Positions 1-64,000 are shown, counted from the first letter of the stretch. The stretch: 64,000 nt of DNA from Candidatus Zhuqueibacterota bacterium (GCA_049322915.1 JBMOPW010000013.1:10098-74097); one strand, 5' to 3'. Notes: a model not told the origin generated them from the letters alone. Numbers and translations are program-made.

Positions 1-1
1 C

Positions 2-247
2 CTGTTCCGCGGATTTATCCTCCGGGGATTGAATGACGCTGTCGGTGAATGGACGGCCATTTGCATTCAAACGATTCCGTCCTGCCTGTGGCATATCGGA
101 TTCCCTGCCGCTGAAATTTTTTCATCCATCCCGGCAGGGATTTTGTTCGGTGTCCTGACCATCCAATCCCGATCGATTCTCTGGGCGTTCCTGTTGCACT
201 GGCTTATCGGTTTCACCCTGGATTTTTTCATTGTACTTTTTCCTTAA
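2..247 (+). CDS. CPBP (Abi/CAAX) family intramembrane protease, 5' truncated
   Basis: Frame open from window edge: LFRG..., LWH, and LHWLIG motifs with hydrophobic helices. Confidence 0.8.
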   Translation: MFRGFILRGLNDAVGEWTAICIQTIPSCLWHIGFPAAEIFSSIPAGILFGVLTIQSRSILWAFLLHWLIGFTLDFFIVLFP

Positions 248-272
248 CACTTAAGCGAAACGACCTGATCCC

Positions 273-1238
273 ATGAATCTGTTTTTCCGAATTCGGTCCC
301 GGCTCACCCGGCTCTGGCTCGAATCCGTCGCGCCCTTGCGACTCAAACTGGTCGATATCAACTGCCTCGGCTATCCGGGCCTCATCGCGGTGCTTTTGCT
401 TTTCTTCCACGACACAGTGGACAATTGGGCAACTTTTATCCTGCTGCATTTTTTGGTCATTGCGCTGATACTCTTCATTGTCCGGCAGGGCGAACGCCAG
501 CCGAACCGGCAGATGTTCGTATTTTTGCGCACGTTTTATCCCATCGCTGTCCTGGCGTTCTGCTGGAGTGAAATCGGTGCGACCAGCCGCATGTTCTTCA
601 GTGATTATTGGGCGACCGAGGCCATCATTTCTCTGGACAGGCTCGTCTTCGGCGTCTCTCCCACTGCATGGTTCCAGCAATTTTACCGTCCCTGGCTGGA
701 CGAGTTGATGAACCTGTTCTATTCCGGATTTTTTTTGTTCATGCCCGTCGTATCACTCACCCTGTATTTTCAGGACAGAAAACAGGATGCCCTGGCGGCC
801 TTCTCCCTGGGCACTTTCATTCACCTGTCCAACTTCATGTTATTCCGACTCTTCCCGACCCTGGCGCCATTCATGACCGAGTCCATCGCTTCATCCCATC
901 CCCAGCAATACACCGGCTACCTCTTCGCTGAAATCACCCGCATCACTCAGTCCCATGGCGCACAGCCCGGCGGCACATTTCCTTCGGTGCATGTCTCCAC
1001 GGCCATTGGCTGGGCGCTGATCGCGTTTCATTTTGAGAGAAGGTGGGGCTTTTTCCTGATCCCGGCGGCGATCGGCGTGGCAATTTCCACGGTCTACCTG
1101 GGCTATCACCACGCCCTGGACGCCGTGTTCGGTTTCCTCTGGGGGATACTCGCTTTCCTGATTGCGCTGAAAATTTTAAAGCGAAGAAACGAGGATCGGC
1201 CGAGTGAAACGCCCTCCGATTTCCCTGCCGGCGCATAA
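273..1238 (+). CDS. PAP2-superfamily membrane phosphatase/phosphotransferase (AUR1-like)
   Basis: Multi-TM protein with FPSVH and YLGYHH..D motifs. Confidence 0.8.
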   Translation: MNLFFRIRSRLTRLWLESVAPLRLKLVDINCLGYPGLIAVLLLFFHDTVDNWATFILLHFLVIALILFIVRQGERQPNRQMFVFLRTFYPIAVLAFCWSEIGATSRMFFSDYWATEAIISLDRLVFGVSPTAWFQQFYRPWLDELMNLFYSGFFLFMPVVSLTLYFQDRKQDALAAFSLGTFIHLSNFMLFRLFPTLAPFMTESIASSHPQQYTGYLFAEITRITQSHGAQPGGTFPSVHVSTAIGWALIAFHFERRWGFFLIPAAIGVAISTVYLGYHHALDAVFGFLWGILAFLIALKILKRRNEDRPSETPSDFPAGA

Positions 1239-1357
1239 AAAAAGATGAGAACAAAAACCGGATTGGAGTGTTAAATCTGGTGATTCGTTTCACCGTGTCC
1301 ATCAGGCGCATCGCAGCGGCGCGGGCAATTTGTGTTTGTTCACTGCACATGATGAAT

Positions 1358-1488
1358 GTAACCACTCCGGTTCAAAGTTCAATGGTTCCCGGTTCAGGGT
1401 TTGTGAGAATCAAGATTGAATAATATGAGGAACGTAAGGTCATTCACGCTGACCCTTGAACACTGAATCTGACAACCTGAATAGCAAC
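1358..1488. repeat. Degenerate inverted-repeat element with GGTTCA-type heptamer arms
   Basis: GTAACC..GGTTCAAAGTTCAATGGTTCCCGGTTCAGGGTT left arm, CTGA/TGAA-rich right arm ending CTGAATAGCAAC; resembles 44338-44485. Confidence 0.55.
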
Positions 1489-1537
1489 CGAAATTTTGAC
1501 AAAAGTCTTCTCACACGTCAGCATGCAGAGGTAATTC

Positions 1538-3097
1538 ATGGAAACAAAAATTTCAACCGGCCTGAAGGTATTCGACAATTTACTACCGACTATCAAAAAT
1601 TTCCTAGCCAAAGACCAGGTCACCTATACCATCGATGGCGAGCGCGTGCACGGCTATCGCAGCCCGGATTGCAACGCCATCTGGATTCGCGACCACTCGG
1701 ATATACTCCGCGGCGCCCGCTATTTTGAGCGAGACATGCTCAGCGGCGCTGCTCATTTTGCCTCGACCCAACTGGCCAATGGCTCGCTGATGGATTTCGT
1801 CTCCTGCGCCATGGATCGTGAGAATTGGACCAAGTACGTCCGCGTCCCGGTGGAGGCCGATGTGGAATACCGATTTGTGAAGGCATTGTACCTGGGCTGG
1901 CAAGCTACCGGCGATTCCGCCTGGGTGGAGAAAATGCTGCCTCACGCGGAGCGCGCATTGGGCTATACCATGAATCACCCCTGGCGCTGGGCCAGCGATT
2001 ACGGTCTGGTGAAACGCGCCTTCACCATTGACACCTGGGACTTCGACTATGTCGGGCCGAACCAGCCCTGGCTGAATTTTCAGATCAGCGAGCAGACCCA
2101 TTGGGGCATCTTTCACGGGGACAATTCCGGTCTCTACGAAGCCTGTTCACTGCTGGCGCGACTCTACAATTTCCTGGGTAACGACGCAAAAGCACAGCTA
2201 TGGGCTGACATTGCCAGCGGCATAAGAGAACGCGCCAATCGGCTGTGCTGGAACGGACAATTTTATACGCACCGCATTCCGCTCGATGGCTTTACCGTAC
2301 CGAATTTTGATGAATCCGCCCAGTTGTCGCTGTCCAATCCCATGGCCATCAACCGCGGATTGGCGACTCACGAGATGGCGGTGAACATCATTCAGGAATA
2401 CCAGCGACGCAGCGATCGCGCCTTTGCTGAATGGTTTTCCATCGATCCGCCTTTTCCCGCCGGCATGTTCGGCGATCCCAAAATCATCGCAGGCGCGTAT
2501 ATCAATGGCGGCATTTTCCCGCTTGTCGGCGGCGAACTGGCGCGGGCTGCATTCGAGCACGGCTTCGAAAAATACGCTGCCGAAACCCTCATCAAATACG
2601 GTAAAATGATCGAGCAATCCGGCGAGACATTCCTCTGGTACTTCCCGGATGGGAGACCCTCCTCCGTAGAGACGAGCACCAGTCCGGAAGCCACGCCAAC
2701 GGACGGCTGGGGTTCATCGGCCATGCTGTACGCGTTCATCGAAGGTCTGGCTGGCGTGGTGGATCAATCCTGTCTGTTCAGGGAGGTGCGCCTTTCACCG
2801 CGCTGGGTGGCTGCCGGATTGACCCGGGCCACGGTTCAGGTGGGATATGGCGCCGGCGACTCCGGCATTGGCTACGAGTTCGAATGGCGCCCGGCCGAAA
2901 AACGAATCGATGTGAAACTGGCTGGGAAATCGCGCGTGCGGTTTCACCTGCTGCTGCCGGCAGGAAGCCGCGCTGCCACGCTGAAAATTTCGGGACGGCC
3001 GGCGGATTTTGTCGTCAGCACCGTCGGCGAGAGCCATTACTCCGATTTCGCATTGGAGTTAGCCGGACAGGCGGAGGTCGAACTTCATTTAAAATGA
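1538..3097 (+). CDS. Six-hairpin glycosidase-like protein (glycoside hydrolase, family unassigned)
   Basis: 519 aa; WIRD motif, Y.NGG.FP and GW..SA..YAFIEGLAG segments typical of (alpha/alpha)6 enzymes; no signal peptide. Confidence 0.65.
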   Translation: METKISTGLKVFDNLLPTIKNFLAKDQVTYTIDGERVHGYRSPDCNAIWIRDHSDILRGARYFERDMLSGAAHFASTQLANGSLMDFVSCAMDRENWTKYVRVPVEADVEYRFVKALYLGWQATGDSAWVEKMLPHAERALGYTMNHPWRWASDYGLVKRAFTIDTWDFDYVGPNQPWLNFQISEQTHWGIFHGDNSGLYEACSLLARLYNFLGNDAKAQLWADIASGIRERANRLCWNGQFYTHRIPLDGFTVPNFDESAQLSLSNPMAINRGLATHEMAVNIIQEYQRRSDRAFAEWFSIDPPFPAGMFGDPKIIAGAYINGGIFPLVGGELARAAFEHGFEKYAAETLIKYGKMIEQSGETFLWYFPDGRPSSVETSTSPEATPTDGWGSSAMLYAFIEGLAGVVDQSCLFREVRLSPRWVAAGLTRATVQVGYGAGDSGIGYEFEWRPAEKRIDVKLAGKSRVRFHLLLPAGSRAATLKISGRPADFVVSTVGESHYSDFALELAGQAEVELHLK

Positions 3098-3201
3098 TGG
3101 GACAGTGAGGCGCCGGAATCCATCGGCGATGCATTATATGAGTGAGCAACGGAAGCCATCGCTTTCCCGGGCGTTATTTTTATCATACGATTTTCATGTT
3201 G

Positions 3202-3241
3202 AAAAACCGACCCGTTCCGCAGTTGGATCCGGGTCGGTTTT
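3202..3241. terminator. Bidirectional intrinsic terminator
   Basis: AAAAACCGACCCG...CGGGTCGGTTTT between convergent genes. Confidence 0.7.
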
Positions 3242-3251
3242 GCTGCGTCTG

Positions 3252-5528
3252 TTATTTGAAGAATTCGCGAAGCCCTGCCGCAGTTATATCTTCCGCTCCG
3301 GTGTCCCAGATTCTGATATAGTTTTTTTTCCATTTGAAAATCACCTTGTCGCCGAGGGCTAAAATCTTTGCCAGGGATGGCTGTTTGATGAGTATCTGCT
3401 GAAACGCTTCGCTGCCAAATTTCACATCCACTGTTTTTTGGTCGGCGTATTCGCTATCCACCCACACATTTTCTTTGAGATAAAATGTCCTGCCGGCAAC
3501 CCGGCGCACCGCGACATTGTCCTCGATGGCGTTTGCCTCTTTCATCCGCTGGGTTTCCTTGCTCAGCTTCACCGCCAACATACCCTGATCGTATGCCGCC
3601 GGAGCCGGCGCGCTGGAAACGGAGAGACGTTCCGAGGCCATTTTCCGGTCAGAAGCGCCATTCCCGGCGCCAATGCCGCCCGGCACAGCCTGGCCCGACT
3701 TTGCCATCACTTCATCTTCCTGCACCAGATAGGACGTGTACGGCGACATCACACCGTACTTTTTGCTCAGTCGGATCACCTCATTTTTCAATTCTTCGTT
3801 CTCGCCGTGAAGCCGAATCTCGTCCATCAGATAGCCTATTTTTCGCGTCGCCCAGAGATGCGGCAGAAATTCATGTCCTTCGCCTTTTTCGCCGGGATTC
3901 ACCGGATAGGTGAATTTCCGCTCCCGGTCGCCGGCTCTGCCAGTGAGCGTCACCTCGGTCGCAGCTTTATTTTTATAAGTGCCCAGAATCGTCAGTTGCG
4001 AACCCTTGAACAGATCCGGCAGCTTCTTCGGAAACACATTCTCCACGCTCATTCGTCCGAAATCGATGTCCAGGTCTGCCAGAACAGGATGGCTTATTTT
4101 GTCATAGAACGCGGCTATCTTCTGTTCGATCTGCTCGCCGGGTTCGATGTAATCCGAAACAGCGCGGCTGTTCAATGCAATTTTATCGAGCAAGACCGTG
4201 TTCACATCGTACCCAACGCCGAACGTGAAAATTTTGATGTGGGAAGTATTTCGCTCGGAGGTCTGCTTCAGAATGGCGGTGATATCGGTCTCGCCGACCG
4301 TGGGCAATCCGTCGGTGAGGAACACAATGCTGCCGGCGCGCTCCGCGTCAAACCGAAAGGTCAACGCCCGGGCCAGCGCATCGCCGATATTGGTGCCGCC
4401 CTGGGCGCCCATCTGCCGGACAAACTGTAGCGCGTCGTTCCGATGCTCTGCGGCCAACACCAGCGCGTCCCTGAACAGCGTCGTCTCAGTACTGAAGGTG
4501 ATAATATTGAACCGATCGTTTTGCCCCAGACGGTTGATGCAATAGGTCAACGCGTCCTGCGCCTGACTGATTTTTTCCCCGCTCATACTGCCTGAAACAT
4601 CGAGCACAAACAGGATATCTTTATTGAGAATTTCCTGATCGGAAAAATCGGTTCGGGGAGAGACCAGCAGCATGAAGAAATTGCCTTCGTCATCCGGCGA
4701 CTGATAGGTCATGATATTCATCCCAAAATCCTGTCGCGAATAGGAGTAGTAGAGGACAAAATTTTCCCGGTTCGGCTCCCGCTTTCCTTCATAGCTGACA
4801 CTTGCCCGGTGATCGCTCATTCTCGAAATCGACACGTCGTGGCTGGGCGAGTACACCGTTTTCAGGGGAATCTGCGACTGAATATCGATGGCGATGAGCT
4901 GTTGAATTCCCGGCTCATTCGCACGGAATGAATTTTTTTCCATCGGCATGGGCTGAGGCAGCGGCAGATCCGGCCGCGCGCCGCGACCCGCCTGGACGTC
5001 CCCGCGCAGCGGATAGCTGAATTTGACCATGTCTCCATCCATCGGGAGCAGGGCAGAATAGCGCAGGACGATCTTGCGTTCTTTGTGCGGCGGAATGGGG
5101 AAAATAGCCGCGCTGAATAAATTCTGATTGACGTATTCCAGCAACGCCGGGTCCAGATTGCGTCGCACAATCTGTTCGTAAATCTCGCGCGCTTTGCCTT
5201 TATCGAGTATCTCGCCGGTCATCAGTTTGCCATCCGCGACCATGTTGAATTCTGAAATGCTGGCGTTTTCCGGCAGCGGGAAATAATAGACGCCTTCAAT
5301 GGCCTGCTGAGAATCGTTGAAAAAAACCTGGTCCACGGTCACGGCGGCCACCTGATCGGTTATCTTCACGGTGACGTTGTGATGGGTGAGATTGAGCGTT
5401 GCTGGTTGAAGATGGGGAATGGGACGAGGGATGATAAATCCCTGGCCGGCGATGTTCCGGACCAGAATGATCGAGACGAAAAACCACACTGCGGCGGTTG
5501 CGAATGAACTTCTTTTTTTGAGAACCAT
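3252..5528 (-). CDS. Secreted VIT + von Willebrand factor A domain protein
   Basis: Signal peptide, VIT domain (EGVYYFPLP..A), MIDAS DVSGSM and FLTDG; ATG at 5528 has GGAGGA RBS. Confidence 0.9.
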   Translation of the reverse strand: MVLKKRSSFATAAVWFFVSIILVRNIAGQGFIIPRPIPHLQPATLNLTHHNVTVKITDQVAAVTVDQVFFNDSQQAIEGVYYFPLPENASISEFNMVADGKLMTGEILDKGKAREIYEQIVRRNLDPALLEYVNQNLFSAAIFPIPPHKERKIVLRYSALLPMDGDMVKFSYPLRGDVQAGRGARPDLPLPQPMPMEKNSFRANEPGIQQLIAIDIQSQIPLKTVYSPSHDVSISRMSDHRASVSYEGKREPNRENFVLYYSYSRQDFGMNIMTYQSPDDEGNFFMLLVSPRTDFSDQEILNKDILFVLDVSGSMSGEKISQAQDALTYCINRLGQNDRFNIITFSTETTLFRDALVLAAEHRNDALQFVRQMGAQGGTNIGDALARALTFRFDAERAGSIVFLTDGLPTVGETDITAILKQTSERNTSHIKIFTFGVGYDVNTVLLDKIALNSRAVSDYIEPGEQIEQKIAAFYDKISHPVLADLDIDFGRMSVENVFPKKLPDLFKGSQLTILGTYKNKAATEVTLTGRAGDRERKFTYPVNPGEKGEGHEFLPHLWATRKIGYLMDEIRLHGENEELKNEVIRLSKKYGVMSPYTSYLVQEDEVMAKSGQAVPGGIGAGNGASDRKMASERLSVSSAPAPAAYDQGMLAVKLSKETQRMKEANAIEDNVAVRRVAGRTFYLKENVWVDSEYADQKTVDVKFGSEAFQQILIKQPSLAKILALGDKVIFKWKKNYIRIWDTGAEDITAAGLREFFK

Positions 5529-5595
5529 GATAATTCCTCCTGCATGAAGTGAGTTGTATGTGTCAATGAAATTGGCTTGCTGACGTTCACTTACT

Positions 5596-5626
5596 ATACA
5601 GGTCAAAATCAGAAATATTCCAGGCC
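5596..5626 (-). promoter_or_regulatory. Putative ECF sigma promoter for the vWA gene
   Basis: GGCCTGGAATA-N8-TTTGACCTGTAT; same motif and spacing at 7413-7443. Confidence 0.7.
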
Positions 5627-5629
5627 CAA

Positions 5630-6796
5630 TCATTTTTTTTGAAGTTCTTTCAACCTGTCCATCAGGCGTTCGAGCATGTGCTCCAGCGATTCGTATTCAC
5701 TTTCATGCCGGAACAGGTCGAGGTTCGCCTCGAAAAAGGCGATGGATTGCTGCACAATCGCTCCGTCATCCGAATTCACAGCCCGATCGAAATGCACGCG
5801 CAGCATCTCCCGGATGGCTCTCTTTTGATACTCCGGCTCCGGTGGTTTTTTCAAAAAGCGTTCCCAGATGAGCAGCTTCTCCGCCGGGTCAGAAGTCTGC
5901 TGCGCCAGGGAGAACGCATTTTCGAATTCAGCCTCGTGCGTCCCGACCGAAGCAGCCCGGGCAGTAGTTTTCAATCGAACGGCATCGACGCTGAGTTTGT
6001 CGCGCACTTCCGGGCGAGTCCCCTTGGGCGTTTCAGGCGCAGTGATGAAGCGCGTTCGAATTCGGGCAGAATCCGATTCCGACAGATTTTCTGACTTCAT
6101 CGCCTGCACGCTGCGCGACACTTCCGCGAATTCCTGGTGTTCATCAACTCCGGGCGCATTCACCGCTGCAGAGTTCGCCGCGTCGTACACCGGTGTCGGA
6201 GTCGACGCTGCGCCACCTGCTTCAGCGCGTCCCAAATCAGGCGGCTCAGCTTCCTTTTCCAGCGCCACTTTCACCGATCTTTTCGCTTCCTCTCCCGGCG
6301 CCGGCGAATCCGCTGCAAGCATCGATACGGCCGGGGCAGCGCTGTCCGGCAACCCGGCTCCTCCTGACGCTGCCCTGACATTTTCCTCCGGACGTGTGAC
6401 AGATGGGAGCTGCATCTTGCCTTCCCTGAAAAACGTGAGCAGCACAAACACGCCGACCACTGCCGCCGATGCGGCCAGGCTGACCAGTCGAAATCGCATT
6501 TGCTGCGGCCAGATGATGGATCTGATCGTCGCCAGCCGCAGGCGCGGTTTTGCCGGCGTTCGATCCAATTCCCGTACCTCATCCATCACCGAGCGCGTCA
6601 AATTTTTCCAGTAATCCTGAGTGGGTTCCGGGACAAATTTCGTTTTTCCGGCAGCATTGACATATCGCAATTCAGCCAGTTCCCGTGCGCAGGAAGGACA
6701 GGCTGCCATGTGCGCCTCAATAGCCTGGCGTTCATCCGCCCCCAATTCTCCGTCGAGATACGGCCCCAGTAATTCCCGGAATTGCTCACAGTTCAT
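5630..6796 (-). CDS. Anti-sigma factor with zf-HC2 domain and single TM
   Basis: N-terminal C...H...C..C (HMAACPSC), TM helix, overlaps ECF sigma stop. Confidence 0.9.
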   Translation of the reverse strand: MNCEQFRELLGPYLDGELGADERQAIEAHMAACPSCARELAELRYVNAAGKTKFVPEPTQDYWKNLTRSVMDEVRELDRTPAKPRLRLATIRSIIWPQQMRFRLVSLAASAAVVGVFVLLTFFREGKMQLPSVTRPEENVRAASGGAGLPDSAAPAVSMLAADSPAPGEEAKRSVKVALEKEAEPPDLGRAEAGGAASTPTPVYDAANSAAVNAPGVDEHQEFAEVSRSVQAMKSENLSESDSARIRTRFITAPETPKGTRPEVRDKLSVDAVRLKTTARAASVGTHEAEFENAFSLAQQTSDPAEKLLIWERFLKKPPEPEYQKRAIREMLRVHFDRAVNSDDGAIVQQSIAFFEANLDLFRHESEYESLEHMLERLMDRLKELQKK

Positions 6797-7398
6797 TGTT
6801 TTTCCTCGCTCTCAAAAAAGGTCATGTACGGCTGAAGCAGCTCCTTCAGTTTCGACCGTGCGCGGGACAGTCGCGACATCACTGTGCCCGGCGAGATGTC
6901 CAGCGATTCGCTGATCTCCTGGTAACTCATTTCTTCAGAAGTCTTCATCAGAAAAACCAGCCGCTGTTCAAAGGGCAATTCGGCCATGGCGCCGGCGATT
7001 TGCTCTTCCAGTTCAGTCCGGAGCACCTGATCCAGGGGCGTGCCCTGTCCGGCTGCAATGTGACGCATCTGCTCCTCATCCTGTCTGACGAACGTCTCGC
7101 GCTGCCGGCGAATTTTCTGCTGCTGGTTCAGGCTCAAATTGACCCCGATGCGAAACAGCCAGGGATAGAACGGATAGCGCTCGTCGAACCGATCCAGGTT
7201 TTGATAGGCCTTCACAAAGCTTTCCTGGACAATGTCCGTCGCATCGTCGTGGTCAAGCACAATCTTGCGCACAGCCAGATAAAGCTGGCGTTGATATTTC
7301 ACGACCAACTGCTCGAACGCATTGTGATTCCGTTTTTTCGCGCGGCGAATCCAGCGAAGTTCCTGTGCATCCATCGTATGTTCCGAGTGAGCGTTCAT
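6793..7398 (-). CDS. ECF RNA polymerase sigma-70 factor
   Basis: Region 2 (DIVQESFVKAY, WLFRI) and region 4 (SYQEIS..GTVMSRLSRAR); start may be the second Met at 7374. Confidence 0.95.
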   Translation of the reverse strand: MNAHSEHTMDAQELRWIRRAKKRNHNAFEQLVVKYQRQLYLAVRKIVLDHDDATDIVQESFVKAYQNLDRFDERYPFYPWLFRIGVNLSLNQQQKIRRQRETFVRQDEEQMRHIAAGQGTPLDQVLRTELEEQIAGAMAELPFEQRLVFLMKTSEEMSYQEISESLDISPGTVMSRLSRARSKLKELLQPYMTFFESEEKQ

Positions 7399-7412
7399 AT
7401 CCCCTATTCACA

Positions 7413-7443
7413 ATACAGGTCAAATGAAATTTTATTCCTGGCC
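7413..7443 (-). promoter_or_regulatory. Putative autoregulatory ECF promoter
   Basis: GGCCAGGAATA-N8-TTTGACCTGTAT directly upstream of the sigma gene. Confidence 0.7.
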
Positions 7444-7718
7444 TGAATTATTCATGAACTTGCTCAGAATTTGAGTCAACATTCATATTTTCAATTAGCT
7501 AAAAGCTAAGCTATTTTGAAACACAGTTTTTGTACGTTTATTCTAAAAAGAGCACCATTCAGGTTAGCCAGCCTCCTTTAAAAATACTATGAATAATGCA
7601 GGCTGGAAACATAGGGATTTTTTTTCAGAGAGTCAATGAGAAAAAATGCTGTCAGAGGCGGATGCTGCGAGGCAAATCGGCTGATGTGAGACAGGCGTTG
7701 TTGGCGCAATGAATCGTC

Positions 7719-9527
7719 TCAAGACGGTGAAGAGGAAGCGGTTTTTGCTGTTCCATCGAAAGTTGAAATCAGCGAAATTCCCAGAGCAAGGACCGCAATG
7801 ACGGCCAAAACCACGACCGGGAAATAGGCGCCTTCCCCGGCAATGACGCCGTAGATGCTGCGCGCCGTTGGATTGGCTATCACCAGCAGGGCCAGACCAT
7901 TATTCACCGCGTGGCCGACCATTCCCAGAAAAATCGATCCGGTCCGATGCACGATGAACGCCAGATAAAATCCCAGTATCGCCGTTGGGATCATTCGGAA
8001 CAGATAGAGATGAAAAATGCCAAACAGCAGGGCAACAATTGCCATGGCTGCGACCGGCGAGAAGCGTTTTTTGAGCGAGGAGAGAATCACCCCACGGAAC
8101 AGCAATTCCTCGCAGATAGCCGGACTGAGCACAAATATGGCCATTCCCTGCCACGCACTCAATCCCAGCGAATCGAAGTTGAGCAGTTTTACCAGCATCT
8201 CTCCAATTTTGATCGACTCAGGAAACAGCGCGATCTGAATTCGCGCGACCCAGGTTGTCACAGCTGCGCCAGCCAGCGCCACCATCACCGTGCCGATGAA
8301 CGCCAGGGGATGAAAACGCTTCAGAGACAGGGTCGCTCGCGCATCGACTTTGTTATACCAGATGAAGATCAGAATCGGCAGGAAAATCAACAGCCATTGC
8401 GTCGCTAAAATGCCCCAATGCCCGAATCGCGTTTGCAGCGTCGAGCCGATATAAAAAAGCAGAAAGGCAATGATGGCAAAAATGATGAGCGCGCTCGATG
8501 GGGTGAACACATCGGATCGAATGATTTGCGACCGGCGCAGCAGAAATTGCCAGGCGCGTCCCTCGGTGAACAGCACTTCTTCCGCATTGAACAATTTTGC
8601 GACCACGACTATTCCGACAAACGCGCACAGCGCATTGGAGAGGAACACGGAGAATATCAGGCCGGCCGGCGCCGACCCGATCATCATTTCTTTGACCAGC
8701 AGACTGACATTCAAAATTGGGATGAAAGACAACGCGCTGCTCAATTTCATCGCCGGGGCCAGGGCGAACAGCGCCGGGAAAACGAGCAGCAGGTAGAGCG
8801 GCGTCACCAGGTTTTGCGCCTCTTTGAACGTCCTGGCAAAGATGGTCACGGAAATCATCGCGGAACTGATGAACAGCGACAGGGGAATCAGAGTGAAAAA
8901 AAGCAGCATCATGGCCACCGGCGAAATCGAAAACTGGAAATTCCCGGTCAGCGCGTTCATCTGGGTCAATCCCAGGGAGTAGGTCATCATCATGGCGACG
9001 AGATTCAGGACGCCGGTCAGCAGCGCGAAGGTGGCCACTGTCAGGTATTTTCCAAGTATCAACTCGACGCGTTTGATGGGCACGGTTAAAATTGTCTCCA
9101 GGGTGCCGCGCTCTTTCTCGCCGGCCGTCAGGTCAATGGCCGGATACAGAGCGCCGAAAATCAGCGTGACAATGATCAGCACCGGCACCAGCGAGCTGAA
9201 AATCATCCCGCCGACACCTGTCTCCGCGGATGTGCTCCACTGACCCATTTCCGGTTTCGGCGGCGGCGTCGACAGGGCAGACTGGTTCGATGGAACGTCA
9301 CGTTCCGATGAAATGGTCACGGCCGCCAGCCCCGTCGCTGGCGCTGCCGGAGCGCTGCTCTGCTGGCTGAAGTCGAATCCACCGAATGCGATGATCTGAC
9401 TCATGATGATGAACATCATGGGATAGAGCACGATCGGTATCAAAATCATGGCAGCGAGACTGCGCCTGTCCCGCAGCATTTCCAGAGTCTCTTTTCTGAA
9501 CACAATCCAGATTTTATTAAATTTCAC
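7719..9527 (-). CDS. natB: NatB-like ABC-2 permease fused to CPBP protease domain
   Basis: KE..EMLRDRR, AGEKERGTLE; C-terminal EELLFRG...H...H..NN. Confidence 0.85.
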   Translation of the reverse strand: MKFNKIWIVFRKETLEMLRDRRSLAAMILIPIVLYPMMFIIMSQIIAFGGFDFSQQSSAPAAPATGLAAVTISSERDVPSNQSALSTPPPKPEMGQWSTSAETGVGGMIFSSLVPVLIIVTLIFGALYPAIDLTAGEKERGTLETILTVPIKRVELILGKYLTVATFALLTGVLNLVAMMMTYSLGLTQMNALTGNFQFSISPVAMMLLFFTLIPLSLFISSAMISVTIFARTFKEAQNLVTPLYLLLVFPALFALAPAMKLSSALSFIPILNVSLLVKEMMIGSAPAGLIFSVFLSNALCAFVGIVVVAKLFNAEEVLFTEGRAWQFLLRRSQIIRSDVFTPSSALIIFAIIAFLLFYIGSTLQTRFGHWGILATQWLLIFLPILIFIWYNKVDARATLSLKRFHPLAFIGTVMVALAGAAVTTWVARIQIALFPESIKIGEMLVKLLNFDSLGLSAWQGMAIFVLSPAICEELLFRGVILSSLKKRFSPVAAMAIVALLFGIFHLYLFRMIPTAILGFYLAFIVHRTGSIFLGMVGHAVNNGLALLVIANPTARSIYGVIAGEGAYFPVVVLAVIAVLALGISLISTFDGTAKTASSSPS

Positions 9528-10272
9528 GGTGCGCCTCCGCGTACGAATCGATATAGCTCATGAAGATATCGGCCAGGTTCGTTTTCCCGGATGCTTCAGC
9601 ATAGCCCGGCAGCGTGTTGATGGACAGCATTTCGCCGCGATGCATGAACCCGATGCGATGACAGAGCCGCTCGGCCTCTTCCATGTAATGCGTTGAAAAC
9701 AGGACTGTTTTTCCCACCTGCGACGCAGTGCGGATGAATTCGAGGATGCTGCGACTGGTGAGAATGTCCAGCCCCAGCGTCGGTTCATCCAGAATGAAGA
9801 TGGCCGGATCGTGCAAAATGCTCCGGGCAATGGACGTCTTTTGTGTCTGGCCAGTGCTCAGCTTTTCAATTCGCTGATCGACAAAATTGTGCATATTCAA
9901 CAGGGAGAATATTTCTTCGGTTCGGGTTTCGATCGTTTCGGAATTCATTTCATAGAGAGACCCGAAGTAATGGAGCAGTTCCCGCGGCGAAAGTTTACCG
10001 TAGAGCCGGGTATTGCCGGATAAGAACCCAATCGACTTCTTCACATCCTCCGGCTGAGTCGCCACATCGTAGCCATTCAACTCGGCTGAACCATGACTGG
10101 GCGTGAGAATCGTCGCCAGCATCCTCAGGAAGGTGGATTTGCCAGCCCCGTTTGGCCCTAACAATCCGAACACCTCGCCCTTTCTGATGTGCAGCGAGGT
10201 CGACTTCACCGCCTGTATTTCACCGAGCGTGCCGTCGTAAAAGGATTTGCTGATGTTGACTGTCTGAATCAT
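9517..10272 (-). CDS. natA: NatA-like ABC transporter ATP-binding protein
   Basis: GPNGAGKST, LSTG signature, LDEPT; overlaps permease. Confidence 0.85.
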   Translation of the reverse strand: MIQTVNISKSFYDGTLGEIQAVKSTSLHIRKGEVFGLLGPNGAGKSTFLRMLATILTPSHGSAELNGYDVATQPEDVKKSIGFLSGNTRLYGKLSPRELLHYFGSLYEMNSETIETRTEEIFSLLNMHNFVDQRIEKLSTGQTQKTSIARSILHDPAIFILDEPTLGLDILTSRSILEFIRTASQVGKTVLFSTHYMEEAERLCHRIGFMHRGEMLSINTLPGYAEASGKTNLADIFMSYIDSYAEAHREI

Positions 10273-10603
10273 GCGACCCCATTATTGGAAATGGCCGCGC
10301 ATCGCCGGCCGAGTTTTCTATCGATTGAATGATACATGTTCTTCCACCGGGTCTCATCAATAAACATACCATGATTTTGCATTTCTCTAACATGCTATTT
10401 TCACGACCATTACTCCGTTTCAATCCGATGACCGAAAAGCTCAATATGATAATTCAGGGTACGCGCACCGGCCGCGAATCTCATTTTGAGAATTTCGCTT
10501 TGATGGTATGCCGACGCTGGAATCCTTTGCCGCTCTGTTCCTCGAATCTCCCTCCGACTCCGAGTCACTGGTTGACATCACATATCCCGCGTTCCCAATG
10601 ACT

Positions 10604-10651
10604 ACACAACTAATAGTAGACTTTTATTTTTCCATCCACAAAATATAGTAT
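10604..10651 (+). promoter_or_regulatory. Tandem NrdR boxes
   Basis: ACACAACTAATAGTAG (10604) and CCACAAAATATAGTAT (10636) match acaCwAtATaTwGtgt, 32 bp apart, upstream of nrdJ. Confidence 0.75.
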
Positions 10652-10658
10652 TTTTAGC

Positions 10659-10687
10659 TTGACTTTTTGAAGAAAATATTGTATCAT
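10659..10687 (+). promoter_or_regulatory. sigma70 promoter of nrdJ
   Basis: TTGACT-17bp-TATCAT. Confidence 0.7.
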
Positions 10688-10961
10688 AGGACGCGTTTTT
10701 TTCAAGCCAAATCTTCAGGGCTGGACGCTTCAATTTGATAAACCAATCACAACGCTTTCCTGCAGCGACCCAATGACCTCTGTCTTGCCCGGTATCCTGA
10801 TGATCGTGAATGCCGGATTCGAATCCAAAGCTCCAATCGGCCGAATGCCCGGCATTGGGCGCGCATCGCCCATTTCAAAGGGAGACTCATCCGCAGGGAC
10901 TGCTGCGAGACGCCGTTAAGACATAACAACGACACATCTATTTTTCATCGGGAGGTTTACC

Positions 10962-13739
10962 ATGTCGGACGAAAAATCCAACACCACACATTCGAAACAC
11001 GAGATAACAGCCGCGCCATCCACAGGCTCGCTCTCCGATCTTTCCGACACTGATAATGACGGGAAAATAAAGGGGCTCACCATTGAACCCTATTTTACGC
11101 CGGACAACCGGCATCCATTTAATACGCTGAACTGGGAAAGGCGCACCGCTTCCATCAAAAACGACAAGGGCGAGATTGTTTTTGAACAGAAAGAAGCTGA
11201 ATTTCCGGATTCGTGGACGCAGACCGCGGTGAATGTGGTCGCGTCCAAATATTTTCATGGGAAGCAGGGCACTCCGCGCCGGGAGACCAGCGTCAAACAA
11301 TTGGTCGAGCGCGTCGCCCGCGCGATACGGAATTGGGGGCTGAACGACGGTTACTTCGCCACTGAAGAGACTGCCGATATTTTTTATCGCGAACTGACGC
11401 ATCTGCTCGTCTTCCAGAAAGCGGCGTTCAACAGCCCGGTCTGGTTCAATTGCGGCATCGAGGCAAAGCCACAGGTCTCAGCATGTTTCATCAATTCAGT
11501 GACTGATGATATGGAATCGATTTTAGGCCTGGCCCGAACCGAGGGGATGCTGTTCAAATGGGGCTCCGGCACCGGGACAAATTTATCGCCGCTGCGGTCG
11601 TCGCGGGAAAAGCTGTCCACCGGCGGCGAGTCGTCCGGACCGATCTCGTTCATGCGCGGATTCGACAGTTTTGCCGGAGCGATCAAATCCGGCGGCAAAA
11701 CACGGCGCGCCGCCAAAATGGTCATTCTCAATGCGGATCATCCGGATATTATGGAATTCATCAATTCCAAAGCGGATGAAGAAAAAAAGGCCTGGGCCCT
11801 CATCGACGCAGGCTACGACGGATCATTCAACGGCATTGCCTACAGTTCAGTGGCCTTTCAGAACGCCAACCACAGCGTGCGCGTCACCGATGATTTCATG
11901 AAAGCGGCGCTCGATAATGGTCTCTGGAACACGACAGCCGTCACCACAGGTGAAGTGGTGCATACCCACTCCGCCAATGAGATGATGAATCAGATTGCCG
12001 CAGCGACTCATTTGTGCGGCGATCCCGGTCTGCAATTCGACACCACCATCAATGATTGGCACACCTGTCCGAGCAGCGACCGCATCAACGCCTCCAATCC
12101 ATGCAGCGAATATATGTTCATCGACGACACGGCCTGCAACCTGTCCTCGCTGAACCTGATGAAATTCCGCGATGCCGACGGCCATTTCGATGTGCCGGCA
12201 TTTTTCCATGCTGTGAGACTGTTGATCATTGCCCAGGATATTTTTGTGCACAACGCCTCCTATCCCACGCCGGCCATCGATAAAAACAGCCATCTGTTCC
12301 GCACGCTGGGATTGGGCTACGCCAACCTGGGCGCGCTGCTGATGGCCAACGGCCTGCCCTATGACAGCGACGCCGGTCGCGCCTACGCCGCGGTTATCAC
12401 GGCATTGATGACGGGCCAGGCGTATAAAACGTCGGCTGAAATTGCCGGCATTGTCGGGCCATTTCCCATGTTCAGGAAAAATCGGGCGCCCATGATTCGC
12501 ATCATCAAAAAGCATCGTTCGCGCCTTGAAAAAATTGAAGCGAACGCATTCACCGAGCGACTCAATCCCCTGGCGGAGAAAGTCTGGGACGAGGCGCTTT
12601 TGTGGGGCGGACAGAACGGTTTCCGAAACGCACAGGTGACGGTGCTCGCCCCAACGGGCACCATCGGTTTCATGATGGATTGCGACACAACCGGAATTGA
12701 GCCGGACATTGCTCTGCTCAAGTACAAGAGTCTGGTCGGCGGCGGAACCATGAAGCTGGTCAACTCCACCATTCCGGCGGCGCTGGAAAATCTTGGCTAC
12801 TCCGCGACGCAGCGCGCGAGTATCATCGAATACCTGAATGAAAATGACACCATCGAAGGCGCGCCGGAGTTGCGCGATGTCCATCTGCCTGTTTTCGATT
12901 GCGCGTTCAGACCGCATCGTGGGAAACGGTCTATTTCGTATATGGGCCACATCAAAATGATGGCCGCAGTGCAGCCGTTCATTTCCGGCGCCATTTCCAA
13001 AACAGTGAACATGCCCACGGAATCGAAGGTCGAAGAGATCAAGGCCGCTTACATTCAGGCATGGAAATTGGGACTGAAGGCGATTGCCATTTACCGGGAC
13101 GGATCAAAACGCACGCAGCCGCTATCCACGTCCAGAGCGCAGGCGCCGGAGGCGGAAAAGGTCATGGCAGCCAAGCCGTACCGTCGCCGATTGCCGGACG
13201 AGCGCCCGTCCATCACCCACAAATTCAGCATCGCCGGGCACGAGGGCTATTTCACGGTTGGCATGTTCGAAGACGGCTCCCCGGGCGAAATTTTCATTAT
13301 CATGGCAAAAGAAGGCTCCATTGTCTCCGGCCTGATGGACGGATTTGCCACCGCCATTTCCATGACGATGCAATACGGCGTGCCACTGAAAGTGCTGGTC
13401 AATAAATTCAGCCACACGCGATTCGAGCCGGCCGGTTTCACCTCCAATCCGGCAATACCCATCGCCAAATCCATTACCGACTACATCTTCCGATGGCTGG
13501 CACTCAAATTTTTGCCGGAAGAAGATCACCCGGTCAATGGATCCGAAGAGAGCGAATCAACTCCGCCACAGCAGCCTTCGACAACAACCAATTCGAATGA
13601 AACGAACGAGGCGTACGAGAAGCACATTTTCCAGACGCAATCCGATGCGCCGCCGTGCTTTGAATGCGGCGCGATTATGGTGCGAAGCGGCTCGTGCTAC
13701 AAATGCCTCTCCTGTGGTTCGACCAGCGGTTGCTCGTGA
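10962..13739 (+). CDS. nrdJ: Vitamin B12-dependent class II ribonucleotide reductase with TSCPD domain and C-terminal Zn ribbon
   Basis: FNSPVWFN, SACFI, SNPCSE, APTGT, AISKTVN, YRDGSK, C..C...C..C tail; GGAGG RBS. Confidence 0.95.
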   Translation: MSDEKSNTTHSKHEITAAPSTGSLSDLSDTDNDGKIKGLTIEPYFTPDNRHPFNTLNWERRTASIKNDKGEIVFEQKEAEFPDSWTQTAVNVVASKYFHGKQGTPRRETSVKQLVERVARAIRNWGLNDGYFATEETADIFYRELTHLLVFQKAAFNSPVWFNCGIEAKPQVSACFINSVTDDMESILGLARTEGMLFKWGSGTGTNLSPLRSSREKLSTGGESSGPISFMRGFDSFAGAIKSGGKTRRAAKMVILNADHPDIMEFINSKADEEKKAWALIDAGYDGSFNGIAYSSVAFQNANHSVRVTDDFMKAALDNGLWNTTAVTTGEVVHTHSANEMMNQIAAATHLCGDPGLQFDTTINDWHTCPSSDRINASNPCSEYMFIDDTACNLSSLNLMKFRDADGHFDVPAFFHAVRLLIIAQDIFVHNASYPTPAIDKNSHLFRTLGLGYANLGALLMANGLPYDSDAGRAYAAVITALMTGQAYKTSAEIAGIVGPFPMFRKNRAPMIRIIKKHRSRLEKIEANAFTERLNPLAEKVWDEALLWGGQNGFRNAQVTVLAPTGTIGFMMDCDTTGIEPDIALLKYKSLVGGGTMKLVNSTIPAALENLGYSATQRASIIEYLNENDTIEGAPELRDVHLPVFDCAFRPHRGKRSISYMGHIKMMAAVQPFISGAISKTVNMPTESKVEEIKAAYIQAWKLGLKAIAIYRDGSKRTQPLSTSRAQAPEAEKVMAAKPYRRRLPDERPSITHKFSIAGHEGYFTVGMFEDGSPGEIFIIMAKEGSIVSGLMDGFATAISMTMQYGVPLKVLVNKFSHTRFEPAGFTSNPAIPIAKSITDYIFRWLALKFLPEEDHPVNGSEESESTPPQQPSTTTNSNETNEAYEKHIFQTQSDAPPCFECGAIMVRSGSCYKCLSCGSTSGCS

Positions 13740-13850
13740 CAATGGCCGACGACGGAATACTGTCCGGTTCACCCGGCGCATGGGAATGATTCGTCGCTTC
13801 GAATTCACCGATAATTTTCTTGCCCGGAAGCAAATTTTTTATTACCTTTC

Positions 13851-13887
13851 ACCCCGGCTGGCCCCGACCGCCGGGGTTGTTTTTTTC
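13851..13887 (+). terminator. Intrinsic terminator after nrdJ
   Basis: CCCCGGC...GCCGGGG followed by TTGTTTTTTT. Confidence 0.6.
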
Positions 13888-13995
13888 AGGCTGGAACAGA
13901 CCAGGGGCCTCACGCCTTTCGTTCGGCGCAAGCGGCCAGCCTGACACGTGGATGATCCAGTAAATTTGAACATCATTTTTTCAAGGAGGAAGCTC

Positions 13996-15414
13996 ATGCG
14001 AAACCTGTTGCTGATGTTGATCCTGACATGCGTCGCAATCCCGAGAGGCGTAAGCCAGACCCATGGTCCTTTGTCAACAAGCGTTTATCAAACCGAAGAC
14101 GATGCGCGCAAGGGCAAATTTTATAATGCAAAAATTCCGACAGCCCCGGGCTGGACGAAAAATGCGGTCATCTATGAAATGAATACGAGACAGTTCTCCA
14201 ACGAGGGCACGTTCGCAGCCATTGAGCCCCGGGTTCAGGAACTGAAGGATTTGGGCGTCACCATCATGTGGTTCATGCCCATTCACCCCATCGGGGAGAA
14301 GAATCGCAAAGGCGCGCTGGGCAGCTATTATTCGGTCAAAGATTATTACGGGATCAACCCGGAATTCGGCGCGCTGGAGGATTTCCAAAGGCTGGTTGAC
14401 CTGTTTCACCACGCCGGCATTCACGTCATCATCGATCTGGTTGCCAATCACACAGCGTGGGACAACCCGCTGATCCTCGATCACCCGGAATGGTACAGGC
14501 GCGATGCCACCGGCAGAATCGTCGCTCCGGTGGCGGATTGGTCCGATGTGGCCGATCTCAATTATGACAAACCCGAGCTGTGGGATTACATGATTCGCAT
14601 GATGGAATACTGGGTGCGCGACATTGGCATCGATGGGTTCCGCTGCGATGTGGCGGAAATGGTGCCCATGGAATTCTGGGTCAAAGCGAGGACGGCGCTG
14701 GATGCCATCAAACCGGTGTTCATGCTGGCCGAAGGCGAATCGCCGGAGTTGCACGCCTCGGGATTCGACATGACCTACTCTTTCGCCATGCACAAGGTGT
14801 TCAACGACATCCCGTCCGGTAAAAAATCCATCAGGGCCATTGATGAACTGTTCCGACTCGAGGCGAAAAATTACCCGAAGGGCAGTATGCGCATGCGGTT
14901 CACCTCCAGCCATGATGAGAATTCCTGGAACAGATCCGAGATCGTCCGCATGGGTCGCGACGGGGCAAAAGTCGGCGCTGTGCTGAGCTTCACCCTGCCG
15001 GGCCATCCGCTCATCTACGCCGGCCAGGAGGTTGGCAACGAGCGCTCCCTGGCGTTCTTCGAACGGGATCCAATTGAATGGAAGGAAAACGAATTTCGCC
15101 CCCTTTACCAGACATTGAGCCGCCTGTATAAAAATTCGCCGGCGCTGTACCAGGGCGGGATGAAGAAAATCGCCAGCGACAACGATGATCGCATCTATGC
15201 CTTTTTGCGGTACGAAGAATCCGACAGCGTCCTCGTCGTAGTCAACTTTTCAGCAGGGGCGTTCGATGGGCGCCTACATGTTACTGGGATCGACGGCGAA
15301 TTCAATGACATTTTCAGCGGGGAAAGTATTCACCTGACAGGCGGGAAAATAAGCGTGAAAATGGCTCCGTGGGAATATCATGTTTACACGCGAGCGGCAC
15401 ATTTGAAAAAATAA
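13996..15414 (+). CDS. Secreted GH13 alpha-amylase family protein
   Basis: DLVANH, DGFRCDVA, LAE, SHDE conserved regions; signal peptide; AGGAGG RBS. Confidence 0.9.
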   Translation: MRNLLLMLILTCVAIPRGVSQTHGPLSTSVYQTEDDARKGKFYNAKIPTAPGWTKNAVIYEMNTRQFSNEGTFAAIEPRVQELKDLGVTIMWFMPIHPIGEKNRKGALGSYYSVKDYYGINPEFGALEDFQRLVDLFHHAGIHVIIDLVANHTAWDNPLILDHPEWYRRDATGRIVAPVADWSDVADLNYDKPELWDYMIRMMEYWVRDIGIDGFRCDVAEMVPMEFWVKARTALDAIKPVFMLAEGESPELHASGFDMTYSFAMHKVFNDIPSGKKSIRAIDELFRLEAKNYPKGSMRMRFTSSHDENSWNRSEIVRMGRDGAKVGAVLSFTLPGHPLIYAGQEVGNERSLAFFERDPIEWKENEFRPLYQTLSRLYKNSPALYQGGMKKIASDNDDRIYAFLRYEESDSVLVVVNFSAGAFDGRLHVTGIDGEFNDIFSGESIHLTGGKISVKMAPWEYHVYTRAAHLKK

Positions 15415-15510
15415 TCGCCGTGAGCCAATTCAGCCATTTTGATGAAAAGGATTTCTGAGTATTTCAAACCTTTATCCGCGCCCAGGTCCAACAGCAATGC
15501 GGTTTTGAGC

Positions 15511-15543
15511 AAAATAGCCCCGAACGTTCGGGGTTATTTTTTT
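15511..15543. terminator. Bidirectional intrinsic terminator
   Basis: AAAATAGCCCCGAACGTTCGGGGTTATTTTTTT between convergent genes. Confidence 0.75.
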
Positions 15544-15568
15544 AGTATACCGTGACGAAATTTTCAGG

Positions 15569-16807
15569 CTACGAGCGAGTGATCTTCATGGGTTGCAGCT
15601 TCCAATACGTCAGAGAGCGCCACAGCCATTCCGCCGGTCCGAATTTGAAATAACGGAGCCAGATGGGAGAAATGACCAATTGAATCGCCCACACGCACAA
15701 AATGATGACCAACTGCCAGACGCGCTCGGTCCGACCAAACAGGCCCAGACCGTGTCCGTAAAATACGGTGGTGCACAGAATTGTTTGCAGCAGATAATTG
15801 CTCAACGCCATGCGTCCGACTGCCGCGAATGTGTTCTTTATTTTGGCGCCAACAGCGGACTGGCAAAAAAGCATGATCAGGGCGATATATCCAATCGCGA
15901 TAAAAACGCTGCCCCAGTAGTTGAATTGCCAGCCTAAAAACATGGAATAGTCCATGGTCCAGCCTTCGGCAAAATTGCGGATGACGCCGAAGATGACAGT
16001 TGGCAGACCCAGTGCCAGTCCCAGCGCTGCCATGACAGTATAGAATTTCTTCGAGCGCTGAGCGGTGAGCACGCCCCATTTGTAAAAGGCCAAGCCGATC
16101 AGCATGAGTCCGCCAGCGCGCCAGCCGGTGTACATGAGGAAAATCATCGTCTGAAATTTCAGCGATGACGGCACTCGATGTTCCATCTGACTCAGCCAGC
16201 CGCCCTGATACGCCGCCAGTTCTTTGTCGATCATCTCCTGTGGCGGCATCCAGGACAGCATGGTACCGTCGTACGCTTCTTTCGGCCAGTACGGCATTGA
16301 CAGGCCGCCGAACAGATAGAAAAGGGAAGAGAAACTCAGGACCAGAATGCCTAAAATCAGCAGGGTTTTCGGCGACTTTTTCCGGAATAAAAACAACAGC
16401 ACCGCGCACAGGGCATACGTCACCAGGATATCGCCGTGCCAGAGAAGATAAGCATGCGCCAGGCCAATGATGAGCAGCCACAAGGTCCGCCGATAATGCA
16501 ACGCCGCGCCGCTTCTGCCTTTTGTCTCTGCCTTATCCGTGAACAGGAGAACGCCGGCGCCGAACAGAATCGAAAAGATGGAGAGAAATTTCTGGTCGCC
16601 GAAGACATGGCTGAATATCCAGACCCATTTATTGGCTCCGGTCAAATCGCCATAGGCCGTCGGATTGATGTAAGCGGCTTCTATCATGGCGAAGTTCTGA
16701 ATGTTCATCAGCAGAATTCCTAACACGGCAAACCCGCGCAGCACATCCAGAGACAGAATTCGCTCTGACAGCGATACCGGGCGAATTGTCGAATTGAGTT
16801 CTTGCAT
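15569..16807 (-). CDS. DUF418 (YeiB-like) membrane protein
   Basis: RI.SLDVLRGFAVLGIL, GRMALSNYLLQ, GPAEWLWRSLTY. Confidence 0.9.
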   Translation of the reverse strand: MQELNSTIRPVSLSERILSLDVLRGFAVLGILLMNIQNFAMIEAAYINPTAYGDLTGANKWVWIFSHVFGDQKFLSIFSILFGAGVLLFTDKAETKGRSGAALHYRRTLWLLIIGLAHAYLLWHGDILVTYALCAVLLFLFRKKSPKTLLILGILVLSFSSLFYLFGGLSMPYWPKEAYDGTMLSWMPPQEMIDKELAAYQGGWLSQMEHRVPSSLKFQTMIFLMYTGWRAGGLMLIGLAFYKWGVLTAQRSKKFYTVMAALGLALGLPTVIFGVIRNFAEGWTMDYSMFLGWQFNYWGSVFIAIGYIALIMLFCQSAVGAKIKNTFAAVGRMALSNYLLQTILCTTVFYGHGLGLFGRTERVWQLVIILCVWAIQLVISPIWLRYFKFGPAEWLWRSLTYWKLQPMKITRS

Positions 16808-16950
16808 CTTTTTCTCCCTGAATTAAAATTCACTTCTTTGCTTTTTGGGCGGATCGTTGACCAGTTTAACCCGCATGTAATTTGTAACTCTTCAGCCTCA
16901 AAGGAATATCTAAAATCATCAATGCTGAAAAGCTGAATTTGGTTTTAAAA

Positions 16951-17063
16951 TGTAACTGTTTAGCTATTTGCAGGACACAAATACCGCCAACCGAACGGGC
17001 GCCTATTCGGGGACAGACGTCCCAGCCATTGCCCGCTCTGGATGAAAATCCAGCGCGATCAGG
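16951..17063 (-). repeat. Dispersed triple-hairpin repeat, copy A
   Basis: Reverse complement aligns with 30868-31002 and 41440-41508. Confidence 0.85.
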
Positions 17064-17185
17064 AGACTCATGTGCATAATTGGTAACTGCTGCAGGAAGC
17101 GGATGTTCCGGGTGCGGGTGCTAGAGCTGAGGTTGAATAGTTGGATTAGATAGTCTTGCAGCATTGGGTTGTCAGCCAGTCATGT

Positions 17186-17216
17186 AAAAAGCCCTGCGGT
17201 GTTACGGCAGGGCTTT
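17186..17216 (-). terminator. Intrinsic terminator
   Basis: AAAAAGCCCTGC...GCAGGGCTTT just downstream of the 17241 gene. Confidence 0.7.
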
Positions 17217-17240
17217 GAATAAATGAAACTCATCATTGCG

Positions 17241-19094
17241 TCAGCGCGGAATTGGATTCAATTTTCCCTCTTTAAATTGAATCAATCGTATTTCCGAATT
17301 GACGCGATTGTTGCCTCGGAACGAAATCGGCCCGCGGATGCCGGAGTAATTTTCCAGTTCATCCAGATGCCTGCGGATTTCTTCGCGGGAGGTTTTTTTA
17401 TTTTTAATGGCATCGAGAATAACGCCCATGGCATCGATGCCGTAAGCTTCCAGAATGTCCGGCGTCTTTTTCATCACCATTCTGAAATCATTTCGAAATT
17501 TGATGTAGTCGACTGAAGTCTCGTCTTTGTAGTAACTACTCGAGAAGACCATGCCATCCAGGTATTTCTGATTATTTCTCAATCGGTCGGCATCGTACCA
17601 ATATTCGCCGCCGAATATTTGCGCGCGGATATTGGCATAGGCATACTGCGGCGCGATGTAATCGATTTCATCGGAATAGCAGGGGATGAAAATGCCATCG
17701 ATGGAGTAAACCGGGATGCTGTCATCGCGGAATCGGCGTCGCTGCGCATCGTTGAGATCTCTGGTCATGGCGTACACCAGCGAATCTCTGTTCATTATTC
17801 TGAAACCCAACTCACGGATACTTTCGAACTGGCGCTTCAAATCTTCCGTGCCAACATAGTACCATTTCTGAGCAACGATTTGCCCACCCAATTGATCGAC
17901 CATGGCCGTGAACGCATCCGTCATGTCCTTCCCGTAATTGTCCGCCGGAGCCAGGGTAGCGAATGTCTTCAGACCGAGGGACTGCACTGCATAGCGGGCC
18001 ATGTCCGTGCCGATGGTTTCCAGATCGCAATTCGGCTGAAACGTGTAGTCATTGATGGAAGCCACGCCGCTGCCTGAGGTTGTCGGCGCAATGATCGGGA
18101 TGTTGAAATCCGATGTGATCGCCGAAATGACCACTGTTTTATCGCGTTCCAGTTCGCCGATGATCGCCGATACCCGGCCATCGTTTGCCAATTCCCGGGC
18201 GGAGCTCACCAATTTCACAACATCGCCTTCGGAGTCTTTTATCACCAAATCGACTTTGCTCGAATTAACGCTGTTGAACTTCTTCTGCGCGTATATAATT
18301 CCATCCAGCACCGATCGCGCCTGCGCTGCGTACTCGCCTGTCAACGGCAGAATCACGCCAATTTTGATATTGCCAACCGGCTGAGCCGCACCGACGCGAC
18401 TGAGCACTCCCTGCACGCTGGACAGATACGGATTGTCCGGATGGTGACGAACAAATTCCTGAAGCAGCGCAATGGCCTTCTCCCGCTCGCCACGATCGGA
18501 ATAGTGTTGAGATAACTTGATCGTTAGAATTGCGGAAGCGGTTTCACCGGTCGATTTTTCCTGCAACTGCTGAATCTCTTCCGGCTCAATATTGTTGTCG
18601 ATTATTTTCAGCGCCAGATTGCGACTGGTTTCGATGAGCTTCCTTTCACTGGAATTATCTGCAACGAATAAAAACTCGTTCAACGAATTGTTGTACTGAC
18701 CCAGATGATAATAGATCTTACCCAGGGCAAAATGGGCATCGTCTACATAATTGCTGGTGGGATAGTTTTTAATGAATTCGGAAAACGCGGTCAGCGATTT
18801 TCGGTAGGAATCCAATTTGTACAAGCATTTGCCAGCCATAAAATGGACAGCGGTGATCCTCTGGTGATTCGGGTATTCGTTCAGCAATTCTTCAAAGGTC
18901 CGATTGGCGATCTCGTAACGGCCGCTGCGGTATTCATTAATGCCCCGGCTGAAAATGACTTCCACTTCCGGGATGTACTGCACATCATCTGCCTTAATTG
19001 TCTGGGCCAGCGACGGGATTGCGAATAGAACGATGCCAATGAAGAACAGTGTGATCGGTATAGATTTGAACATTTTTTCCATTTTTTTCCTCAT
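17241..19094 (-). CDS. TPR + periplasmic-binding-protein fold protein (LppC/LpoA-like)
   Basis: Signal peptide, BamD-like TPRs (YPTSNYVDDA), KIGVILPLTG PBP1 domain. Confidence 0.75.
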   Translation of the reverse strand: MRKKMEKMFKSIPITLFFIGIVLFAIPSLAQTIKADDVQYIPEVEVIFSRGINEYRSGRYEIANRTFEELLNEYPNHQRITAVHFMAGKCLYKLDSYRKSLTAFSEFIKNYPTSNYVDDAHFALGKIYYHLGQYNNSLNEFLFVADNSSERKLIETSRNLALKIIDNNIEPEEIQQLQEKSTGETASAILTIKLSQHYSDRGEREKAIALLQEFVRHHPDNPYLSSVQGVLSRVGAAQPVGNIKIGVILPLTGEYAAQARSVLDGIIYAQKKFNSVNSSKVDLVIKDSEGDVVKLVSSARELANDGRVSAIIGELERDKTVVISAITSDFNIPIIAPTTSGSGVASINDYTFQPNCDLETIGTDMARYAVQSLGLKTFATLAPADNYGKDMTDAFTAMVDQLGGQIVAQKWYYVGTEDLKRQFESIRELGFRIMNRDSLVYAMTRDLNDAQRRRFRDDSIPVYSIDGIFIPCYSDEIDYIAPQYAYANIRAQIFGGEYWYDADRLRNNQKYLDGMVFSSSYYKDETSVDYIKFRNDFRMVMKKTPDILEAYGIDAMGVILDAIKNKKTSREEIRRHLDELENYSGIRGPISFRGNNRVNSEIRLIQFKEGKLNPIPR

Positions 19095-20923
19095 TCAACA
19101 GTCACGCTTTTTGCCAGGTTGCGCGGTTGATCCACATCGCAGCCCCGGTTCACGGCAATAAAGTATGCGAGTAGTTGTAACGGAATAATTGTTAGAATCG
19201 GTGTTAGAAATTCCAGAGTTGAAGGGATATAAATTGTGTGATCCACTTTTGATTGAATGAAATCATCCCCCTCGGTCGCGATGGCAATCAACTTACCTCT
19301 GCGCGCCCGCACTTCTTCGATATTGCTGATAATTTTCTCGTAGGTCGAATCTTTGGTCGCAATGAAAACCACCGGCATATTCTGATCAATCAGCGCGATG
19401 GGGCCGTGTTTCATCTCCGCTGCCGGGTACCCTTCCGCATGAATATATGAAATTTCTTTCAGCTTCAATGCGCCTTCCAGGGCAACCGGGAAATTGTACC
19501 CGCGACCCAGATACAGGAAATTCGGTTTGTTAGCGTACTGCCCGGCGATTTCTTCTATCTCCCGGTGCTTATCGAGAATTCTCTGAATCTTGTCAGGCAG
19601 CATTTTCATTTCCTGCACAATTTCACGACCTTTGCTCGCGGACATGGAACTCATGCGCGCCAGCAACAGCGTCATCAACGCCAGGACAGTCACCTGGGAG
19701 GTGAAGGCCTTTGTCGAAGCAACACCGATCTCCGGCCCGGCATGCAGGTAAATGCCGGCATCGCTCTCCCGGGCGATTGTGGAGCCGACGACATTGCAAA
19801 TTCCCAATACCTTTGCCTTTTTGCGTTGCGCTTCGCGCATGGCGGCGAGGGTATCTGCCGTCTCCCCGGACTGGCTGATGACGGTCACAACCGTATCGCG
19901 GTCGATGATGGGATCGCGATAGCGAAATTCCGAGGCATACTCCACCTCCACCGGGATGCGGACGTATTCCTCAACCATGTATTCGCCGATGAGCGCCGCA
20001 TGCCACGACGTACCGCATGCTGAAAACAGCACCCTTCGGGCGTACAGGAGTGATTCCAGTTCGTGCACGATGCCGCCTAACCGAGCTGTGCCCTCCTCTT
20101 CCAGCAGGCGTCCTCGCATGGAATCGTACACCGTCTGCGGTTGCTCCATAATTTCTTTGAGCATGAAATGGGCATAACCGCCTTTTTCGATCTTTTCCAG
20201 ATCGTAGGCAATTTTCTCCACGCGTTTTTCCACGGTGCGATCATCGATGGTTTTGATGACCATATTCTTGCGATGGATGATGGCCATTTCATTGTCATCC
20301 AGATAGCTGACACGTTGCGTATGGCCGACGATGGCCGCTGTATCGGACCCGACAAAATATTCATTCTCGCCGATCCCGATGACGATGGGGCTGCCTTTTC
20401 GCGCGGTGATGAGCATATCCGGTTCGTCAGTGCAAATGACAGCGATGCCGTATGTGCCCTTGATGTTCAGCAGCGCTTCGCGCACGGCCTTTTCCAAAGA
20501 ACCATTGTTTTTATAATATTCTTCAATCAGGTGAACGAGCGCCTCGGTGTCGGTTTCAGTCTTGAATTTGTGCCCTTTGGCCTGCAATTCCTTTTTCAGC
20601 GAGGCGTAGTTTTCAATGATGCCGTTGTGAATGATTGCCAGCCTGCCGGTGCAGTCGTCATGGGGATGAGCATTTTGTTCATTGGGTTCGCCGTGAGTTG
20701 CCCAACGTGTATGTCCGATACCCAGCGTGCCTGGTAATCTGCTGCAGTCCAAAGCCGTTTCCAGTTCGCTGATTTTGCCTTTTTTCTTGTGAATGATCAG
20801 TTTCTCACTGGCGATGGTCGAAATACCGGCCGAGTCGTACCCGCGATATTCCAGCCGTTTCAATCCTTCAAATAAAATTGGTGCCGCTTCACGATCTCCA
20901 ATATAGCCTACGATTCCACACAT
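19091..20923 (-). CDS. glmS: Glutamine--fructose-6-phosphate transaminase
   Basis: MCGIVGY, GHTRWATHG, C-terminal PRNLAKSVTVE. Confidence 0.98.
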   Translation of the reverse strand: MCGIVGYIGDREAAPILFEGLKRLEYRGYDSAGISTIASEKLIIHKKKGKISELETALDCSRLPGTLGIGHTRWATHGEPNEQNAHPHDDCTGRLAIIHNGIIENYASLKKELQAKGHKFKTETDTEALVHLIEEYYKNNGSLEKAVREALLNIKGTYGIAVICTDEPDMLITARKGSPIVIGIGENEYFVGSDTAAIVGHTQRVSYLDDNEMAIIHRKNMVIKTIDDRTVEKRVEKIAYDLEKIEKGGYAHFMLKEIMEQPQTVYDSMRGRLLEEEGTARLGGIVHELESLLYARRVLFSACGTSWHAALIGEYMVEEYVRIPVEVEYASEFRYRDPIIDRDTVVTVISQSGETADTLAAMREAQRKKAKVLGICNVVGSTIARESDAGIYLHAGPEIGVASTKAFTSQVTVLALMTLLLARMSSMSASKGREIVQEMKMLPDKIQRILDKHREIEEIAGQYANKPNFLYLGRGYNFPVALEGALKLKEISYIHAEGYPAAEMKHGPIALIDQNMPVVFIATKDSTYEKIISNIEEVRARRGKLIAIATEGDDFIQSKVDHTIYIPSTLEFLTPILTIIPLQLLAYFIAVNRGCDVDQPRNLAKSVTVE

Positions 20924-21096
20924 ATCAACACCCCTTCTCTTTTCCCTAAGACTGTTTTGAAGTCTAATAACTTAAGAATTAATTCACTCAAATGCAAGCC
21001 AATTTTCTGAAGTGAACAAAAGCTAAAATTTGATCCGACCCTCGCTTTCTCAATTTCATTGTCCACGCCCGGTTGAAACACAGCCCGCCGATTCCG

Positions 21097-22650
21097 TCAT
21101 TCCCATTCAATGGTTCCCGGCGGTTTGGAGCTGATATCATAGACGACCCGGTTCACCCCCTTCACTTCATTGATGATGCGATTCGCCACGCGGCCTAAAA
21201 AATCAGCGGGGAGTTTGGCCCAATCGGCGGTCATGGCATCTTCGCTGGTGACTGCGCGCAGGGCGACGACCGATTCATACGTGCGCTCATCTCCCATAAC
21301 GCCCACAGTCTGCACCGGCAGTAAAACGGCGAATGCCTGCCACACCTGATGATACAGCCCGCTCTCCAGTAATTCGTGGATGAAAATCCTGTCCGCATGT
21401 CGAACAATGGCGAGCCTGTCTTTATTAATATCGCCCAAAATTCGAACTGCTAAACCCGGTCCCGGAAAAGGATGGCGCGATACCAGCATTTCCGGGAGAT
21501 GCAGTTCGCGACCCACATTTCGCACTTCGTCCTTGAACAACTCCCGCAGCGGCTCGATCAATTTCAGGTTCATCTTCTCCGGCAGGCCGCCGACATTATG
21601 GTGACTCTTGATCACCGCCGAAGGTCCTTTCACTGAGACACTTTCAATGACGTCCGGGTACAGGGTGCCCTGAACAAGGAACTCAGCGCCGTTGATTTCC
21701 CGCGCCACCCGCTCGAAAGTCTGTATGAATTCATCCCCAATAATTTTTCGCTTTTTCTCCGGATCCACCACGCCGCTCAAACGCCGCAGAAAATTTTCGC
21801 TGGCGTCTTCGTAGCGGAAATTCATTTTGAACTGATTCTGGAACACTGCCTGCACCTGCTCCGCTTCGTCGCTGCGCAGCAGTCCGTTATTTACGAAAAC
21901 GCAGGTAAGCTGGTCGCCGATGGCCTCATGCACCAGCACCGCCGCCACCGATGAATCCACTCCGCCGGACAGTCCGCAAATGACATGCTTCGTCCCGACG
22001 ATCTCCCGAATGGCGCGGATGGATTCATGGATGAAAGACTTGGGCGACCACAGTCCGTGGCAGCCGGCAATATTGTAGATGAAATTCCGGATAAACTGGT
22101 CGCCCCGGTCTGTATGGGCGACCTCAGGGTGAAACTGAAGACCATAAATATTCCGCGTCCGATGTCTGATAATGCCGTACGGTGAATTTGCCGTCGCTCC
22201 CAGCACGACAAAATCGGCTGGCAGCTTTTCGACGCGGTCGCCGTGACTCATCCACACCTTCGCGGTCGAGCCGATGTTTTCCAGCAGGGGGTCGTTGCGC
22301 GTGATGTTCAACAAGGCATGGCCGTATTCGCGGTGATCGGCGCGCGTCACTTCGCCACCCATGAGATGGCTCAGCAATTGCAAACCATAGCAGATCCCCA
22401 GAATCGGAATACCCATTTCCAGAATGGCGGTGTCTACCTTCGGCGCATCATTGGCATAGACCGAAGAAGGTCCGCCGGACAGGACAATGCCGCGCGGGGC
22501 GATCTTTTTAATCTCATCGCTGGAAATAGTGAAAGGTTTGATTTCCGAATACACGCCCTGCTCGCGGATTCGCCGGGCAATGAGCTGCGTGTACTGAGAG
22601 CCGAAATCCAGAATTAAAATGCGTTCATCGTGAATTGCAGTCGTGGTCAC
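21097..22650 (-). CDS. guaA: GMP synthase (glutamine-hydrolysing)
   Basis: [29 protein letters not shown]; probable GTG start. Confidence 0.98.
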
Positions 22651-22854
22651 GTTGGTATCCTCTGGTGAATTGTGAAACAAGAGATGAAGTCACTCCCTCG
22701 TCCTGTCCGTTGGGATGCATCATTCTCCCGCGGCGATCGTGCAGCGCAGTCGATTGATGTTCCGTCCGCAATTGGCGCGGGAATCACAAGGACAGGGTTG
22801 GTTTAACGAATGATGAAGCAGGGCAGGAAGAGATTCTACGGGTGCCGGTGAGCC

Positions 22855-23613
22855 TTATTTAGTAATTCCCCACCCTTTCAAATCGTCTAAAAAGCTGTAA
22901 TTCGTCAGGTCGAAATGGACCGGGGTTATGGAAATCTTGTTATCCAGAATCGCGCGGTCATCCACGTCCGGATCGGTCTCCAGTTCCACCTTTTGGCCGG
23001 TGAGCCAGTAGTAAACCCGTCGATGGGGATCGACGCGCTTATCGAATTCTTCCTGATACATGGCGCATCCCTGTCGCGTAATTTGAACGCCCTGAATTTC
23101 GTCTTCGGAGTCCACAGCCGGCACATTCACATTCAATAGCGTCCCTTTGGGGAGCCTGTTTTTCAAAATGATTTTGGACAATTTGCCGGCGAACTTCGCG
23201 GCCACATCAAATTTCGGCTTCACGAACGTCGTCAGCGAAATGGCAAATGAAGGAATGTCGAGGAACATGCCCTCCGTGGCAGCGGACACTGTTCCCGAAT
23301 AGATGATATTGATCCCGGTATTCGAGCCCAGATTGATCCCTGAAATCAGAATATCCGGTTTGATTCCCAGCGCCCAGCAGGCAATTTTGACGCAATCCGC
23401 CGGCGTGCCATTGACGGCGTAGCCGAAAAATTCATCGCTCTTTTTGAAATCAACCACCCGAAGCGGATCGGACAGGGTGATGGCATGTCCCACAGCGCTT
23501 TTTTCACTATCAGGGGCAACGACAAACACCTCGCCGTGTTTTATCATTTCCTTGTGAAGTGCGGACAGCCCCGGCGCGTTAATGCCATCGTCATTCGTCA
23601 ACAGTATTTTCAT
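22855..23613 (-). CDS. surE: 5'/3'-nucleotidase SurE
   Basis: ILLTNDDG, GTPADCV, SGTVSAATEG. Confidence 0.97.
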   Translation of the reverse strand: MKILLTNDDGINAPGLSALHKEMIKHGEVFVVAPDSEKSAVGHAITLSDPLRVVDFKKSDEFFGYAVNGTPADCVKIACWALGIKPDILISGINLGSNTGINIIYSGTVSAATEGMFLDIPSFAISLTTFVKPKFDVAAKFAGKLSKIILKNRLPKGTLLNVNVPAVDSEDEIQGVQITRQGCAMYQEEFDKRVDPHRRVYYWLTGQKVELETDPDVDDRAILDNKISITPVHFDLTNYSFLDDLKGWGITK

Positions 23614-24538
23614 CGTTTTCTGAACTTTCACTATAGTCTATATTATCGTCATTTTCAGTCATATTAACACTGTCAATTTCCCCACCGTCCTCCTCTTTTT
23701 CAATGCCAAAAAATTCCAGCATGGCGGAGAGCTTTTCTTTCATCTCACTGCGGGGCACAATGATATCGACAAATCCGTGCTGAAGCAGGAATTCCGCGCG
23801 CTGAAACCCCTCCGGCAAATCCTGACCGATCGTCTGTTTGATGACGCGTTCACCGGCAAAACCGATCAACGCGCCGGGCTCCGCAATATTCACATCGCCC
23901 AGCATGGCGTAGCTTGCGGACACGCCGCCAGTGGTGGGATTTGTGAGAATAGAAATATAGGGCAGGCCATGATCCGATAGTTTGGCCAAAAACGCCGATG
24001 TCTTGGCCATCTGCATCAGGGACAGGGCGCCCTCCATCATGCGCGCGCCGCCGGAGGCCGAGATGATGATGATCGGGCATTTTTTCTCAATCGCCAATTC
24101 CGTGGCCCGGGCAATCTTCTCCCCCACGACAGAGCCCATGCTGCCGCCAATGAAGGAAAAGTCCATGACGCACAGTACGACATTTCTGTTCTCGATTCGA
24201 CCGGTGCCGGTGAGTATCGCCTCGTTCACACCGCTCTTTTTAATGGCGTCTTTCAAGCGTTCATTATACCGCTTCTTGTCTTTGAATTTCAGAAAATCGA
24301 CAGACTTGATGTGAGCATTGAACTCATTAAATTTGCCGCCATCGAGCAACAGCTTAATGTACATCCGGGCGCTCATTTTGAAATGATAGCCGCAGCTACG
24401 GCACACTGACAGATTTTTATCCAATTCCCGTTTATAAATAACCTCATTGCATTTTTCGCATTTCAGCCAGAGACCATCCGGCAAATCCTTCTTCTGTTGC
24501 GGGGCTAGCCCTAACGAATCTCGTTTAAACCAGGCCAT
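23591..24538 (-). CDS. accD: Acetyl-CoA carboxylase carboxyltransferase beta subunit
   Basis: C..C-x15-C..C Zn finger, GGSMGSVVGEK, SGGARM. Confidence 0.97.
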   Translation of the reverse strand: MAWFKRDSLGLAPQQKKDLPDGLWLKCEKCNEVIYKRELDKNLSVCRSCGYHFKMSARMYIKLLLDGGKFNEFNAHIKSVDFLKFKDKKRYNERLKDAIKKSGVNEAILTGTGRIENRNVVLCVMDFSFIGGSMGSVVGEKIARATELAIEKKCPIIIISASGGARMMEGALSLMQMAKTSAFLAKLSDHGLPYISILTNPTTGGVSASYAMLGDVNIAEPGALIGFAGERVIKQTIGQDLPEGFQRAEFLLQHGFVDIIVPRSEMKEKLSAMLEFFGIEKEEDGGEIDSVNMTENDDNIDYSESSENDENTVDE

Positions 24539-25088
24539 AGGTATTCTCCAAGTTTAAGTTACGGCTCAATAACAGAGCGTCTTCTTTTTCGTTTTCATAA
24601 TATCCTTTTCGGATACCGACAAGTTCGAAATGATATTTTTTATAAAGCGCTATCGCTGATTTGTTGCTCTTTCTCACCTCAAGATACACATACTGCGCGC
24701 CCAATTCTGAGCCCACCAGCAGCGACAGCCAGAGCATCGTTTCACCGATTTTCTTTTTTCGGAATTCCTGCTGAACCGCCAGATTGCTCAGATGAAATTC
24801 ATCGAGCACGAAAAAAGATACGGCGTAAGCGACAACCGCACCGCCGACCAATCCGACCAGCGATATATTGAAATGGCGCCTGTCCAATTTGTATAAAAAT
24901 CCTTCCTCTGTCCACGGCGAACTGAATATCTGATGCTCCAGTTGGCATACAGCCGGTACATCGTCGGCAACCATGCGCCGCACATGCAGGGCTGTCCTGT
25001 CCATCAGTTGAATGTCCAGCCCCTGTTCCACTTGATCGTACCAACTGGCGCAGTTCACATTGGCGGTTAAAAACGGCAGTTCCGGCAT
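24525..25088 (-). CDS. rimI: Ribosomal-protein alanine N-acetyltransferase
   Basis: FSSPW, LEVRKSN..AI.LY, RKGYY...EDA; next to tsaB; start uncertain. Confidence 0.85.
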   Translation of the reverse strand: MPELPFLTANVNCASWYDQVEQGLDIQLMDRTALHVRRMVADDVPAVCQLEHQIFSSPWTEEGFLYKLDRRHFNISLVGLVGGAVVAYAVSFFVLDEFHLSNLAVQQEFRKKKIGETMLWLSLLVGSELGAQYVYLEVRKSNKSAIALYKKYHFELVGIRKGYYENEKEDALLLSRNLNLENTYGLV

Positions 25089-25104
25089 GGATTCGTGTCT
25101 GATC

Positions 25105-25788
25105 TCAGAGTCCAATTTTTTTCTTCGCTTTGAAATCCTTGAGGTAAAATGGCTCCAGCGTATCGATATTTTCCAACTCGCGCCTGGTGGCTTTTTCGTA
25201 ACCCAACAGGGCAACGGCATAGCCGGAGGATAAACTGAATTCGGGCGGAGCGATGGTGACCTGTTCAGCCACTTCCCCGCGGATAAAGTCGGATACCCCC
25301 TTCATGCCGATATTGATCAGCAACGTCCTTTCTTCGATAACCTGATTCAGGTCTTTGAGCGTGATCAGTCGAAACTCTTTACGCCGAACGAGCCTGTTTT
25401 CTTCGAACCGGTACAATGCGGTGTAGGCTTCATCAGCCTGCGCTTTGACGAGGGGACAGATATGCCCTGGCCAGAATCGGGACTGATACGCAAACGCGTC
25501 GAGCGTCGGTACAGAGACGACTGCCGCGCCCGTCGAAAAGGCCAATCCTTTCACGGCAGCCAGTCCGATGCGCAGTCCGGTGAACGAGCCCGGCCCGACA
25601 GCAATCGCGAGACAATCGATCTGCGCCACCGTCAAATGAGCCTGACCCAGCACCCAATCGATGGAAGGGATCAATTTCTCGGCATGCGCCCGTTTGATAT
25701 TCGACCGAAGTTCAGTGATAAGCGTTTTGTCCTCCGTCACCGCGAGGCTCAGTACTTCAGTCGATGTGTCGATTGCCAGTATTTTCAT
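25105..25788 (-). CDS. tsaB: tRNA threonylcarbamoyladenosine biosynthesis protein TsaB
   Basis: MKILAIDTST, GPGSFTGLRIG. Confidence 0.95.
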   Translation of the reverse strand: MKILAIDTSTEVLSLAVTEDKTLITELRSNIKRAHAEKLIPSIDWVLGQAHLTVAQIDCLAIAVGPGSFTGLRIGLAAVKGLAFSTGAAVVSVPTLDAFAYQSRFWPGHICPLVKAQADEAYTALYRFEENRLVRRKEFRLITLKDLNQVIEERTLLINIGMKGVSDFIRGEVAEQVTIAPPEFSLSSGYAVALLGYEKATRRELENIDTLEPFYLKDFKAKKKIGL

Positions 25789-25841
25789 TCGTCGCGACCG
25801 TGCTCCTGCGTTGCATGCATGATGCGCTCGCCGTTCTTCGC

Positions 25842-26270
25842 TCAGCGCTCCATGCGGATTTTTCGGATGTGTTCCTGACCGGGCTCGAAAGAACCCTCTA
25901 AAAATATATCGATACGTATCGCCGGCAGCAGCCCGGCAATTCGCTCTGCCCATTCGATCAGGCAGACGCCGTCGCCGTTAAAATATTCTTCGTAACCCAG
26001 GTCGTAAATTTCCCGCTCGGATTCGATCCGATACAGGTCGAAATGGTAGACCGGAAATGTGCCGCTGTACTCATTGATCAGCGTAAAAGTGGGGCTGGAT
26101 ACCTGCTCGAAACAACCCAGTCCCCGGCAAATGCCCTGCACTGTTCGGGTTTTGCCGCTGCCCAGATCCCCGAAAAAAGCGACGACATCGCCGGGCCGCA
26201 GGGAGCGGCTGATTTTTTCGCCCCAGGCCATTGTCTCGGCGTCGCTGTATGAAACGAACAACTCCACCAT
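25842..26270 (-). CDS. tsaE: tRNA threonylcarbamoyladenosine biosynthesis ATPase TsaE
   Basis: GDLGSGKT, SPTFTL, HFDLYR, IEW. Confidence 0.97.
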   Translation of the reverse strand: MVELFVSYSDAETMAWGEKISRSLRPGDVVAFFGDLGSGKTRTVQGICRGLGCFEQVSSPTFTLINEYSGTFPVYHFDLYRIESEREIYDLGYEEYFNGDGVCLIEWAERIAGLLPAIRIDIFLEGSFEPGQEHIRKIRMER

Positions 26271-26277
26271 GCTGCTG

Positions 26278-27837
26278 TTATTTCGCCTCCAGTTTGATGA
26301 CCGGCAGGATCATTTCTTCCATCGAGACTCCGCCGTGCTGGAAACTGTCTTTATAATAATTCAAATAATGATGGAAATCGGTTGGGTAAACAAAATAGTA
26401 ATCCTCTTTGGCGATGAGGTAATTGGTATTGATGCCGCGCGCCGGCAGCTTGTACTCTTCCGGTTTTTTGATATTGATGGCATACTTGGGATCGCATTTC
26501 AGGCTGCGACCGTATTTGTAGCGCAGATTCGTCGATGTTTCCCGGTCGCCGATCACTTTGGCGCCCCGCATGCTGCGTATGCTGCCGTGATCCGATGTGA
26601 TGATGACAGTTTTGCCGGCCGTGGAAAGCCTTTGTAAAATTTTCAACAAAATGGAGTGCTCGAACCAGGACTGCGTCAGCGACCGAAACGCGGATTCGTC
26701 CGGGGCAATCTCTTTCAGCACTTCAGAATCACTCCGGCTGTGCGCTAAAAAATCGATGAAGTTGAACACAATGGCGAGCAGCGGCGTGCTGGCTAACATC
26801 GAAATATTTTTCTGCAAATTTTTCGCTTCCTTCGAATCGAGCACCTTGACATATTTGAGCGGCTGAGCCAATTGAATCCGGCGTCGCTCAAGTTGTTTCT
26901 CCAGGAACTGGTGCTCGTAGCGATTGCGGCTGAATTCATCCTCCTCGCCCTTCTCCCACAATTCGGCATGCTCCCGACTCAGTTCCGCCGGAAACAGGCC
27001 GGAAAATATGGCATTGCGCGAATACGGCGTGGCCGTTGGCAAAATGGAAAAATAATAGTCTTTTGAAATTTGATAATAGCTGTACAACAGCGGCTCGAGC
27101 GTCAGCCATTGATCGAGACGGAGATTGTCCATCACGATAAATACAACCGATTTATGTTGTTCCAGGAGCGGAAGAACATGGCGCCGAATGACGTCCGTGG
27201 ACAGCAACGGCCGCTCTTCGCTCTCGATCCAGCGGCAATAATTCCGCTCGATGAATTTGCCAAATTCAATATTACAATCGCGCTTCTGGTCGAGCAGCGT
27301 CTGGCGGAGGCCCAGGTCAGGATGGCCGTCCAGTTGCACTTCCCACTCGGTGAGCTGCAAGTAGATATCGACCCAATCCGTCGCCTGCAGCGGATTCATC
27401 AGCCGCCCGGCGATGGTGCTGAATCCCTGCACATAATCCCGCGAAAGTTTTTCGCTCTCAATTTTTTTGATGTCCAAAATCCTCTTGCACGACAACAGAA
27501 TCTGGGACGGGTTCACCGGCTTGGTCAGATAATCATCGATCTTGCCACCGATGGCCTGATCCATCAACTGCTCTTCTTCATTCTTGGTAATCATGATCAC
27601 CGGCAGCGACGGATTGATCTCCTTGAACCGGGTGAGCGCGGTGAGGCCATCCATGCCGTTGAGCATCTCGTCCAATAAAATCAGATCGAAGCTCTGCTCC
27701 TGAATCAGCGAGATGGCGTCTTCGGCGTTGGTCACCGGGGTGATGCGATACCCGCGCTCTTCGAGAAACATGATATGCGGCTTCAACAACTCGATTTCAT
27801 CGTCAACCCAGAGGATTTGTTTATATGTCTCGGTCAT
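26278..27837 (-). CDS. porX: PorX-like response regulator (REC + PglZ/alkaline-phosphatase domain)
   Basis: ILWVDDEI receiver, DNLR.DQW, PTATPYSRNAIFSG, SDHG, FQHGGVSMEEM; upstream of tsaE. Confidence 0.85.
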   Translation of the reverse strand: MTETYKQILWVDDEIELLKPHIMFLEERGYRITPVTNAEDAISLIQEQSFDLILLDEMLNGMDGLTALTRFKEINPSLPVIMITKNEEEQLMDQAIGGKIDDYLTKPVNPSQILLSCKRILDIKKIESEKLSRDYVQGFSTIAGRLMNPLQATDWVDIYLQLTEWEVQLDGHPDLGLRQTLLDQKRDCNIEFGKFIERNYCRWIESEERPLLSTDVIRRHVLPLLEQHKSVVFIVMDNLRLDQWLTLEPLLYSYYQISKDYYFSILPTATPYSRNAIFSGLFPAELSREHAELWEKGEEDEFSRNRYEHQFLEKQLERRRIQLAQPLKYVKVLDSKEAKNLQKNISMLASTPLLAIVFNFIDFLAHSRSDSEVLKEIAPDESAFRSLTQSWFEHSILLKILQRLSTAGKTVIITSDHGSIRSMRGAKVIGDRETSTNLRYKYGRSLKCDPKYAINIKKPEEYKLPARGINTNYLIAKEDYYFVYPTDFHHYLNYYKDSFQHGGVSMEEMILPVIKLEAK

Positions 27838-27880
27838 GTTTCCTTTCGATGGTTCGTTCGTGCGACTTATAACGCGCAGA

Positions 27881-27909
27881 AAAATAACTATTTTTTAGTT
27901 GAATGTCAA
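27881..27909 (-). promoter_or_regulatory. sigma70 promoter of the porX-tsaE operon
   Basis: TTGACA-17bp-TATTTT. Confidence 0.55.
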
Positions 27910-27990
27910 TAATTTTGATAGAAATATTGATGCGGTCAGTCCGTCGCCTCAAAACGGACGCGCTGCCGGCATCCATTAAACCGCAGCGCA

Positions 27991-28422
27991 TCACGCTGAC
28001 ATCAGCGCCTGTTCGTATTGCTGAATGGCCTGGACAAAAGCCGGCGGCAGTTTCTTGATCTGACGATTTTTATAATCGAAGCCCGCCATCTTTGTATACC
28101 CGCTGGCAACCAGCAATCCCTGCTCATCGTCCCGAAACATCAGATAGTCCATCATGAATTTCACGCCCTTCAATTCCGAAATCCGCACGTACACAATCAG
28201 CCGATTGGCCCAGAACACCTCGGCTTTGAAGTCGACATGCGCGCTGCTCATTATCAGACTGGTATCGTCGCCGATATTCATTTCAGAAAAGTTGAACTGA
28301 GCCAGATAGCGCAGACGCGCTTCTTGAAAAATGGACAGGTAGCGGTCGTTGCCCAGATGCCCGCCGTAGTTGATATCCCCGATGGTCACATCCAGTTTAG
28401 TTGAAAATTTGAAGTTTTCCAT
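27991..28422 (-). CDS. Hotdog-fold acyl-CoA thioesterase
   Basis: DINYGGHLGND..L...QEAR motif. Confidence 0.85.
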   Translation of the reverse strand: MENFKFSTKLDVTIGDINYGGHLGNDRYLSIFQEARLRYLAQFNFSEMNIGDDTSLIMSSAHVDFKAEVFWANRLIVYVRISELKGVKFMMDYLMFRDDEQGLLVASGYTKMAGFDYKNRQIKKLPPAFVQAIQQYEQALMSA

Positions 28423-28744
28423 GTGCCTCATTTCCTGGTTTGAAGCATCACCCTGCTTGCGAATCATTCGCACAGACCAATTTCAATTTGGTGAATATAC
28501 AAAATTATAACCATAAATGCCAAGCTAAAATTTCAGAGCTGGCCGGAACAGCAACGCATCACGATGAAAGCAGATTTAAAATTTTCGCTTGACTATTGGC
28601 AGAAAAAAACTATATTGTAACATATCTTTATTTCTCCAAATGAAACACCTCGCCGGGTCACAGGTGCGCTTCATATTTACATATTAAAAAGTGATACTAT
28701 CGATTCGACATCACTGATTCATCATCAATCATCAGAGGGAGGGT

Positions 28745-30025
28745 ATGATGAACGCACTGTCTGGATTTGTGGCGGGAATTGTGGGCCTTTTGTTCAGCGC
28801 TCAATTCGCCATTGCGGGACAGCCGGAAACCGCCACATTCAACAGATCGGTGTCTTTGTGCCAGCGCTATTTAGCCCAGGACGGCTTCGAAAATATTCAG
28901 ATCAAAATTGGGCTCGAAAACACAGTCTGGATCTACTACGAAAATCACCGCTACCGCAATGAATTGGCCGCACTCGGCGTTGTGCTTGGCTATGCCGCCG
29001 GGTGTTTCAAAAATGCGGATTCATTCATCCTTGTCCCGCGCCTGCGCCGGGTGGCCATCTGCTACATCACCATCAATCCCAACGACGCGCGCCTGTTCCT
29101 TCAGAACCGGATCACGCCGGACGAGTTCATCGATCTCTGGCGCATTGCGAACACGGAACCAGACCAGCCGCTTCGTGGCTATGAAACACCCTCCATCCGC
29201 TCATCTTTATTCAATCTCGATTGCAGCGTTCTGCCGGGCGTCAAAACCCAGTTCGCCCGACCCGGCGATCCGGTCCAGATGCAATTCAATTTTCTGGCGA
29301 ATGTGACATCCACCATCGCCACAGGCGCTCAACTCTATGGACAGTTGATCACCCCCCTGTACAATGAATTTCAGACCGATGAAAACAATTTCCGAATTGG
29401 GTCTCTGTACATCAATCAGCTTCTCCGGCTGAAATCGGCTACATACATTTCCCTGAGCGCCGGGCTTTTTGAATATTCCTATGCCGGCATTTCGACCATG
29501 ATGCAGCGCTATTTTTTCGGCAATCGCGCCAGTCTGTCGGCGCGGTTGGATTATTTCGACAATAGCCTGTTCCGCGATCCGGCGTTTGCGCCGGGCGATG
29601 TTCGGAATCATCGATCGTATCTGGTGCAGGCGCATTATTATTTCGAGCAGGTCGATTTCCGCGCCTCCGTCACCTGGGGCCGATACGCTCTGGGCGACGA
29701 AGGCTGGCGCGTGGATTTGACGCGCACGTTTCACGAACTGGAACTGGGCGTGATGGGCGTGTGGAATGAATCACTGGAATTTTTGACCGGCCTTCACGTC
29801 CGCGTGCCGTTCCCGGTGATACGCCATGCAGCGCCGTCGCGGGTGAGGCTTCGCGGCCCGAATTTCATGGAGTGGAATTACCGCTATCTTCCCTGTTACG
29901 ATGGGCAGATCATCGAGTCCGGGGTGGAACACGCCGACATCCTGCGGCAATTTTCGCCGGGGTTCCTGGACGCAAACGCGCACCAGTTGCGCACTGCCCA
30001 GCGATTTGTGAGAGTGAATCCATGA
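28745..30025 (+). CDS. YjbH-domain outer-membrane protein
   Basis: Signal peptide, GFEN..I...YEN.RYRN, GRY..GD.G.R.D..R.F beta-barrel motifs. Confidence 0.7.
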   Translation: MMNALSGFVAGIVGLLFSAQFAIAGQPETATFNRSVSLCQRYLAQDGFENIQIKIGLENTVWIYYENHRYRNELAALGVVLGYAAGCFKNADSFILVPRLRRVAICYITINPNDARLFLQNRITPDEFIDLWRIANTEPDQPLRGYETPSIRSSLFNLDCSVLPGVKTQFARPGDPVQMQFNFLANVTSTIATGAQLYGQLITPLYNEFQTDENNFRIGSLYINQLLRLKSATYISLSAGLFEYSYAGISTMMQRYFFGNRASLSARLDYFDNSLFRDPAFAPGDVRNHRSYLVQAHYYFEQVDFRASVTWGRYALGDEGWRVDLTRTFHELELGVMGVWNESLEFLTGLHVRVPFPVIRHAAPSRVRLRGPNFMEWNYRYLPCYDGQIIESGVEHADILRQFSPGFLDANAHQLRTAQRFVRVNP

Positions 30026-30103
30026 GAAGGAAAAACTGTCCGACTTAACGCAAGGTGACCACCGATTAAACCGATACCGATCTATTTCGCATTCCTGCTG
30101 CTT

Positions 30104-30802
30104 ATGCTACTGACGACGACGACGGCCCATACCGGCATTTCGCTCGCCGGAACGAGCGGGCTGATCAACATTCCAACGGCTGAAGTGATTCGCGACCAGC
30201 AGGTGATGGTGGGATTCGGCATTGTGAACCGCCATGGCGCGTATCTGCAAACGCACCGCTGCGACAACTTCCCATTCTACATCGTCATCGGTTATCTGCC
30301 GCGACTGGAATTCAGCGCCGGGGTCACGTTCGTCCCCGGCCAGCAAAGCTACGACGGCAGCAATACCTACAAAGATGGCGTGGTGAGCGTGCAGTACGTG
30401 CTGGTCGAGGAAAGGCCCCTTTTCCCTGCCATTGCCCTGGGCGCGCGCGATATTTACAGCTTCATCCTGCTGAATACCACGTACATCGTCGCCAGCAAAA
30501 ATATTGTGCGACAGTCCAATACCCGCGTTCGATTTCATGCCGGCTACGGATCTGATGTCATCGACCGGCACCTGGGCGTGCCCAAAAGCGATCGCGGCTA
30601 CCCAGTGGGACACACCATTCTCGGCGTGTTCGGCGGAATGGAAATCAACTGGAAAGACTGCATCGTCTACATGCTGGAATATGACACGCGCTTCGTGAGC
30701 ACAGGGGTTCGTTTCCGACTCAACCCATTTTTGCACTTCGATTTTCACCTGCTGAATATGGAGCATGCCAGCGGCAGTTTGAATCTGTCATTCAGATTAT
30801 GA
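30104..30802 (+). CDS. YjbH-like (N-terminal type) beta-barrel protein
   Basis: G.SGLINIPTA, LEF, PAIALG..D, FGG, EYD motifs; true start likely slightly upstream. Confidence 0.7.
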   Translation: MLLTTTTAHTGISLAGTSGLINIPTAEVIRDQQVMVGFGIVNRHGAYLQTHRCDNFPFYIVIGYLPRLEFSAGVTFVPGQQSYDGSNTYKDGVVSVQYVLVEERPLFPAIALGARDIYSFILLNTTYIVASKNIVRQSNTRVRFHAGYGSDVIDRHLGVPKSDRGYPVGHTILGVFGGMEINWKDCIVYMLEYDTRFVSTGVRFRLNPFLHFDFHLLNMEHASGSLNLSFRL

Positions 30803-30867
30803 AATGCAGCGCCCTGCTTCTCTGGCCTCCGTGAATCATCCCAAAAAAACGAGTGACATTTCATTAA

Positions 30868-31002
30868 CCTGATAGCGCTGGATATCTATCCAGCGCGGGC
30901 AATGGCCAGGACGTATGTCCCCGAATAGGCGCACCGTTCGGGATGAATATTCCTGACGATTAGTTGGTAGTCTTTTGTACTACAAATGACTGAAACGTTA
31001 CA
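30868..31002 (+). repeat. Dispersed triple-hairpin repeat, copy B
   Basis: GCGCTGGATATCTATCCAGCGC-GGGCAATGGC-CAGGACGTATGTCC-CCGAA..TTCGG...CTGAAACGTTACA. Confidence 0.85.
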
Positions 31003-31010
31003 AAAATCGA

Positions 31011-31038
31011 TTGACATTTCATTATTTTTTGGTATATT
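31011..31038 (+). promoter_or_regulatory. sigma70 promoter
   Basis: TTGACA-16bp-TATATT with TG extension. Confidence 0.55.
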
Positions 31039-31076
31039 TAGTACAACTAAATTTCACGATGGGTGAGAAAAGAATC

Positions 31077-32486
31077 ATGCGACACACTATCCTGTCAAAA
31101 AAGATTTTCATTTTCTGGTTGCTTCTCACGATACAGCCGCTGCCGGCTCAGGACCAGTTCACGCTGTTCACGGTATTCGATCAACTTCACTGGGCTCCCG
31201 GCCGCACTCAGGTCGCGTTTCGCTGCCTGCTGCTGGATGAATCGCAGCCGAGCCGGATTCAGGCCAATGTATTGCTGAAGGATATTGCCGGCGATAAGCT
31301 CATGTGCCTCAATCCCGCGGCCGAATCGTTTGCCATTTCCTCCGATAAAAAATGGCTGCTCTTCTCCGGTGTCTACGGGCTGTATCTGATGGAGTTAAAC
31401 AGGCCCGGCTCGGCGGCGCACATCTATTTCCGAAATCCGGCCTCGCCGTGGATTTTTCAGGACTTCGGCTTTTTTGATGCTGAAGCGAAAATCTTCATCA
31501 ACCGCTACCATCCTTCGGAAGAAAAAACGATTGCCGAAGTCTTCGAGCTTCAGCCCGTTCAATTTGAGGCGAACCGCATGACGGCGTGTTCGCTGGAGAC
31601 GGTAAAAAAGAAGCGCTCCTGGCGCCCATCCAATCTGGTCGTGAATCGCATCGGAGAGCGCCGGCCGGACGCCTGGCGCTTCAAAGGCCGAACGCTCCGT
31701 TTTCAACCGTCGCCGGATTCGCCCGATGAATTTCACCTCATCGATCAGGCCGATGAAAATTCATCCCGGACCAGCAGGCTGCTGGATGCATGTCGGCCCC
31801 AACTGGTGAGTCAGAGCCCAAATCGCGAACATGCCGTATTCTCCGTGCTCCGCGAGAATCATCACGTGAGCTATATTTATTCCGCCAATCAGGGCAGGTT
31901 GACGCAACTGCTGTCTGAACGGCTGACTTCAATGGCCTGGGTGAATTCAACCTCTTACCTCTGCATCAACGAACACGGCCTGTTCCTGAGAGATATTCAA
32001 CTGAATGTCAATCGGCGACTGGATGAATTTGAATTGCCGGCCTGGTGCCAAGGCATCGAATTGGAATTGCCGAGATACGAACTCCAGGTTGGATTTGAAA
32101 ACGATCGCGCCAAAGCCGATCACATGGCGTCCCGGCTCCGCGAACTTGGGTTTGATGGCCGGTTGATTTTTCACAAAAACCGGTTTCAAACCGGCTACGA
32201 CATCCGCGTGGGTGGCTTTGTGACGAAAAAGGCGGCCCGGGCGGAACGCGACAGGCTGGAGCAGCACGGCTTCACATGCCGCGTCGATTCAATTTCCGAT
32301 AGCTACGATTATTTCAATCGGCCCTGGCCGGAAGAAACCAAAACGTCCGGCGATTACGTGGCTACGATCCAATACGCCCACGACGGATATCTGCGCTCGA
32401 GAATTATGCTGCGAACAGGGAGCCGGTCCCGGCGCATTTTAGTCGATGAAATGAACACCATTCCCAATCGCGCGGAATGGAAATAA
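31077..32486 (+). CDS. Secreted TolB-like beta-propeller protein with SPOR domain
   Basis: Signal peptide, WAP/ISSD/SP propeller-like blades, YELQVG...A...L...G and IRVGGF..K..A SPOR motifs. Confidence 0.65.
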   Translation: MRHTILSKKIFIFWLLLTIQPLPAQDQFTLFTVFDQLHWAPGRTQVAFRCLLLDESQPSRIQANVLLKDIAGDKLMCLNPAAESFAISSDKKWLLFSGVYGLYLMELNRPGSAAHIYFRNPASPWIFQDFGFFDAEAKIFINRYHPSEEKTIAEVFELQPVQFEANRMTACSLETVKKKRSWRPSNLVVNRIGERRPDAWRFKGRTLRFQPSPDSPDEFHLIDQADENSSRTSRLLDACRPQLVSQSPNREHAVFSVLRENHHVSYIYSANQGRLTQLLSERLTSMAWVNSTSYLCINEHGLFLRDIQLNVNRRLDEFELPAWCQGIELELPRYELQVGFENDRAKADHMASRLRELGFDGRLIFHKNRFQTGYDIRVGGFVTKKAARAERDRLEQHGFTCRVDSISDSYDYFNRPWPEETKTSGDYVATIQYAHDGYLRSRIMLRTGSRSRRILVDEMNTIPNRAEWK

Positions 32487-32524
32487 TGCAGGCAGAGACA
32501 GAAACGGAAATTACAGGAGTTGGC

Positions 32525-33601
32525 ATGCAACCGACTGTGTATTTTATCGCTACGAAAAACGATGATAGCACCAACATGGTGCAGCAGAAATTCATGCAGT
32601 TGTACAGGGAGTCGCGGGCGCACACCTGTTCCGAGTCAGGCGATCTGGCAGCGCTCAAAATTCATTTCGGCGAAGAGAAGAACACCACCCATATTCAGCC
32701 GGAATTATTGAAGCCATTCATCGCTGAATTGAAGCGCAACGGGGTCAAGCCATTTTTCACCGACACCTGCGTGCTTTATCGCAGCCAGCGCTCCGACGCG
32801 GTCAGTCATTTGCTGCTGGCTGAAAAACATGGGTTTTCCATGCAGCATACCGGCGCTCCGGTCGTCATCGCGGACGGGCTTCGGGGACGGAACGAAATCG
32901 ATGTGGCCATTCCCGGCCAACTGTTCACCAAAGTCTCCATCGCCACCGAAGCCGTCATCAGCAACGCCATGTTCGTTTTCACGCATGTCACCGGGCACAT
33001 GGCTTCCGGACTTGGCGGCGCGCTGAAAAATCTGGGCATGGGGCTCGCCAGCCGCAAAGGTAAATTGCGCCAGCACTCCTCCGTAAGCCCGTCCATCGAC
33101 GTGGCCAAATGCAATGGCTGCGGACAATGCCTGCTGTGGTGTCCGGAGAACGCCATCACCATGAACGGGAGCGTTGCGGTCATCAATCGAAAAATCTGCA
33201 TTGGCTGCGGCGAATGCCTCACCGTCTGCCATTTCGGAGCGGTGAAATATAACTGGCAGACATCCAGCCAGGATCTTCAGCGGAAAATGACCGAGCATGC
33301 CCTCGGCGCGATTTACAACAAGAGAGATAAAACCTACTTCTTCAATTTTCTGACGAACATTACCAAAGATTGTGATTGCATGACCAGAGCCCAGCGCCCG
33401 ATGATGGACGACATCGGGATATTAGCCGGCAGCGACCCGGTGGCCATTGACAAAGCCAGCCTGGATTTGATCGAGCGCCACGCCGGCAAATCACTGGTCA
33501 GCATGACCTACGATTCCCTCGATCCGCTCATTCAAATGCAGCACGGCGAGCGCATCGGGCTGGGCAGCATGACCTATCGGCTCGTTGAATTGAACCAATG
33601 A
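32525..33601 (+). CDS. DUF362 family Fe-S protein
   Basis: KIHFGE, H..GH...GGALKNLGMG, two CxxCxxCxxxC ferredoxin motifs, DPVAIDKA. Confidence 0.9.
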   Translation: MQPTVYFIATKNDDSTNMVQQKFMQLYRESRAHTCSESGDLAALKIHFGEEKNTTHIQPELLKPFIAELKRNGVKPFFTDTCVLYRSQRSDAVSHLLLAEKHGFSMQHTGAPVVIADGLRGRNEIDVAIPGQLFTKVSIATEAVISNAMFVFTHVTGHMASGLGGALKNLGMGLASRKGKLRQHSSVSPSIDVAKCNGCGQCLLWCPENAITMNGSVAVINRKICIGCGECLTVCHFGAVKYNWQTSSQDLQRKMTEHALGAIYNKRDKTYFFNFLTNITKDCDCMTRAQRPMMDDIGILAGSDPVAIDKASLDLIERHAGKSLVSMTYDSLDPLIQMQHGERIGLGSMTYRLVELNQ

Positions 33602-33614
33602 AAGCGATGGGAGA

Positions 33615-34172
33615 ATGGACTTTTTTGAAATTCTGAAACAGCGACGAAGCGTGCGGAAATACATCGATCAGCCGGTGGAGCCGGAGATTTTGGAACAGGT
33701 GATGACCGCCGCTCAGAGCGCTCCGTCGTGGAAAAATGGCCAGTGCTGGAAATTCGTCGTGGTCACTGATCCTGAAATTAAAAAGCAGGTCATCGGTTTC
33801 ACTGGCGTGTTCAACCAATCCTGGCTGAGGACCGAATACACCATCATCCTCGCGTGCGGCAATCCGGACGAAAGCGGCTATCGAAATGGGCAGCATTACT
33901 ATCTGGTCGACGTTGCCATTGCCCTGCAAAACCTGGCGTTGGCGGCGACTGCCCTGGGTCTCGGCACCTGTTGGATAGGCGCTTTCGAGGAGGACAAGTT
34001 GAAATCCCTGCTGAGAATCCCGGACGCGTATCGCATTGTCGCCATCACGCCGCTGGGCTATCCGGCAAAGAGCGAAGGGCTTGTGGGCAACATCGCTAAA
34101 ACCGTTGTCCGCCGGGACACCCGGAAACCATTGTCCGACATTTTTAGTTACAACGGATGGGAGTCGCAATGA
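33615..34172 (+). CDS. Nitroreductase family protein
   Basis: RRSVRKY, APS..N.Q.W, LGLGTCWIG. Confidence 0.92.
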   Translation: MDFFEILKQRRSVRKYIDQPVEPEILEQVMTAAQSAPSWKNGQCWKFVVVTDPEIKKQVIGFTGVFNQSWLRTEYTIILACGNPDESGYRNGQHYYLVDVAIALQNLALAATALGLGTCWIGAFEEDKLKSLLRIPDAYRIVAITPLGYPAKSEGLVGNIAKTVVRRDTRKPLSDIFSYNGWESQ

Positions 34173-34915
34173 CAGATCGAAACGAAATCGTCATGTTTTT
34201 GAATGACCTGCTTCAGGTCAATGAATTTGAGGATTACTGCGTGAACGGCATGCAGGTCGAGGGAAAACGCGACGTCCGCAGCGTCGTGTTCGGTGTCAGC
34301 GCCAGCAAACGGCTCTTTGAAGCGGCCATTCAGCAGGGCGCGGATATGATTATCGTCCATCATGGCCTGTTCTGGAAAAGCGATCCCTCGCCGATGCAAT
34401 TGACCGGCACGCTGCGGGAACGGGTGGCGCTGCTCATTAAAAATGACATCAGCCTGCTCGGCTATCATCTTCCGCTGGACGCGCATCCGGAGTTGGGCAA
34501 TAACGCTCAGATTTTGAAGCGCCTCAATCTCGAACGCATCGCTCCGGTGAATGTGGGATTTCTGGGACAGCTTCCCCGGCCGGCGCCAATGGAGCAATTC
34601 GCCCGCATCGTCGAAGAGTCGCTGGAAACGAGCGCTCAGATTTTTCCGTACGGGCCGAACCTGGTTCAGCGCGTGCTGGTGATTAGCGGGGGCAGCTCGC
34701 AGCAATACAAAACAGCGGCGGTCATTGGCGCGGATACATTCATCGGTGGGGATATTCGGGAGAACATTGTGCGGGAATTGGAGGAGGTCGGATTGAATTT
34801 CATTCATGCCGGCCATTACAACACGGAGAAATTCGGAGTGCAGGCCCTGGTTCAGGTCATCGCCAGCCAGTTCAACATCCCGTGCCGGTTCATCGACATT
34901 CCTAATCCGGTGTAG
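34169..34915 (+). CDS. Nif3-like dinuclear metal center hexameric protein
   Basis: NGMQVEG, VHHGLFW, YHLPLDAH..GNN, AGHY.TE. Confidence 0.93.
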   Translation: MTDRNEIVMFLNDLLQVNEFEDYCVNGMQVEGKRDVRSVVFGVSASKRLFEAAIQQGADMIIVHHGLFWKSDPSPMQLTGTLRERVALLIKNDISLLGYHLPLDAHPELGNNAQILKRLNLERIAPVNVGFLGQLPRPAPMEQFARIVEESLETSAQIFPYGPNLVQRVLVISGGSSQQYKTAAVIGADTFIGGDIRENIVRELEEVGLNFIHAGHYNTEKFGVQALVQVIASQFNIPCRFIDIPNPV

Positions 34916-35100
34916 CGTTCACTATTTTACAGGAAAGAAATGTCGCGCAAAAATTTCTCTTGACTTTGAAGAATTATTTTTATATTTATGGGTCGGCTCT
35001 AATAAGCCTTAAAAGGCTTTGATACGTTGGTAATGATATCTTTTCCACGTCATAAATGACGAGGCAATTCAATTGAAAAAATCAAAAGTTTGATAAATTG

Positions 35101-35165
35101 AATAGCCCCGACTTTTAAGTCGGGGAATAGAAATTCACCTCTGATTTTGGGTCTTCAGCCCCTTT
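35101..35165. repeat. REP-like palindrome pair
   Basis: CCCCGACTTTTAAGTCGGGG and GGGTCTTCAGCCC hairpins in an intergenic region. Confidence 0.5.
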
Positions 35166-35324
35166 TTCGAGTGGACTCATTTATCAATGAATAATAAGAC
35201 CAATCTCAACGGCCATCCCGCGAAATCGTGAGGTGAGGGGTTTTTCCACTGCGACGAGCGGTGAAGTCGTTGAATTCATAGTCGCACCGTACCGGTGCGT
35301 AATTTAAATTCGGGTGAAAATCCC

Positions 35325-37346
35325 ATGAATGACATTCGTCTTTTATTGGCTGACAAAAATTTATCGTATCTCGAAATAGCCAGAAAAATGCTTCGGTTTC
35401 ACAATGAAGCTTATCAGGTGGATGTAGCCACTACCGGTGACGAATGTTTTCAGAAGCTATTTGAAAATGAATACGATCTGCTTCTGCTGGACTATGACAT
35501 CGATGAGAAAAAGGGCTTGGAGATATTGCCCCGAATCATCAAATCCGGTCTCGATGTGCCGGTGGTGATGGTCATCGAAGAAGGCCAGGAAGACATTGCA
35601 TTCAAGGCCATTGAGCTCGGCGCCTACGATTACATCATGAAAGTGCGCGGCTACCTCACGGCGCTGCCCTTCACCGTCGGCAAAGTGCTCGAAAAACGAA
35701 AATTTAAAACGACCAAACCTCCCCAGGAAATTCAGGAGCAGGCGCCGCAAGTAACTCCGGAAGAAGAGCCGCCGCTCACATTTTCCCCGGCAGATGAGAC
35801 GCTCTCCAACGAAGCTTTTTATATTCTCGACCGCAAGGGCCGATTCCTCTCGGCCAATCAGAAATTGCAGGAGCAGTTGAATTTCAGTGAAGAAGAACTG
35901 CTGGAACTCACGCTCAGCGATTTGTTGCCGGCGGACCAGGACCGAAGTTTTTACCAGTGGTTAGCGCGGGTGGACATGGGCGCGTCCGATGAATCCTTTG
36001 TCACACAGATTCTCGGCAAGCATGGCGCGAGGATGCCAGTGGAATTATCCATTTCGCCCATGCGCAATAGAAACAGCGAAGTGATTAGCTACAAGGGTCG
36101 CATCAAATTCTCCCCGAAGAAAGAGGAGAAAATCGCCCCATCCAATGGCTATTTTGACCAGAGCCGCATGATTCACGAACTGGTCAAATTGATCCATCAG
36201 AGCTATGACGATTCGTTCAATCATCTGCTGGAGCGCATCAGCCAGCTTGTCTGCCAGATTTTTCAATTCAAACGCAGCACCCTGGCCCTGCTGGATCGGC
36301 GCAAGAAAATATTTGTCAAACAGATTTTGATCGGCTACAGCAATGGCGTCCCGGCGGAGAAAAAGCGAATCATGGAAGTGCCCCAGGACGTCATCGAAAA
36401 AGTGTTCTCCAGCCAATATAAAGTGCGGGTCATCTATCACGACCAAAATTTCAACGGCAGCGCGCCCTCGCGGATGAATGAGCGACGTTCGCAGCCGCGA
36501 CGCGAGGACAAAAACTGGCACCCCCAGGATTTGATCATTTTCAATCTCACGGATAGCAATGATCAGACCTTTGGCTATATTTCCGTGGACAACCCCATCG
36601 AAGCGGTGGCGCCCTCCCGGGATATCTTCAAAAACATGGAGATTTTCACCAGCATGGTCTCGCTGGCCATCGAAAATTTCTATCGATTCGCCTCCGTGGA
36701 AAAACGCAATCGCCGGCTCAAACAGCTCCTCGTCACGAGTAATATTTTCAAGCTGCACCTGAGCATCGCAGAAATGATGAAGGAAATTGTGTGGGCGGTG
36801 AAATTTTCGATGAACTACAACCTGGTGCTTTTAGGGCTCATCAGCAGAAAGACGCGGCGACTGGAGTTCAAATCCGTTGCCTGCGACGATCGCATCAAAA
36901 CGATTCAGTTGAAGGAAGAATCCATTCCCATCGAAGTGCTGCGCACGATTTTCAAAAAGGAATACCAGCGAGGCAAGTCCTATCTGGTGACGCGATCCGA
37001 ACCGGCGCTTCGCAAGCTGAAAGATTTGTATTACGACACGAAAGTCGAAGCCAGCGGCGATCGCTACTGGCCGTGGTGGTCGATGCTCATCGTTCCCATC
37101 TATGAACGACAGGGGAAAATTATCGGATTCATCATCGTGGACGATCCGGCCGATTGTCTGTTGCCCGGCAAGGAAGACATTCACACCCTGGAAATTTTGG
37201 CCAACCAGGTCTCGGTGGCCATTGAAAACCGGCTGACTTATTTGCAGTTGCAGGACAGGGCATTCGACCGCAGGCCAACGTCCCAGCGCGACGACGATAA
37301 AAACGAAGGCAGCATCAAGAAAATTGTCGATATGTTTTTCCGATGA
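35325..37346 (+). CDS. Multidomain signalling protein REC-PAS-GAF-GAF without output domain
   Basis: Receiver (LLLDY, GAYDYIMK), PAS (ILDRKGRF..AN), two GAF-like domains ending SLAIEN and VAIEN. Confidence 0.75.
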   Translation: MNDIRLLLADKNLSYLEIARKMLRFHNEAYQVDVATTGDECFQKLFENEYDLLLLDYDIDEKKGLEILPRIIKSGLDVPVVMVIEEGQEDIAFKAIELGAYDYIMKVRGYLTALPFTVGKVLEKRKFKTTKPPQEIQEQAPQVTPEEEPPLTFSPADETLSNEAFYILDRKGRFLSANQKLQEQLNFSEEELLELTLSDLLPADQDRSFYQWLARVDMGASDESFVTQILGKHGARMPVELSISPMRNRNSEVISYKGRIKFSPKKEEKIAPSNGYFDQSRMIHELVKLIHQSYDDSFNHLLERISQLVCQIFQFKRSTLALLDRRKKIFVKQILIGYSNGVPAEKKRIMEVPQDVIEKVFSSQYKVRVIYHDQNFNGSAPSRMNERRSQPRREDKNWHPQDLIIFNLTDSNDQTFGYISVDNPIEAVAPSRDIFKNMEIFTSMVSLAIENFYRFASVEKRNRRLKQLLVTSNIFKLHLSIAEMMKEIVWAVKFSMNYNLVLLGLISRKTRRLEFKSVACDDRIKTIQLKEESIPIEVLRTIFKKEYQRGKSYLVTRSEPALRKLKDLYYDTKVEASGDRYWPWWSMLIVPIYERQGKIIGFIIVDDPADCLLPGKEDIHTLEILANQVSVAIENRLTYLQLQDRAFDRRPTSQRDDDKNEGSIKKIVDMFFR

Positions 37347-37497
37347 CAGGAGCCAGCCATCGCGCCCGCCTGATTTCAGTCATTCGAATTTCCTCCCTCC
37401 ATTTCCCATGAAACCTGTCTACGGCTTTTTCAGACATTGACTCCGGCGATCGCTCCGTTTTCAGCTATCCATTAAAAATAGCGGCCTGCATCAACCC

Positions 37498-38757
37498 TCA
37501 AATTTCATCTTCACAGACCACATCTTCATCCCATCGTTGCACAAGATAATTTCTATTCTGCTCAAACGCTTCGGCCTGACGTTCAATCACCTCTTCTGCC
37601 TGCGCATCGTTCAAGTCCCGGACCTCATTCACCAGCGCTGCGACCCGGGCAAAATAGAGCGGGGTCATTGAATTCACCAGGCGCTGCTTCTCCCCTTTGC
37701 AGTGATGAAATGCCGCTGCAAAGTCGTAGACAATTCCCGACCACTGTTCCGGCCCCATTGAAAATTCGGTCTCATCCGCCCGCGATAGCTTTTCAATGAT
37801 CTGCCAGTTTTCACGGGCCAGAATTTTTTGCCACGTCCGACGATGGCTGAAAAATCCTGCTTTGAAATCCCCCACCAGTTTCGCGAGATTAACGGTGAAC
37901 GGCCTGGGCGTGATGCGCTCGGAAGGCCCGAGCATCGGAACAGGAGCACTTTGCTGAGCCAGTTTCCAGACCGGCGCGTGTACTTCCATTCGGGACAGGA
38001 GGGTTGAAACAACCTGGTTGAGCATGGGTCCCAGCGATTCCGCCGGATCTTTCACATCGTGTATTTTCGCGCCCAGATTGACCTGAGCAACCCTGGCCCC
38101 GTGCGCCAACGCCGTGGTCGTCAGCCAGATATCAATGCCGAACCGGGCGACATCGGTCTCCCAGACATTCTCAGTCATATAGCGCTGAATCATCGGCCGG
38201 GAAAAAGCAAAATCGCCGCCAATAGGCTGTCGCACGCGATGGCCGAACAGCGCCCTGATGATGGGATACACAATGGTATTGGTGATGGTGCCATCGTATT
38301 TGAAGCGCGAGTAGTAAGGTGCGACAAAATCGTAGGCGTCGCTGAGGATGGCATCCGCCATGTATTTCACCCACTCCGGCGAGATGGAGCGGAGATCGGC
38401 GTCGAACAAGGCGCACACATTCGCCTTCATCAGATCTGCCGCTTCAAGAATGGATCGGACGGCCGTGCCTTTGCCGGGGATTCCCCTGTAAATGGAAACA
38501 ATGCGATGCACCCCGGGATTGGGCAGCGCTTCCATGGCGACCTCCCTCGTATCGTCCACAGAACCACCATCGGCCAGAAAAACCGCGCCGGTGAGGTGCG
38601 GAAAATGCCGCGTCAATCCGGATTCCACGGCGTTCAGGACGTGCGCGATGGTCGATTCATTGTTGAAACAGGGCACTCCCACCAAAATATCCACCGCGCC
38701 AATGCGCTCAATCTGCTGCCGAATCGATGGGCGCAAGGCTGTGCTGTAGTGTTTCAT
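37498..38757 (-). CDS. Glucosylglycerate/mannosylglycerate synthase-like glycosyltransferase
   Basis: GVPCFNNE.TI, DGGS.D.T, GKG, DADL, RQPIGGDF, FGIDIWLTT. Confidence 0.75.
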   Translation of the reverse strand: MKHYSTALRPSIRQQIERIGAVDILVGVPCFNNESTIAHVLNAVESGLTRHFPHLTGAVFLADGGSVDDTREVAMEALPNPGVHRIVSIYRGIPGKGTAVRSILEAADLMKANVCALFDADLRSISPEWVKYMADAILSDAYDFVAPYYSRFKYDGTITNTIVYPIIRALFGHRVRQPIGGDFAFSRPMIQRYMTENVWETDVARFGIDIWLTTTALAHGARVAQVNLGAKIHDVKDPAESLGPMLNQVVSTLLSRMEVHAPVWKLAQQSAPVPMLGPSERITPRPFTVNLAKLVGDFKAGFFSHRRTWQKILARENWQIIEKLSRADETEFSMGPEQWSGIVYDFAAAFHHCKGEKQRLVNSMTPLYFARVAALVNEVRDLNDAQAEEVIERQAEAFEQNRNYLVQRWDEDVVCEDEI

Positions 38758-39040
38758 ACTCTCCCCAAAGTGATAGTGATGCGTCAAATAGGCTGGTGAC
38801 TTTCGTTGAACGAACTCGGTAAATCGGGATCGGCTCTGATTCAGCTATTCGAAGCAATGCTTCCGCAATGTGACCGCAAAAAAAATTATCGGCGCTATCG
38901 AGTTGTTTGCAGAGGCGCTGCGATGCACGAAGACTTCACTGTCCTGATTCATCTGAAACGTCATTCGGACGATATCGGGCGACATTCTGATGAGCGGGTA
39001 CGGCCCCTGCCATTGCGCGTTTCGGAAAAAGCCGAGCCCC

Positions 39041-39928
39041 TCATGCGCCGGCCGGTTTCTCCTGCCCGCCTGGCTGGCCGGTGTCCTCCTGTCCATAGAC
39101 CTGCACCGGAAACGGTCGTGACATAGATCCGGCGTACAGCGACAGATGCCTGAATGCGATTTCGATGTTCTCTTTTTCAAAACGGTTTTTGATATCTTCG
39201 GCGATGCTGTTTTTCAATTTCAGCCAGTTGGATTTCTCGGCCCAGACCCAGAGGATGAGTTCGTACGACGAGTCGCCGAACTCGTTGAAATATACAAATG
39301 GCTCCGGCTCTTTCAGACACAGCGCATTTTTATCGGCGACATCGAGGAGCGCCTGGCGCACGCGGCCGATGTTTTCGCGGTAGACAATGTTGAGATTGAT
39401 ATCCACGCGCCGGATGGGAAAATGCGTCATGTTGATGACATCCGTTTTGATGATGGTTTCGTTGGGAATGCGGATGTACTGGTTGTCGAACGTCCGCAAT
39501 TTCACCGAGAGAAAATCGATGGAGAGAACCACGCCGGTGTTGGTTCCCACGGTGATGATATCGTTCACTTCGAAAGGCTTTTCAGCCAGCAGAAAAAGAC
39601 CGCTGATGATGTTGGAAACACTGGTTTGCGATGCAAAGCCGATGGCCAGCGTGGCGATGCCTGCTGCGCCCAACAGCGTTGTCAATTCGAATCCGACTTC
39701 GCGCAGGGCCGAGAACAGGATGAAGGCGATGCCGGTGTAGAGCACGAATTTGCCCAAAATCATGCTTTGCTGCGCTGAAAATTTTTTGACTGAATATTTC
39801 TTAACTGTCCGGCTGAGAAAGAACACGATGGGGAGACCAATGATCAATACCAGCGCCAATCTCACGATGGATTCAATTTTCGCGGCTGTGAAAAACGTGG
39901 CGAAACTGAAGGTATTCAAAAAGTCCAT
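39041..39928 (-). CDS. Small-conductance mechanosensitive channel (MscS family)
   Basis: GAAG...AIGFASQ..SN..SG, KPF, RIPN, FGDSS. Confidence 0.92.
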   Translation of the reverse strand: MDFLNTFSFATFFTAAKIESIVRLALVLIIGLPIVFFLSRTVKKYSVKKFSAQQSMILGKFVLYTGIAFILFSALREVGFELTTLLGAAGIATLAIGFASQTSVSNIISGLFLLAEKPFEVNDIITVGTNTGVVLSIDFLSVKLRTFDNQYIRIPNETIIKTDVINMTHFPIRRVDINLNIVYRENIGRVRQALLDVADKNALCLKEPEPFVYFNEFGDSSYELILWVWAEKSNWLKLKNSIAEDIKNRFEKENIEIAFRHLSLYAGSMSRPFPVQVYGQEDTGQPGGQEKPAGA

Positions 39929-39938
39929 ACTGTCCTCC

Positions 39939-40754
39939 TTAGATTGTGGGGATTCCCAGGCCGGGCAAATCTTTGATCGAAGAAAACGTCTTGGCGAATA
40001 AATTTTTCCGCTGAGGCATGCGCGGCAAGGCGATCAATGCCGCCGATTTCGCGTCATCGGGCGGAGAGCCGCTCGCTTCAACCTGGCTGACTTCCTGCTC
40101 TCCTGTGTAATAAATACGATTCAGATCCGACCAGAGCTGGCCTTCATGAATGAATAGCGAAAGGTTGGATACCCGAAAGCAGATTTTTTCGACGAGCAGA
40201 TCTTCCTCGGAATTATTGATGAGTTCGAGCGGGCAGACTGCCAAATAGGGTCGGGTTGGATCCGGCTCTCCTTTTCGCGCGGCATTGGTCGCAATCCAAT
40301 AGGATACTTCGCCTTCATAAAAATCGCCGAACCAGGTCGTGGCCAGGCTGACGCTGGGAATTTCGGCCAGCGGTTTGGTCTTTTTCCGCTCGGACAAATT
40401 CACCTGCAGCCACACCGGGATGCGGACGTAGATGGTGGCTTTGATATGGCGCGTCAGCCAGAATCGCGAATTAAATTTCAGGACAACGGAACGATCAGGC
40501 AACATGGGCGTCAGTTCAATTTTCCTCAGCCGCGCGTCCACAGCCCAACGCGTCCAGCGCACCGTGTCCGGGACTGCCGGAAGAGACGGCGTCTGTTCAT
40601 CCGCGTGATGGAAACAGGCCAGTTGAATCTCCTTCTCACATTTCCGGCACCAGAGCTGCAATATCCCCAACCGCCAGGTCTGGATGGAATTCTCTTTCAC
40701 TTCATGCTGTCCCCACAGTGTCTGTGAGACATGATTATCACTGTGTCGTGCCAT
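39939..40754 (-). CDS. DUF432 family protein
   Basis: P.LPDRSVV, YVRIP, L..TWFG...GE..YW; MscS context. Confidence 0.7.
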   Translation of the reverse strand: MARHSDNHVSQTLWGQHEVKENSIQTWRLGILQLWCRKCEKEIQLACFHHADEQTPSLPAVPDTVRWTRWAVDARLRKIELTPMLPDRSVVLKFNSRFWLTRHIKATIYVRIPVWLQVNLSERKKTKPLAEIPSVSLATTWFGDFYEGEVSYWIATNAARKGEPDPTRPYLAVCPLELINNSEEDLLVEKICFRVSNLSLFIHEGQLWSDLNRIYYTGEQEVSQVEASGSPPDDAKSAALIALPRMPQRKNLFAKTFSSIKDLPGLGIPTI

Positions 40755-40782
40755 GCGCTCTCCCTGCTTTATATTTTCCCGG

Positions 40783-41358
40783 TTAACCCTCCGGCGTAAT
40801 TCTCCGGTAGATTTCCTTCGAATTCACCGGGACGAAACTCTTGCTCACAAAGCTAATGTTCTCGATGGTATAAAACGCCTGGGGATTATAATCTTTTATG
40901 ATATTGACAATCTTTTGAATATTCTTCCGTTTAATAATGGTGAAAATAATTTTCACTCTGCCGGTCACCCCTTCCGCATCCACATTGGTGACGGTGTAGC
41001 CATCGGATTTCAATCGCTCCACCAATTCATCGGCTTCCATCCGCGTGATGACTCGGATCATGACCATTCCCATGGCAATTTTATTTTCGATGAAAATGCC
41101 CACGAAATTGCCGAACGAGAAGCCCAGGGCAAAGGCGATGAAATTGGCCGGGTTATCCAGATTTTTCATCACCTGGGTGATGGCCAGCAGCCAAATATTC
41201 ACTTCAATGAAACCAAGCAGCGGCGCCAGCAGCTTCATATTCTTGGCAAGAAATATGATGCGAATCGTGCTGATTGTGACATTCAAAATCATCGCCAGGA
41301 AAATCAACAGCGGCGTGACGAACCAAATATCCAACATTGAACTCATTGACATCTCCAC
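40783..41358 (-). CDS. DUF5698/DUF2179 membrane protein (paralog 1)
   Basis: TM domain with GFIEV.IW and GF..G..G...E.K.A.G, C-terminal G.T...AEG..G domain. Confidence 0.85.
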   Translation of the reverse strand: MEMSMSSMLDIWFVTPLLIFLAMILNVTISTIRIIFLAKNMKLLAPLLGFIEVNIWLLAITQVMKNLDNPANFIAFALGFSFGNFVGIFIENKIAMGMVMIRVITRMEADELVERLKSDGYTVTNVDAEGVTGRVKIIFTIIKRKNIQKIVNIIKDYNPQAFYTIENISFVSKSFVPVNSKEIYRRITPEG

Positions 41359-41439
41359 TTTTTATACAATTCCTCTAACATCGATATGATTTATGAATCA
41401 TTGAAGCGACCAGTCAAAAATGCTTCGCCCGCACCGTTT

Positions 41440-41508
41440 TGATCGCGCTGGATATTCATCCTGCGCGGGCAATGGCGGGGACGGCTGTCCCGGAACTGGC
41501 GAACCGTC
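41440..41508 (+). repeat. Dispersed triple-hairpin repeat, copy C (degenerate)
   Basis: TGATCGCGCTGGATATTCATCCTGCGCGGGCAATGGCGGGGACGGCTGTCCCGGAA. Confidence 0.8.
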
Positions 41509-41546
41509 ATGGCGACAATCAAAGCAGGGCTGCCATCCTCTGCCGG

Positions 41547-42611
41547 TCAGCGAAGGCTGAATCCCAGACCGGGAGCGTCATGGGGATAGAGCGTACCATC
41601 TTTGAGAATCACAGCGCCGGCAGCCGGATCGTCCACGAGATCAAAATGGCCATCCAGGTCAGCGCAGACCACATTGGGCCGGGCCAGCGCAAAGTGCAAG
41701 CCGGCAGCAATGGCCAGCGCGGACTCATCCATGCAGCCGACCATGCTGGTCATCCCGGCCGCGCGCGCCACACTATCGACGTGCTGCGCCTCGGAAATTC
41801 CGCCCACTTTCATGAGTTTGATATTGATCATCGCCGCCCGCCTCCGGCACGCCAGGTCAAGCGCATCGCGCACCGTCATCAGACTCTCATCCGCCATGAT
41901 CGGGACCGGTGAGGCTTCAGTGACCTGGCCCAGCAGCGCTGGATTTTCCCGGGCCGTGGGTTGTTCAATGAACTCCAAACCCGTTGACTGAGTTGCCGTT
42001 GCAAACAGGACGGCCTGTTCCACCGAAAAGCCCTGATTGGCATCGAACCGAAGTCCCACCTGCCGGCCAACGACCTCGCGCACCCGAAGGACGCGCTCAA
42101 TATCTCGGTCCACGTCAATGCCGCCTTTTATCTTCAGGGACGTGAATCCACGGGCCACAAACTCCCCGGCTTTACTGACAGTCTCCGGCAGGGGCAAAAT
42201 GCCGATGGTGATGCTCGTCGGAATGCAGTCACGGAATCCGCCCAACATTTTCCAGACCGGCGCGCCGCAGGCTTTGCCCAGGAGATCGAACAGCGCCATA
42301 TCCATTGCCGCCAATGCCGACGGATGGCGCTCCATCGATGGCCTCAGCCGCCCGATGAGACTGGCGAACCGAAGCGGGTCCGCGCCGATGATCTGCGGCT
42401 TGACCACGTCGTCCATCACCTGCATGACTGTCGCTTCGGTCTCTCCGGTGACCTCCAAATCCGGAGCGGCGCAGCCAAATCCACAGAGGCCGGTATCGGT
42501 TTCAATTTTCAGAAAGACATTCACCGTCGAATCGATCGTTTCGTAGGCAATGGTGTAGGGTTCTGCCAGACGCATAGCCACCGGCCATGCTTCCACTCGT
42601 TGTATTTTCAT
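41547..42611 (-). CDS. Enolase-superfamily dipeptide epimerase / N-acyl-amino-acid racemase
   Basis: KIK, DANQ, EQP, DES, NIKLMK.GG, D.DG motifs. Confidence 0.9.
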   Translation of the reverse strand: MKIQRVEAWPVAMRLAEPYTIAYETIDSTVNVFLKIETDTGLCGFGCAAPDLEVTGETEATVMQVMDDVVKPQIIGADPLRFASLIGRLRPSMERHPSALAAMDMALFDLLGKACGAPVWKMLGGFRDCIPTSITIGILPLPETVSKAGEFVARGFTSLKIKGGIDVDRDIERVLRVREVVGRQVGLRFDANQGFSVEQAVLFATATQSTGLEFIEQPTARENPALLGQVTEASPVPIMADESLMTVRDALDLACRRRAAMINIKLMKVGGISEAQHVDSVARAAGMTSMVGCMDESALAIAAGLHFALARPNVVCADLDGHFDLVDDPAAGAVILKDGTLYPHDAPGLGFSLR

Positions 42612-42768
42612 CGCCCTGCCTCAAATGAAATGTTTATTTGGCCATCCTTTGATTGTCGGGGATACTCATTCCGGATGGTGCGCCTCGGCGACATTCGCGC
42701 CGGAAACATCTCCGGCGCGATCAGGCCTCATCTTTCCGGGTTCATGCTCCCTGCAGACAGGTCCCGGC

Positions 42769-43848
42769 CTACTTTTTCAAATACGTCTCGAGCGCGGCAA
42801 TCACCTTCCGGGGGCCATCCACAAGCACATCGCTGGCTACGCAGCCGGCGGCTTTTTCGATCTCCGCATAAATGGGAGCAAGGTCGTCTGGTTGCAACGA
42901 CTCATGATTGATGGTGATAGCGACGACCGGTTTCTCGGAGATAATTTCGATGGCCTTTATCTGTCTGTCCAGCGGATGAATGCGGTAGCCGGGAAAACCG
43001 TCGTAATCCACACGGGCTGGCGCGTGCTGCAATACCACGACATCAGGGCGGGCGGCCGCCAGAATTTCGTAGCCGCCGGGGTAAGCCGGATTCATCAGGC
43101 TGCCCTGGCCTTCGATGACAATGACGTCCGGTTTTTTATCGTTCCACGCCGACCACACGGCAAATTCGATTTCGCCGGAGACAAAATCATTGATGAGCGA
43201 ATCCAGAATGAGCGAGTATTGCGCGCCCTGCATCCAGGCGGTCTGTCCAGTCCCGACCATTTCCGCAGTGTAGCCGGCGGCCCGAAATCCTTCCACCAGA
43301 ATCCACGCTGTCGTCCGTTTGCCAATGGCGGAATCGGTGCCCAGCACAGCGATTTTCAACGATGTGACCTGTTCGATCCGGCCATCGAAGAAATGCAATT
43401 TGTCCCGCGTCGGTGTTTTTCGAACATCGCGGAGTGTGATTCGATGCTTAACCGCCAATCCGGAAATTTCAGGATCATCCGACAGAAAATCGTGGAGACC
43501 GCAATCGACATTCAGTCCCAGTTCAATCGCTCGTTTCACATCCTGACGCGCCCGTGGATTGAGCCTGCCGCCATCCGGGGCAAGGCCAATGACCAGATGG
43601 GTGGCGCGGCGCTGCTGACGGGCGGCGTGTTCAACGGCCTCGGCTACATCGCCAATGATGGGTATATTTTTCGGCGCGCCGTCCAGCACCAGGCCAGCGT
43701 CTTTGCCGGCATAGGTGGAATCGACCACTGATAGCACCGAATAGCGGGCCGTCTTTCGAACCAGCCCGTGCGCCGTTTTGCCATTGGGCGTATTAAACGC
43801 ATCCTGACAATAGACAATGGCATTTCCTTCCGGAAAATTTTTCATCAT
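42769..43848 (-). CDS. DUF1611 family protein (DgcN-like)
   Basis: GKTAHGL, GTD.AIGKRTT, GTGQT, IEGQGSL. Confidence 0.9.
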   Translation of the reverse strand: MMKNFPEGNAIVYCQDAFNTPNGKTAHGLVRKTARYSVLSVVDSTYAGKDAGLVLDGAPKNIPIIGDVAEAVEHAARQQRRATHLVIGLAPDGGRLNPRARQDVKRAIELGLNVDCGLHDFLSDDPEISGLAVKHRITLRDVRKTPTRDKLHFFDGRIEQVTSLKIAVLGTDSAIGKRTTAWILVEGFRAAGYTAEMVGTGQTAWMQGAQYSLILDSLINDFVSGEIEFAVWSAWNDKKPDVIVIEGQGSLMNPAYPGGYEILAAARPDVVVLQHAPARVDYDGFPGYRIHPLDRQIKAIEIISEKPVVAITINHESLQPDDLAPIYAEIEKAAGCVASDVLVDGPRKVIAALETYLKK

Positions 43849-44053
43849 TCAACTCCGTCTCAAAAAATAAGCCCGTCTGATTCTTCCCGACCGCACGTGT
43901 GCCAGTGGAAACGACCTCCTTCGCCACCTCCGGCCTCAGCTATTTGAATTGGCAATGTAATTGATTTATTTATAAATTTCAAGTCAATTTCTAAAATGAA
44001 TAGTCTTGTACAAGCGTGTATAAAAAATTCAACACGCTAATGTATCGGCAGCA

Positions 44054-44069
44054 GACGGTCGCGACCGTC
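44054..44069. repeat. REP-like perfect palindrome
   Basis: GACGGTCGCGACCGTC. Confidence 0.55.
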
Positions 44070-44125
44070 CTCTCCGCCTATGTCCAATAATAATCTATCG
44101 AAGTAGACTTCCAAACAAATCATAG

Positions 44126-44162
44126 AACGCAGATGACACTGATTACACGGATTTGCACGGAT
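44126..44162 (+). repeat. Short tandem ~9-nt repeat
   Basis: AACGCAGAT GACACTGAT TACACGGAT TTGCACGGAT. Confidence 0.55.
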
Positions 44163-44337
44163 AAATTTTTTTTAAGTTAATAAACTGAAAAAATTTTCCT
44201 TCAAGTTGATTTCAAATTTTCCAGAAAATCGAGAACAAAATTCACGGTTTTCGGGTAGTAAAAATTTAGCCGACCGTAATTCTGTAAAATGGGTCCCGTA
44301 ACGGGTAATTTAAAATCAGGATCAGAGGCGCAGGTTG

Positions 44338-44485
44338 GTAACCGTTCACAGGTTCATTGTTCAGGGTTCAAGGTTAATGATAACGGCCAGTTGATGACGG
44401 ACTATTTGAGCTCAAAAAATGTTTCTGGTGACTATATCCAAAACCCCAGCAGGGAACGCTGAACCCGGAACCTATGAACGGCTAC
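44338..44485. repeat. 148-bp MITE-like element with terminal inverted repeats
   Basis: GTAACCGTTCACAGGTTC ... GAACCTATGAACGGCTAC (16/18 inverted match) with internal GGTTCA heptamers. Confidence 0.7.
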
Positions 44486-44969
44486 GCAAGTTGAGGCGAC
44501 ATCTTTTGCAGGACACAGGAAAGGCAATCCAGAGTATTGCAGCGAATCGCCTAATCCAAACAGAACAATCGGAGTTGCCTTGTCGAATTCAGGAAGGCAT
44601 CGGAGCAGCAGCGATCCGAAAACAGAATTGCGATGACGATTCTCGTTTCGAAAAAATGAAAATGGAAGAGCGGAAAGATCCTCAGCTCTTCCATTTTGAA
44701 AGCGTGTTCGCCCGAATCACAAAATACGACCAGGGCGGCCTGGCAGTCGCTCTGAAAATTGAGCGCAATGGCCACATTCCCGGCTTGATTCCTAAAGTCA
44801 GGGAGAAGTTCCCGGCGCATCACGCCCATCGCTGATACAACGCCGCCACCGGGATATGCTGAAATGCACATCAAAGCAGATTCGGGCACCCGGGCAATCA
44901 TTCTGCTGGACAGGGGTGAATTCGACGTCCTTGTCCAGCGCCAAGGTATTCGTCATTTCTGAACCGGAA

Positions 44970-46112
44970 TTACATCATCAGTGATTCATCAAACTCGAAG
45001 CAGGGTGTTTTCTCTTCACTTTCAACAATCTGCGGCACTAATTTTTCAGGTTTGGGATGTTTGCCATTCCTATTTTTCGTCTGCGCGTATCGATAAATTT
45101 TCCCTTTGTAATTCCGCAACACCACTTCTTCATCCGTGATTCTGACGACATATTCGGGCAGCAAGGGAATCTTGCCACCGCCGCCGGGGGAGTCGATCAC
45201 AAAGTGCGGCACAGCCAAGCCAGACGTCCAGCCCCGAATGGCTTTGATGATCTCCAGCCCTTTCTCGACGCGGGTTCGGAAATGTTCGGTCCCATAAACA
45301 TAATCGGCCTGGTAAATATAATAAGGACGAACGCGCGCCAACAGCAGCTTTTGCATCAATTTTTTCATGACTTCCGGGTCATCGTTTACACCTTTCAGCA
45401 GCACGGTCTGGCAGCCAAGCGGAATGCCGGCATCGACCAATTTCCCCAGAGCCTTGACGGCAATCGGCGTCAATTCATCCGGATGATTGAAGTGAACGTT
45501 CATGTAAAGAGGGTGATATTTCTTGAGCATGTTGGTTAATTTTGTGGTAATCCTTTGTGGGAGGAAACAAGGGACACGTGTCCCAATGCGGATAATTTGG
45601 ACATGTGGGATACGCCTGAGCTTGTGAAGGATATACCGTAACCAATCATCGCTCAATAATAATGGGTCGCCTCCGGACATAATGACGTCTCGAATTTCAG
45701 GATGCTGCTCAATATACTCGATCCCTTCATCAATAAACTTCGGGCTAATTTTGCTCGGATCGCCTACTTTTCGCTTACGGGTACAGAAACGACAGAACGA
45801 TGCACAATCATGGGAAACTAAAAATAAACAACGATCGGGATAACGGTGAACAATGCTTTTCACCGGGGAGTCTCTATCCTCGGACAATGGGTCAAATGAC
45901 AGTCCATCATTGTCCAGCTCTTTCAAATCAGGAACAACCTGTTTATAAATCGGATCGCCTTTCGCTTTAATCAGCGACAGGTAATACGGATTAATTTTTA
46001 TATCAAATTCATGCTGTATCTTTTCTACTTCGGCTAAAGGTATATCGAATCTCTCTGAAATCTCTTTAGCGCTGGTCAAACTTTTTTGCAGAATCTTCTG
46101 CCAGGTTTCCAT
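44970..46112 (-). CDS. kamA: KamA family radical SAM/PLP enzyme (lysine 2,3-aminomutase type)
   Basis: VHRYPDR, CASFCRFCTRKR, SGGDPL, HFNHP.E, YQAD, DSPGGGGK. Confidence 0.92.
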   Translation of the reverse strand: METWQKILQKSLTSAKEISERFDIPLAEVEKIQHEFDIKINPYYLSLIKAKGDPIYKQVVPDLKELDNDGLSFDPLSEDRDSPVKSIVHRYPDRCLFLVSHDCASFCRFCTRKRKVGDPSKISPKFIDEGIEYIEQHPEIRDVIMSGGDPLLLSDDWLRYILHKLRRIPHVQIIRIGTRVPCFLPQRITTKLTNMLKKYHPLYMNVHFNHPDELTPIAVKALGKLVDAGIPLGCQTVLLKGVNDDPEVMKKLMQKLLLARVRPYYIYQADYVYGTEHFRTRVEKGLEIIKAIRGWTSGLAVPHFVIDSPGGGGKIPLLPEYVVRITDEEVVLRNYKGKIYRYAQTKNRNGKHPKPEKLVPQIVESEEKTPCFEFDESLMM

Positions 46113-46200
46113 GGTAAAAACATACCTCCTACGTGTTTGTTATGGTTGTTAATTTGAACAGATGCGACAGGTCCTCATCCAATGGAGCGTGCCACATGTG

Positions 46201-46677
46201 TTATAAACGTTTCACAAAAATCAAGCGATCATCGCCGATTCGATAAAAGTCCTTAATGCGGGCTTCCACGACATATCGGTTTCGAAGGTAAAAATCCTGT
46301 GTTGGTTTGTATTTCGGTTGAGATGACGTTTCAATAATGATCATACGGCCTTTGAGGCGTACAACTTCTTGCTCCGTGAAAATCAATAATTTTTTTCCAA
46401 CCCCTTGATGCTGCACCACTGGTGAAACCGCGATCCAGTATAAATCAAATGTGCCTTCAGTGGCAGGTGTGGGGCCGTAACATACGTATCCAACAACCTC
46501 CTTCCGTGCATCTTCTGCAACGTAAATGATATAATCCTTTTGATTTTTGTTATTTAAAAAAATATCAACCAATTCCATCGCAACGGCGACTTCTTCTTCA
46601 GTGAACATGTCCGTGTGAACGAGAATCTGATGCACCGCCTCTCTATCCTGAGACGCCATTTTTCTAATCGTTACCAT
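46201..46677 (-). CDS. GNAT family N-acetyltransferase
   Basis: DLYWIAV, QHQGVGKKL acetyl-CoA motif, FY...Y. Confidence 0.92.
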   Translation of the reverse strand: MVTIRKMASQDREAVHQILVHTDMFTEEEVAVAMELVDIFLNNKNQKDYIIYVAEDARKEVVGYVCYGPTPATEGTFDLYWIAVSPVVQHQGVGKKLLIFTEQEVVRLKGRMIIIETSSQPKYKPTQDFYLRNRYVVEARIKDFYRIGDDRLIFVKRL

Positions 46678-47710
46678 TCCATTTCCTTTTCAATGCTTCG
46701 TGAATCAACAGATCGACAAACGATTCGTAACTAATTCCAGCAGCAGTCAATGCTTTGACATAACCCGCATCCGGCGAGATGTCCGGATTGGGATTGTATT
46801 CCAGCACAAAAATATTTTCATCATCATCGACGCGGGTATCGACGCGACCATAATCCCGGCCATTGATCGTCTGATACACTTGCAGCGCTACATCTTCGAG
46901 TCGTGCCCGGAGACTGTCGCTTATCTGAGCCGGACAAATCGCTGGCGTCTTTTGATAGAGCGGATGATCGGGCAGCCATTTGGCTTCGTAACTTGTGATA
47001 TGAGGCGTCTCCTCACCCAGCGCCGCAAAACTGATCTCAGAAATGGCGATGACTCGCGCCGGACCATTCCCCAATACGCTGACATTGAATTCCCGGCCCT
47101 GAATGTACTGCTCCACCAGAATGGGCTGGTTGTATTTTTTCAACAACGCTGTGACTCGCTTTTTCAACCCATTCAAATCATGAATAATCGCATCGCCATG
47201 CGTAATGCCCAGACTGGCATCCTCCCGTGACGGCTTTGCAATCAGCGGATACGAAAGTATTGTATCGCGGGGTGCTTCGGAATAGACCTGAAACTTTGGG
47301 GTTGGTATGTTCCTGGCTTCGAACAACTGCTTTGTGAGCACCTTGTCCTGCGCCAGCCCTAATGTCAACGGAGAATTTCCGGTATAGGGGATTTCTAACA
47401 ATTCCCATACACCTGCAATAAACATCTCGAAGCGAGCTTTGCCCTGGTAACCTTCGCATAAATTAAAAATCAGGTCTGGGGAAACCTGATTTATCTCCTG
47501 GAAAATCTGGTCAAGGCTTTTAACCGGAAAGGAAATAGGTACGTGGCCGGATTCCAGGACAACTCGCTGAACAATTTCTGCTTCGTCCTTCACCGCAGCT
47601 TCAGAAATAAAATCCAAATCCTGATCCGCCTTTTGAATCGGCTCATTATAGGCAATAAGAATATTCAATTTCTTCGAATCAGACTTCATGTTATTCATCG
47701 GACGAGTCAT
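46664..47710 (-). CDS. D-Ala-D-Ala-ligase-like ATP-grasp protein B
   Basis: FNLCEG, PYTG, KP.REDASLGI, EQYI.GREF, RVD.R, EYNPNPD. Confidence 0.88.
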   Translation of the reverse strand: MTRPMNNMKSDSKKLNILIAYNEPIQKADQDLDFISEAAVKDEAEIVQRVVLESGHVPISFPVKSLDQIFQEINQVSPDLIFNLCEGYQGKARFEMFIAGVWELLEIPYTGNSPLTLGLAQDKVLTKQLFEARNIPTPKFQVYSEAPRDTILSYPLIAKPSREDASLGITHGDAIIHDLNGLKKRVTALLKKYNQPILVEQYIQGREFNVSVLGNGPARVIAISEISFAALGEETPHITSYEAKWLPDHPLYQKTPAICPAQISDSLRARLEDVALQVYQTINGRDYGRVDTRVDDDENIFVLEYNPNPDISPDAGYVKALTAAGISYESFVDLLIHEALKRKWNGND

Positions 47711-47745
47711 CGCAAAAATTAATTTTTGCTCCTCATATTTAAAAA

Positions 47746-48783
47746 TTAAATACCATACCTTTTTCTGGCAAACTCAATGACCTTATTGATCATTGCGGTG
47801 TAACTATAGCCTTTGGTTCGGGCCGCCTTGGGGAAACAGGAATTATCTTCCGGATTAGGCAAAATCCCCGGCAGCGGATTCAGCTCCAGGATGTGCGCCA
47901 CACCCTGATCATCCATACGGATGTCAATTCGGCACCAGTCCCTGATATGCATCACGCGGTAGGTATCCCGCACGACATCTTCGATATTTCGCTGCTGTAA
48001 ATAGGTCAATGGCGCCGGGCATTTAAATATTTCAAGCGGCTTATCCGGCGTGTCCCAGATCCATTTTGCTTCATACGAATAAATCGGCCGAGCGCCTTCA
48101 GGCAGGTCGTCATAACTGATCGCGACGATGGGCAGCACGTCGACCTCTTTTCCATTGCCCCAGATGGCCACCGTATATTCATCTTTTTCTAAAAATTTCT
48201 CGATCATCACCGGTTCATTGTATCTGGCGAGGATCTCTTCAATCTTCTTCCTCGCCTGCTTCGGGTCTTCCACTACCGAGTCATTGAAAATTCCTTTGCT
48301 GCTTCCCTCGGCAATGGGCTTGACAATCGCTGGAAAATAAAAATCATTCAACTCAATTTTTTGGAGTGGATGCAGCACCCGAAAAGGCGGTGTGGGAATC
48401 GAATGGTAATTGAGTATTTCTTTGGTTCGGGCCTTATTCAGACAAATAGCCAGCGTCAAAGGATCCGATCCGGTGTACGGCAGTCCCAATCGCTCGCAAA
48501 CCAGAGGGATGTACGACTCGCGAAAGTCGCCAAATAAACCTTCGGCTATATTGAACACCAGCTCCGGCCGAAGATTTTCCAGGGTGGCTGGCGCTGTATC
48601 ATCCGCTTCAACGCTGAAAACTTCGTGCCCACCGCTTCGTATCGCATCCAACACCGAATTGATCGTGTCTACGCTATCACCCTCTGCGAAAAAATCAGGC
48701 GGAATATCCGTGGTCTTTTGATAATGCTTTTCATATTCTTTGAGTAATCCAGTTTTGCTGCTGTACGCAACTGCTATTTTCAT
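47746..48783 (-). CDS. D-Ala-D-Ala-ligase-like ATP-grasp protein A
   Basis: FNIAEG, PYTGS, KP.AEGSSKGI, YSYEAKW, RIDIR, ELNPLPG. Confidence 0.88.
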   Translation of the reverse strand: MKIAVAYSSKTGLLKEYEKHYQKTTDIPPDFFAEGDSVDTINSVLDAIRSGGHEVFSVEADDTAPATLENLRPELVFNIAEGLFGDFRESYIPLVCERLGLPYTGSDPLTLAICLNKARTKEILNYHSIPTPPFRVLHPLQKIELNDFYFPAIVKPIAEGSSKGIFNDSVVEDPKQARKKIEEILARYNEPVMIEKFLEKDEYTVAIWGNGKEVDVLPIVAISYDDLPEGARPIYSYEAKWIWDTPDKPLEIFKCPAPLTYLQQRNIEDVVRDTYRVMHIRDWCRIDIRMDDQGVAHILELNPLPGILPNPEDNSCFPKAARTKGYSYTAMINKVIEFARKRYGI

Positions 48784-48920
48784 AGTCACAATCTCAAATT
48801 CAAACCATCGTGAGCTAATATAAAAAAATCTCTAACGCATAGAGATGTCCCTGGAAACATGTACACCGGATTCTGATTTCAAAACAATATTCACTGTTTA
48901 TAAAAAATTGAACATGAATT

Positions 48921-48937
48921 TGGCAATAATTATGCCA
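48921..48937 (-). promoter_or_regulatory. sigma54 (-24/-12) promoter
   Basis: TGGCAT-AATTA-TTGC on the minus strand, upstream of the ATP-grasp/GNAT/KamA operon. Confidence 0.8.
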
Positions 48938-49002
48938 CAATTTTCAAGTGCTAATTTTTCAATGAAGTAAGTCGGTTTTAATGATAATGCCAATTCTAAA
49001 AG

Positions 49003-49073
49003 CGAACTGACAATTCCGATTTTGGGGGATGAAGCCGAAAAATAGGGGCAGGAAATTGGAATTTAAAATTCCG
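49003..49073. promoter_or_regulatory. Two candidate enhancer (UAS) sites for the adjacent sigma54 activator
   Basis: CGAACTGACAATTCCG (49003) and GGAATTTAAAATTCCG (49058), 12/16 identical, quasi-palindromic. Confidence 0.55.
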
Positions 49074-49074
49074 A

Positions 49075-50475
49075 TTATTTAAAATCTTCTTTCAGGATTC
49101 CGTAGCGATGCATCAGTTTATTCAATTGCCTCTCTCCAATCCCGGCTTCTTTGGCGGTGAGATTGATTTTTCCATGATGCCGGGTGAGGAGGTCGATTAT
49201 ATATTGTTTCTCCACCCGGTCGATTTCGCGCTGCCGAACCTGTGTCAAAGTCAATGTGCTTTCAGCAGCCATCACTTTGCTCTTCTTCTTGCCATTTTTG
49301 AATAGCTCAGCCGGGAAGCTTTTCGGCATCAGAATAGAGGACGACTCCAAAATATAGGCGCGCTCGATTAAATTTTCCAGTTCCCGGATATTGCCGGGCC
49401 AGGCGTAACATTGAAACGCCTCCAGCACATCGGGATGAACGTCGTTGATGTGCTTGGCATTGGCTTTATTGAGTCGCTTCAAAAAATTTTCGACCAGGAT
49501 GGGAATATCTTCAATCCGCTGCTCAAGCCGTGGCAGTTCGATGGGGAAAACATTGAGCCGATAAAACAGATCGTTTCTGAAGGTGCTCAATTCGACCATT
49601 TTCTGCAAATCGGAATTTGTGGCCGCCAGAATTCGGACGTCGGCTTTGATGACATTCTCTCCGCCCACTCGCTGAAATGTCCTATCCTGCAACACCTGCA
49701 GGAGCGCAATTTGCATCGAGGAGGAGATGGTGCCGATCTCATCCAGAAAAATGGTCCCGCCATGGGCTATTTCAAACTTGCCAAGCTTGCGTCGGATCGC
49801 TCCGGTGAAAGCGCCTTTCTCGTGGCCAAACAGCTCGCTCTCCAGCAATGACTCGATAATGCCGCCGCAATGAACGCTGATGTATTGCTTCTCACTGCGC
49901 TTGCTGTGCTGATGCAACAATCCGGCAATGACGCTTTTGCCTGTTCCTGTTTCGCCTGTGATCAATACTGTGCTTTCGGTCGGAGCGACCGCCCGAATTT
50001 TTGAAAATACTTCTTTCATCAGCGGGCTGTTGGAACGAAGCACGGATAAATACTCGCTGCGCCAGAACCGATCGCGCAGATAATTGAGCTCGGAATTCAT
50101 GCGCGAGTATTCCTGAAGGCTATCCACGATGTATTTGATCTCATCTGGATTGAGGGGGTACATCAGGTAATTGCTGGCGCCGGCCTTCACGGCATTGACC
50201 GTGTCGCGAACCATTTGCGGCGTTGAGAGCACGATAATATCCACATCCGAGGTGCCTCGCCAGAATGGCAAAAACTGGACTTTGTAGTCCACGTCGCTCT
50301 TCGAGTTCTTCAATATCTCGATATCAATGAAAAGAAACTCATATCGCTTTTTAGAAAATAATTCTTCGCCGGCCTCAAGTGTCTGCGCGTAATCGATTTT
50401 ATATCCGGATTCAAAACATTTCTGGATAGTCTCCACTGCTTCCTGATTTGTTGTGGTGACGAGTATACTTTTCAT
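49075..50475 (-). CDS. sigma54-dependent transcriptional activator (REC-AAA+-HTH)
   Basis: GETGTGKS, ESELFGHEKGAFTGA, FLDEI, WPGNIRELEN, C-terminal HTH. Confidence 0.95.
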   Translation of the reverse strand: MKSILVTTTNQEAVETIQKCFESGYKIDYAQTLEAGEELFSKKRYEFLFIDIEILKNSKSDVDYKVQFLPFWRGTSDVDIIVLSTPQMVRDTVNAVKAGASNYLMYPLNPDEIKYIVDSLQEYSRMNSELNYLRDRFWRSEYLSVLRSNSPLMKEVFSKIRAVAPTESTVLITGETGTGKSVIAGLLHQHSKRSEKQYISVHCGGIIESLLESELFGHEKGAFTGAIRRKLGKFEIAHGGTIFLDEIGTISSSMQIALLQVLQDRTFQRVGGENVIKADVRILAATNSDLQKMVELSTFRNDLFYRLNVFPIELPRLEQRIEDIPILVENFLKRLNKANAKHINDVHPDVLEAFQCYAWPGNIRELENLIERAYILESSSILMPKSFPAELFKNGKKKSKVMAAESTLTLTQVRQREIDRVEKQYIIDLLTRHHGKINLTAKEAGIGERQLNKLMHRYGILKEDFK

Positions 50476-50476
50476 C

Positions 50477-51391
50477 TCAGCCTTTGATTTTGTGTTGGAC
50501 ATAATCAACAATATGGTTCACAATATGATTAACCACGGGTTCCGGCACACCATCCCGGTGGCTCGATTTCAATCGCATGTCGCAGATTTCGTTCACATAA
50601 TCAATCACAATAAATTTCCCATATTGATCGACTGCGATTTCAGTGGAAAAAAAGTTCAACTTGATTATCCTGGATATTTGCTCAACAATATGGAAGAGAC
50701 TCTCCAACTGATACATTCTTACGGACTCCTGGCTCAGGACTTCGTAGATGTGGGTTGAATCATCCCACCAACAGCACTCGATATATCCGCAGCAATAGAA
50801 CACCCGAAACCAGAATCGTTTCTCATCCTTTTCGACCGGGTTTACCTTTTCCTGCAGCAGATATTTATCGGTCTCGTAGACCTGTCTGGCAATGAGAACG
50901 TCGTGCAGCGTCTCAGCGCCATTGACCACACCGATACCGCCGCCGGTGGTATTTGCTGGTTTAATGATGAACGGCCGCCCCAGATTTGCCAGATCTGCGA
51001 TGGATAATAAGACGTTTTTCGTTTTATTGAATGGCGGAATGATGATGGTGTGCGGCGTGACCAATCCATGTGCGATAAATTCCAAATGCATGGTCGCCTT
51101 ATCAGACGCCCACTTCAATTGTTCCCATGAATCCAATACCGGCACGTGGTGATTCAGCATCAGTGTGTGGAGCTCCAGGAATTCCGTGGACGAATCAGAA
51201 CCCCGATCATAAAAGAAGTGAAACTGCACCTCTCCCTTGCGAACTCGCTCAATGGTCTCCTGAAGATTAAACGCCTCCACCAGAAAGGTTGTCATGTTAT
51301 ATTTTTCATGGGCTGCGCGTTCAATCATGTGAATAAATTCTTTGTCATATTCCCAGTCGGTTGCCACACAAAAATCATAACACTGCGTCAT
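50477..51391 (-). CDS. ATP-grasp fold protein of unknown function
   Basis: DKA, PFIIKPA..GGGIGV, LLQEKV, FFSTEIA, IDYVN. Confidence 0.7.
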   Translation of the reverse strand: MTQCYDFCVATDWEYDKEFIHMIERAAHEKYNMTTFLVEAFNLQETIERVRKGEVQFHFFYDRGSDSSTEFLELHTLMLNHHVPVLDSWEQLKWASDKATMHLEFIAHGLVTPHTIIIPPFNKTKNVLLSIADLANLGRPFIIKPANTTGGGIGVVNGAETLHDVLIARQVYETDKYLLQEKVNPVEKDEKRFWFRVFYCCGYIECCWWDDSTHIYEVLSQESVRMYQLESLFHIVEQISRIIKLNFFSTEIAVDQYGKFIVIDYVNEICDMRLKSSHRDGVPEPVVNHIVNHIVDYVQHKIKG

Positions 51392-51686
51392 TCTTCACCT
51401 GTAGCTTTCTCCCCTCTGCTTTCCGTAAGGCATTTCCTTTGCATGATTTATTCATCACCGCAGAACCGCGTTCGCCTCCGCAATAAAATGAACTCCTCCT
51501 GAATCTTCGAACATTGAGTCTGTTTCAAAAGGGACAGTCGTGAACATGATATCGGACTGATAACCGCTGGAATGGTCCGAGTGCAATTCTGATTTTTCAT
51601 TGATTTTTCTAACACGGCGGATAATAACATGCGCCATCCTTTTTTTTGCCGGACGTTCTTGCAGTGTTTTCAGTGAGGCCGGGCGC

Positions 51687-52754
51687 CTAAAGCCATCGCT
51701 TTCTCTGAAAGTAGAGCAGCATGATTCCGGCGATGATGGCCATAATCAGCACAATAAGCGGATAACCCATGTGCCACTTCAATTCTGGCATGAAATTAAA
51801 ATTCATCCCATAGATGCCAGCGATAAATGTGAGCGGAATGAAGATCGTGGAAATAATCGTCAGCACTTTCATAATTTCATTCATTCGGTTGCTGTTCACA
51901 GAAAGGTACATTTCCAGCAGCCCGGCTGCAATATCCCGATAACTCTCAATTGTATCAATGGCCTGAATCGTATGGTCGTAAACATCCCGGAAGTAGGGGA
52001 TGGTTGTTGTATGAAACAATTTGGATTCTGACCGTTCCAGCCCGCCAACAACTTCTCTCAATGGCCAGATGGACTTGCGCAACGATATTAGTTTTCGCTT
52101 CAACGTATGAATACTGTGCAATGTCTCGGACGTGGGCTGCTCCACCAGCTCTGCCTCCAACACCTCGATGTAATCGCCAAGCTTTTCCAGGATGACGAAA
52201 TAATTGTCTACCACCGCGTCGATCAGGGAATAGGCTAAATAATCGGATTTGCTCTGCCGAATGCGCGAATGGCCAACCCGTATCCTCTCGCGCACTGGAT
52301 CGAACTCATCGCCTTCCCGCTCCTGAAACGTGATGACAAAATCTTTACCCACGATCAGACTGAGTTGCTCGTCGATAATTTCATTTCTAAGCTCGTCGTA
52401 CAGCAACATTTTCAGCACGACGTACATGTAAGTACCGAGGTCCTCGAATTTCGGGCGCTGACCGGTATGAAGAATGTCTTCCAGGATGAGCGGATGGATT
52501 TCAAATTTTTTCCCGAGTTTGTCCACAATGCTGACATCGTGGAGGCCATCGATGTTGATCCATGTCAGACTGGGCTTTTCATGATACGGGTAACAGTCCT
52601 CTACGCGCTCGACTTCCTTTTCCTCGAGATTCGTTTCATCGAAATCGAAAACAGAAATACGGGTCTTCTCGGTCTTTTTTTCGCCCACGTGGATGAGCGT
52701 CCCCGGCGGAAGTCCCACTTTTCGGGACGCTTCTTTCATGTATCTCGTTGCCAT
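51687..52754 (-). CDS. corA: Magnesium/cobalt transporter CorA
   Basis: GLPPGTL, QRPK, YGMNF..MPEL. Confidence 0.95.
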   Translation of the reverse strand: MATRYMKEASRKVGLPPGTLIHVGEKKTEKTRISVFDFDETNLEEKEVERVEDCYPYHEKPSLTWINIDGLHDVSIVDKLGKKFEIHPLILEDILHTGQRPKFEDLGTYMYVVLKMLLYDELRNEIIDEQLSLIVGKDFVITFQEREGDEFDPVRERIRVGHSRIRQSKSDYLAYSLIDAVVDNYFVILEKLGDYIEVLEAELVEQPTSETLHSIHTLKRKLISLRKSIWPLREVVGGLERSESKLFHTTTIPYFRDVYDHTIQAIDTIESYRDIAAGLLEMYLSVNSNRMNEIMKVLTIISTIFIPLTFIAGIYGMNFNFMPELKWHMGYPLIVLIMAIIAGIMLLYFQRKRWL

Positions 52755-52879
52755 ACGTCTCCAATTTGATGGCAATACTGATTCGGGTGAATTCTGTCAA
52801 TGCTCTGTCCGCACGACGCTCGCATGAATATTCAATTGTGACAAGCGGCGAATGAACCTGGCGGCGCCGAATAATGGCT

Positions 52880-53071
52880 TCACCTTTTCTTCGATTTTGC
52901 CGCAATGTAGCCCAGGATGAATCCAATGATTAAAATCATCGGGATGAAAATAATGCGGGACATGGTTAAATCCCAGAGCAAGAACCGCAACGTCACCACA
53001 CTGATATTTTGAATGACGATGATCAGTATCAGCGCGATGAGCACCAGAGCGAGCACCATTTTTGCTTTCAA
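52880..53071 (-). CDS. LapA-family small membrane protein
   Basis: Two TM helices with IQN...V..RFL.W motif; GGAGG RBS. Confidence 0.75.
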   Translation of the reverse strand: MKAKMVLALVLIALILIIVIQNISVVTLRFLLWDLTMSRIIFIPMILIIGFILGYIAAKSKKR

Positions 53072-53101
53072 ACTTTCCCTCCGTGTCTCGTTTGTGAACC
53101 A

Positions 53102-53788
53102 TCACTTTTCTGATTCATTTTTTTTGCTGATGGTGTGGATTTCAACACCGACAGCGCTTATCTCCTGGCCGATTTTATCGGAAGTCCTGGCTATTCCACT
53201 TTTCAGTCGACTCGCCAGATCGCGGGAATTCTGAATCAGGCGCTCGAATCCCGATTCCACGCGATCCCCGGCCCATCTGGCGGCATGCTTCAGATTATCG
53301 GACGTCTCTTCCAACTCCTGCCCGGCCTGCGCGTAATTTTTCTGAGCCCAGGATTGCACCGCTTTTTTCTGGTACATAGTTGAGAAATACAGGTACACAT
53401 TCGCAAATGATTTTCTCAAACGATTGATGCTTGTAATAGTTCCATTTTCGATGTCGTCGGCCAGGCGGGACAGACCTTCGCGCGTGGCTTGCAGCGCTTC
53501 CACCTCCTCCGGAATAAGCTGCACTGATGGCTTCAACGCTAGAGCGCTTTTTCGAATCTCCTCCGCAGCTGATTTTCTGTCCCCGGCTTCGAACCGGGCT
53601 TCGGCCTGCAGGAAATGTTGTTCCATCGTATCGGCGCTGGCAGGTGTGGCCGGTGCTGTTACGGAATCAGGAGAATGCATCGTCTCCTGTGGCAGTTCAG
53701 AATTGTTCAGCCGAAACAGGACAATTACCAGGACAATGATGACTATCGTCAGGATCAGCGCGCGTCGCGACGATTTTCTTTCACTCAT
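53102..53788 (-). CDS. Membrane-anchored helical protein (YfdX-like, tentative)
   Basis: N-terminal TM, Ala-rich amphipathic helices; AGGAGA RBS. Confidence 0.55.
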   Translation of the reverse strand: MSERKSSRRALILTIVIIVLVIVLFRLNNSELPQETMHSPDSVTAPATPASADTMEQHFLQAEARFEAGDRKSAAEEIRKSALALKPSVQLIPEEVEALQATREGLSRLADDIENGTITSINRLRKSFANVYLYFSTMYQKKAVQSWAQKNYAQAGQELEETSDNLKHAARWAGDRVESGFERLIQNSRDLASRLKSGIARTSDKIGQEISAVGVEIHTISKKNESEK

Positions 53789-53965
53789 AAATCTCTCCTT
53801 TCGACCTTAACCCCGAGCTATCGGCGGTGATCCCGCACCATCCATCGCTGCAACAACGTCCCAATCTTCATTTCATCCCGTCGCCCCGCTTCGAATCTCA
53901 CTCAACGTCAGGCAGCAATCACCCGCTCCGGGGAACTGCATTTTTTCGCTGAAAAATATTACAGG

Positions 53966-53994
53966 AAGATAGTAAAATTTGAAACCGTTGTCAA
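53966..53994 (-). promoter_or_regulatory. sigma70 promoter
   Basis: TTGACA-17bp-TATCTT. Confidence 0.65.
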
Positions 53995-54079
53995 TGTAAA
54001 ATTAGAAAAATTATATCCCGAGACCGAGTCAGCCAGCATGCGTCAGTTGGCTGGCGCCATCATTTCAGAGTGGAGAAAA

Positions 54080-55144
54080 TCACTGCGCGGAATTTCTGTC
54101 TCGCACCAGCGGCTTCCAGACAACATCCCGGCGAATCGACAGCTTCGTCAAAAACCGTCCGACCACTTCCGTTTCCAATCGTTCCCATTCCTGTTCATTT
54201 TCTTCCGTGCAGGGAATCTGACCGCCGGCCATGCGCGGATGTCCCCCGGCAGAGCCCATCGTGCCGACGATCTGCTTGAGCATTTTTCCGGCGTGAGCCT
54301 GAGGATGGTTGCAGCGCATCGAAATGAACAGTTGCTCATGATAACGCCCGGTCACCAGCGACCAGCCCATGCGCTCATGCCGCAGTAGCAGATCGGCGAT
54401 CAGCGCGACAAATTCGGGCGAGGCAACTTCTTTCAAATGGACATGAATGAGGTGCTGGAAAATCTTTGCCTGTTGAAGCGCCGTAAACAGCATCGAATAA
54501 TACTGGTTCGGCAGACTGGGGTGAAATATTTTTGCCAGTTTGTGCTTGTTGGCTTTCTCGTAGACCGATAAATAGGTATCGATATCCGCCTGGGAGACAT
54601 CCCGACCCAATTCCTGAGTTTCCGTGCGAATGGCGTAAGTCACCGCTGTGGCAATATCGACGAGGATTTCCAGGCCGGCAGCGTGAAGATATTCGATCAG
54701 CATGGTGGCGCTGGCGCCGTATTCCGGACGCACGTCCGCCAATTGCACATGTGCCAGGTCGCCGCCCCGATGGTGATCAAAAACCATGGCAGGAACAAGC
54801 TGTCGGGAGAGACTGTTATTGCCAAAACCAGGCTGGGTATCCACCATGGCGATCAAACTGTGTTTATCCAGCCGAACTCCGGAAATGGGTAAGACGTGGA
54901 GTTTCAGTTGCTGAACCATGGCCCGATTCTCCGCTCGCGTGATGACGCCTCCGTAGACAATCCGGGGACGGACCCCGTATCGGTTTCGCACCAGATAGGA
55001 AAGAATCATCGCGCTGGCCAGCGCATCCGGGTCAGGATAATCATGCATCACGATGGTGAGAGTCTCTCGTCCGTGGATTATGCGATCGAGTCGCTTCAGA
55101 TTCTGACCTGCAACATCTCCTGATTTGTTCACCGTGATGAACAC
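54080..55144 (-). CDS. DHH/DHHA1 family phosphoesterase
   Basis: H..PDPDA, VD, DHH, GSAGGH..MAGG. Confidence 0.9.
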   Translation of the reverse strand: MFITVNKSGDVAGQNLKRLDRIIHGRETLTIVMHDYPDPDALASAMILSYLVRNRYGVRPRIVYGGVITRAENRAMVQQLKLHVLPISGVRLDKHSLIAMVDTQPGFGNNSLSRQLVPAMVFDHHRGGDLAHVQLADVRPEYGASATMLIEYLHAAGLEILVDIATAVTYAIRTETQELGRDVSQADIDTYLSVYEKANKHKLAKIFHPSLPNQYYSMLFTALQQAKIFQHLIHVHLKEVASPEFVALIADLLLRHERMGWSLVTGRYHEQLFISMRCNHPQAHAGKMLKQIVGTMGSAGGHPRMAGGQIPCTEENEQEWERLETEVVGRFLTKLSIRRDVVWKPLVRDRNSAQ

Positions 55145-55256
55145 CTCCGAAATTATGTGGAACCGAATGAGACGCCTGCATCCGGCCGACCAGCCCTGCC
55201 CACTCAGGTTTCCCTGATTGAGCGCCAGCTATGAGCTGGCGAATGAAACGCACCGC

Positions 55257-55853
55257 TCATTTGCCGTTCTTTTCAAATTTCAATTGACTCCAAAACCTGA
55301 GCCGATTTTTTTCACTGGTCAAAGGAAAGACTGTCTCCCGCGCCATTCGCACGTCTTCCACGGAATAGAACGCATTGGGACTGAATCGATTCACCATGCC
55401 CAGGACGGTCTGAAGTTCTTTCCGTTGTATCACCGTGAAAATAATTTTGACGACGCCGGTCAATCCCTCGCCATTCACGATAGTCACGCCATAGCCTGCT
55501 TTTTTCATGGCGGCAATTAATTCGCTCGCATCCCGGCGCGTAATGATGCGCACAACCTGAATGCCAATGGCCAGCTTCTGCTCCAGCGACATCCCGATGT
55601 AACTGCCGGTAGCAAATCCCCCGGCATAGGCCAGATAGCACAACGAGTTATTGAGATTATTGAATATCTGCCGAATTGCCAGCAGCCAGATGAGCACTTC
55701 GACGAATCCCAGACAGGAAGCCAGTCTCCTTTTTCCGCGCGAAACGTACATGATTCGGAGCGTGCCCATGGATACATCGATAATTCGCGCAGAAAAAATG
55801 AGCATCGGGAGAACCACCCAATTGAAAACGGTCGAGTCCATTAATAAATCCAC
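55257..55853 (-). CDS. DUF5698/DUF2179 membrane protein (paralog 2)
   Basis: IF.ARI.DVS.GTLR, GFVEV.IW, GYGVT..GEG..G. Confidence 0.88.
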   Translation of the reverse strand: MDLLMDSTVFNWVVLPMLIFSARIIDVSMGTLRIMYVSRGKRRLASCLGFVEVLIWLLAIRQIFNNLNNSLCYLAYAGGFATGSYIGMSLEQKLAIGIQVVRIITRRDASELIAAMKKAGYGVTIVNGEGLTGVVKIIFTVIQRKELQTVLGMVNRFSPNAFYSVEDVRMARETVFPLTSEKNRLRFWSQLKFEKNGK

Positions 55854-55983
55854 TGCTCTTCACCTCACGTGTGAGTCGATTGATTGTTCATTTGTCCAGG
55901 GGGACATACGTTAAAAAAAAAGAGTAACCCCCCGCTATGGCTACTCCTCGATTCTGTCCATTCTGCCGCTCATCGCGTCGTCG

Positions 55984-56349
55984 TTATTCTTCTTTGAGAA
56001 CTTTGAATTCACGCACTGAAATGATGAAAACCCCATCGTCATCCTTCACGACGATGCCGGTTGCCAGGACGTCCCGCCCGACAAAGTTCGTCAATTCCTT
56101 GCCTTTCTTGTTTTCAGTAACCAGATAATCGATGACGTATTCCTCCTCTGTGGTGTCCCCGGGAATGACCGTCACGGAGATGGCGATGGAAATGACGTTA
56201 TCATTCTCATCCCACTCCGTCCCGATGACCATCCCCTCGATGGTCGTCTCCTTCGCTTTTTCCTGGCTATAGACATCGCTGGACAGGATGGCCAATGCCA
56301 GCAGCGTAACACTCAAAAGCCCGACTAAGTAACTGCACTGTGTTTTCAT
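55984..56349 (-). CDS. Small secreted acidic protein, probable OB-fold
   Basis: Signal peptide; beta-rich with L..FVG..V.ATG.V pattern. Confidence 0.6.
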   Translation of the reverse strand: MKTQCSYLVGLLSVTLLALAILSSDVYSQEKAKETTIEGMVIGTEWDENDNVISIAISVTVIPGDTTEEEYVIDYLVTENKKGKELTNFVGRDVLATGIVVKDDDGVFIISVREFKVLKEE

Positions 56350-56986
56350 TTCATATCCCTTTCAAATGGACGATGCGATCAAATTCAGCTTTAGTAAATG
56401 CGAACTACCGGCTCAGGACAGCCTCAGTGTTTGCGCTCCAACCTTCTTTCAAATCGATGCTACGCTCCAATCGATTTGAATTTCTGTGTCGTTACTATCG
56501 ACGATTCAACCTCAATGAAGTGCTGCAACCCTGATCTCAGGCGCAGTGACACCCTCCCCATGCTGCTCTGCGGGAAGGAGATTTTCGGATCCGATGCGTT
56601 GTATTAAAATGAGTTGCAATTCATATCGAATAAAAAGGACATGCTCGCCCGTATCCATGCCCGTTAAAACTTTACAAAGACAATTCATTTGAAGAAAAAA
56701 CTACCGGGTTAATATACACTTTGTACAACAAAATGCAAGTACGATTTTTCATAGACCAATAAAATGATGATTCCACGCATCTCAGCGCCAATCGACCGCA
56801 GACTGATTCCCGGGTGGGCGTCATGGTTTGCCGGAATTGATGTCGCCAGGGCCTCGTCATCTCCCAGACACATCTTCAATGGCTAAATTGTCAGCGGTGA
56901 TTGATCGAACCGCGGCAGGATTTTCAGAGGATTCTCCTTCCGCGCGGTTCCCGGAAATCGACGGGCGCGGAAGGAGTTTCACATAT

Positions 56987-58813
56987 CTATTCCAGGTAAT
57001 CGGAAAATTGCTTCCTGAAATCCCTTTCGATGAAGATGTCCCACCATAGCGTTAACAGCAACAAGTTCAAGAGTTGATTTCCCCGAATCTGATCGAACCA
57101 GAACCAGTAACTCCCTTTGTCGGACGACGCGTCGAACGCCTCGAAAAATGCATTCAGGAATTTCGGATTGAACATGGCGCGGGCGGCCTCGGACTCCCTG
57201 ATGTACTGAAATAATTTATGACGCAGCGCGTTATCCGCGAACATAACGCCCAGAGGTGCAAATCCCCCCTGTTTCTTTCGGCCCGACACTTCCGCCGGCA
57301 GTTTTGATTTCACGGTCTTCTTGAGCAAAAATTTGCTCACGCCGCGCCCCTGCATCAGTTCTTTCAGCGAGCCCTTTGTCTTCAACTGGCGCGGCAGTCG
57401 CGTCAGGAACCGATACATTTCCAGATCCATGTACGGGAACGTCAATGGCACACCGTGCAATTCCGACATGCGCGCTGCTTTGTACAGAATGGCCTCATTG
57501 GCGATTGTCCGGATATCGATGTAAAAATTCCGCAGATTGTACAGCTCATCAAAATTGTGATACTTCCTCCAGCCGTTGGCATCGTCCTTCATCTTCAGAT
57601 TGAGCAGTTGTCCGATGTGCTGCTGGGAAAATCCAAAATTTTCCCGGTCGAGCACGTCCAGAATGGCGCGATTATGGAAGCGGAACCGGAACAGCACATT
57701 ATCTTGCTGGAAAAAAGACAGATGAGACAGCGACTGCGCCATCCTCTGCACCAACTGGAAACCATATTTTCTGCCCAGGAAATGCAGGGCGATCTGCTGC
57801 GATGCTGTCCCAAAGAGCTGGTCATTGCCATCGCCGCCCATGACTACCGGCAGCGTGGGATCCACAGATTTCATGGCCATATAATTGATGAAAAATCCCT
57901 GTTCCGCGAACGGTTCACCAAAATGTCGTACAATTTCCGGCAGGTAATCAATCTCAGAACCATCCAGAAGATAGGCATTGAATTCAGCGTCGAAGGTCTC
58001 CGCCATTTTCTTGGCAAATGGCAATTCCGACCAGGGATTATCCCTGAAGCCGATGGAATAGCTTTTGATTTTTCCACCGTAAACATCGCGCAGCGCGGCA
58101 ATGACTCCGCCGGAATCATACCCGCCGCTCAGCAAAACTCCGACTGTCGAATGGTCTTTGATGCGCCGTTGAATCGCCCGGTGCAGCAGCGATATGTATT
58201 GCTCCGCAGCCTCGTCCTCGGAGATGGCCATTTTCTGCTGGTTGAAATCGCTGTAATCGAACAGCGAATCGACCGTGATGGTCTTATCCCGATAAATGAG
58301 AACACCGCCCGGGCTGAGTTTTCTGACTCCCTGAAAAATCGTCCCCGGGGAAATGACAAAACAGCCGTACAGAAACGACGACGCTGCATCCATATCAATT
58401 TTCGGGCTGAATGACTGGAATGCCTGCAACTCGTCCATCGAACTGGCAAAGTACTCGTTGGTGAAAAAGAATCGCGGGCCAATGCCGTTCTTGTCCCGCA
58501 GAACATACATGCTCGATCCGTCCGAAATAATCACCAGAAATTTTCCATCGACCTGTTTGAAGCCATCCAACCCTTTGGTCAGAAACAGGCGCAGCAACAG
58601 TTTCTCAGTGGGTACGCCGGGGGATGCCAGTGCTTTCTCCAAATCCGGCGCGTTGTAAATTTCGCCCCAGAAGAACAATTCGGCCGAATCTTTATTTGCA
58701 AAGCAGCAGTTGTTAGCCAGGATATTTCCTCTGGATTGGCTGAATGCGTCCGGCTGGTTCACCGATCCAGCCACATCACGATGCCTGTCGAAATGGCCAA
58801 TAAATGAATTCAC
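56987..58813 (-). CDS. Asparagine-synthase-like amidotransferase/amide ligase
   Basis: RD..G, LSGGYDSG PP-loop, GDG.DQLFG, FPY.D, RKKQG; no N-terminal Cys. Confidence 0.85.
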   Translation of the reverse strand: MNSFIGHFDRHRDVAGSVNQPDAFSQSRGNILANNCCFANKDSAELFFWGEIYNAPDLEKALASPGVPTEKLLLRLFLTKGLDGFKQVDGKFLVIISDGSSMYVLRDKNGIGPRFFFTNEYFASSMDELQAFQSFSPKIDMDAASSFLYGCFVISPGTIFQGVRKLSPGGVLIYRDKTITVDSLFDYSDFNQQKMAISEDEAAEQYISLLHRAIQRRIKDHSTVGVLLSGGYDSGGVIAALRDVYGGKIKSYSIGFRDNPWSELPFAKKMAETFDAEFNAYLLDGSEIDYLPEIVRHFGEPFAEQGFFINYMAMKSVDPTLPVVMGGDGNDQLFGTASQQIALHFLGRKYGFQLVQRMAQSLSHLSFFQQDNVLFRFRFHNRAILDVLDRENFGFSQQHIGQLLNLKMKDDANGWRKYHNFDELYNLRNFYIDIRTIANEAILYKAARMSELHGVPLTFPYMDLEMYRFLTRLPRQLKTKGSLKELMQGRGVSKFLLKKTVKSKLPAEVSGRKKQGGFAPLGVMFADNALRHKLFQYIRESEAARAMFNPKFLNAFFEAFDASSDKGSYWFWFDQIRGNQLLNLLLLTLWWDIFIERDFRKQFSDYLE

Positions 58814-58844
58814 GCGTTTCCTCTCCTTTTATAATTTTTTTCAA

Positions 58845-60026
58845 TCATGCCCGGCTCGCCCGTTCCCACAGTACCGATTGCCTGCCCCGGGCCCATCTGA
58901 AAAATCCGAGCACCGCTGCTGCATTCATCATGGAAAAATAGAACGGCACAAACAGCGGTTTGACCTGGATATTTTTCGTCTCGAAGTACCAGTTTAACAG
59001 CGTCATGCCATAGAACAGAATCTGCGCCCAGAACAGCACAGTGTATAGCCCGCCCCGGTGAATCATGAGCGCATAATTGGCCGGGAGTAAGGCGATGAGC
59101 AGAAACGGATCCACTGCCCAGCGCAACACGCGATGCGAAATATATTGAAAACTGAGCATGCCATACTTCAGCGGATTGAGCAGGGCTTTGAGCCGCGCAA
59201 TCGACTGGAATCCGCCGGCGCTGATTCGCACTTTGCGTTTCATCTCCTCTTTGATGGATGCCGACGGCGTTTCCAGCGCATAGGCATTGGGCTCATAGAC
59301 AACCCGGTAGCCTTTCCCTGCGATGCGCAGCGAAATGATAAAATCATCCAGAATGGTATCGCGTTCCACTTCTTCAAAGAGCTCGGTTCGAATCGAAAAC
59401 ATCTCTCCAGCCGCGCCAACAATGGAGTACAGGTCAGAGTCCAGCTTTTTCAGGAAGGACTCATATTTCCAGTAAAGCCCTTCGCCAGCACCGCTGGAAG
59501 AATCTGCGCCTATTTGTTTGATCCGCTTTTCCCCGGATACTGCGCCCACGTTGGGGTTCTGGTAATGCTTCACCAACTCTTTGATGGCCGTCGCGTTGAA
59601 CATGGTGTTCGCGTCCGAGAAAACAACGATGGGAGTGTCCACAAATTTCATGGCGCGATTGATGGCCCCTATCTTCCCCGCCCGTTTATCTTCGTGCAGC
59701 ACCTGGATTCGCTCGTATTTTCGCAATTCAGCCGGCGTGCCATCGGTCGAACCGTCCGTAATGAACAGCAGCTTCAATTTTTCTTTCGGATAATCCAGAG
59801 CGAACGAATTGGCCACCTTTTCGGCGATGCATTCCTTCTCATTGTAGGCGGCAACGAGCAAGGTAACTGCCGGCGATTCGGAGTCGCTGTCTGCAATCTG
59901 GCCTGGCTTTTTGCCTGAGATCGCCGCTTTCATTTTGACCAGAACAAACGCCACCACGCCATACCCGATGTAGGAATAGAACAGGATGGCCAAACTCACC
60001 CAGAAAAAGATCGCTAATAATTCCAT
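58845..60026 (-). CDS. Glycosyltransferase family 2 (CESA/IcaA-like)
   Basis: AAYNE, DGSTD, FSDAN, LYWKYE, DDF, RKVRI. Confidence 0.92.
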   Translation of the reverse strand: MELLAIFFWVSLAILFYSYIGYGVVAFVLVKMKAAISGKKPGQIADSDSESPAVTLLVAAYNEKECIAEKVANSFALDYPKEKLKLLFITDGSTDGTPAELRKYERIQVLHEDKRAGKIGAINRAMKFVDTPIVVFSDANTMFNATAIKELVKHYQNPNVGAVSGEKRIKQIGADSSSGAGEGLYWKYESFLKKLDSDLYSIVGAAGEMFSIRTELFEEVERDTILDDFIISLRIAGKGYRVVYEPNAYALETPSASIKEEMKRKVRISAGGFQSIARLKALLNPLKYGMLSFQYISHRVLRWAVDPFLLIALLPANYALMIHRGGLYTVLFWAQILFYGMTLLNWYFETKNIQVKPLFVPFYFSMMNAAAVLGFFRWARGRQSVLWERASRA

Positions 60027-60427
60027 CGATCATGTCCTTTGCTGTAAGTCACTTCCCGCGCCATTCGTCGTGTGATTGCATTGACTTTAGCTATTAGGTA
60101 CGACATATCCACCGGCTTTTCCAGGTAATCATCGAACATGCGACTGAGCCCCTTCATTTTCAGCTCGTTCGACCCTTTGCCTGTGATGACGATGAATGGC
60201 GTCTCTGCTATTTCAGCATGATCCCTCACGGCTGCGCAGAATTGCTGACCGTTCTGGATGGGCATTTCGAAATCAGAAATGATCACGTCCGGGCGTTTCT
60301 CCAGCGCCACCTTCAACCCTTCGATCGGATTCTGTTTCACAAACACTTCGTAGCCGGCTTTGCGGAGATTGTACTCCAGCAATCTGCACATATTGATATC
60401 ATCTTCCACGACAAGCACAGTGTACAT
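60014..60427 (-). CDS. Stand-alone response regulator receiver protein
   Basis: VVEDD, ISD..MP, EKP. Confidence 0.9.
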   Translation of the reverse strand: MYTVLVVEDDINMCRLLEYNLRKAGYEVFVKQNPIEGLKVALEKRPDVIISDFEMPIQNGQQFCAAVRDHAEIAETPFIVITGKGSNELKMKGLSRMFDDYLEKPVDMSYLIAKVNAITRRMAREVTYSKGHDRWNY

Positions 60428-60443
60428 AATTTGCTCCCACGCG

Positions 60444-61091
60444 TTATTTTAGTTTTTTGATTTCTTTAGCCGGCACACCGCCGACCAGGGTATAGGCTGG
60501 TACATCCTTCGTCACCACCGATCCGGCCGCCACCACAGCGCCTTTGCCAATTCGTACGCCTTTCAGCACAATGACGCGCGTGGCCAGCCACACATCATCT
60601 TCGAGAGTGATCGGCGATGGCTTTTCAACGGTTTCACGATCCGACACGCCGTGGAAATCGCTGTCCATGATGACTACCTGGGTGGCAATCTGGCAATTCT
60701 TGCCAATGGACACTCCATAGCGCACCGAGATCACAGTGCCGCAATTGATGAAGGCGCCGGCGCCAATGCTGAGGGTGCTGCCCTTCCCCACGGAAATGTG
60801 CGTCTTTGAAACGTGCGACCAAATTTTCACCCGATCTCCCAGGATAATTTCGCCGCTGCCCTCGATTCGGGGATGGCCGCGCACTGTCACAAGGCGACCG
60901 ACTTTCTTACATCGCCACAGATAAATTTTCGCATTGATCACCCGTCCCGCGCCCTGCAGCAGTCGCAGCGCCAGCGCGCCGGCCCGACGTGCCTTGTCGC
61001 GCCCTGGCATACCTTCGGCGTCGGCGGTGTTCCCGGCGACTGGATTCAATTCCGACCATACACGCTGTTTCAATCTGGCTGTTCTCGACAT
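60444..61091 (-). CDS. Hexapeptide-repeat O-acyltransferase
   Basis: [23 protein letters not shown]...GGVPA. Confidence 0.9.
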
Positions 61092-61107
61092 TCCAATTTC
61101 CCGTCCT

Positions 61108-62133
61108 TCATTTTAATGCATGTACTTTTTCCAGCAACACCTCTTCGGCAATCGATTGCCCGTCCAATCTCGCCTCCTGCGTCATCACGGTTATCCACGA
61201 TTTGCGCGACAGGTTCCAGAAGAAGAACTTCGCGTACACGTCGAAGCCGCTTTTCAATTCGGCATAGCGCTTCGTATCTTTCGGCGCCACCAGCGATGGG
61301 AGGCCGTATCGAATGAGCCACAGCGCCGAATAGAATGTGGTGCGCAGCCGATAGAGCCAGTACGAATATAAGGGATAACTTTTCTTCAGAAAGATAAATG
61401 CACTCTTGTAATTTTGAATGAACATCTCAATTTTCCGCTGGCTGGAAGCCGCCTTGCCGTAATGGATGATTCGGGCTTCCGGCAGATACATGATTTTCCA
61501 GCCGGCCTTTTTAATGCGCCAGCACCAGTCCACTTCTTCGCCGTAGATATAAAATTGCTCATCCAGCAGCCGGATCTGCTCAATCACCTTGCGTCGAACC
61601 ATCATCACAGCGCCGCGCGCCCAGTCGATTTCCCGGAGCGAAGCATGGTCCCAGAATGCCACGAATCGTTTTGCGAGAAATGCGCTGTTGGGAAAGAGCG
61701 TCGGGAAGATACGGTTCTCCAGCAATGTCGCCCAGAATGAATAGAAATTGCCCACGTTTTTTTGCAGCGAGCCATCGCCGTTCAGCAATTTCGAGGTGAC
61801 CGCCCCGACCTCCGGGGCCGAGTCCAGATAGGCCACCAGCGTATCGATGGCGCGATCCAGCACTTTGGTATCCGGATTGAGAAGCAGCACGTACTCGCCG
61901 CGGGCTAAATGAATCGCCTGATTGTTCGCAGCAGCAAAACCGCGATTGGTCGTGTTGGCGATGAGCTGCACCGTTGGGAAATCCGCCCGCACCATGCCGG
62001 CGCTACCGTCCGGCGACGCATTATCCACGACAAAAACTTCGTACGACGTCCGCGTCTCCTGCATCACCGACTCCAGACACTTTTTGAGCAGTTCCCGCGT
62101 GTTCCAATTGACAATGATAATGGATAGTTTCAT
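61108..62133 (-). CDS. Glycosyltransferase family 2 (WbbL-like)
   Basis: IIIVNWN, VDNAS.D, GFAAANN, LLNPD, FYIYGEE.DW. Confidence 0.92.
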
Positions 62134-62260
62134 AATTCGTCCAATCGATTTTCCAGCGAACTGGAGTCTATTTCAATCACGAGAAAGAGGTAACAGGCAT
62201 CGCGTCGTTTGGCGCATCGGTTGAATCAAACCTGCCACTGCGTCGGCTCCACCAGCCCTC

Positions 62261-62995
62261 TCATTTCTTCCCATTCAAATGGGACGTCATAAACTCAATG
62301 CCGATTTCCACCGAGGCCATGAACACGCTGAGGACCTCCTTTGCGATGGATTTTGGTCGGAACATCGTGTCAATCTGATCTCTGCTCCATCGTCCCATGA
62401 AATACGAGCGCAGCGCCGGGTCCTGTGGATCAATGACATAGTCGATGGCATCTTTCCACTCGTGGCGCACTGTCAGCAGGTCAGGATAGGTTTTTATCAG
62501 GATTCGGAATCCAAGGGATTTCTGTCCCATGTTGTACAATAATAAATCGCCAAAATCGATGGGGAACTTCAGCCCGATTTTGTCTTTTTCCACCATGGTG
62601 ATTTTCCCATCCAGTTCCAGAATCGCCCATTTATGGGAGTCCTTTGGAATGAGGTATTCGCCGATGAGGGACGGCGTTTCGATGTAGCCCCTCGGGGCAA
62701 CGCGGGCGAACTCGCTGAAGAAGTTGGCCGGTCTCTCCACATGTTCCAGCACATGATTGCTGATGATGTAATCGAACGCCTTATCCTTGAACGGCAGGAA
62801 TTCAGCGTCGGCGATGCAGAAATGCTGCTTCTTGAGCACTTTGATATTCCCGCCCCGGTGGTAATTGCTCTCGTAAAACTTGTCAACAACGACATTCGAC
62901 CGCGGGTGCGGATTGTGACCACCCCCGACTTCGAGCACCCAATCGCTTTTCTTCACGGTGATATCGAATCGGGATTTTGGATTTCGGGTTTTCAT
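62261..62995 (-). CDS. Class I SAM-dependent methyltransferase
   Basis: VLEVGGG, DAE.LPF.D..FD, HVLEHV. Confidence 0.85.
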   Translation of the reverse strand: MKTRNPKSRFDITVKKSDWVLEVGGGHNPHPRSNVVVDKFYESNYHRGGNIKVLKKQHFCIADAEFLPFKDKAFDYIISNHVLEHVERPANFFSEFARVAPRGYIETPSLIGEYLIPKDSHKWAILELDGKITMVEKDKIGLKFPIDFGDLLLYNMGQKSLGFRILIKTYPDLLTVRHEWKDAIDYVIDPQDPALRSYFMGRWSRDQIDTMFRPKSIAKEVLSVFMASVEIGIEFMTSHLNGKK

Positions 62996-63196
62996 TTTCG
63001 CTCCGGTAGCAGATTGTAATTCATAATGTGTTATAAAAAGATGATGTTATAGAAGTGTTAGAATTGTCTTCTATGGCTCATTGTCATTCTGGAAAATTCA
63101 ATTTCATTTCGAAAACCAAATTCAGCCTTGTTGAGGCTGGAAAAACAGCGCCATCGCCCTGCCCGGGTAGAACTACCGGACTGCGATGCCTCGCTC

Positions 63197-64000
63197 TCAC
63201 GGACAGTCCGAACACGATGGATCGGTCAGCTCCTCAGGCTTTCGCGCGGCCAGGCGATCTTTCATCTCCTGTTCAATCTGGCTGCCGCGATTGATGATAG
63301 CCGCCGCCACCCAGAACAGGAGACTGGTCGGCAACTGCTTGGTCGCCTCCTGGGGATAATTGACGACGAACAGGCTGAACAAAACGCACATCATGGCCAG
63401 TACTATATTTTTCATGGCCGGATCGCGTATCGTGAAATAGCTATTGATGCCCTGCCTGAAAATTGCCAGCCAGAGGGCAAAATAGAGGGTCAGGCCGACC
63501 CACCCCAATTCCACTGCCACGCGCACATAACCGCTGTCCGGCGGGAATCCTGCCAGAAATGAGTGCGGCGCAAATCGTTCTCCCCACACGCCGGTTGCGC
63601 CCAATCCTCCGCCGAACGGATGCTTCCAGACCCAGGGCCGGATGCGTCGCTGGTTCTCGATTCGCTGCAAATACGATGGATCATCCGACGGCTGAAACGC
63701 TGACTTGAATCGCTGAAACGTGGAATTGATATGAATGGGCAAATTGATCAATCCCACGAACAGGATACCCACGATCACTGTGGAGTAAATCAATTTTCGC
63801 TTCTTCGTCACCATCACGTACAGGAACGCGCCGATCGGAAAAATCACAAATGCAGCGCGTGTACCTGACGCCAGCATGGCCTGGAACATGATGAACGATG
63901 TGATGAATAAAATCACCTTGTTCCGGCGCGATGTTTTCCCCAGCGCAAGCAGCAAGGCCAGCAGCGCTGTGTAGCCGATATGAATGCCGAAATCGGCCGG
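63197..64000 (-). CDS. O-antigen ligase/polymerase (Wzy_C) family protein, 5' truncated
   Basis: SGTR.A, HPFGGGLG, PPDSGY...ELG..G; frame open to window end. Confidence 0.8.
   Translation of the reverse strand, partial: PADFGIHIGYTALLALLLALGKTSRRNKVILFITSFIMFQAMLASGTRAAFVIFPIGAFLYVMVTKKRKLIYSTVIVGILFVGLINLPIHINSTFQRFKSAFQPSDDPSYLQRIENQRRIRPWVWKHPFGGGLGATGVWGERFAPHSFLAGFPPDSGYVRVAVELGWVGLTLYFALWLAIFRQGINSYFTIRDPAMKNIVLAMMCVLFSLFVVNYPQEATKQLPTSLLFWVAAAIINRGSQIEQEMKDRLAARKPEELTDPSCSDCP

What the first reader, a model, noticed from the sequence alone, without database searches (positions are those of the whole stretch)
44970..48937. sigma54-driven operon for a putative beta-lysine-containing acylated peptide (two Ddl-like ligases, GNAT, KamA)
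Seen: a -24/-12 promoter followed by two divergent ATP-grasp paralogs, a 158-aa GNAT and KamA. KamA keeps both Asp residues that bind the lysine side-chain amine in lysine 2,3-aminomutase (YQAD and DSPGGGGK), unlike glutamate 2,3-aminomutase. The ligases replace the Ddl LHG..GEDG substrate motif with FNIAEG/FNLCEG, which points to other substrates. The GNAT is much shorter than AblB, and no efp/epmA or lysine-fermentation genes are nearby. Inference: a ribosome-independent pathway making a beta-amino acid, ligating it (two steps or a heterodimer) and N-acetylating the product or conferring self-protection. The logic parallels PylB/PylC. I know of no characterised product; it could be an osmolyte, cell-wall precursor or bioactive peptide.
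Basis: partly seen in the sequence, partly recalled or inferred. Interest (0 to 1): 0.85.

Follow-up and report, generated by a model that had tools for sequence, protein, structure and literature searches.

The report
Conserved beta-lysine ligase operon, product unknown
A four-gene operon that should turn lysine into beta-lysine, join it to something with a pair of ligases and acetylate the result recurs in many mostly uncultured bacteria, and I found no paper that says what it makes.

Summary
On the minus strand lie ligA (47746-48789), ligB (46664-47710), a 158-aa GNAT (46201-46677) and a KamA-family radical SAM enzyme (44970-46112), behind TGGCAT-N5-TTGC (48937-48923). A sigma54 activator and a third ATP-grasp gene lie directly upstream.

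KamA keeps both lysine-binding Asp residues. Both ligases keep the Ddl catalytic residues but not its D-Ala motifs, and the genome has a separate true Ddl.

This is a widespread cassette. 68 of 80 related loci, whose records name many phyla, are colinear ligA-ligB-GNAT-KamA. 107 of 113 loci hold one ligase of each of two clades. KamA-ligase and ligase-ligase fusions exist. In one phylum, 118 of 123 ligase-positive genomes hold a KamA gene, against 157 of 278 others.

Companions seen in some loci are a GNAT fused to an acetylpolyamine-amidohydrolase-like deacetylase, peptidases, and arginine decarboxylase/agmatinase.

EF-P modification, the AblAB route, a RiPP and cell-wall D-Ala-D-Ala are disfavoured. 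Ten literature searches found no description of the cassette.

Best reading: an uncharacterised pathway to an N-acetylated beta-lysine amide or peptide, made by a LigA/LigB heteromer. The product is not known.

The parts
48923..48937 (-). sigma54-type -24/-12 promoter, TGGCAT-N5-TTGC
   Evidence: Read and scored: 2 mismatches to the 16-nt consensus, with 14 sites of equal quality in the whole window on both strands. Near-identical TGGCATAATGATTGCT lies upstream of the cassette in L010, and CTGGCATATAAATTGCAA in L028. rpoN is in the genome.
49004..49076 (.). Two copies of an 18-nt repeat (49004-49021 and 49059-49076, 55 nt apart), one of them part of a palindrome. Candidate activator binding sites upstream of the promoter.
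   Evidence: the repeat finder. Similar GGAAC-N5/6-GTTCC palindromes can be read upstream of the L010 promoter. That these bind the activator is inferred.
47746..48789 (-). ligA, a Ddl-family ATP-grasp ligase of clade A. The probable true start is ATG 48783.
   Evidence: PF07478 1.4e-30. The best NCBIfam Ddl model scores 172.9, below its cut-off of 243. AF2 model pLDDT 88.7, and every PDB match listed is a Ddl or Van ligase.
46664..47710 (-). ligB, a Ddl-family ATP-grasp ligase of clade B
   Evidence: PF07478 3.1e-31. The best NCBIfam Ddl model scores 147.4, below 243. 33% identical to ligA. Clade B support is 0.99.
46201..46677 (-). Small GNAT acetyltransferase. Its start overlaps the end of ligB by 14 nt.
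   Evidence: PF13508 and PF00583. The closest solved chain is 2R7H, 'putative D-alanine N-acetyltransferase of GNAT family', at E 8e-36. It does not match the AblB model.
44970..46112 (-). KamA-family radical SAM/PLP aminomutase, predicted to be a lysine 2,3-aminomutase
   Evidence: TIGR00238 scores 290.3, above 199.2. The AblA model scores 466.8, below 525.4. 2A5H matches at E 8e-112 with the cluster Cys, the PLP Lys and both Asp residues kept. It is the only KamA-family gene in the genome.
49075..50511 (-). sigma54 enhancer-binding protein: a degenerate receiver, an AAA+ domain with GAFTGA, and a Fis-type HTH
   Evidence: PF00158 1.1e-66, HTH_8, and Response_reg at 28.4, below its cut-off of 30.2. 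Homologues of 50-68% identity sit next to the cassette in L010, L012, L020, L025 and L028.
50477..51391 (-). grasp3, a third ATP-grasp ligase of no described family
   Evidence: No Pfam hit, and only weak RimK and LysX NCBIfam hits. AF2 model pLDDT 91.7 with a generic ATP-grasp fold: Ddl, ArgX, LysX and MdnB at TM 0.6-0.7. It lies within 5 kb of the cassette in 15 of 112 loci.

Best explanation
The four genes are one copy of a widespread, uncharacterised cassette for a beta-lysine-derived small amide or peptide.

Proposed steps:
1. KamA converts L-lysine to beta-lysine by radical SAM/PLP chemistry. This is inferred from conserved residues.
2. LigA and LigB are two anciently diverged Ddl-type ATP-grasp ligases that work as a heteromer. 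They activate carboxylates as acyl phosphates and form one or two amide bonds that involve beta-lysine. The partner substrate and the order of steps are unknown.
3. The small GNAT N-acetylates a free amine of the substrate or the product.

In this genome the operon is read from a sigma54 promoter that depends on the activator encoded just upstream. A third ATP-grasp ligase next to the activator may add a further residue.

The gene set, its conservation, the fusions and the co-occurrence are shown. Every chemical step and the product are inferred.
For: - Colinear ligA-ligB-GNAT-KamA in 68 of 80 related loci. 4 more are cut by a contig end and 8 lack an adjacent KamA. By the record titles the loci come from Calditrichia, KSB1, Aminicenantes, Ignavibacteria/Bacteroidota, Lentisphaerae, Neomarinimicrobiota and Deltaproteobacteria.
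- KamA lies in 87 of all 112 context loci. The two Asp residues are kept in 87/88 and 86/88 of the 88 aligned KamAs (window included).
- Distant ligase relatives (28-41% identity) still sit beside a KamA in 12 of 12 loci examined.
- One ORF of 727 aa in L150 covers both the KamA and the ligase match.
- In the sampled phylum, 118/123 ligase-positive genomes hold a KamA-family gene, against 157/278 ligase-negative ones.
- Of 10 genomes with a cassette but no adjacent KamA, 9 have a LAM-type KamA elsewhere.
- 107 of 113 loci hold one ligase of each clade.
- A 677-aa double ligase is encoded in L154. 568 relatives of 609-2000 aa were found, and the 120 listed are about 670-810 aa with only ATP-grasp Pfam families.
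- Complex model of LigA with LigB: score 0.65, best of 3 controls 0.01. That mark was reached by 58 of 80 solved complexes and 2 of 110 mismatched pairs. The runs agree in at least 74% of contacts and the partner's pLDDT is at least 79. Ddl homodimers are solved, so this pass may reflect likeness to them.
- Both clades keep the Ddl ATP and Mg residues: KP, EAK, R.D and E.N.
- sigma54 control.
- A small acetylated cationic product fits two kinds of companion gene. A GNAT fused to an acetylpolyamine-amidohydrolase-like domain (9gkz, E 3.5e-71) lies next to the cassette in 11 of 112 loci. Peptidases S58, C26 and C69 lie next to it in 3 loci.
Against: - No product, activity or transcript was observed.
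- KamA scores below the AblA equivalog cut-off (466.8 against 525.4), so lysine as its substrate rests on a few residues.
- 17 of the 112 loci, not counting the 4 cut by a contig end, have the ligases without an adjacent KamA. 5 of 123 ligase-positive genomes show no KamA. These may be incomplete MAGs, or the ligases may use another amine there.
- In the Desulfobacterota-type block the ligases sit next to pyruvoyl arginine decarboxylase (16 of 20 loci) and, in 9, agmatinase. That points to agmatine or a polyamine as a substrate. The same block, however, also carries unrelated pyrK and pyrD.
- KamA is common in that phylum anyway (275/401), and related genomes are not independent samples.
- A sigma54-like promoter within 400 nt of ligA was found in only 8 of 111 loci, so this regulation is not general.
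- The peptidase neighbours occur in only 3 loci.
Confidence: 0.6

Rival explanations
1. The ligases conjugate a polyamine-type amine (agmatine, putrescine or homospermidine) rather than beta-lysine, or in addition to it. The cassette is then a polyamine-modifying system that makes acyl- or aminoacyl-polyamines, with an acetylation/deacetylation cycle.
For: In 16 of the 20 ortholog loci taken from the phylum of G001, pyruvoyl arginine decarboxylase lies beside the cassette, in most of them immediately upstream of the ligases. In 9 of them an arginase-family (agmatinase-type) gene lies in the block, and a deoxyhypusine/homospermidine-synthase-like gene lies there in some. The deacetylase fused to a GNAT in 11 of 112 loci is closest to acetylpolyamine amidohydrolases.
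Against: The same block also carries pyrK, pyrD and ribBA, so part of the linkage is plain synteny. In the window's own genome the decarboxylase and the DS-like gene lie on another contig. KamA linkage is far more general: 87 of 112 loci, fusions, and 118/123 genomes.
Confidence: 0.15
2. The cassette modifies a protein: beta-lysine, or a peptide built on it, is ligated to a protein side chain or terminus in the way of EpmA/EpmB on EF-P or RimK on S6, and the GNAT acetylates the protein.
For: The GNAT's best NCBIfam hit is RimI (32.8 bits, far below the cut-off of 86.4). In Ignavibacteria and Aminicenantes the cassette sits among housekeeping genes: RecG, DnaG and a V-type ATPase. The ligases are 50-68% identical across the phyla named in the records, which suits a conserved cellular target.
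Against: The genome's only EF-P has Arg where E. coli EF-P has the modified Lys (VKLSRGRA; the E. coli position is recalled, not tested). No EpmA above cut-off. The KamA-ligase fusion, the acetylpolyamine-amidohydrolase-like deacetylase and the di- and aminopeptidase neighbours fit a small molecule better. No conserved small target gene lies in the cassette.
Confidence: 0.1
3. KamA and the GNAT alone make N-acetyl-beta-lysine, a compatible solute as in the AblA/AblB route. The ligases serve an unrelated or merely accessory function.
For: KamA plus an acetyltransferase is the known minimal route (established knowledge, recalled). An MscS channel and CorA lie within 7 kb.
Against: The GNAT is not of the AblB family. 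The ligases are the most constant part of the cassette, present as a pair in 110 of 112 loci, and are fused to KamA in L150. Record titles and run labels name groundwater, lake-sediment and cave samples, which do not suggest high salt; this is weak evidence.
Confidence: 0.08
4. The cassette is a RiPP cluster of the microviridin/graspetide kind (two ATP-grasp enzymes plus a GNAT), or a variant cell-wall D-Ala-D-X ligase pair.
For: The gene content resembles mdnB/mdnC/mdnD on the surface (recalled). Pfam names the ligases Ddl.
Against: No plausible precursor ORF lies between the promoter and ligA or inside the tightly packed cassette. Every PDB match listed for the ligA model is a Ddl or Van ligase, not a macrocyclase. 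The genome has a true Ddl at 232.8 bits on another contig. Both ligases lack the Ddl N-terminal and HG..GEDG motifs. No mur genes lie nearby.
Confidence: 0.04

Closest known systems
AblA/AblB pathway to N-epsilon-acetyl-beta-lysine (methanogens, green sulfur bacteria; the B. subtilis and B. thuringiensis kamA-yodP locus)
   Same: A KamA-family lysine 2,3-aminomutase sits next to a GNAT acetyltransferase. In B. thuringiensis kamA is also read from a sigma54 promoter with its own activator, KamR (PMC4428206, passages read).
   Different: The GNAT here has 158 aa and does not match the AblB model of 266 positions. Two Ddl-type ligases are obligatory members of the cassette. KamA scores below the AblA cut-off.
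D-alanine--D-alanine ligase (Ddl/Van family)
   Same: The fold is shared: the ligA model against 1iow gives TM 0.85 by target length and 28% identity. PF07478 matches. The catalytic Lys, Arg, Asp, Glu and Asn are kept. The predicted LigA/LigB interface (residues about 64-129 in ligA and 66-133 in ligB) lies in the same part of the sequence as the conserved motif block.
   Different: Both score below every NCBIfam Ddl cut-off. The N-terminal GG.S.E.EVS loop is replaced, and HG..GEDG becomes AEG or CEG. The ligases occur as an obligate A/B pair. The genome has a separate true Ddl.
PylB/PylC (pyrrolysine)
   Same: The logic is shared: a radical SAM lysine mutase makes an unusual diamino acid, and a Ddl-like ATP-grasp ligase joins it through an amide bond (established knowledge, recalled).
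   Different: PylB belongs to a different radical SAM family, and there is no PylD here. This cassette has two ligases plus a GNAT. No sequence comparison with PylC was run.
Ngg/AsnO pathway to N-acetylglutaminylglutamine amide
   Same: A GNAT plus ATP-grasp chemistry makes an N-acetylated dipeptide osmolyte (recalled).
   Different: That pathway has no aminomutase, and its GNAT and ATP-grasp are fused in one protein. No homology was tested here.

Membership tests
Lysine 2,3-aminomutase (KamA/AblA) | CxxxCxxC radical SAM cluster motif and the PLP-binding Lys in GGGGK | tested here: met
   C103, C107, C110 and K314 align with those of 2A5H. They are kept in at least 86 of the 88 aligned KamAs.
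Lysine 2,3-aminomutase (KamA/AblA) | The two Asp residues that bind the lysine epsilon-amine (D293 and D330 of the Clostridium enzyme; the numbering is recalled) | tested here: met
   YQAD and VIDSPGGGGK against YQCD and VVDAPGGGGK of 2A5H. Kept in 87/88 and 86/88 of the aligned KamAs.
Lysine 2,3-aminomutase (KamA/AblA) | Score above the curated equivalog cut-off | tested here: not met
   TIGR03820 scores 466.8 against a cut-off of 525.4. The general KamA family model TIGR00238 scores 290.3 against 199.2 and is met.
Lysine 2,3-aminomutase (KamA/AblA) | Conversion of L-lysine to beta-lysine | not testable with these tools
   This needs an anaerobic enzyme assay.
D-alanine--D-alanine ligase | ATP-grasp catalytic residues and the Ddl fold | tested here: met
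D-alanine--D-alanine ligase | Curated family score, and the D-Ala-site motifs: the N-terminal Glu loop and HG..GEDG | tested here: not met
   172.9 and 147.4 bits against a cut-off of 243. The motifs are replaced in both clades. A true Ddl lies elsewhere in the genome.
AblA/AblB N-acetyl-beta-lysine system | An AblB-family acetyltransferase (TIGR03827) | tested here: not met
   The GNAT gives no hit, and the whole genome, 96% complete, gives none.
EF-P beta-lysylation (EpmA/EpmB) | EpmA present, and Lys at the tip of EF-P loop I | tested here: not met
   The best EpmA-model hit scores 236.2 against a cut-off of 286.9, in a 529-aa frame. EF-P reads VKLSRGRA. The EpmB model scores 228.4 against 369.3.
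sigma54-dependent operon | -24 GG and -12 GC elements 10 nt apart, rpoN in the genome, and a cognate AAA+ activator with GAFTGA | tested here: met
sigma54-dependent operon | Transcription that starts about 12 nt after the GC and depends on rpoN | not testable with these tools
   This needs RNA data or a reporter.
Graspetide/microviridin RiPP cluster | A precursor peptide gene and macrocyclase-type ATP-grasp enzymes | tested here: not met
   No candidate ORF in the window's cassette. Every PDB match listed for the ligA model is a Ddl or Van ligase. Relatives were not screened systematically for small ORFs.

The most novel reading that the evidence does not exclude
LigA/LigB build a polycationic beta-lysine oligoamide, or a beta-lysyl-polyamine conjugate, which would be a previously unseen class of polyamine-like primary metabolite in many anaerobic phyla. 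Its charge would be tuned by the GNAT and, in some lineages, by an acetylpolyamine-amidohydrolase-like deacetylase.

Three observations fit this reading:
- in both ligase clades a Glu stands where the Ddl motif HG..GEDG has its His, and ligA has an invariant acidic N-terminal motif, so the pockets may suit cationic substrates;
- the cassette is linked to arginine decarboxylase and agmatinase genes in one phylum;
- the deacetylase neighbour is of the acetylpolyamine type.
Probability: 0.15. Interest if true: 0.85.

Novelty: new variant of a known kind. Interest (0 to 1): 0.66.

Why it matters
Beta-lysine is known in bacteria and archaea in four roles (recalled): an osmolyte precursor, a fermentation intermediate, an EF-P modifier and an antibiotic building block.

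Here KamA is wired to an obligate pair of Ddl-type ligases. About a third of one sampled phylum carries the ligases. Databases call the ligases 'D-alanine--D-alanine ligase', which is very probably wrong.

If the product is identified it would add a new lysine-derived metabolite, and probably a new heteromeric ATP-grasp ligase type, to the metabolism of Aminicenantes, Ignavibacteria, Calditrichia, KSB1, Desulfobacterota-type and Myxococcota-type bacteria. It would also correct a common mis-annotation.

The question is directly testable, because four genes should suffice. Named cultured Anaeromyxobacter species carry about 700-aa relatives whose length and ATP-grasp-only Pfam content suggest a fused double ligase.

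Tried and rejected
**Literature.** Ten searches combined aminomutase, KamA, beta-lysine, ATP-grasp, Ddl, GNAT, sigma54, agmatine, Desulfovibrio and some recalled locus tags. None found a paper on this cassette.
- PMC11237513 and PMC8836040: passages read, both irrelevant.
- PMC12316311: passages read. It says only that lysine 2,3-aminomutase is sigma54-linked in Bacilli.
- The 2009 survey of ATP-grasp/GNAT amidoligase contexts by Iyer et al. may mention this neighbourhood. It is not held, and I saw only its reference line.
- Supplements were not consulted.

**Expression.** No RNA holder was listed for the stretch.

**Defence system.** No PADLOC hit for six proteins.

**Terminator after kamA.** None convincing.

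**orf138 (44419-44835, plus strand).** No family, and no likeness to the ORF at the same place in L010. It is left out of the unit.

**DUF1611 plus dipeptide-epimerase-like pair.** It lies next to grasp3 in L010 and downstream of the cassette in the window. In the scan of the first 80 loci it was found in L010 alone, and the later loci were not scanned for it. It is not counted as part of the cassette.

**sigma54 promoter as a general feature.** Rejected: 8 of 111 loci, and none detectable in the Calditrichia loci looked at.

**The GNAT of the GNAT-deacetylase fusion.** It is not a relative of the cassette GNAT by BLASTP.

**grasp3.** Its structure gave only a generic ATP-grasp fold.

**The 2R7H locus tag.** My recalled tag could not be confirmed and is not used.

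Full report
**What is in the window**

Four genes lie head to tail on the minus strand between 48789 and 44970.
- ligA, 47746-48789, 347 aa from a GTG. Database copies and homologues begin at its third residue, so ATG 48783 is the likelier start.
- ligB, 46664-47710, 348 aa.
- A GNAT, 46201-46677, 158 aa. Its start overlaps the end of ligB by 14 nt.
- A KamA-family protein, 44970-46112, 380 aa.

Pfam gives the D-Ala-D-Ala ligase C-terminal family for both ligases (E 1.4e-30 and 3.1e-31), GNAT families for the third gene, and Radical_SAM plus LAM_C for the fourth.

In NCBIfam, both ligases fall far below every Ddl cut-off (172.9 and 147.4 bits against 243). KamA passes the general KamA model (290.3 against 199.2) but not the AblA (466.8 against 525.4), glutamate, arginine or EpmB equivalogs.

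The two ligases are 33% identical to each other.

**Promoter and regulator**

TGGCATAATTATTGC lies at 48937-48923 on the coding strand, 148 nt before the GTG. It differs from TGGCACNNNNNTTGCW at two positions. The whole window, both strands, holds 14 sites of that quality, so about 0.03 would be expected by chance in the 310 nt searched.

Directly upstream lies a 478-aa protein with a sigma54-interaction domain (E 1.1e-66), GAFTGA, a Fis-type HTH and a receiver domain below Pfam's cut-off. The genome encodes RpoN.

Two copies of an 18-nt repeat, 55 nt apart and one of them palindromic, lie 67-140 nt upstream of the -24 element. Similar GGAAC-N5/6-GTTCC palindromes can be read upstream of a near-identical promoter (TGGCATAATGATTGCT) in the closest named relative, a KSB1 MAG, L010. 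That these repeats bind the activator is inferred.

The gene upstream of the activator, overlapping it by 35 nt, encodes a third ATP-grasp protein, grasp3. It has no Pfam family. Its AlphaFold model (pLDDT 91.7) shows a generic ATP-grasp fold.

The stretch from 44 to 52 kb has 45-46.5% G+C, against 51-56% around it.

**Residues**

Aligned to the solved Clostridium lysine 2,3-aminomutase (2A5H, E 8e-112), KamA keeps four features:
- the three cluster cysteines;
- the Arg after the third Cys;
- the PLP lysine;
- both Asp residues that distinguish lysine from glutamate aminomutases (YQAD and VIDSPGGGGK). The role of these residues is recalled from the literature, not tested.

Aligned to the genome's own Ddl, both ligases keep the ATP-grasp catalytic set (KP, EAK, R.D, E.N).

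LigA has an invariant acidic N-terminal motif (D..AE.DS..T). It keeps a Ser-containing block (NSC.PK) where the genome's Ddl has ISMYPK, and LigB has AG there. The mapping onto E. coli DdlB numbering is recalled.

The ligA model (pLDDT 88.7) finds only Ddl and Van ligases among the PDB matches listed, the best being 1iow at TM 0.85 by target length. The genome has a true Ddl (232.8 bits) on another contig.

**The cassette elsewhere**

The best 80 loci were kept.

Of these 80 loci, 68 are colinear ligA-ligB-GNAT-KamA, 4 are cut by a contig end, and 8 have ligA-ligB-GNAT without an adjacent KamA. Their record titles name Calditrichia, KSB1, Aminicenantes, Ignavibacteria/Bacteroidota, Lentisphaerae, Neomarinimicrobiota and Deltaproteobacteria. 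Some titles carry labels such as Eubacteriales, which I did not check. Identity to the window runs 49-68% for ligA and 56-84% for KamA.

In a sample of 401 genomes of the phylum that holds one of the deltaproteobacterial MAGs, 123 have a ligA relative at E <= 1e-40.

I fetched 20 ortholog loci and 12 loci of distant relatives (28-41% identity) from that phylum. All 12 distant loci again have a KamA beside the ligases, in other orders: KamA-ligA-ligB-GNAT, or ligA-kinase-activator-KamA-ligB.

Over all 112 loci:
- 110 hold exactly two ligase genes.
- In a tree rooted on the genome's Ddl, the ligases fall into two clades of 117 and 107 members (support 0.75 and 0.99). Of 113 loci, the window included, 107 contribute one ligase to each clade.
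- KamA is present in 87 of the 112 loci, and its two Asp residues are kept in 87/88 and 86/88 of the aligned KamAs, window included.

**Fusions and co-occurrence**

- In L150, one 727-aa ORF spans the KamA and the ligA matches. Open frames of 747-754 aa around the ligase match in five further genomes fit the same fusion. I did not inspect them.
- In L154, one 677-aa ORF holds two ligase copies.
- A search among longer proteins found 568 relatives at E <= 1e-30 among 3382 candidates. The 120 listed are about 670-810 aa and carry only ATP-grasp Pfam families. They include records of two named Anaeromyxobacter species. That they are double ligases is inferred from length and Pfam content.

In the sampled phylum, 118 of 123 ligase-positive genomes have a KamA-family gene at E <= 1e-40, against 157 of 278 ligase-negative ones (odds ratio 18). 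The genomes are related to one another and many are incomplete, so the test overstates the case.

Of ten genomes whose cassette lacks an adjacent KamA, nine have a LAM-type KamA elsewhere, with YQCD and (V/I)DAPGGGGK.

A complex model of LigA with LigB gave a score of 0.65, with the best of 3 controls at 0.01. That mark was reached by 58 of 80 solved complexes and 2 of 110 mismatched pairs. The runs agree in at least 74% of contacts, and the partner's pLDDT is at least 79. Ddl homodimers are solved, so the pass may reflect likeness to them. It does not separate a heterodimer from two homodimers.

**Companions**

- grasp3 lies within 5 kb of the cassette in 15 of the 112 loci.
- A PAS histidine kinase and a sigma54 activator accompany the cassette in the Calditrichia and KSB1 loci, and in four of the distant loci.
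- A roughly 580-aa fusion of a GNAT with a deacetylase closest to acetylpolyamine amidohydrolases (9gkz, E 3.5e-71) follows KamA in 11 loci.
- Peptidases appear in three loci: S58 (the DmpA family; a beta-aminopeptidase role is recalled) with C26 in L154, C26 in L155, and C69 in L028.
- In 16 of the 20 ortholog loci from the sampled phylum, pyruvoyl arginine decarboxylase lies beside the cassette, in most of them directly upstream of the ligases. An arginase-family gene is in the block in 9 loci, and a deoxyhypusine-synthase-like gene in some. In 9 of these loci a methyltransferase, a second GNAT, and then pyrK and pyrD follow the cassette's GNAT.
- In the window's genome the decarboxylase and the DS-like gene lie on another contig.

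**Distribution among relatives**

20 of 41 genomes, G000 included, have a match. That is 6 of 13 in the same family. The one other genome of the same genus (94% complete) has none. Together with the low-G+C island, this suggests an accessory trait that moves between lineages.

**What it is not**

- EF-P modification. There is no EpmA above cut-off. The only EF-P reads VKLSRGRA where the modified Lys would be. This KamA is the only KamA-family gene in the genome.
- The AblAB route. No AblB-family protein was found.
- Lysine fermentation. No KamD was found, but the control genomes were silent too, so this is weak evidence.
- A defence system. There are no PADLOC hits.
- A RiPP. No precursor-like ORF lies in the cassette.

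**Most likely mechanism**

KamA makes beta-lysine. A LigA/LigB heteromer forms one or two amide bonds that involve it. The GNAT acetylates a free amine.

The product would be a small N-acetylated beta-lysine amide or peptide. In some lineages it could be deacetylated and hydrolysed by neighbouring enzymes.

Which partner is joined, and whether beta-lysine gives its carboxyl or its amine, cannot be told from sequence. The arginine decarboxylase linkage keeps a polyamine partner open.

**Novelty**

I found no description of the cassette in ten full-text searches. A 2009 survey of amidoligase contexts that might bear on it is not held. The enzyme families are known, but the combination and its product are not.

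Noticed in passing
window 41547-43848 (-); L010 2273-4425: A DUF1611 protein (DgcN-like, 138 bits, below cut-off) and an enolase-superfamily protein closest to L-Ala-D/L-Glu epimerase (207.9 bits, below cut-off) lie downstream of the cassette. In the KSB1 relative L010 the same pair sits directly upstream of grasp3, with overlapping ORFs. In the scan of the first 80 loci the DUF1611 protein was found in L010 alone.
   Followed up: partly
window 44000-52000: This stretch has 45-46.5% G+C against 51-56% around it. It covers the cassette, the activator, grasp3 and part of corA. The cassette is patchy among relatives, and the one other genome of the same genus has none.
   Followed up: partly
window 40783-41358 (-) and 55257-55853 (-): Two DUF5698/DUF2179 membrane-protein paralogs, 42% identical, lie on either side of the region.
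   Followed up: no
L010 7353-7628, L028 2704-2985, L020 1819-2097; window 55984-56349 (-): A protein of about 91 aa with no family is the first gene after the sigma54 promoter in L010 and L028. It recurs upstream of the cassette in L020, L021, L025, L154 (two copies) and L155. The window lacks it there and has only a relative that begins with a hydrophobic, signal-peptide-like stretch, 7 kb away.
   Followed up: partly
window 49075-50511 (-): The activator's receiver domain looks degenerate. It reads ILVTTTNQ where the acidic pair is expected, and its Pfam score of 28.4 is below the cut-off of 30.2. No histidine kinase lies next to it in the window, although relatives have a PAS kinase beside theirs.
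   Followed up: no
window 56987-58813 (-), 39041-39928 (-), 51687-52775 (-): An asparagine-synthase-like amidotransferase, an MscS channel and CorA lie within 10 kb. No link to the cassette was seen in relatives.
   Followed up: no
L154 6800-7903, L155 9876-10955: A 367-aa protein of no family lies between the fused double ligase and a C26 peptidase in two loci.
   Followed up: no
PDB 2R7H: A solved structural-genomics GNAT, named 'putative D-alanine N-acetyltransferase', is a close relative of the cassette GNAT (E 8e-36). A structure therefore exists for this family, under a name probably taken from its mis-annotated ligase neighbours. That origin of the name is my inference.
   Followed up: no
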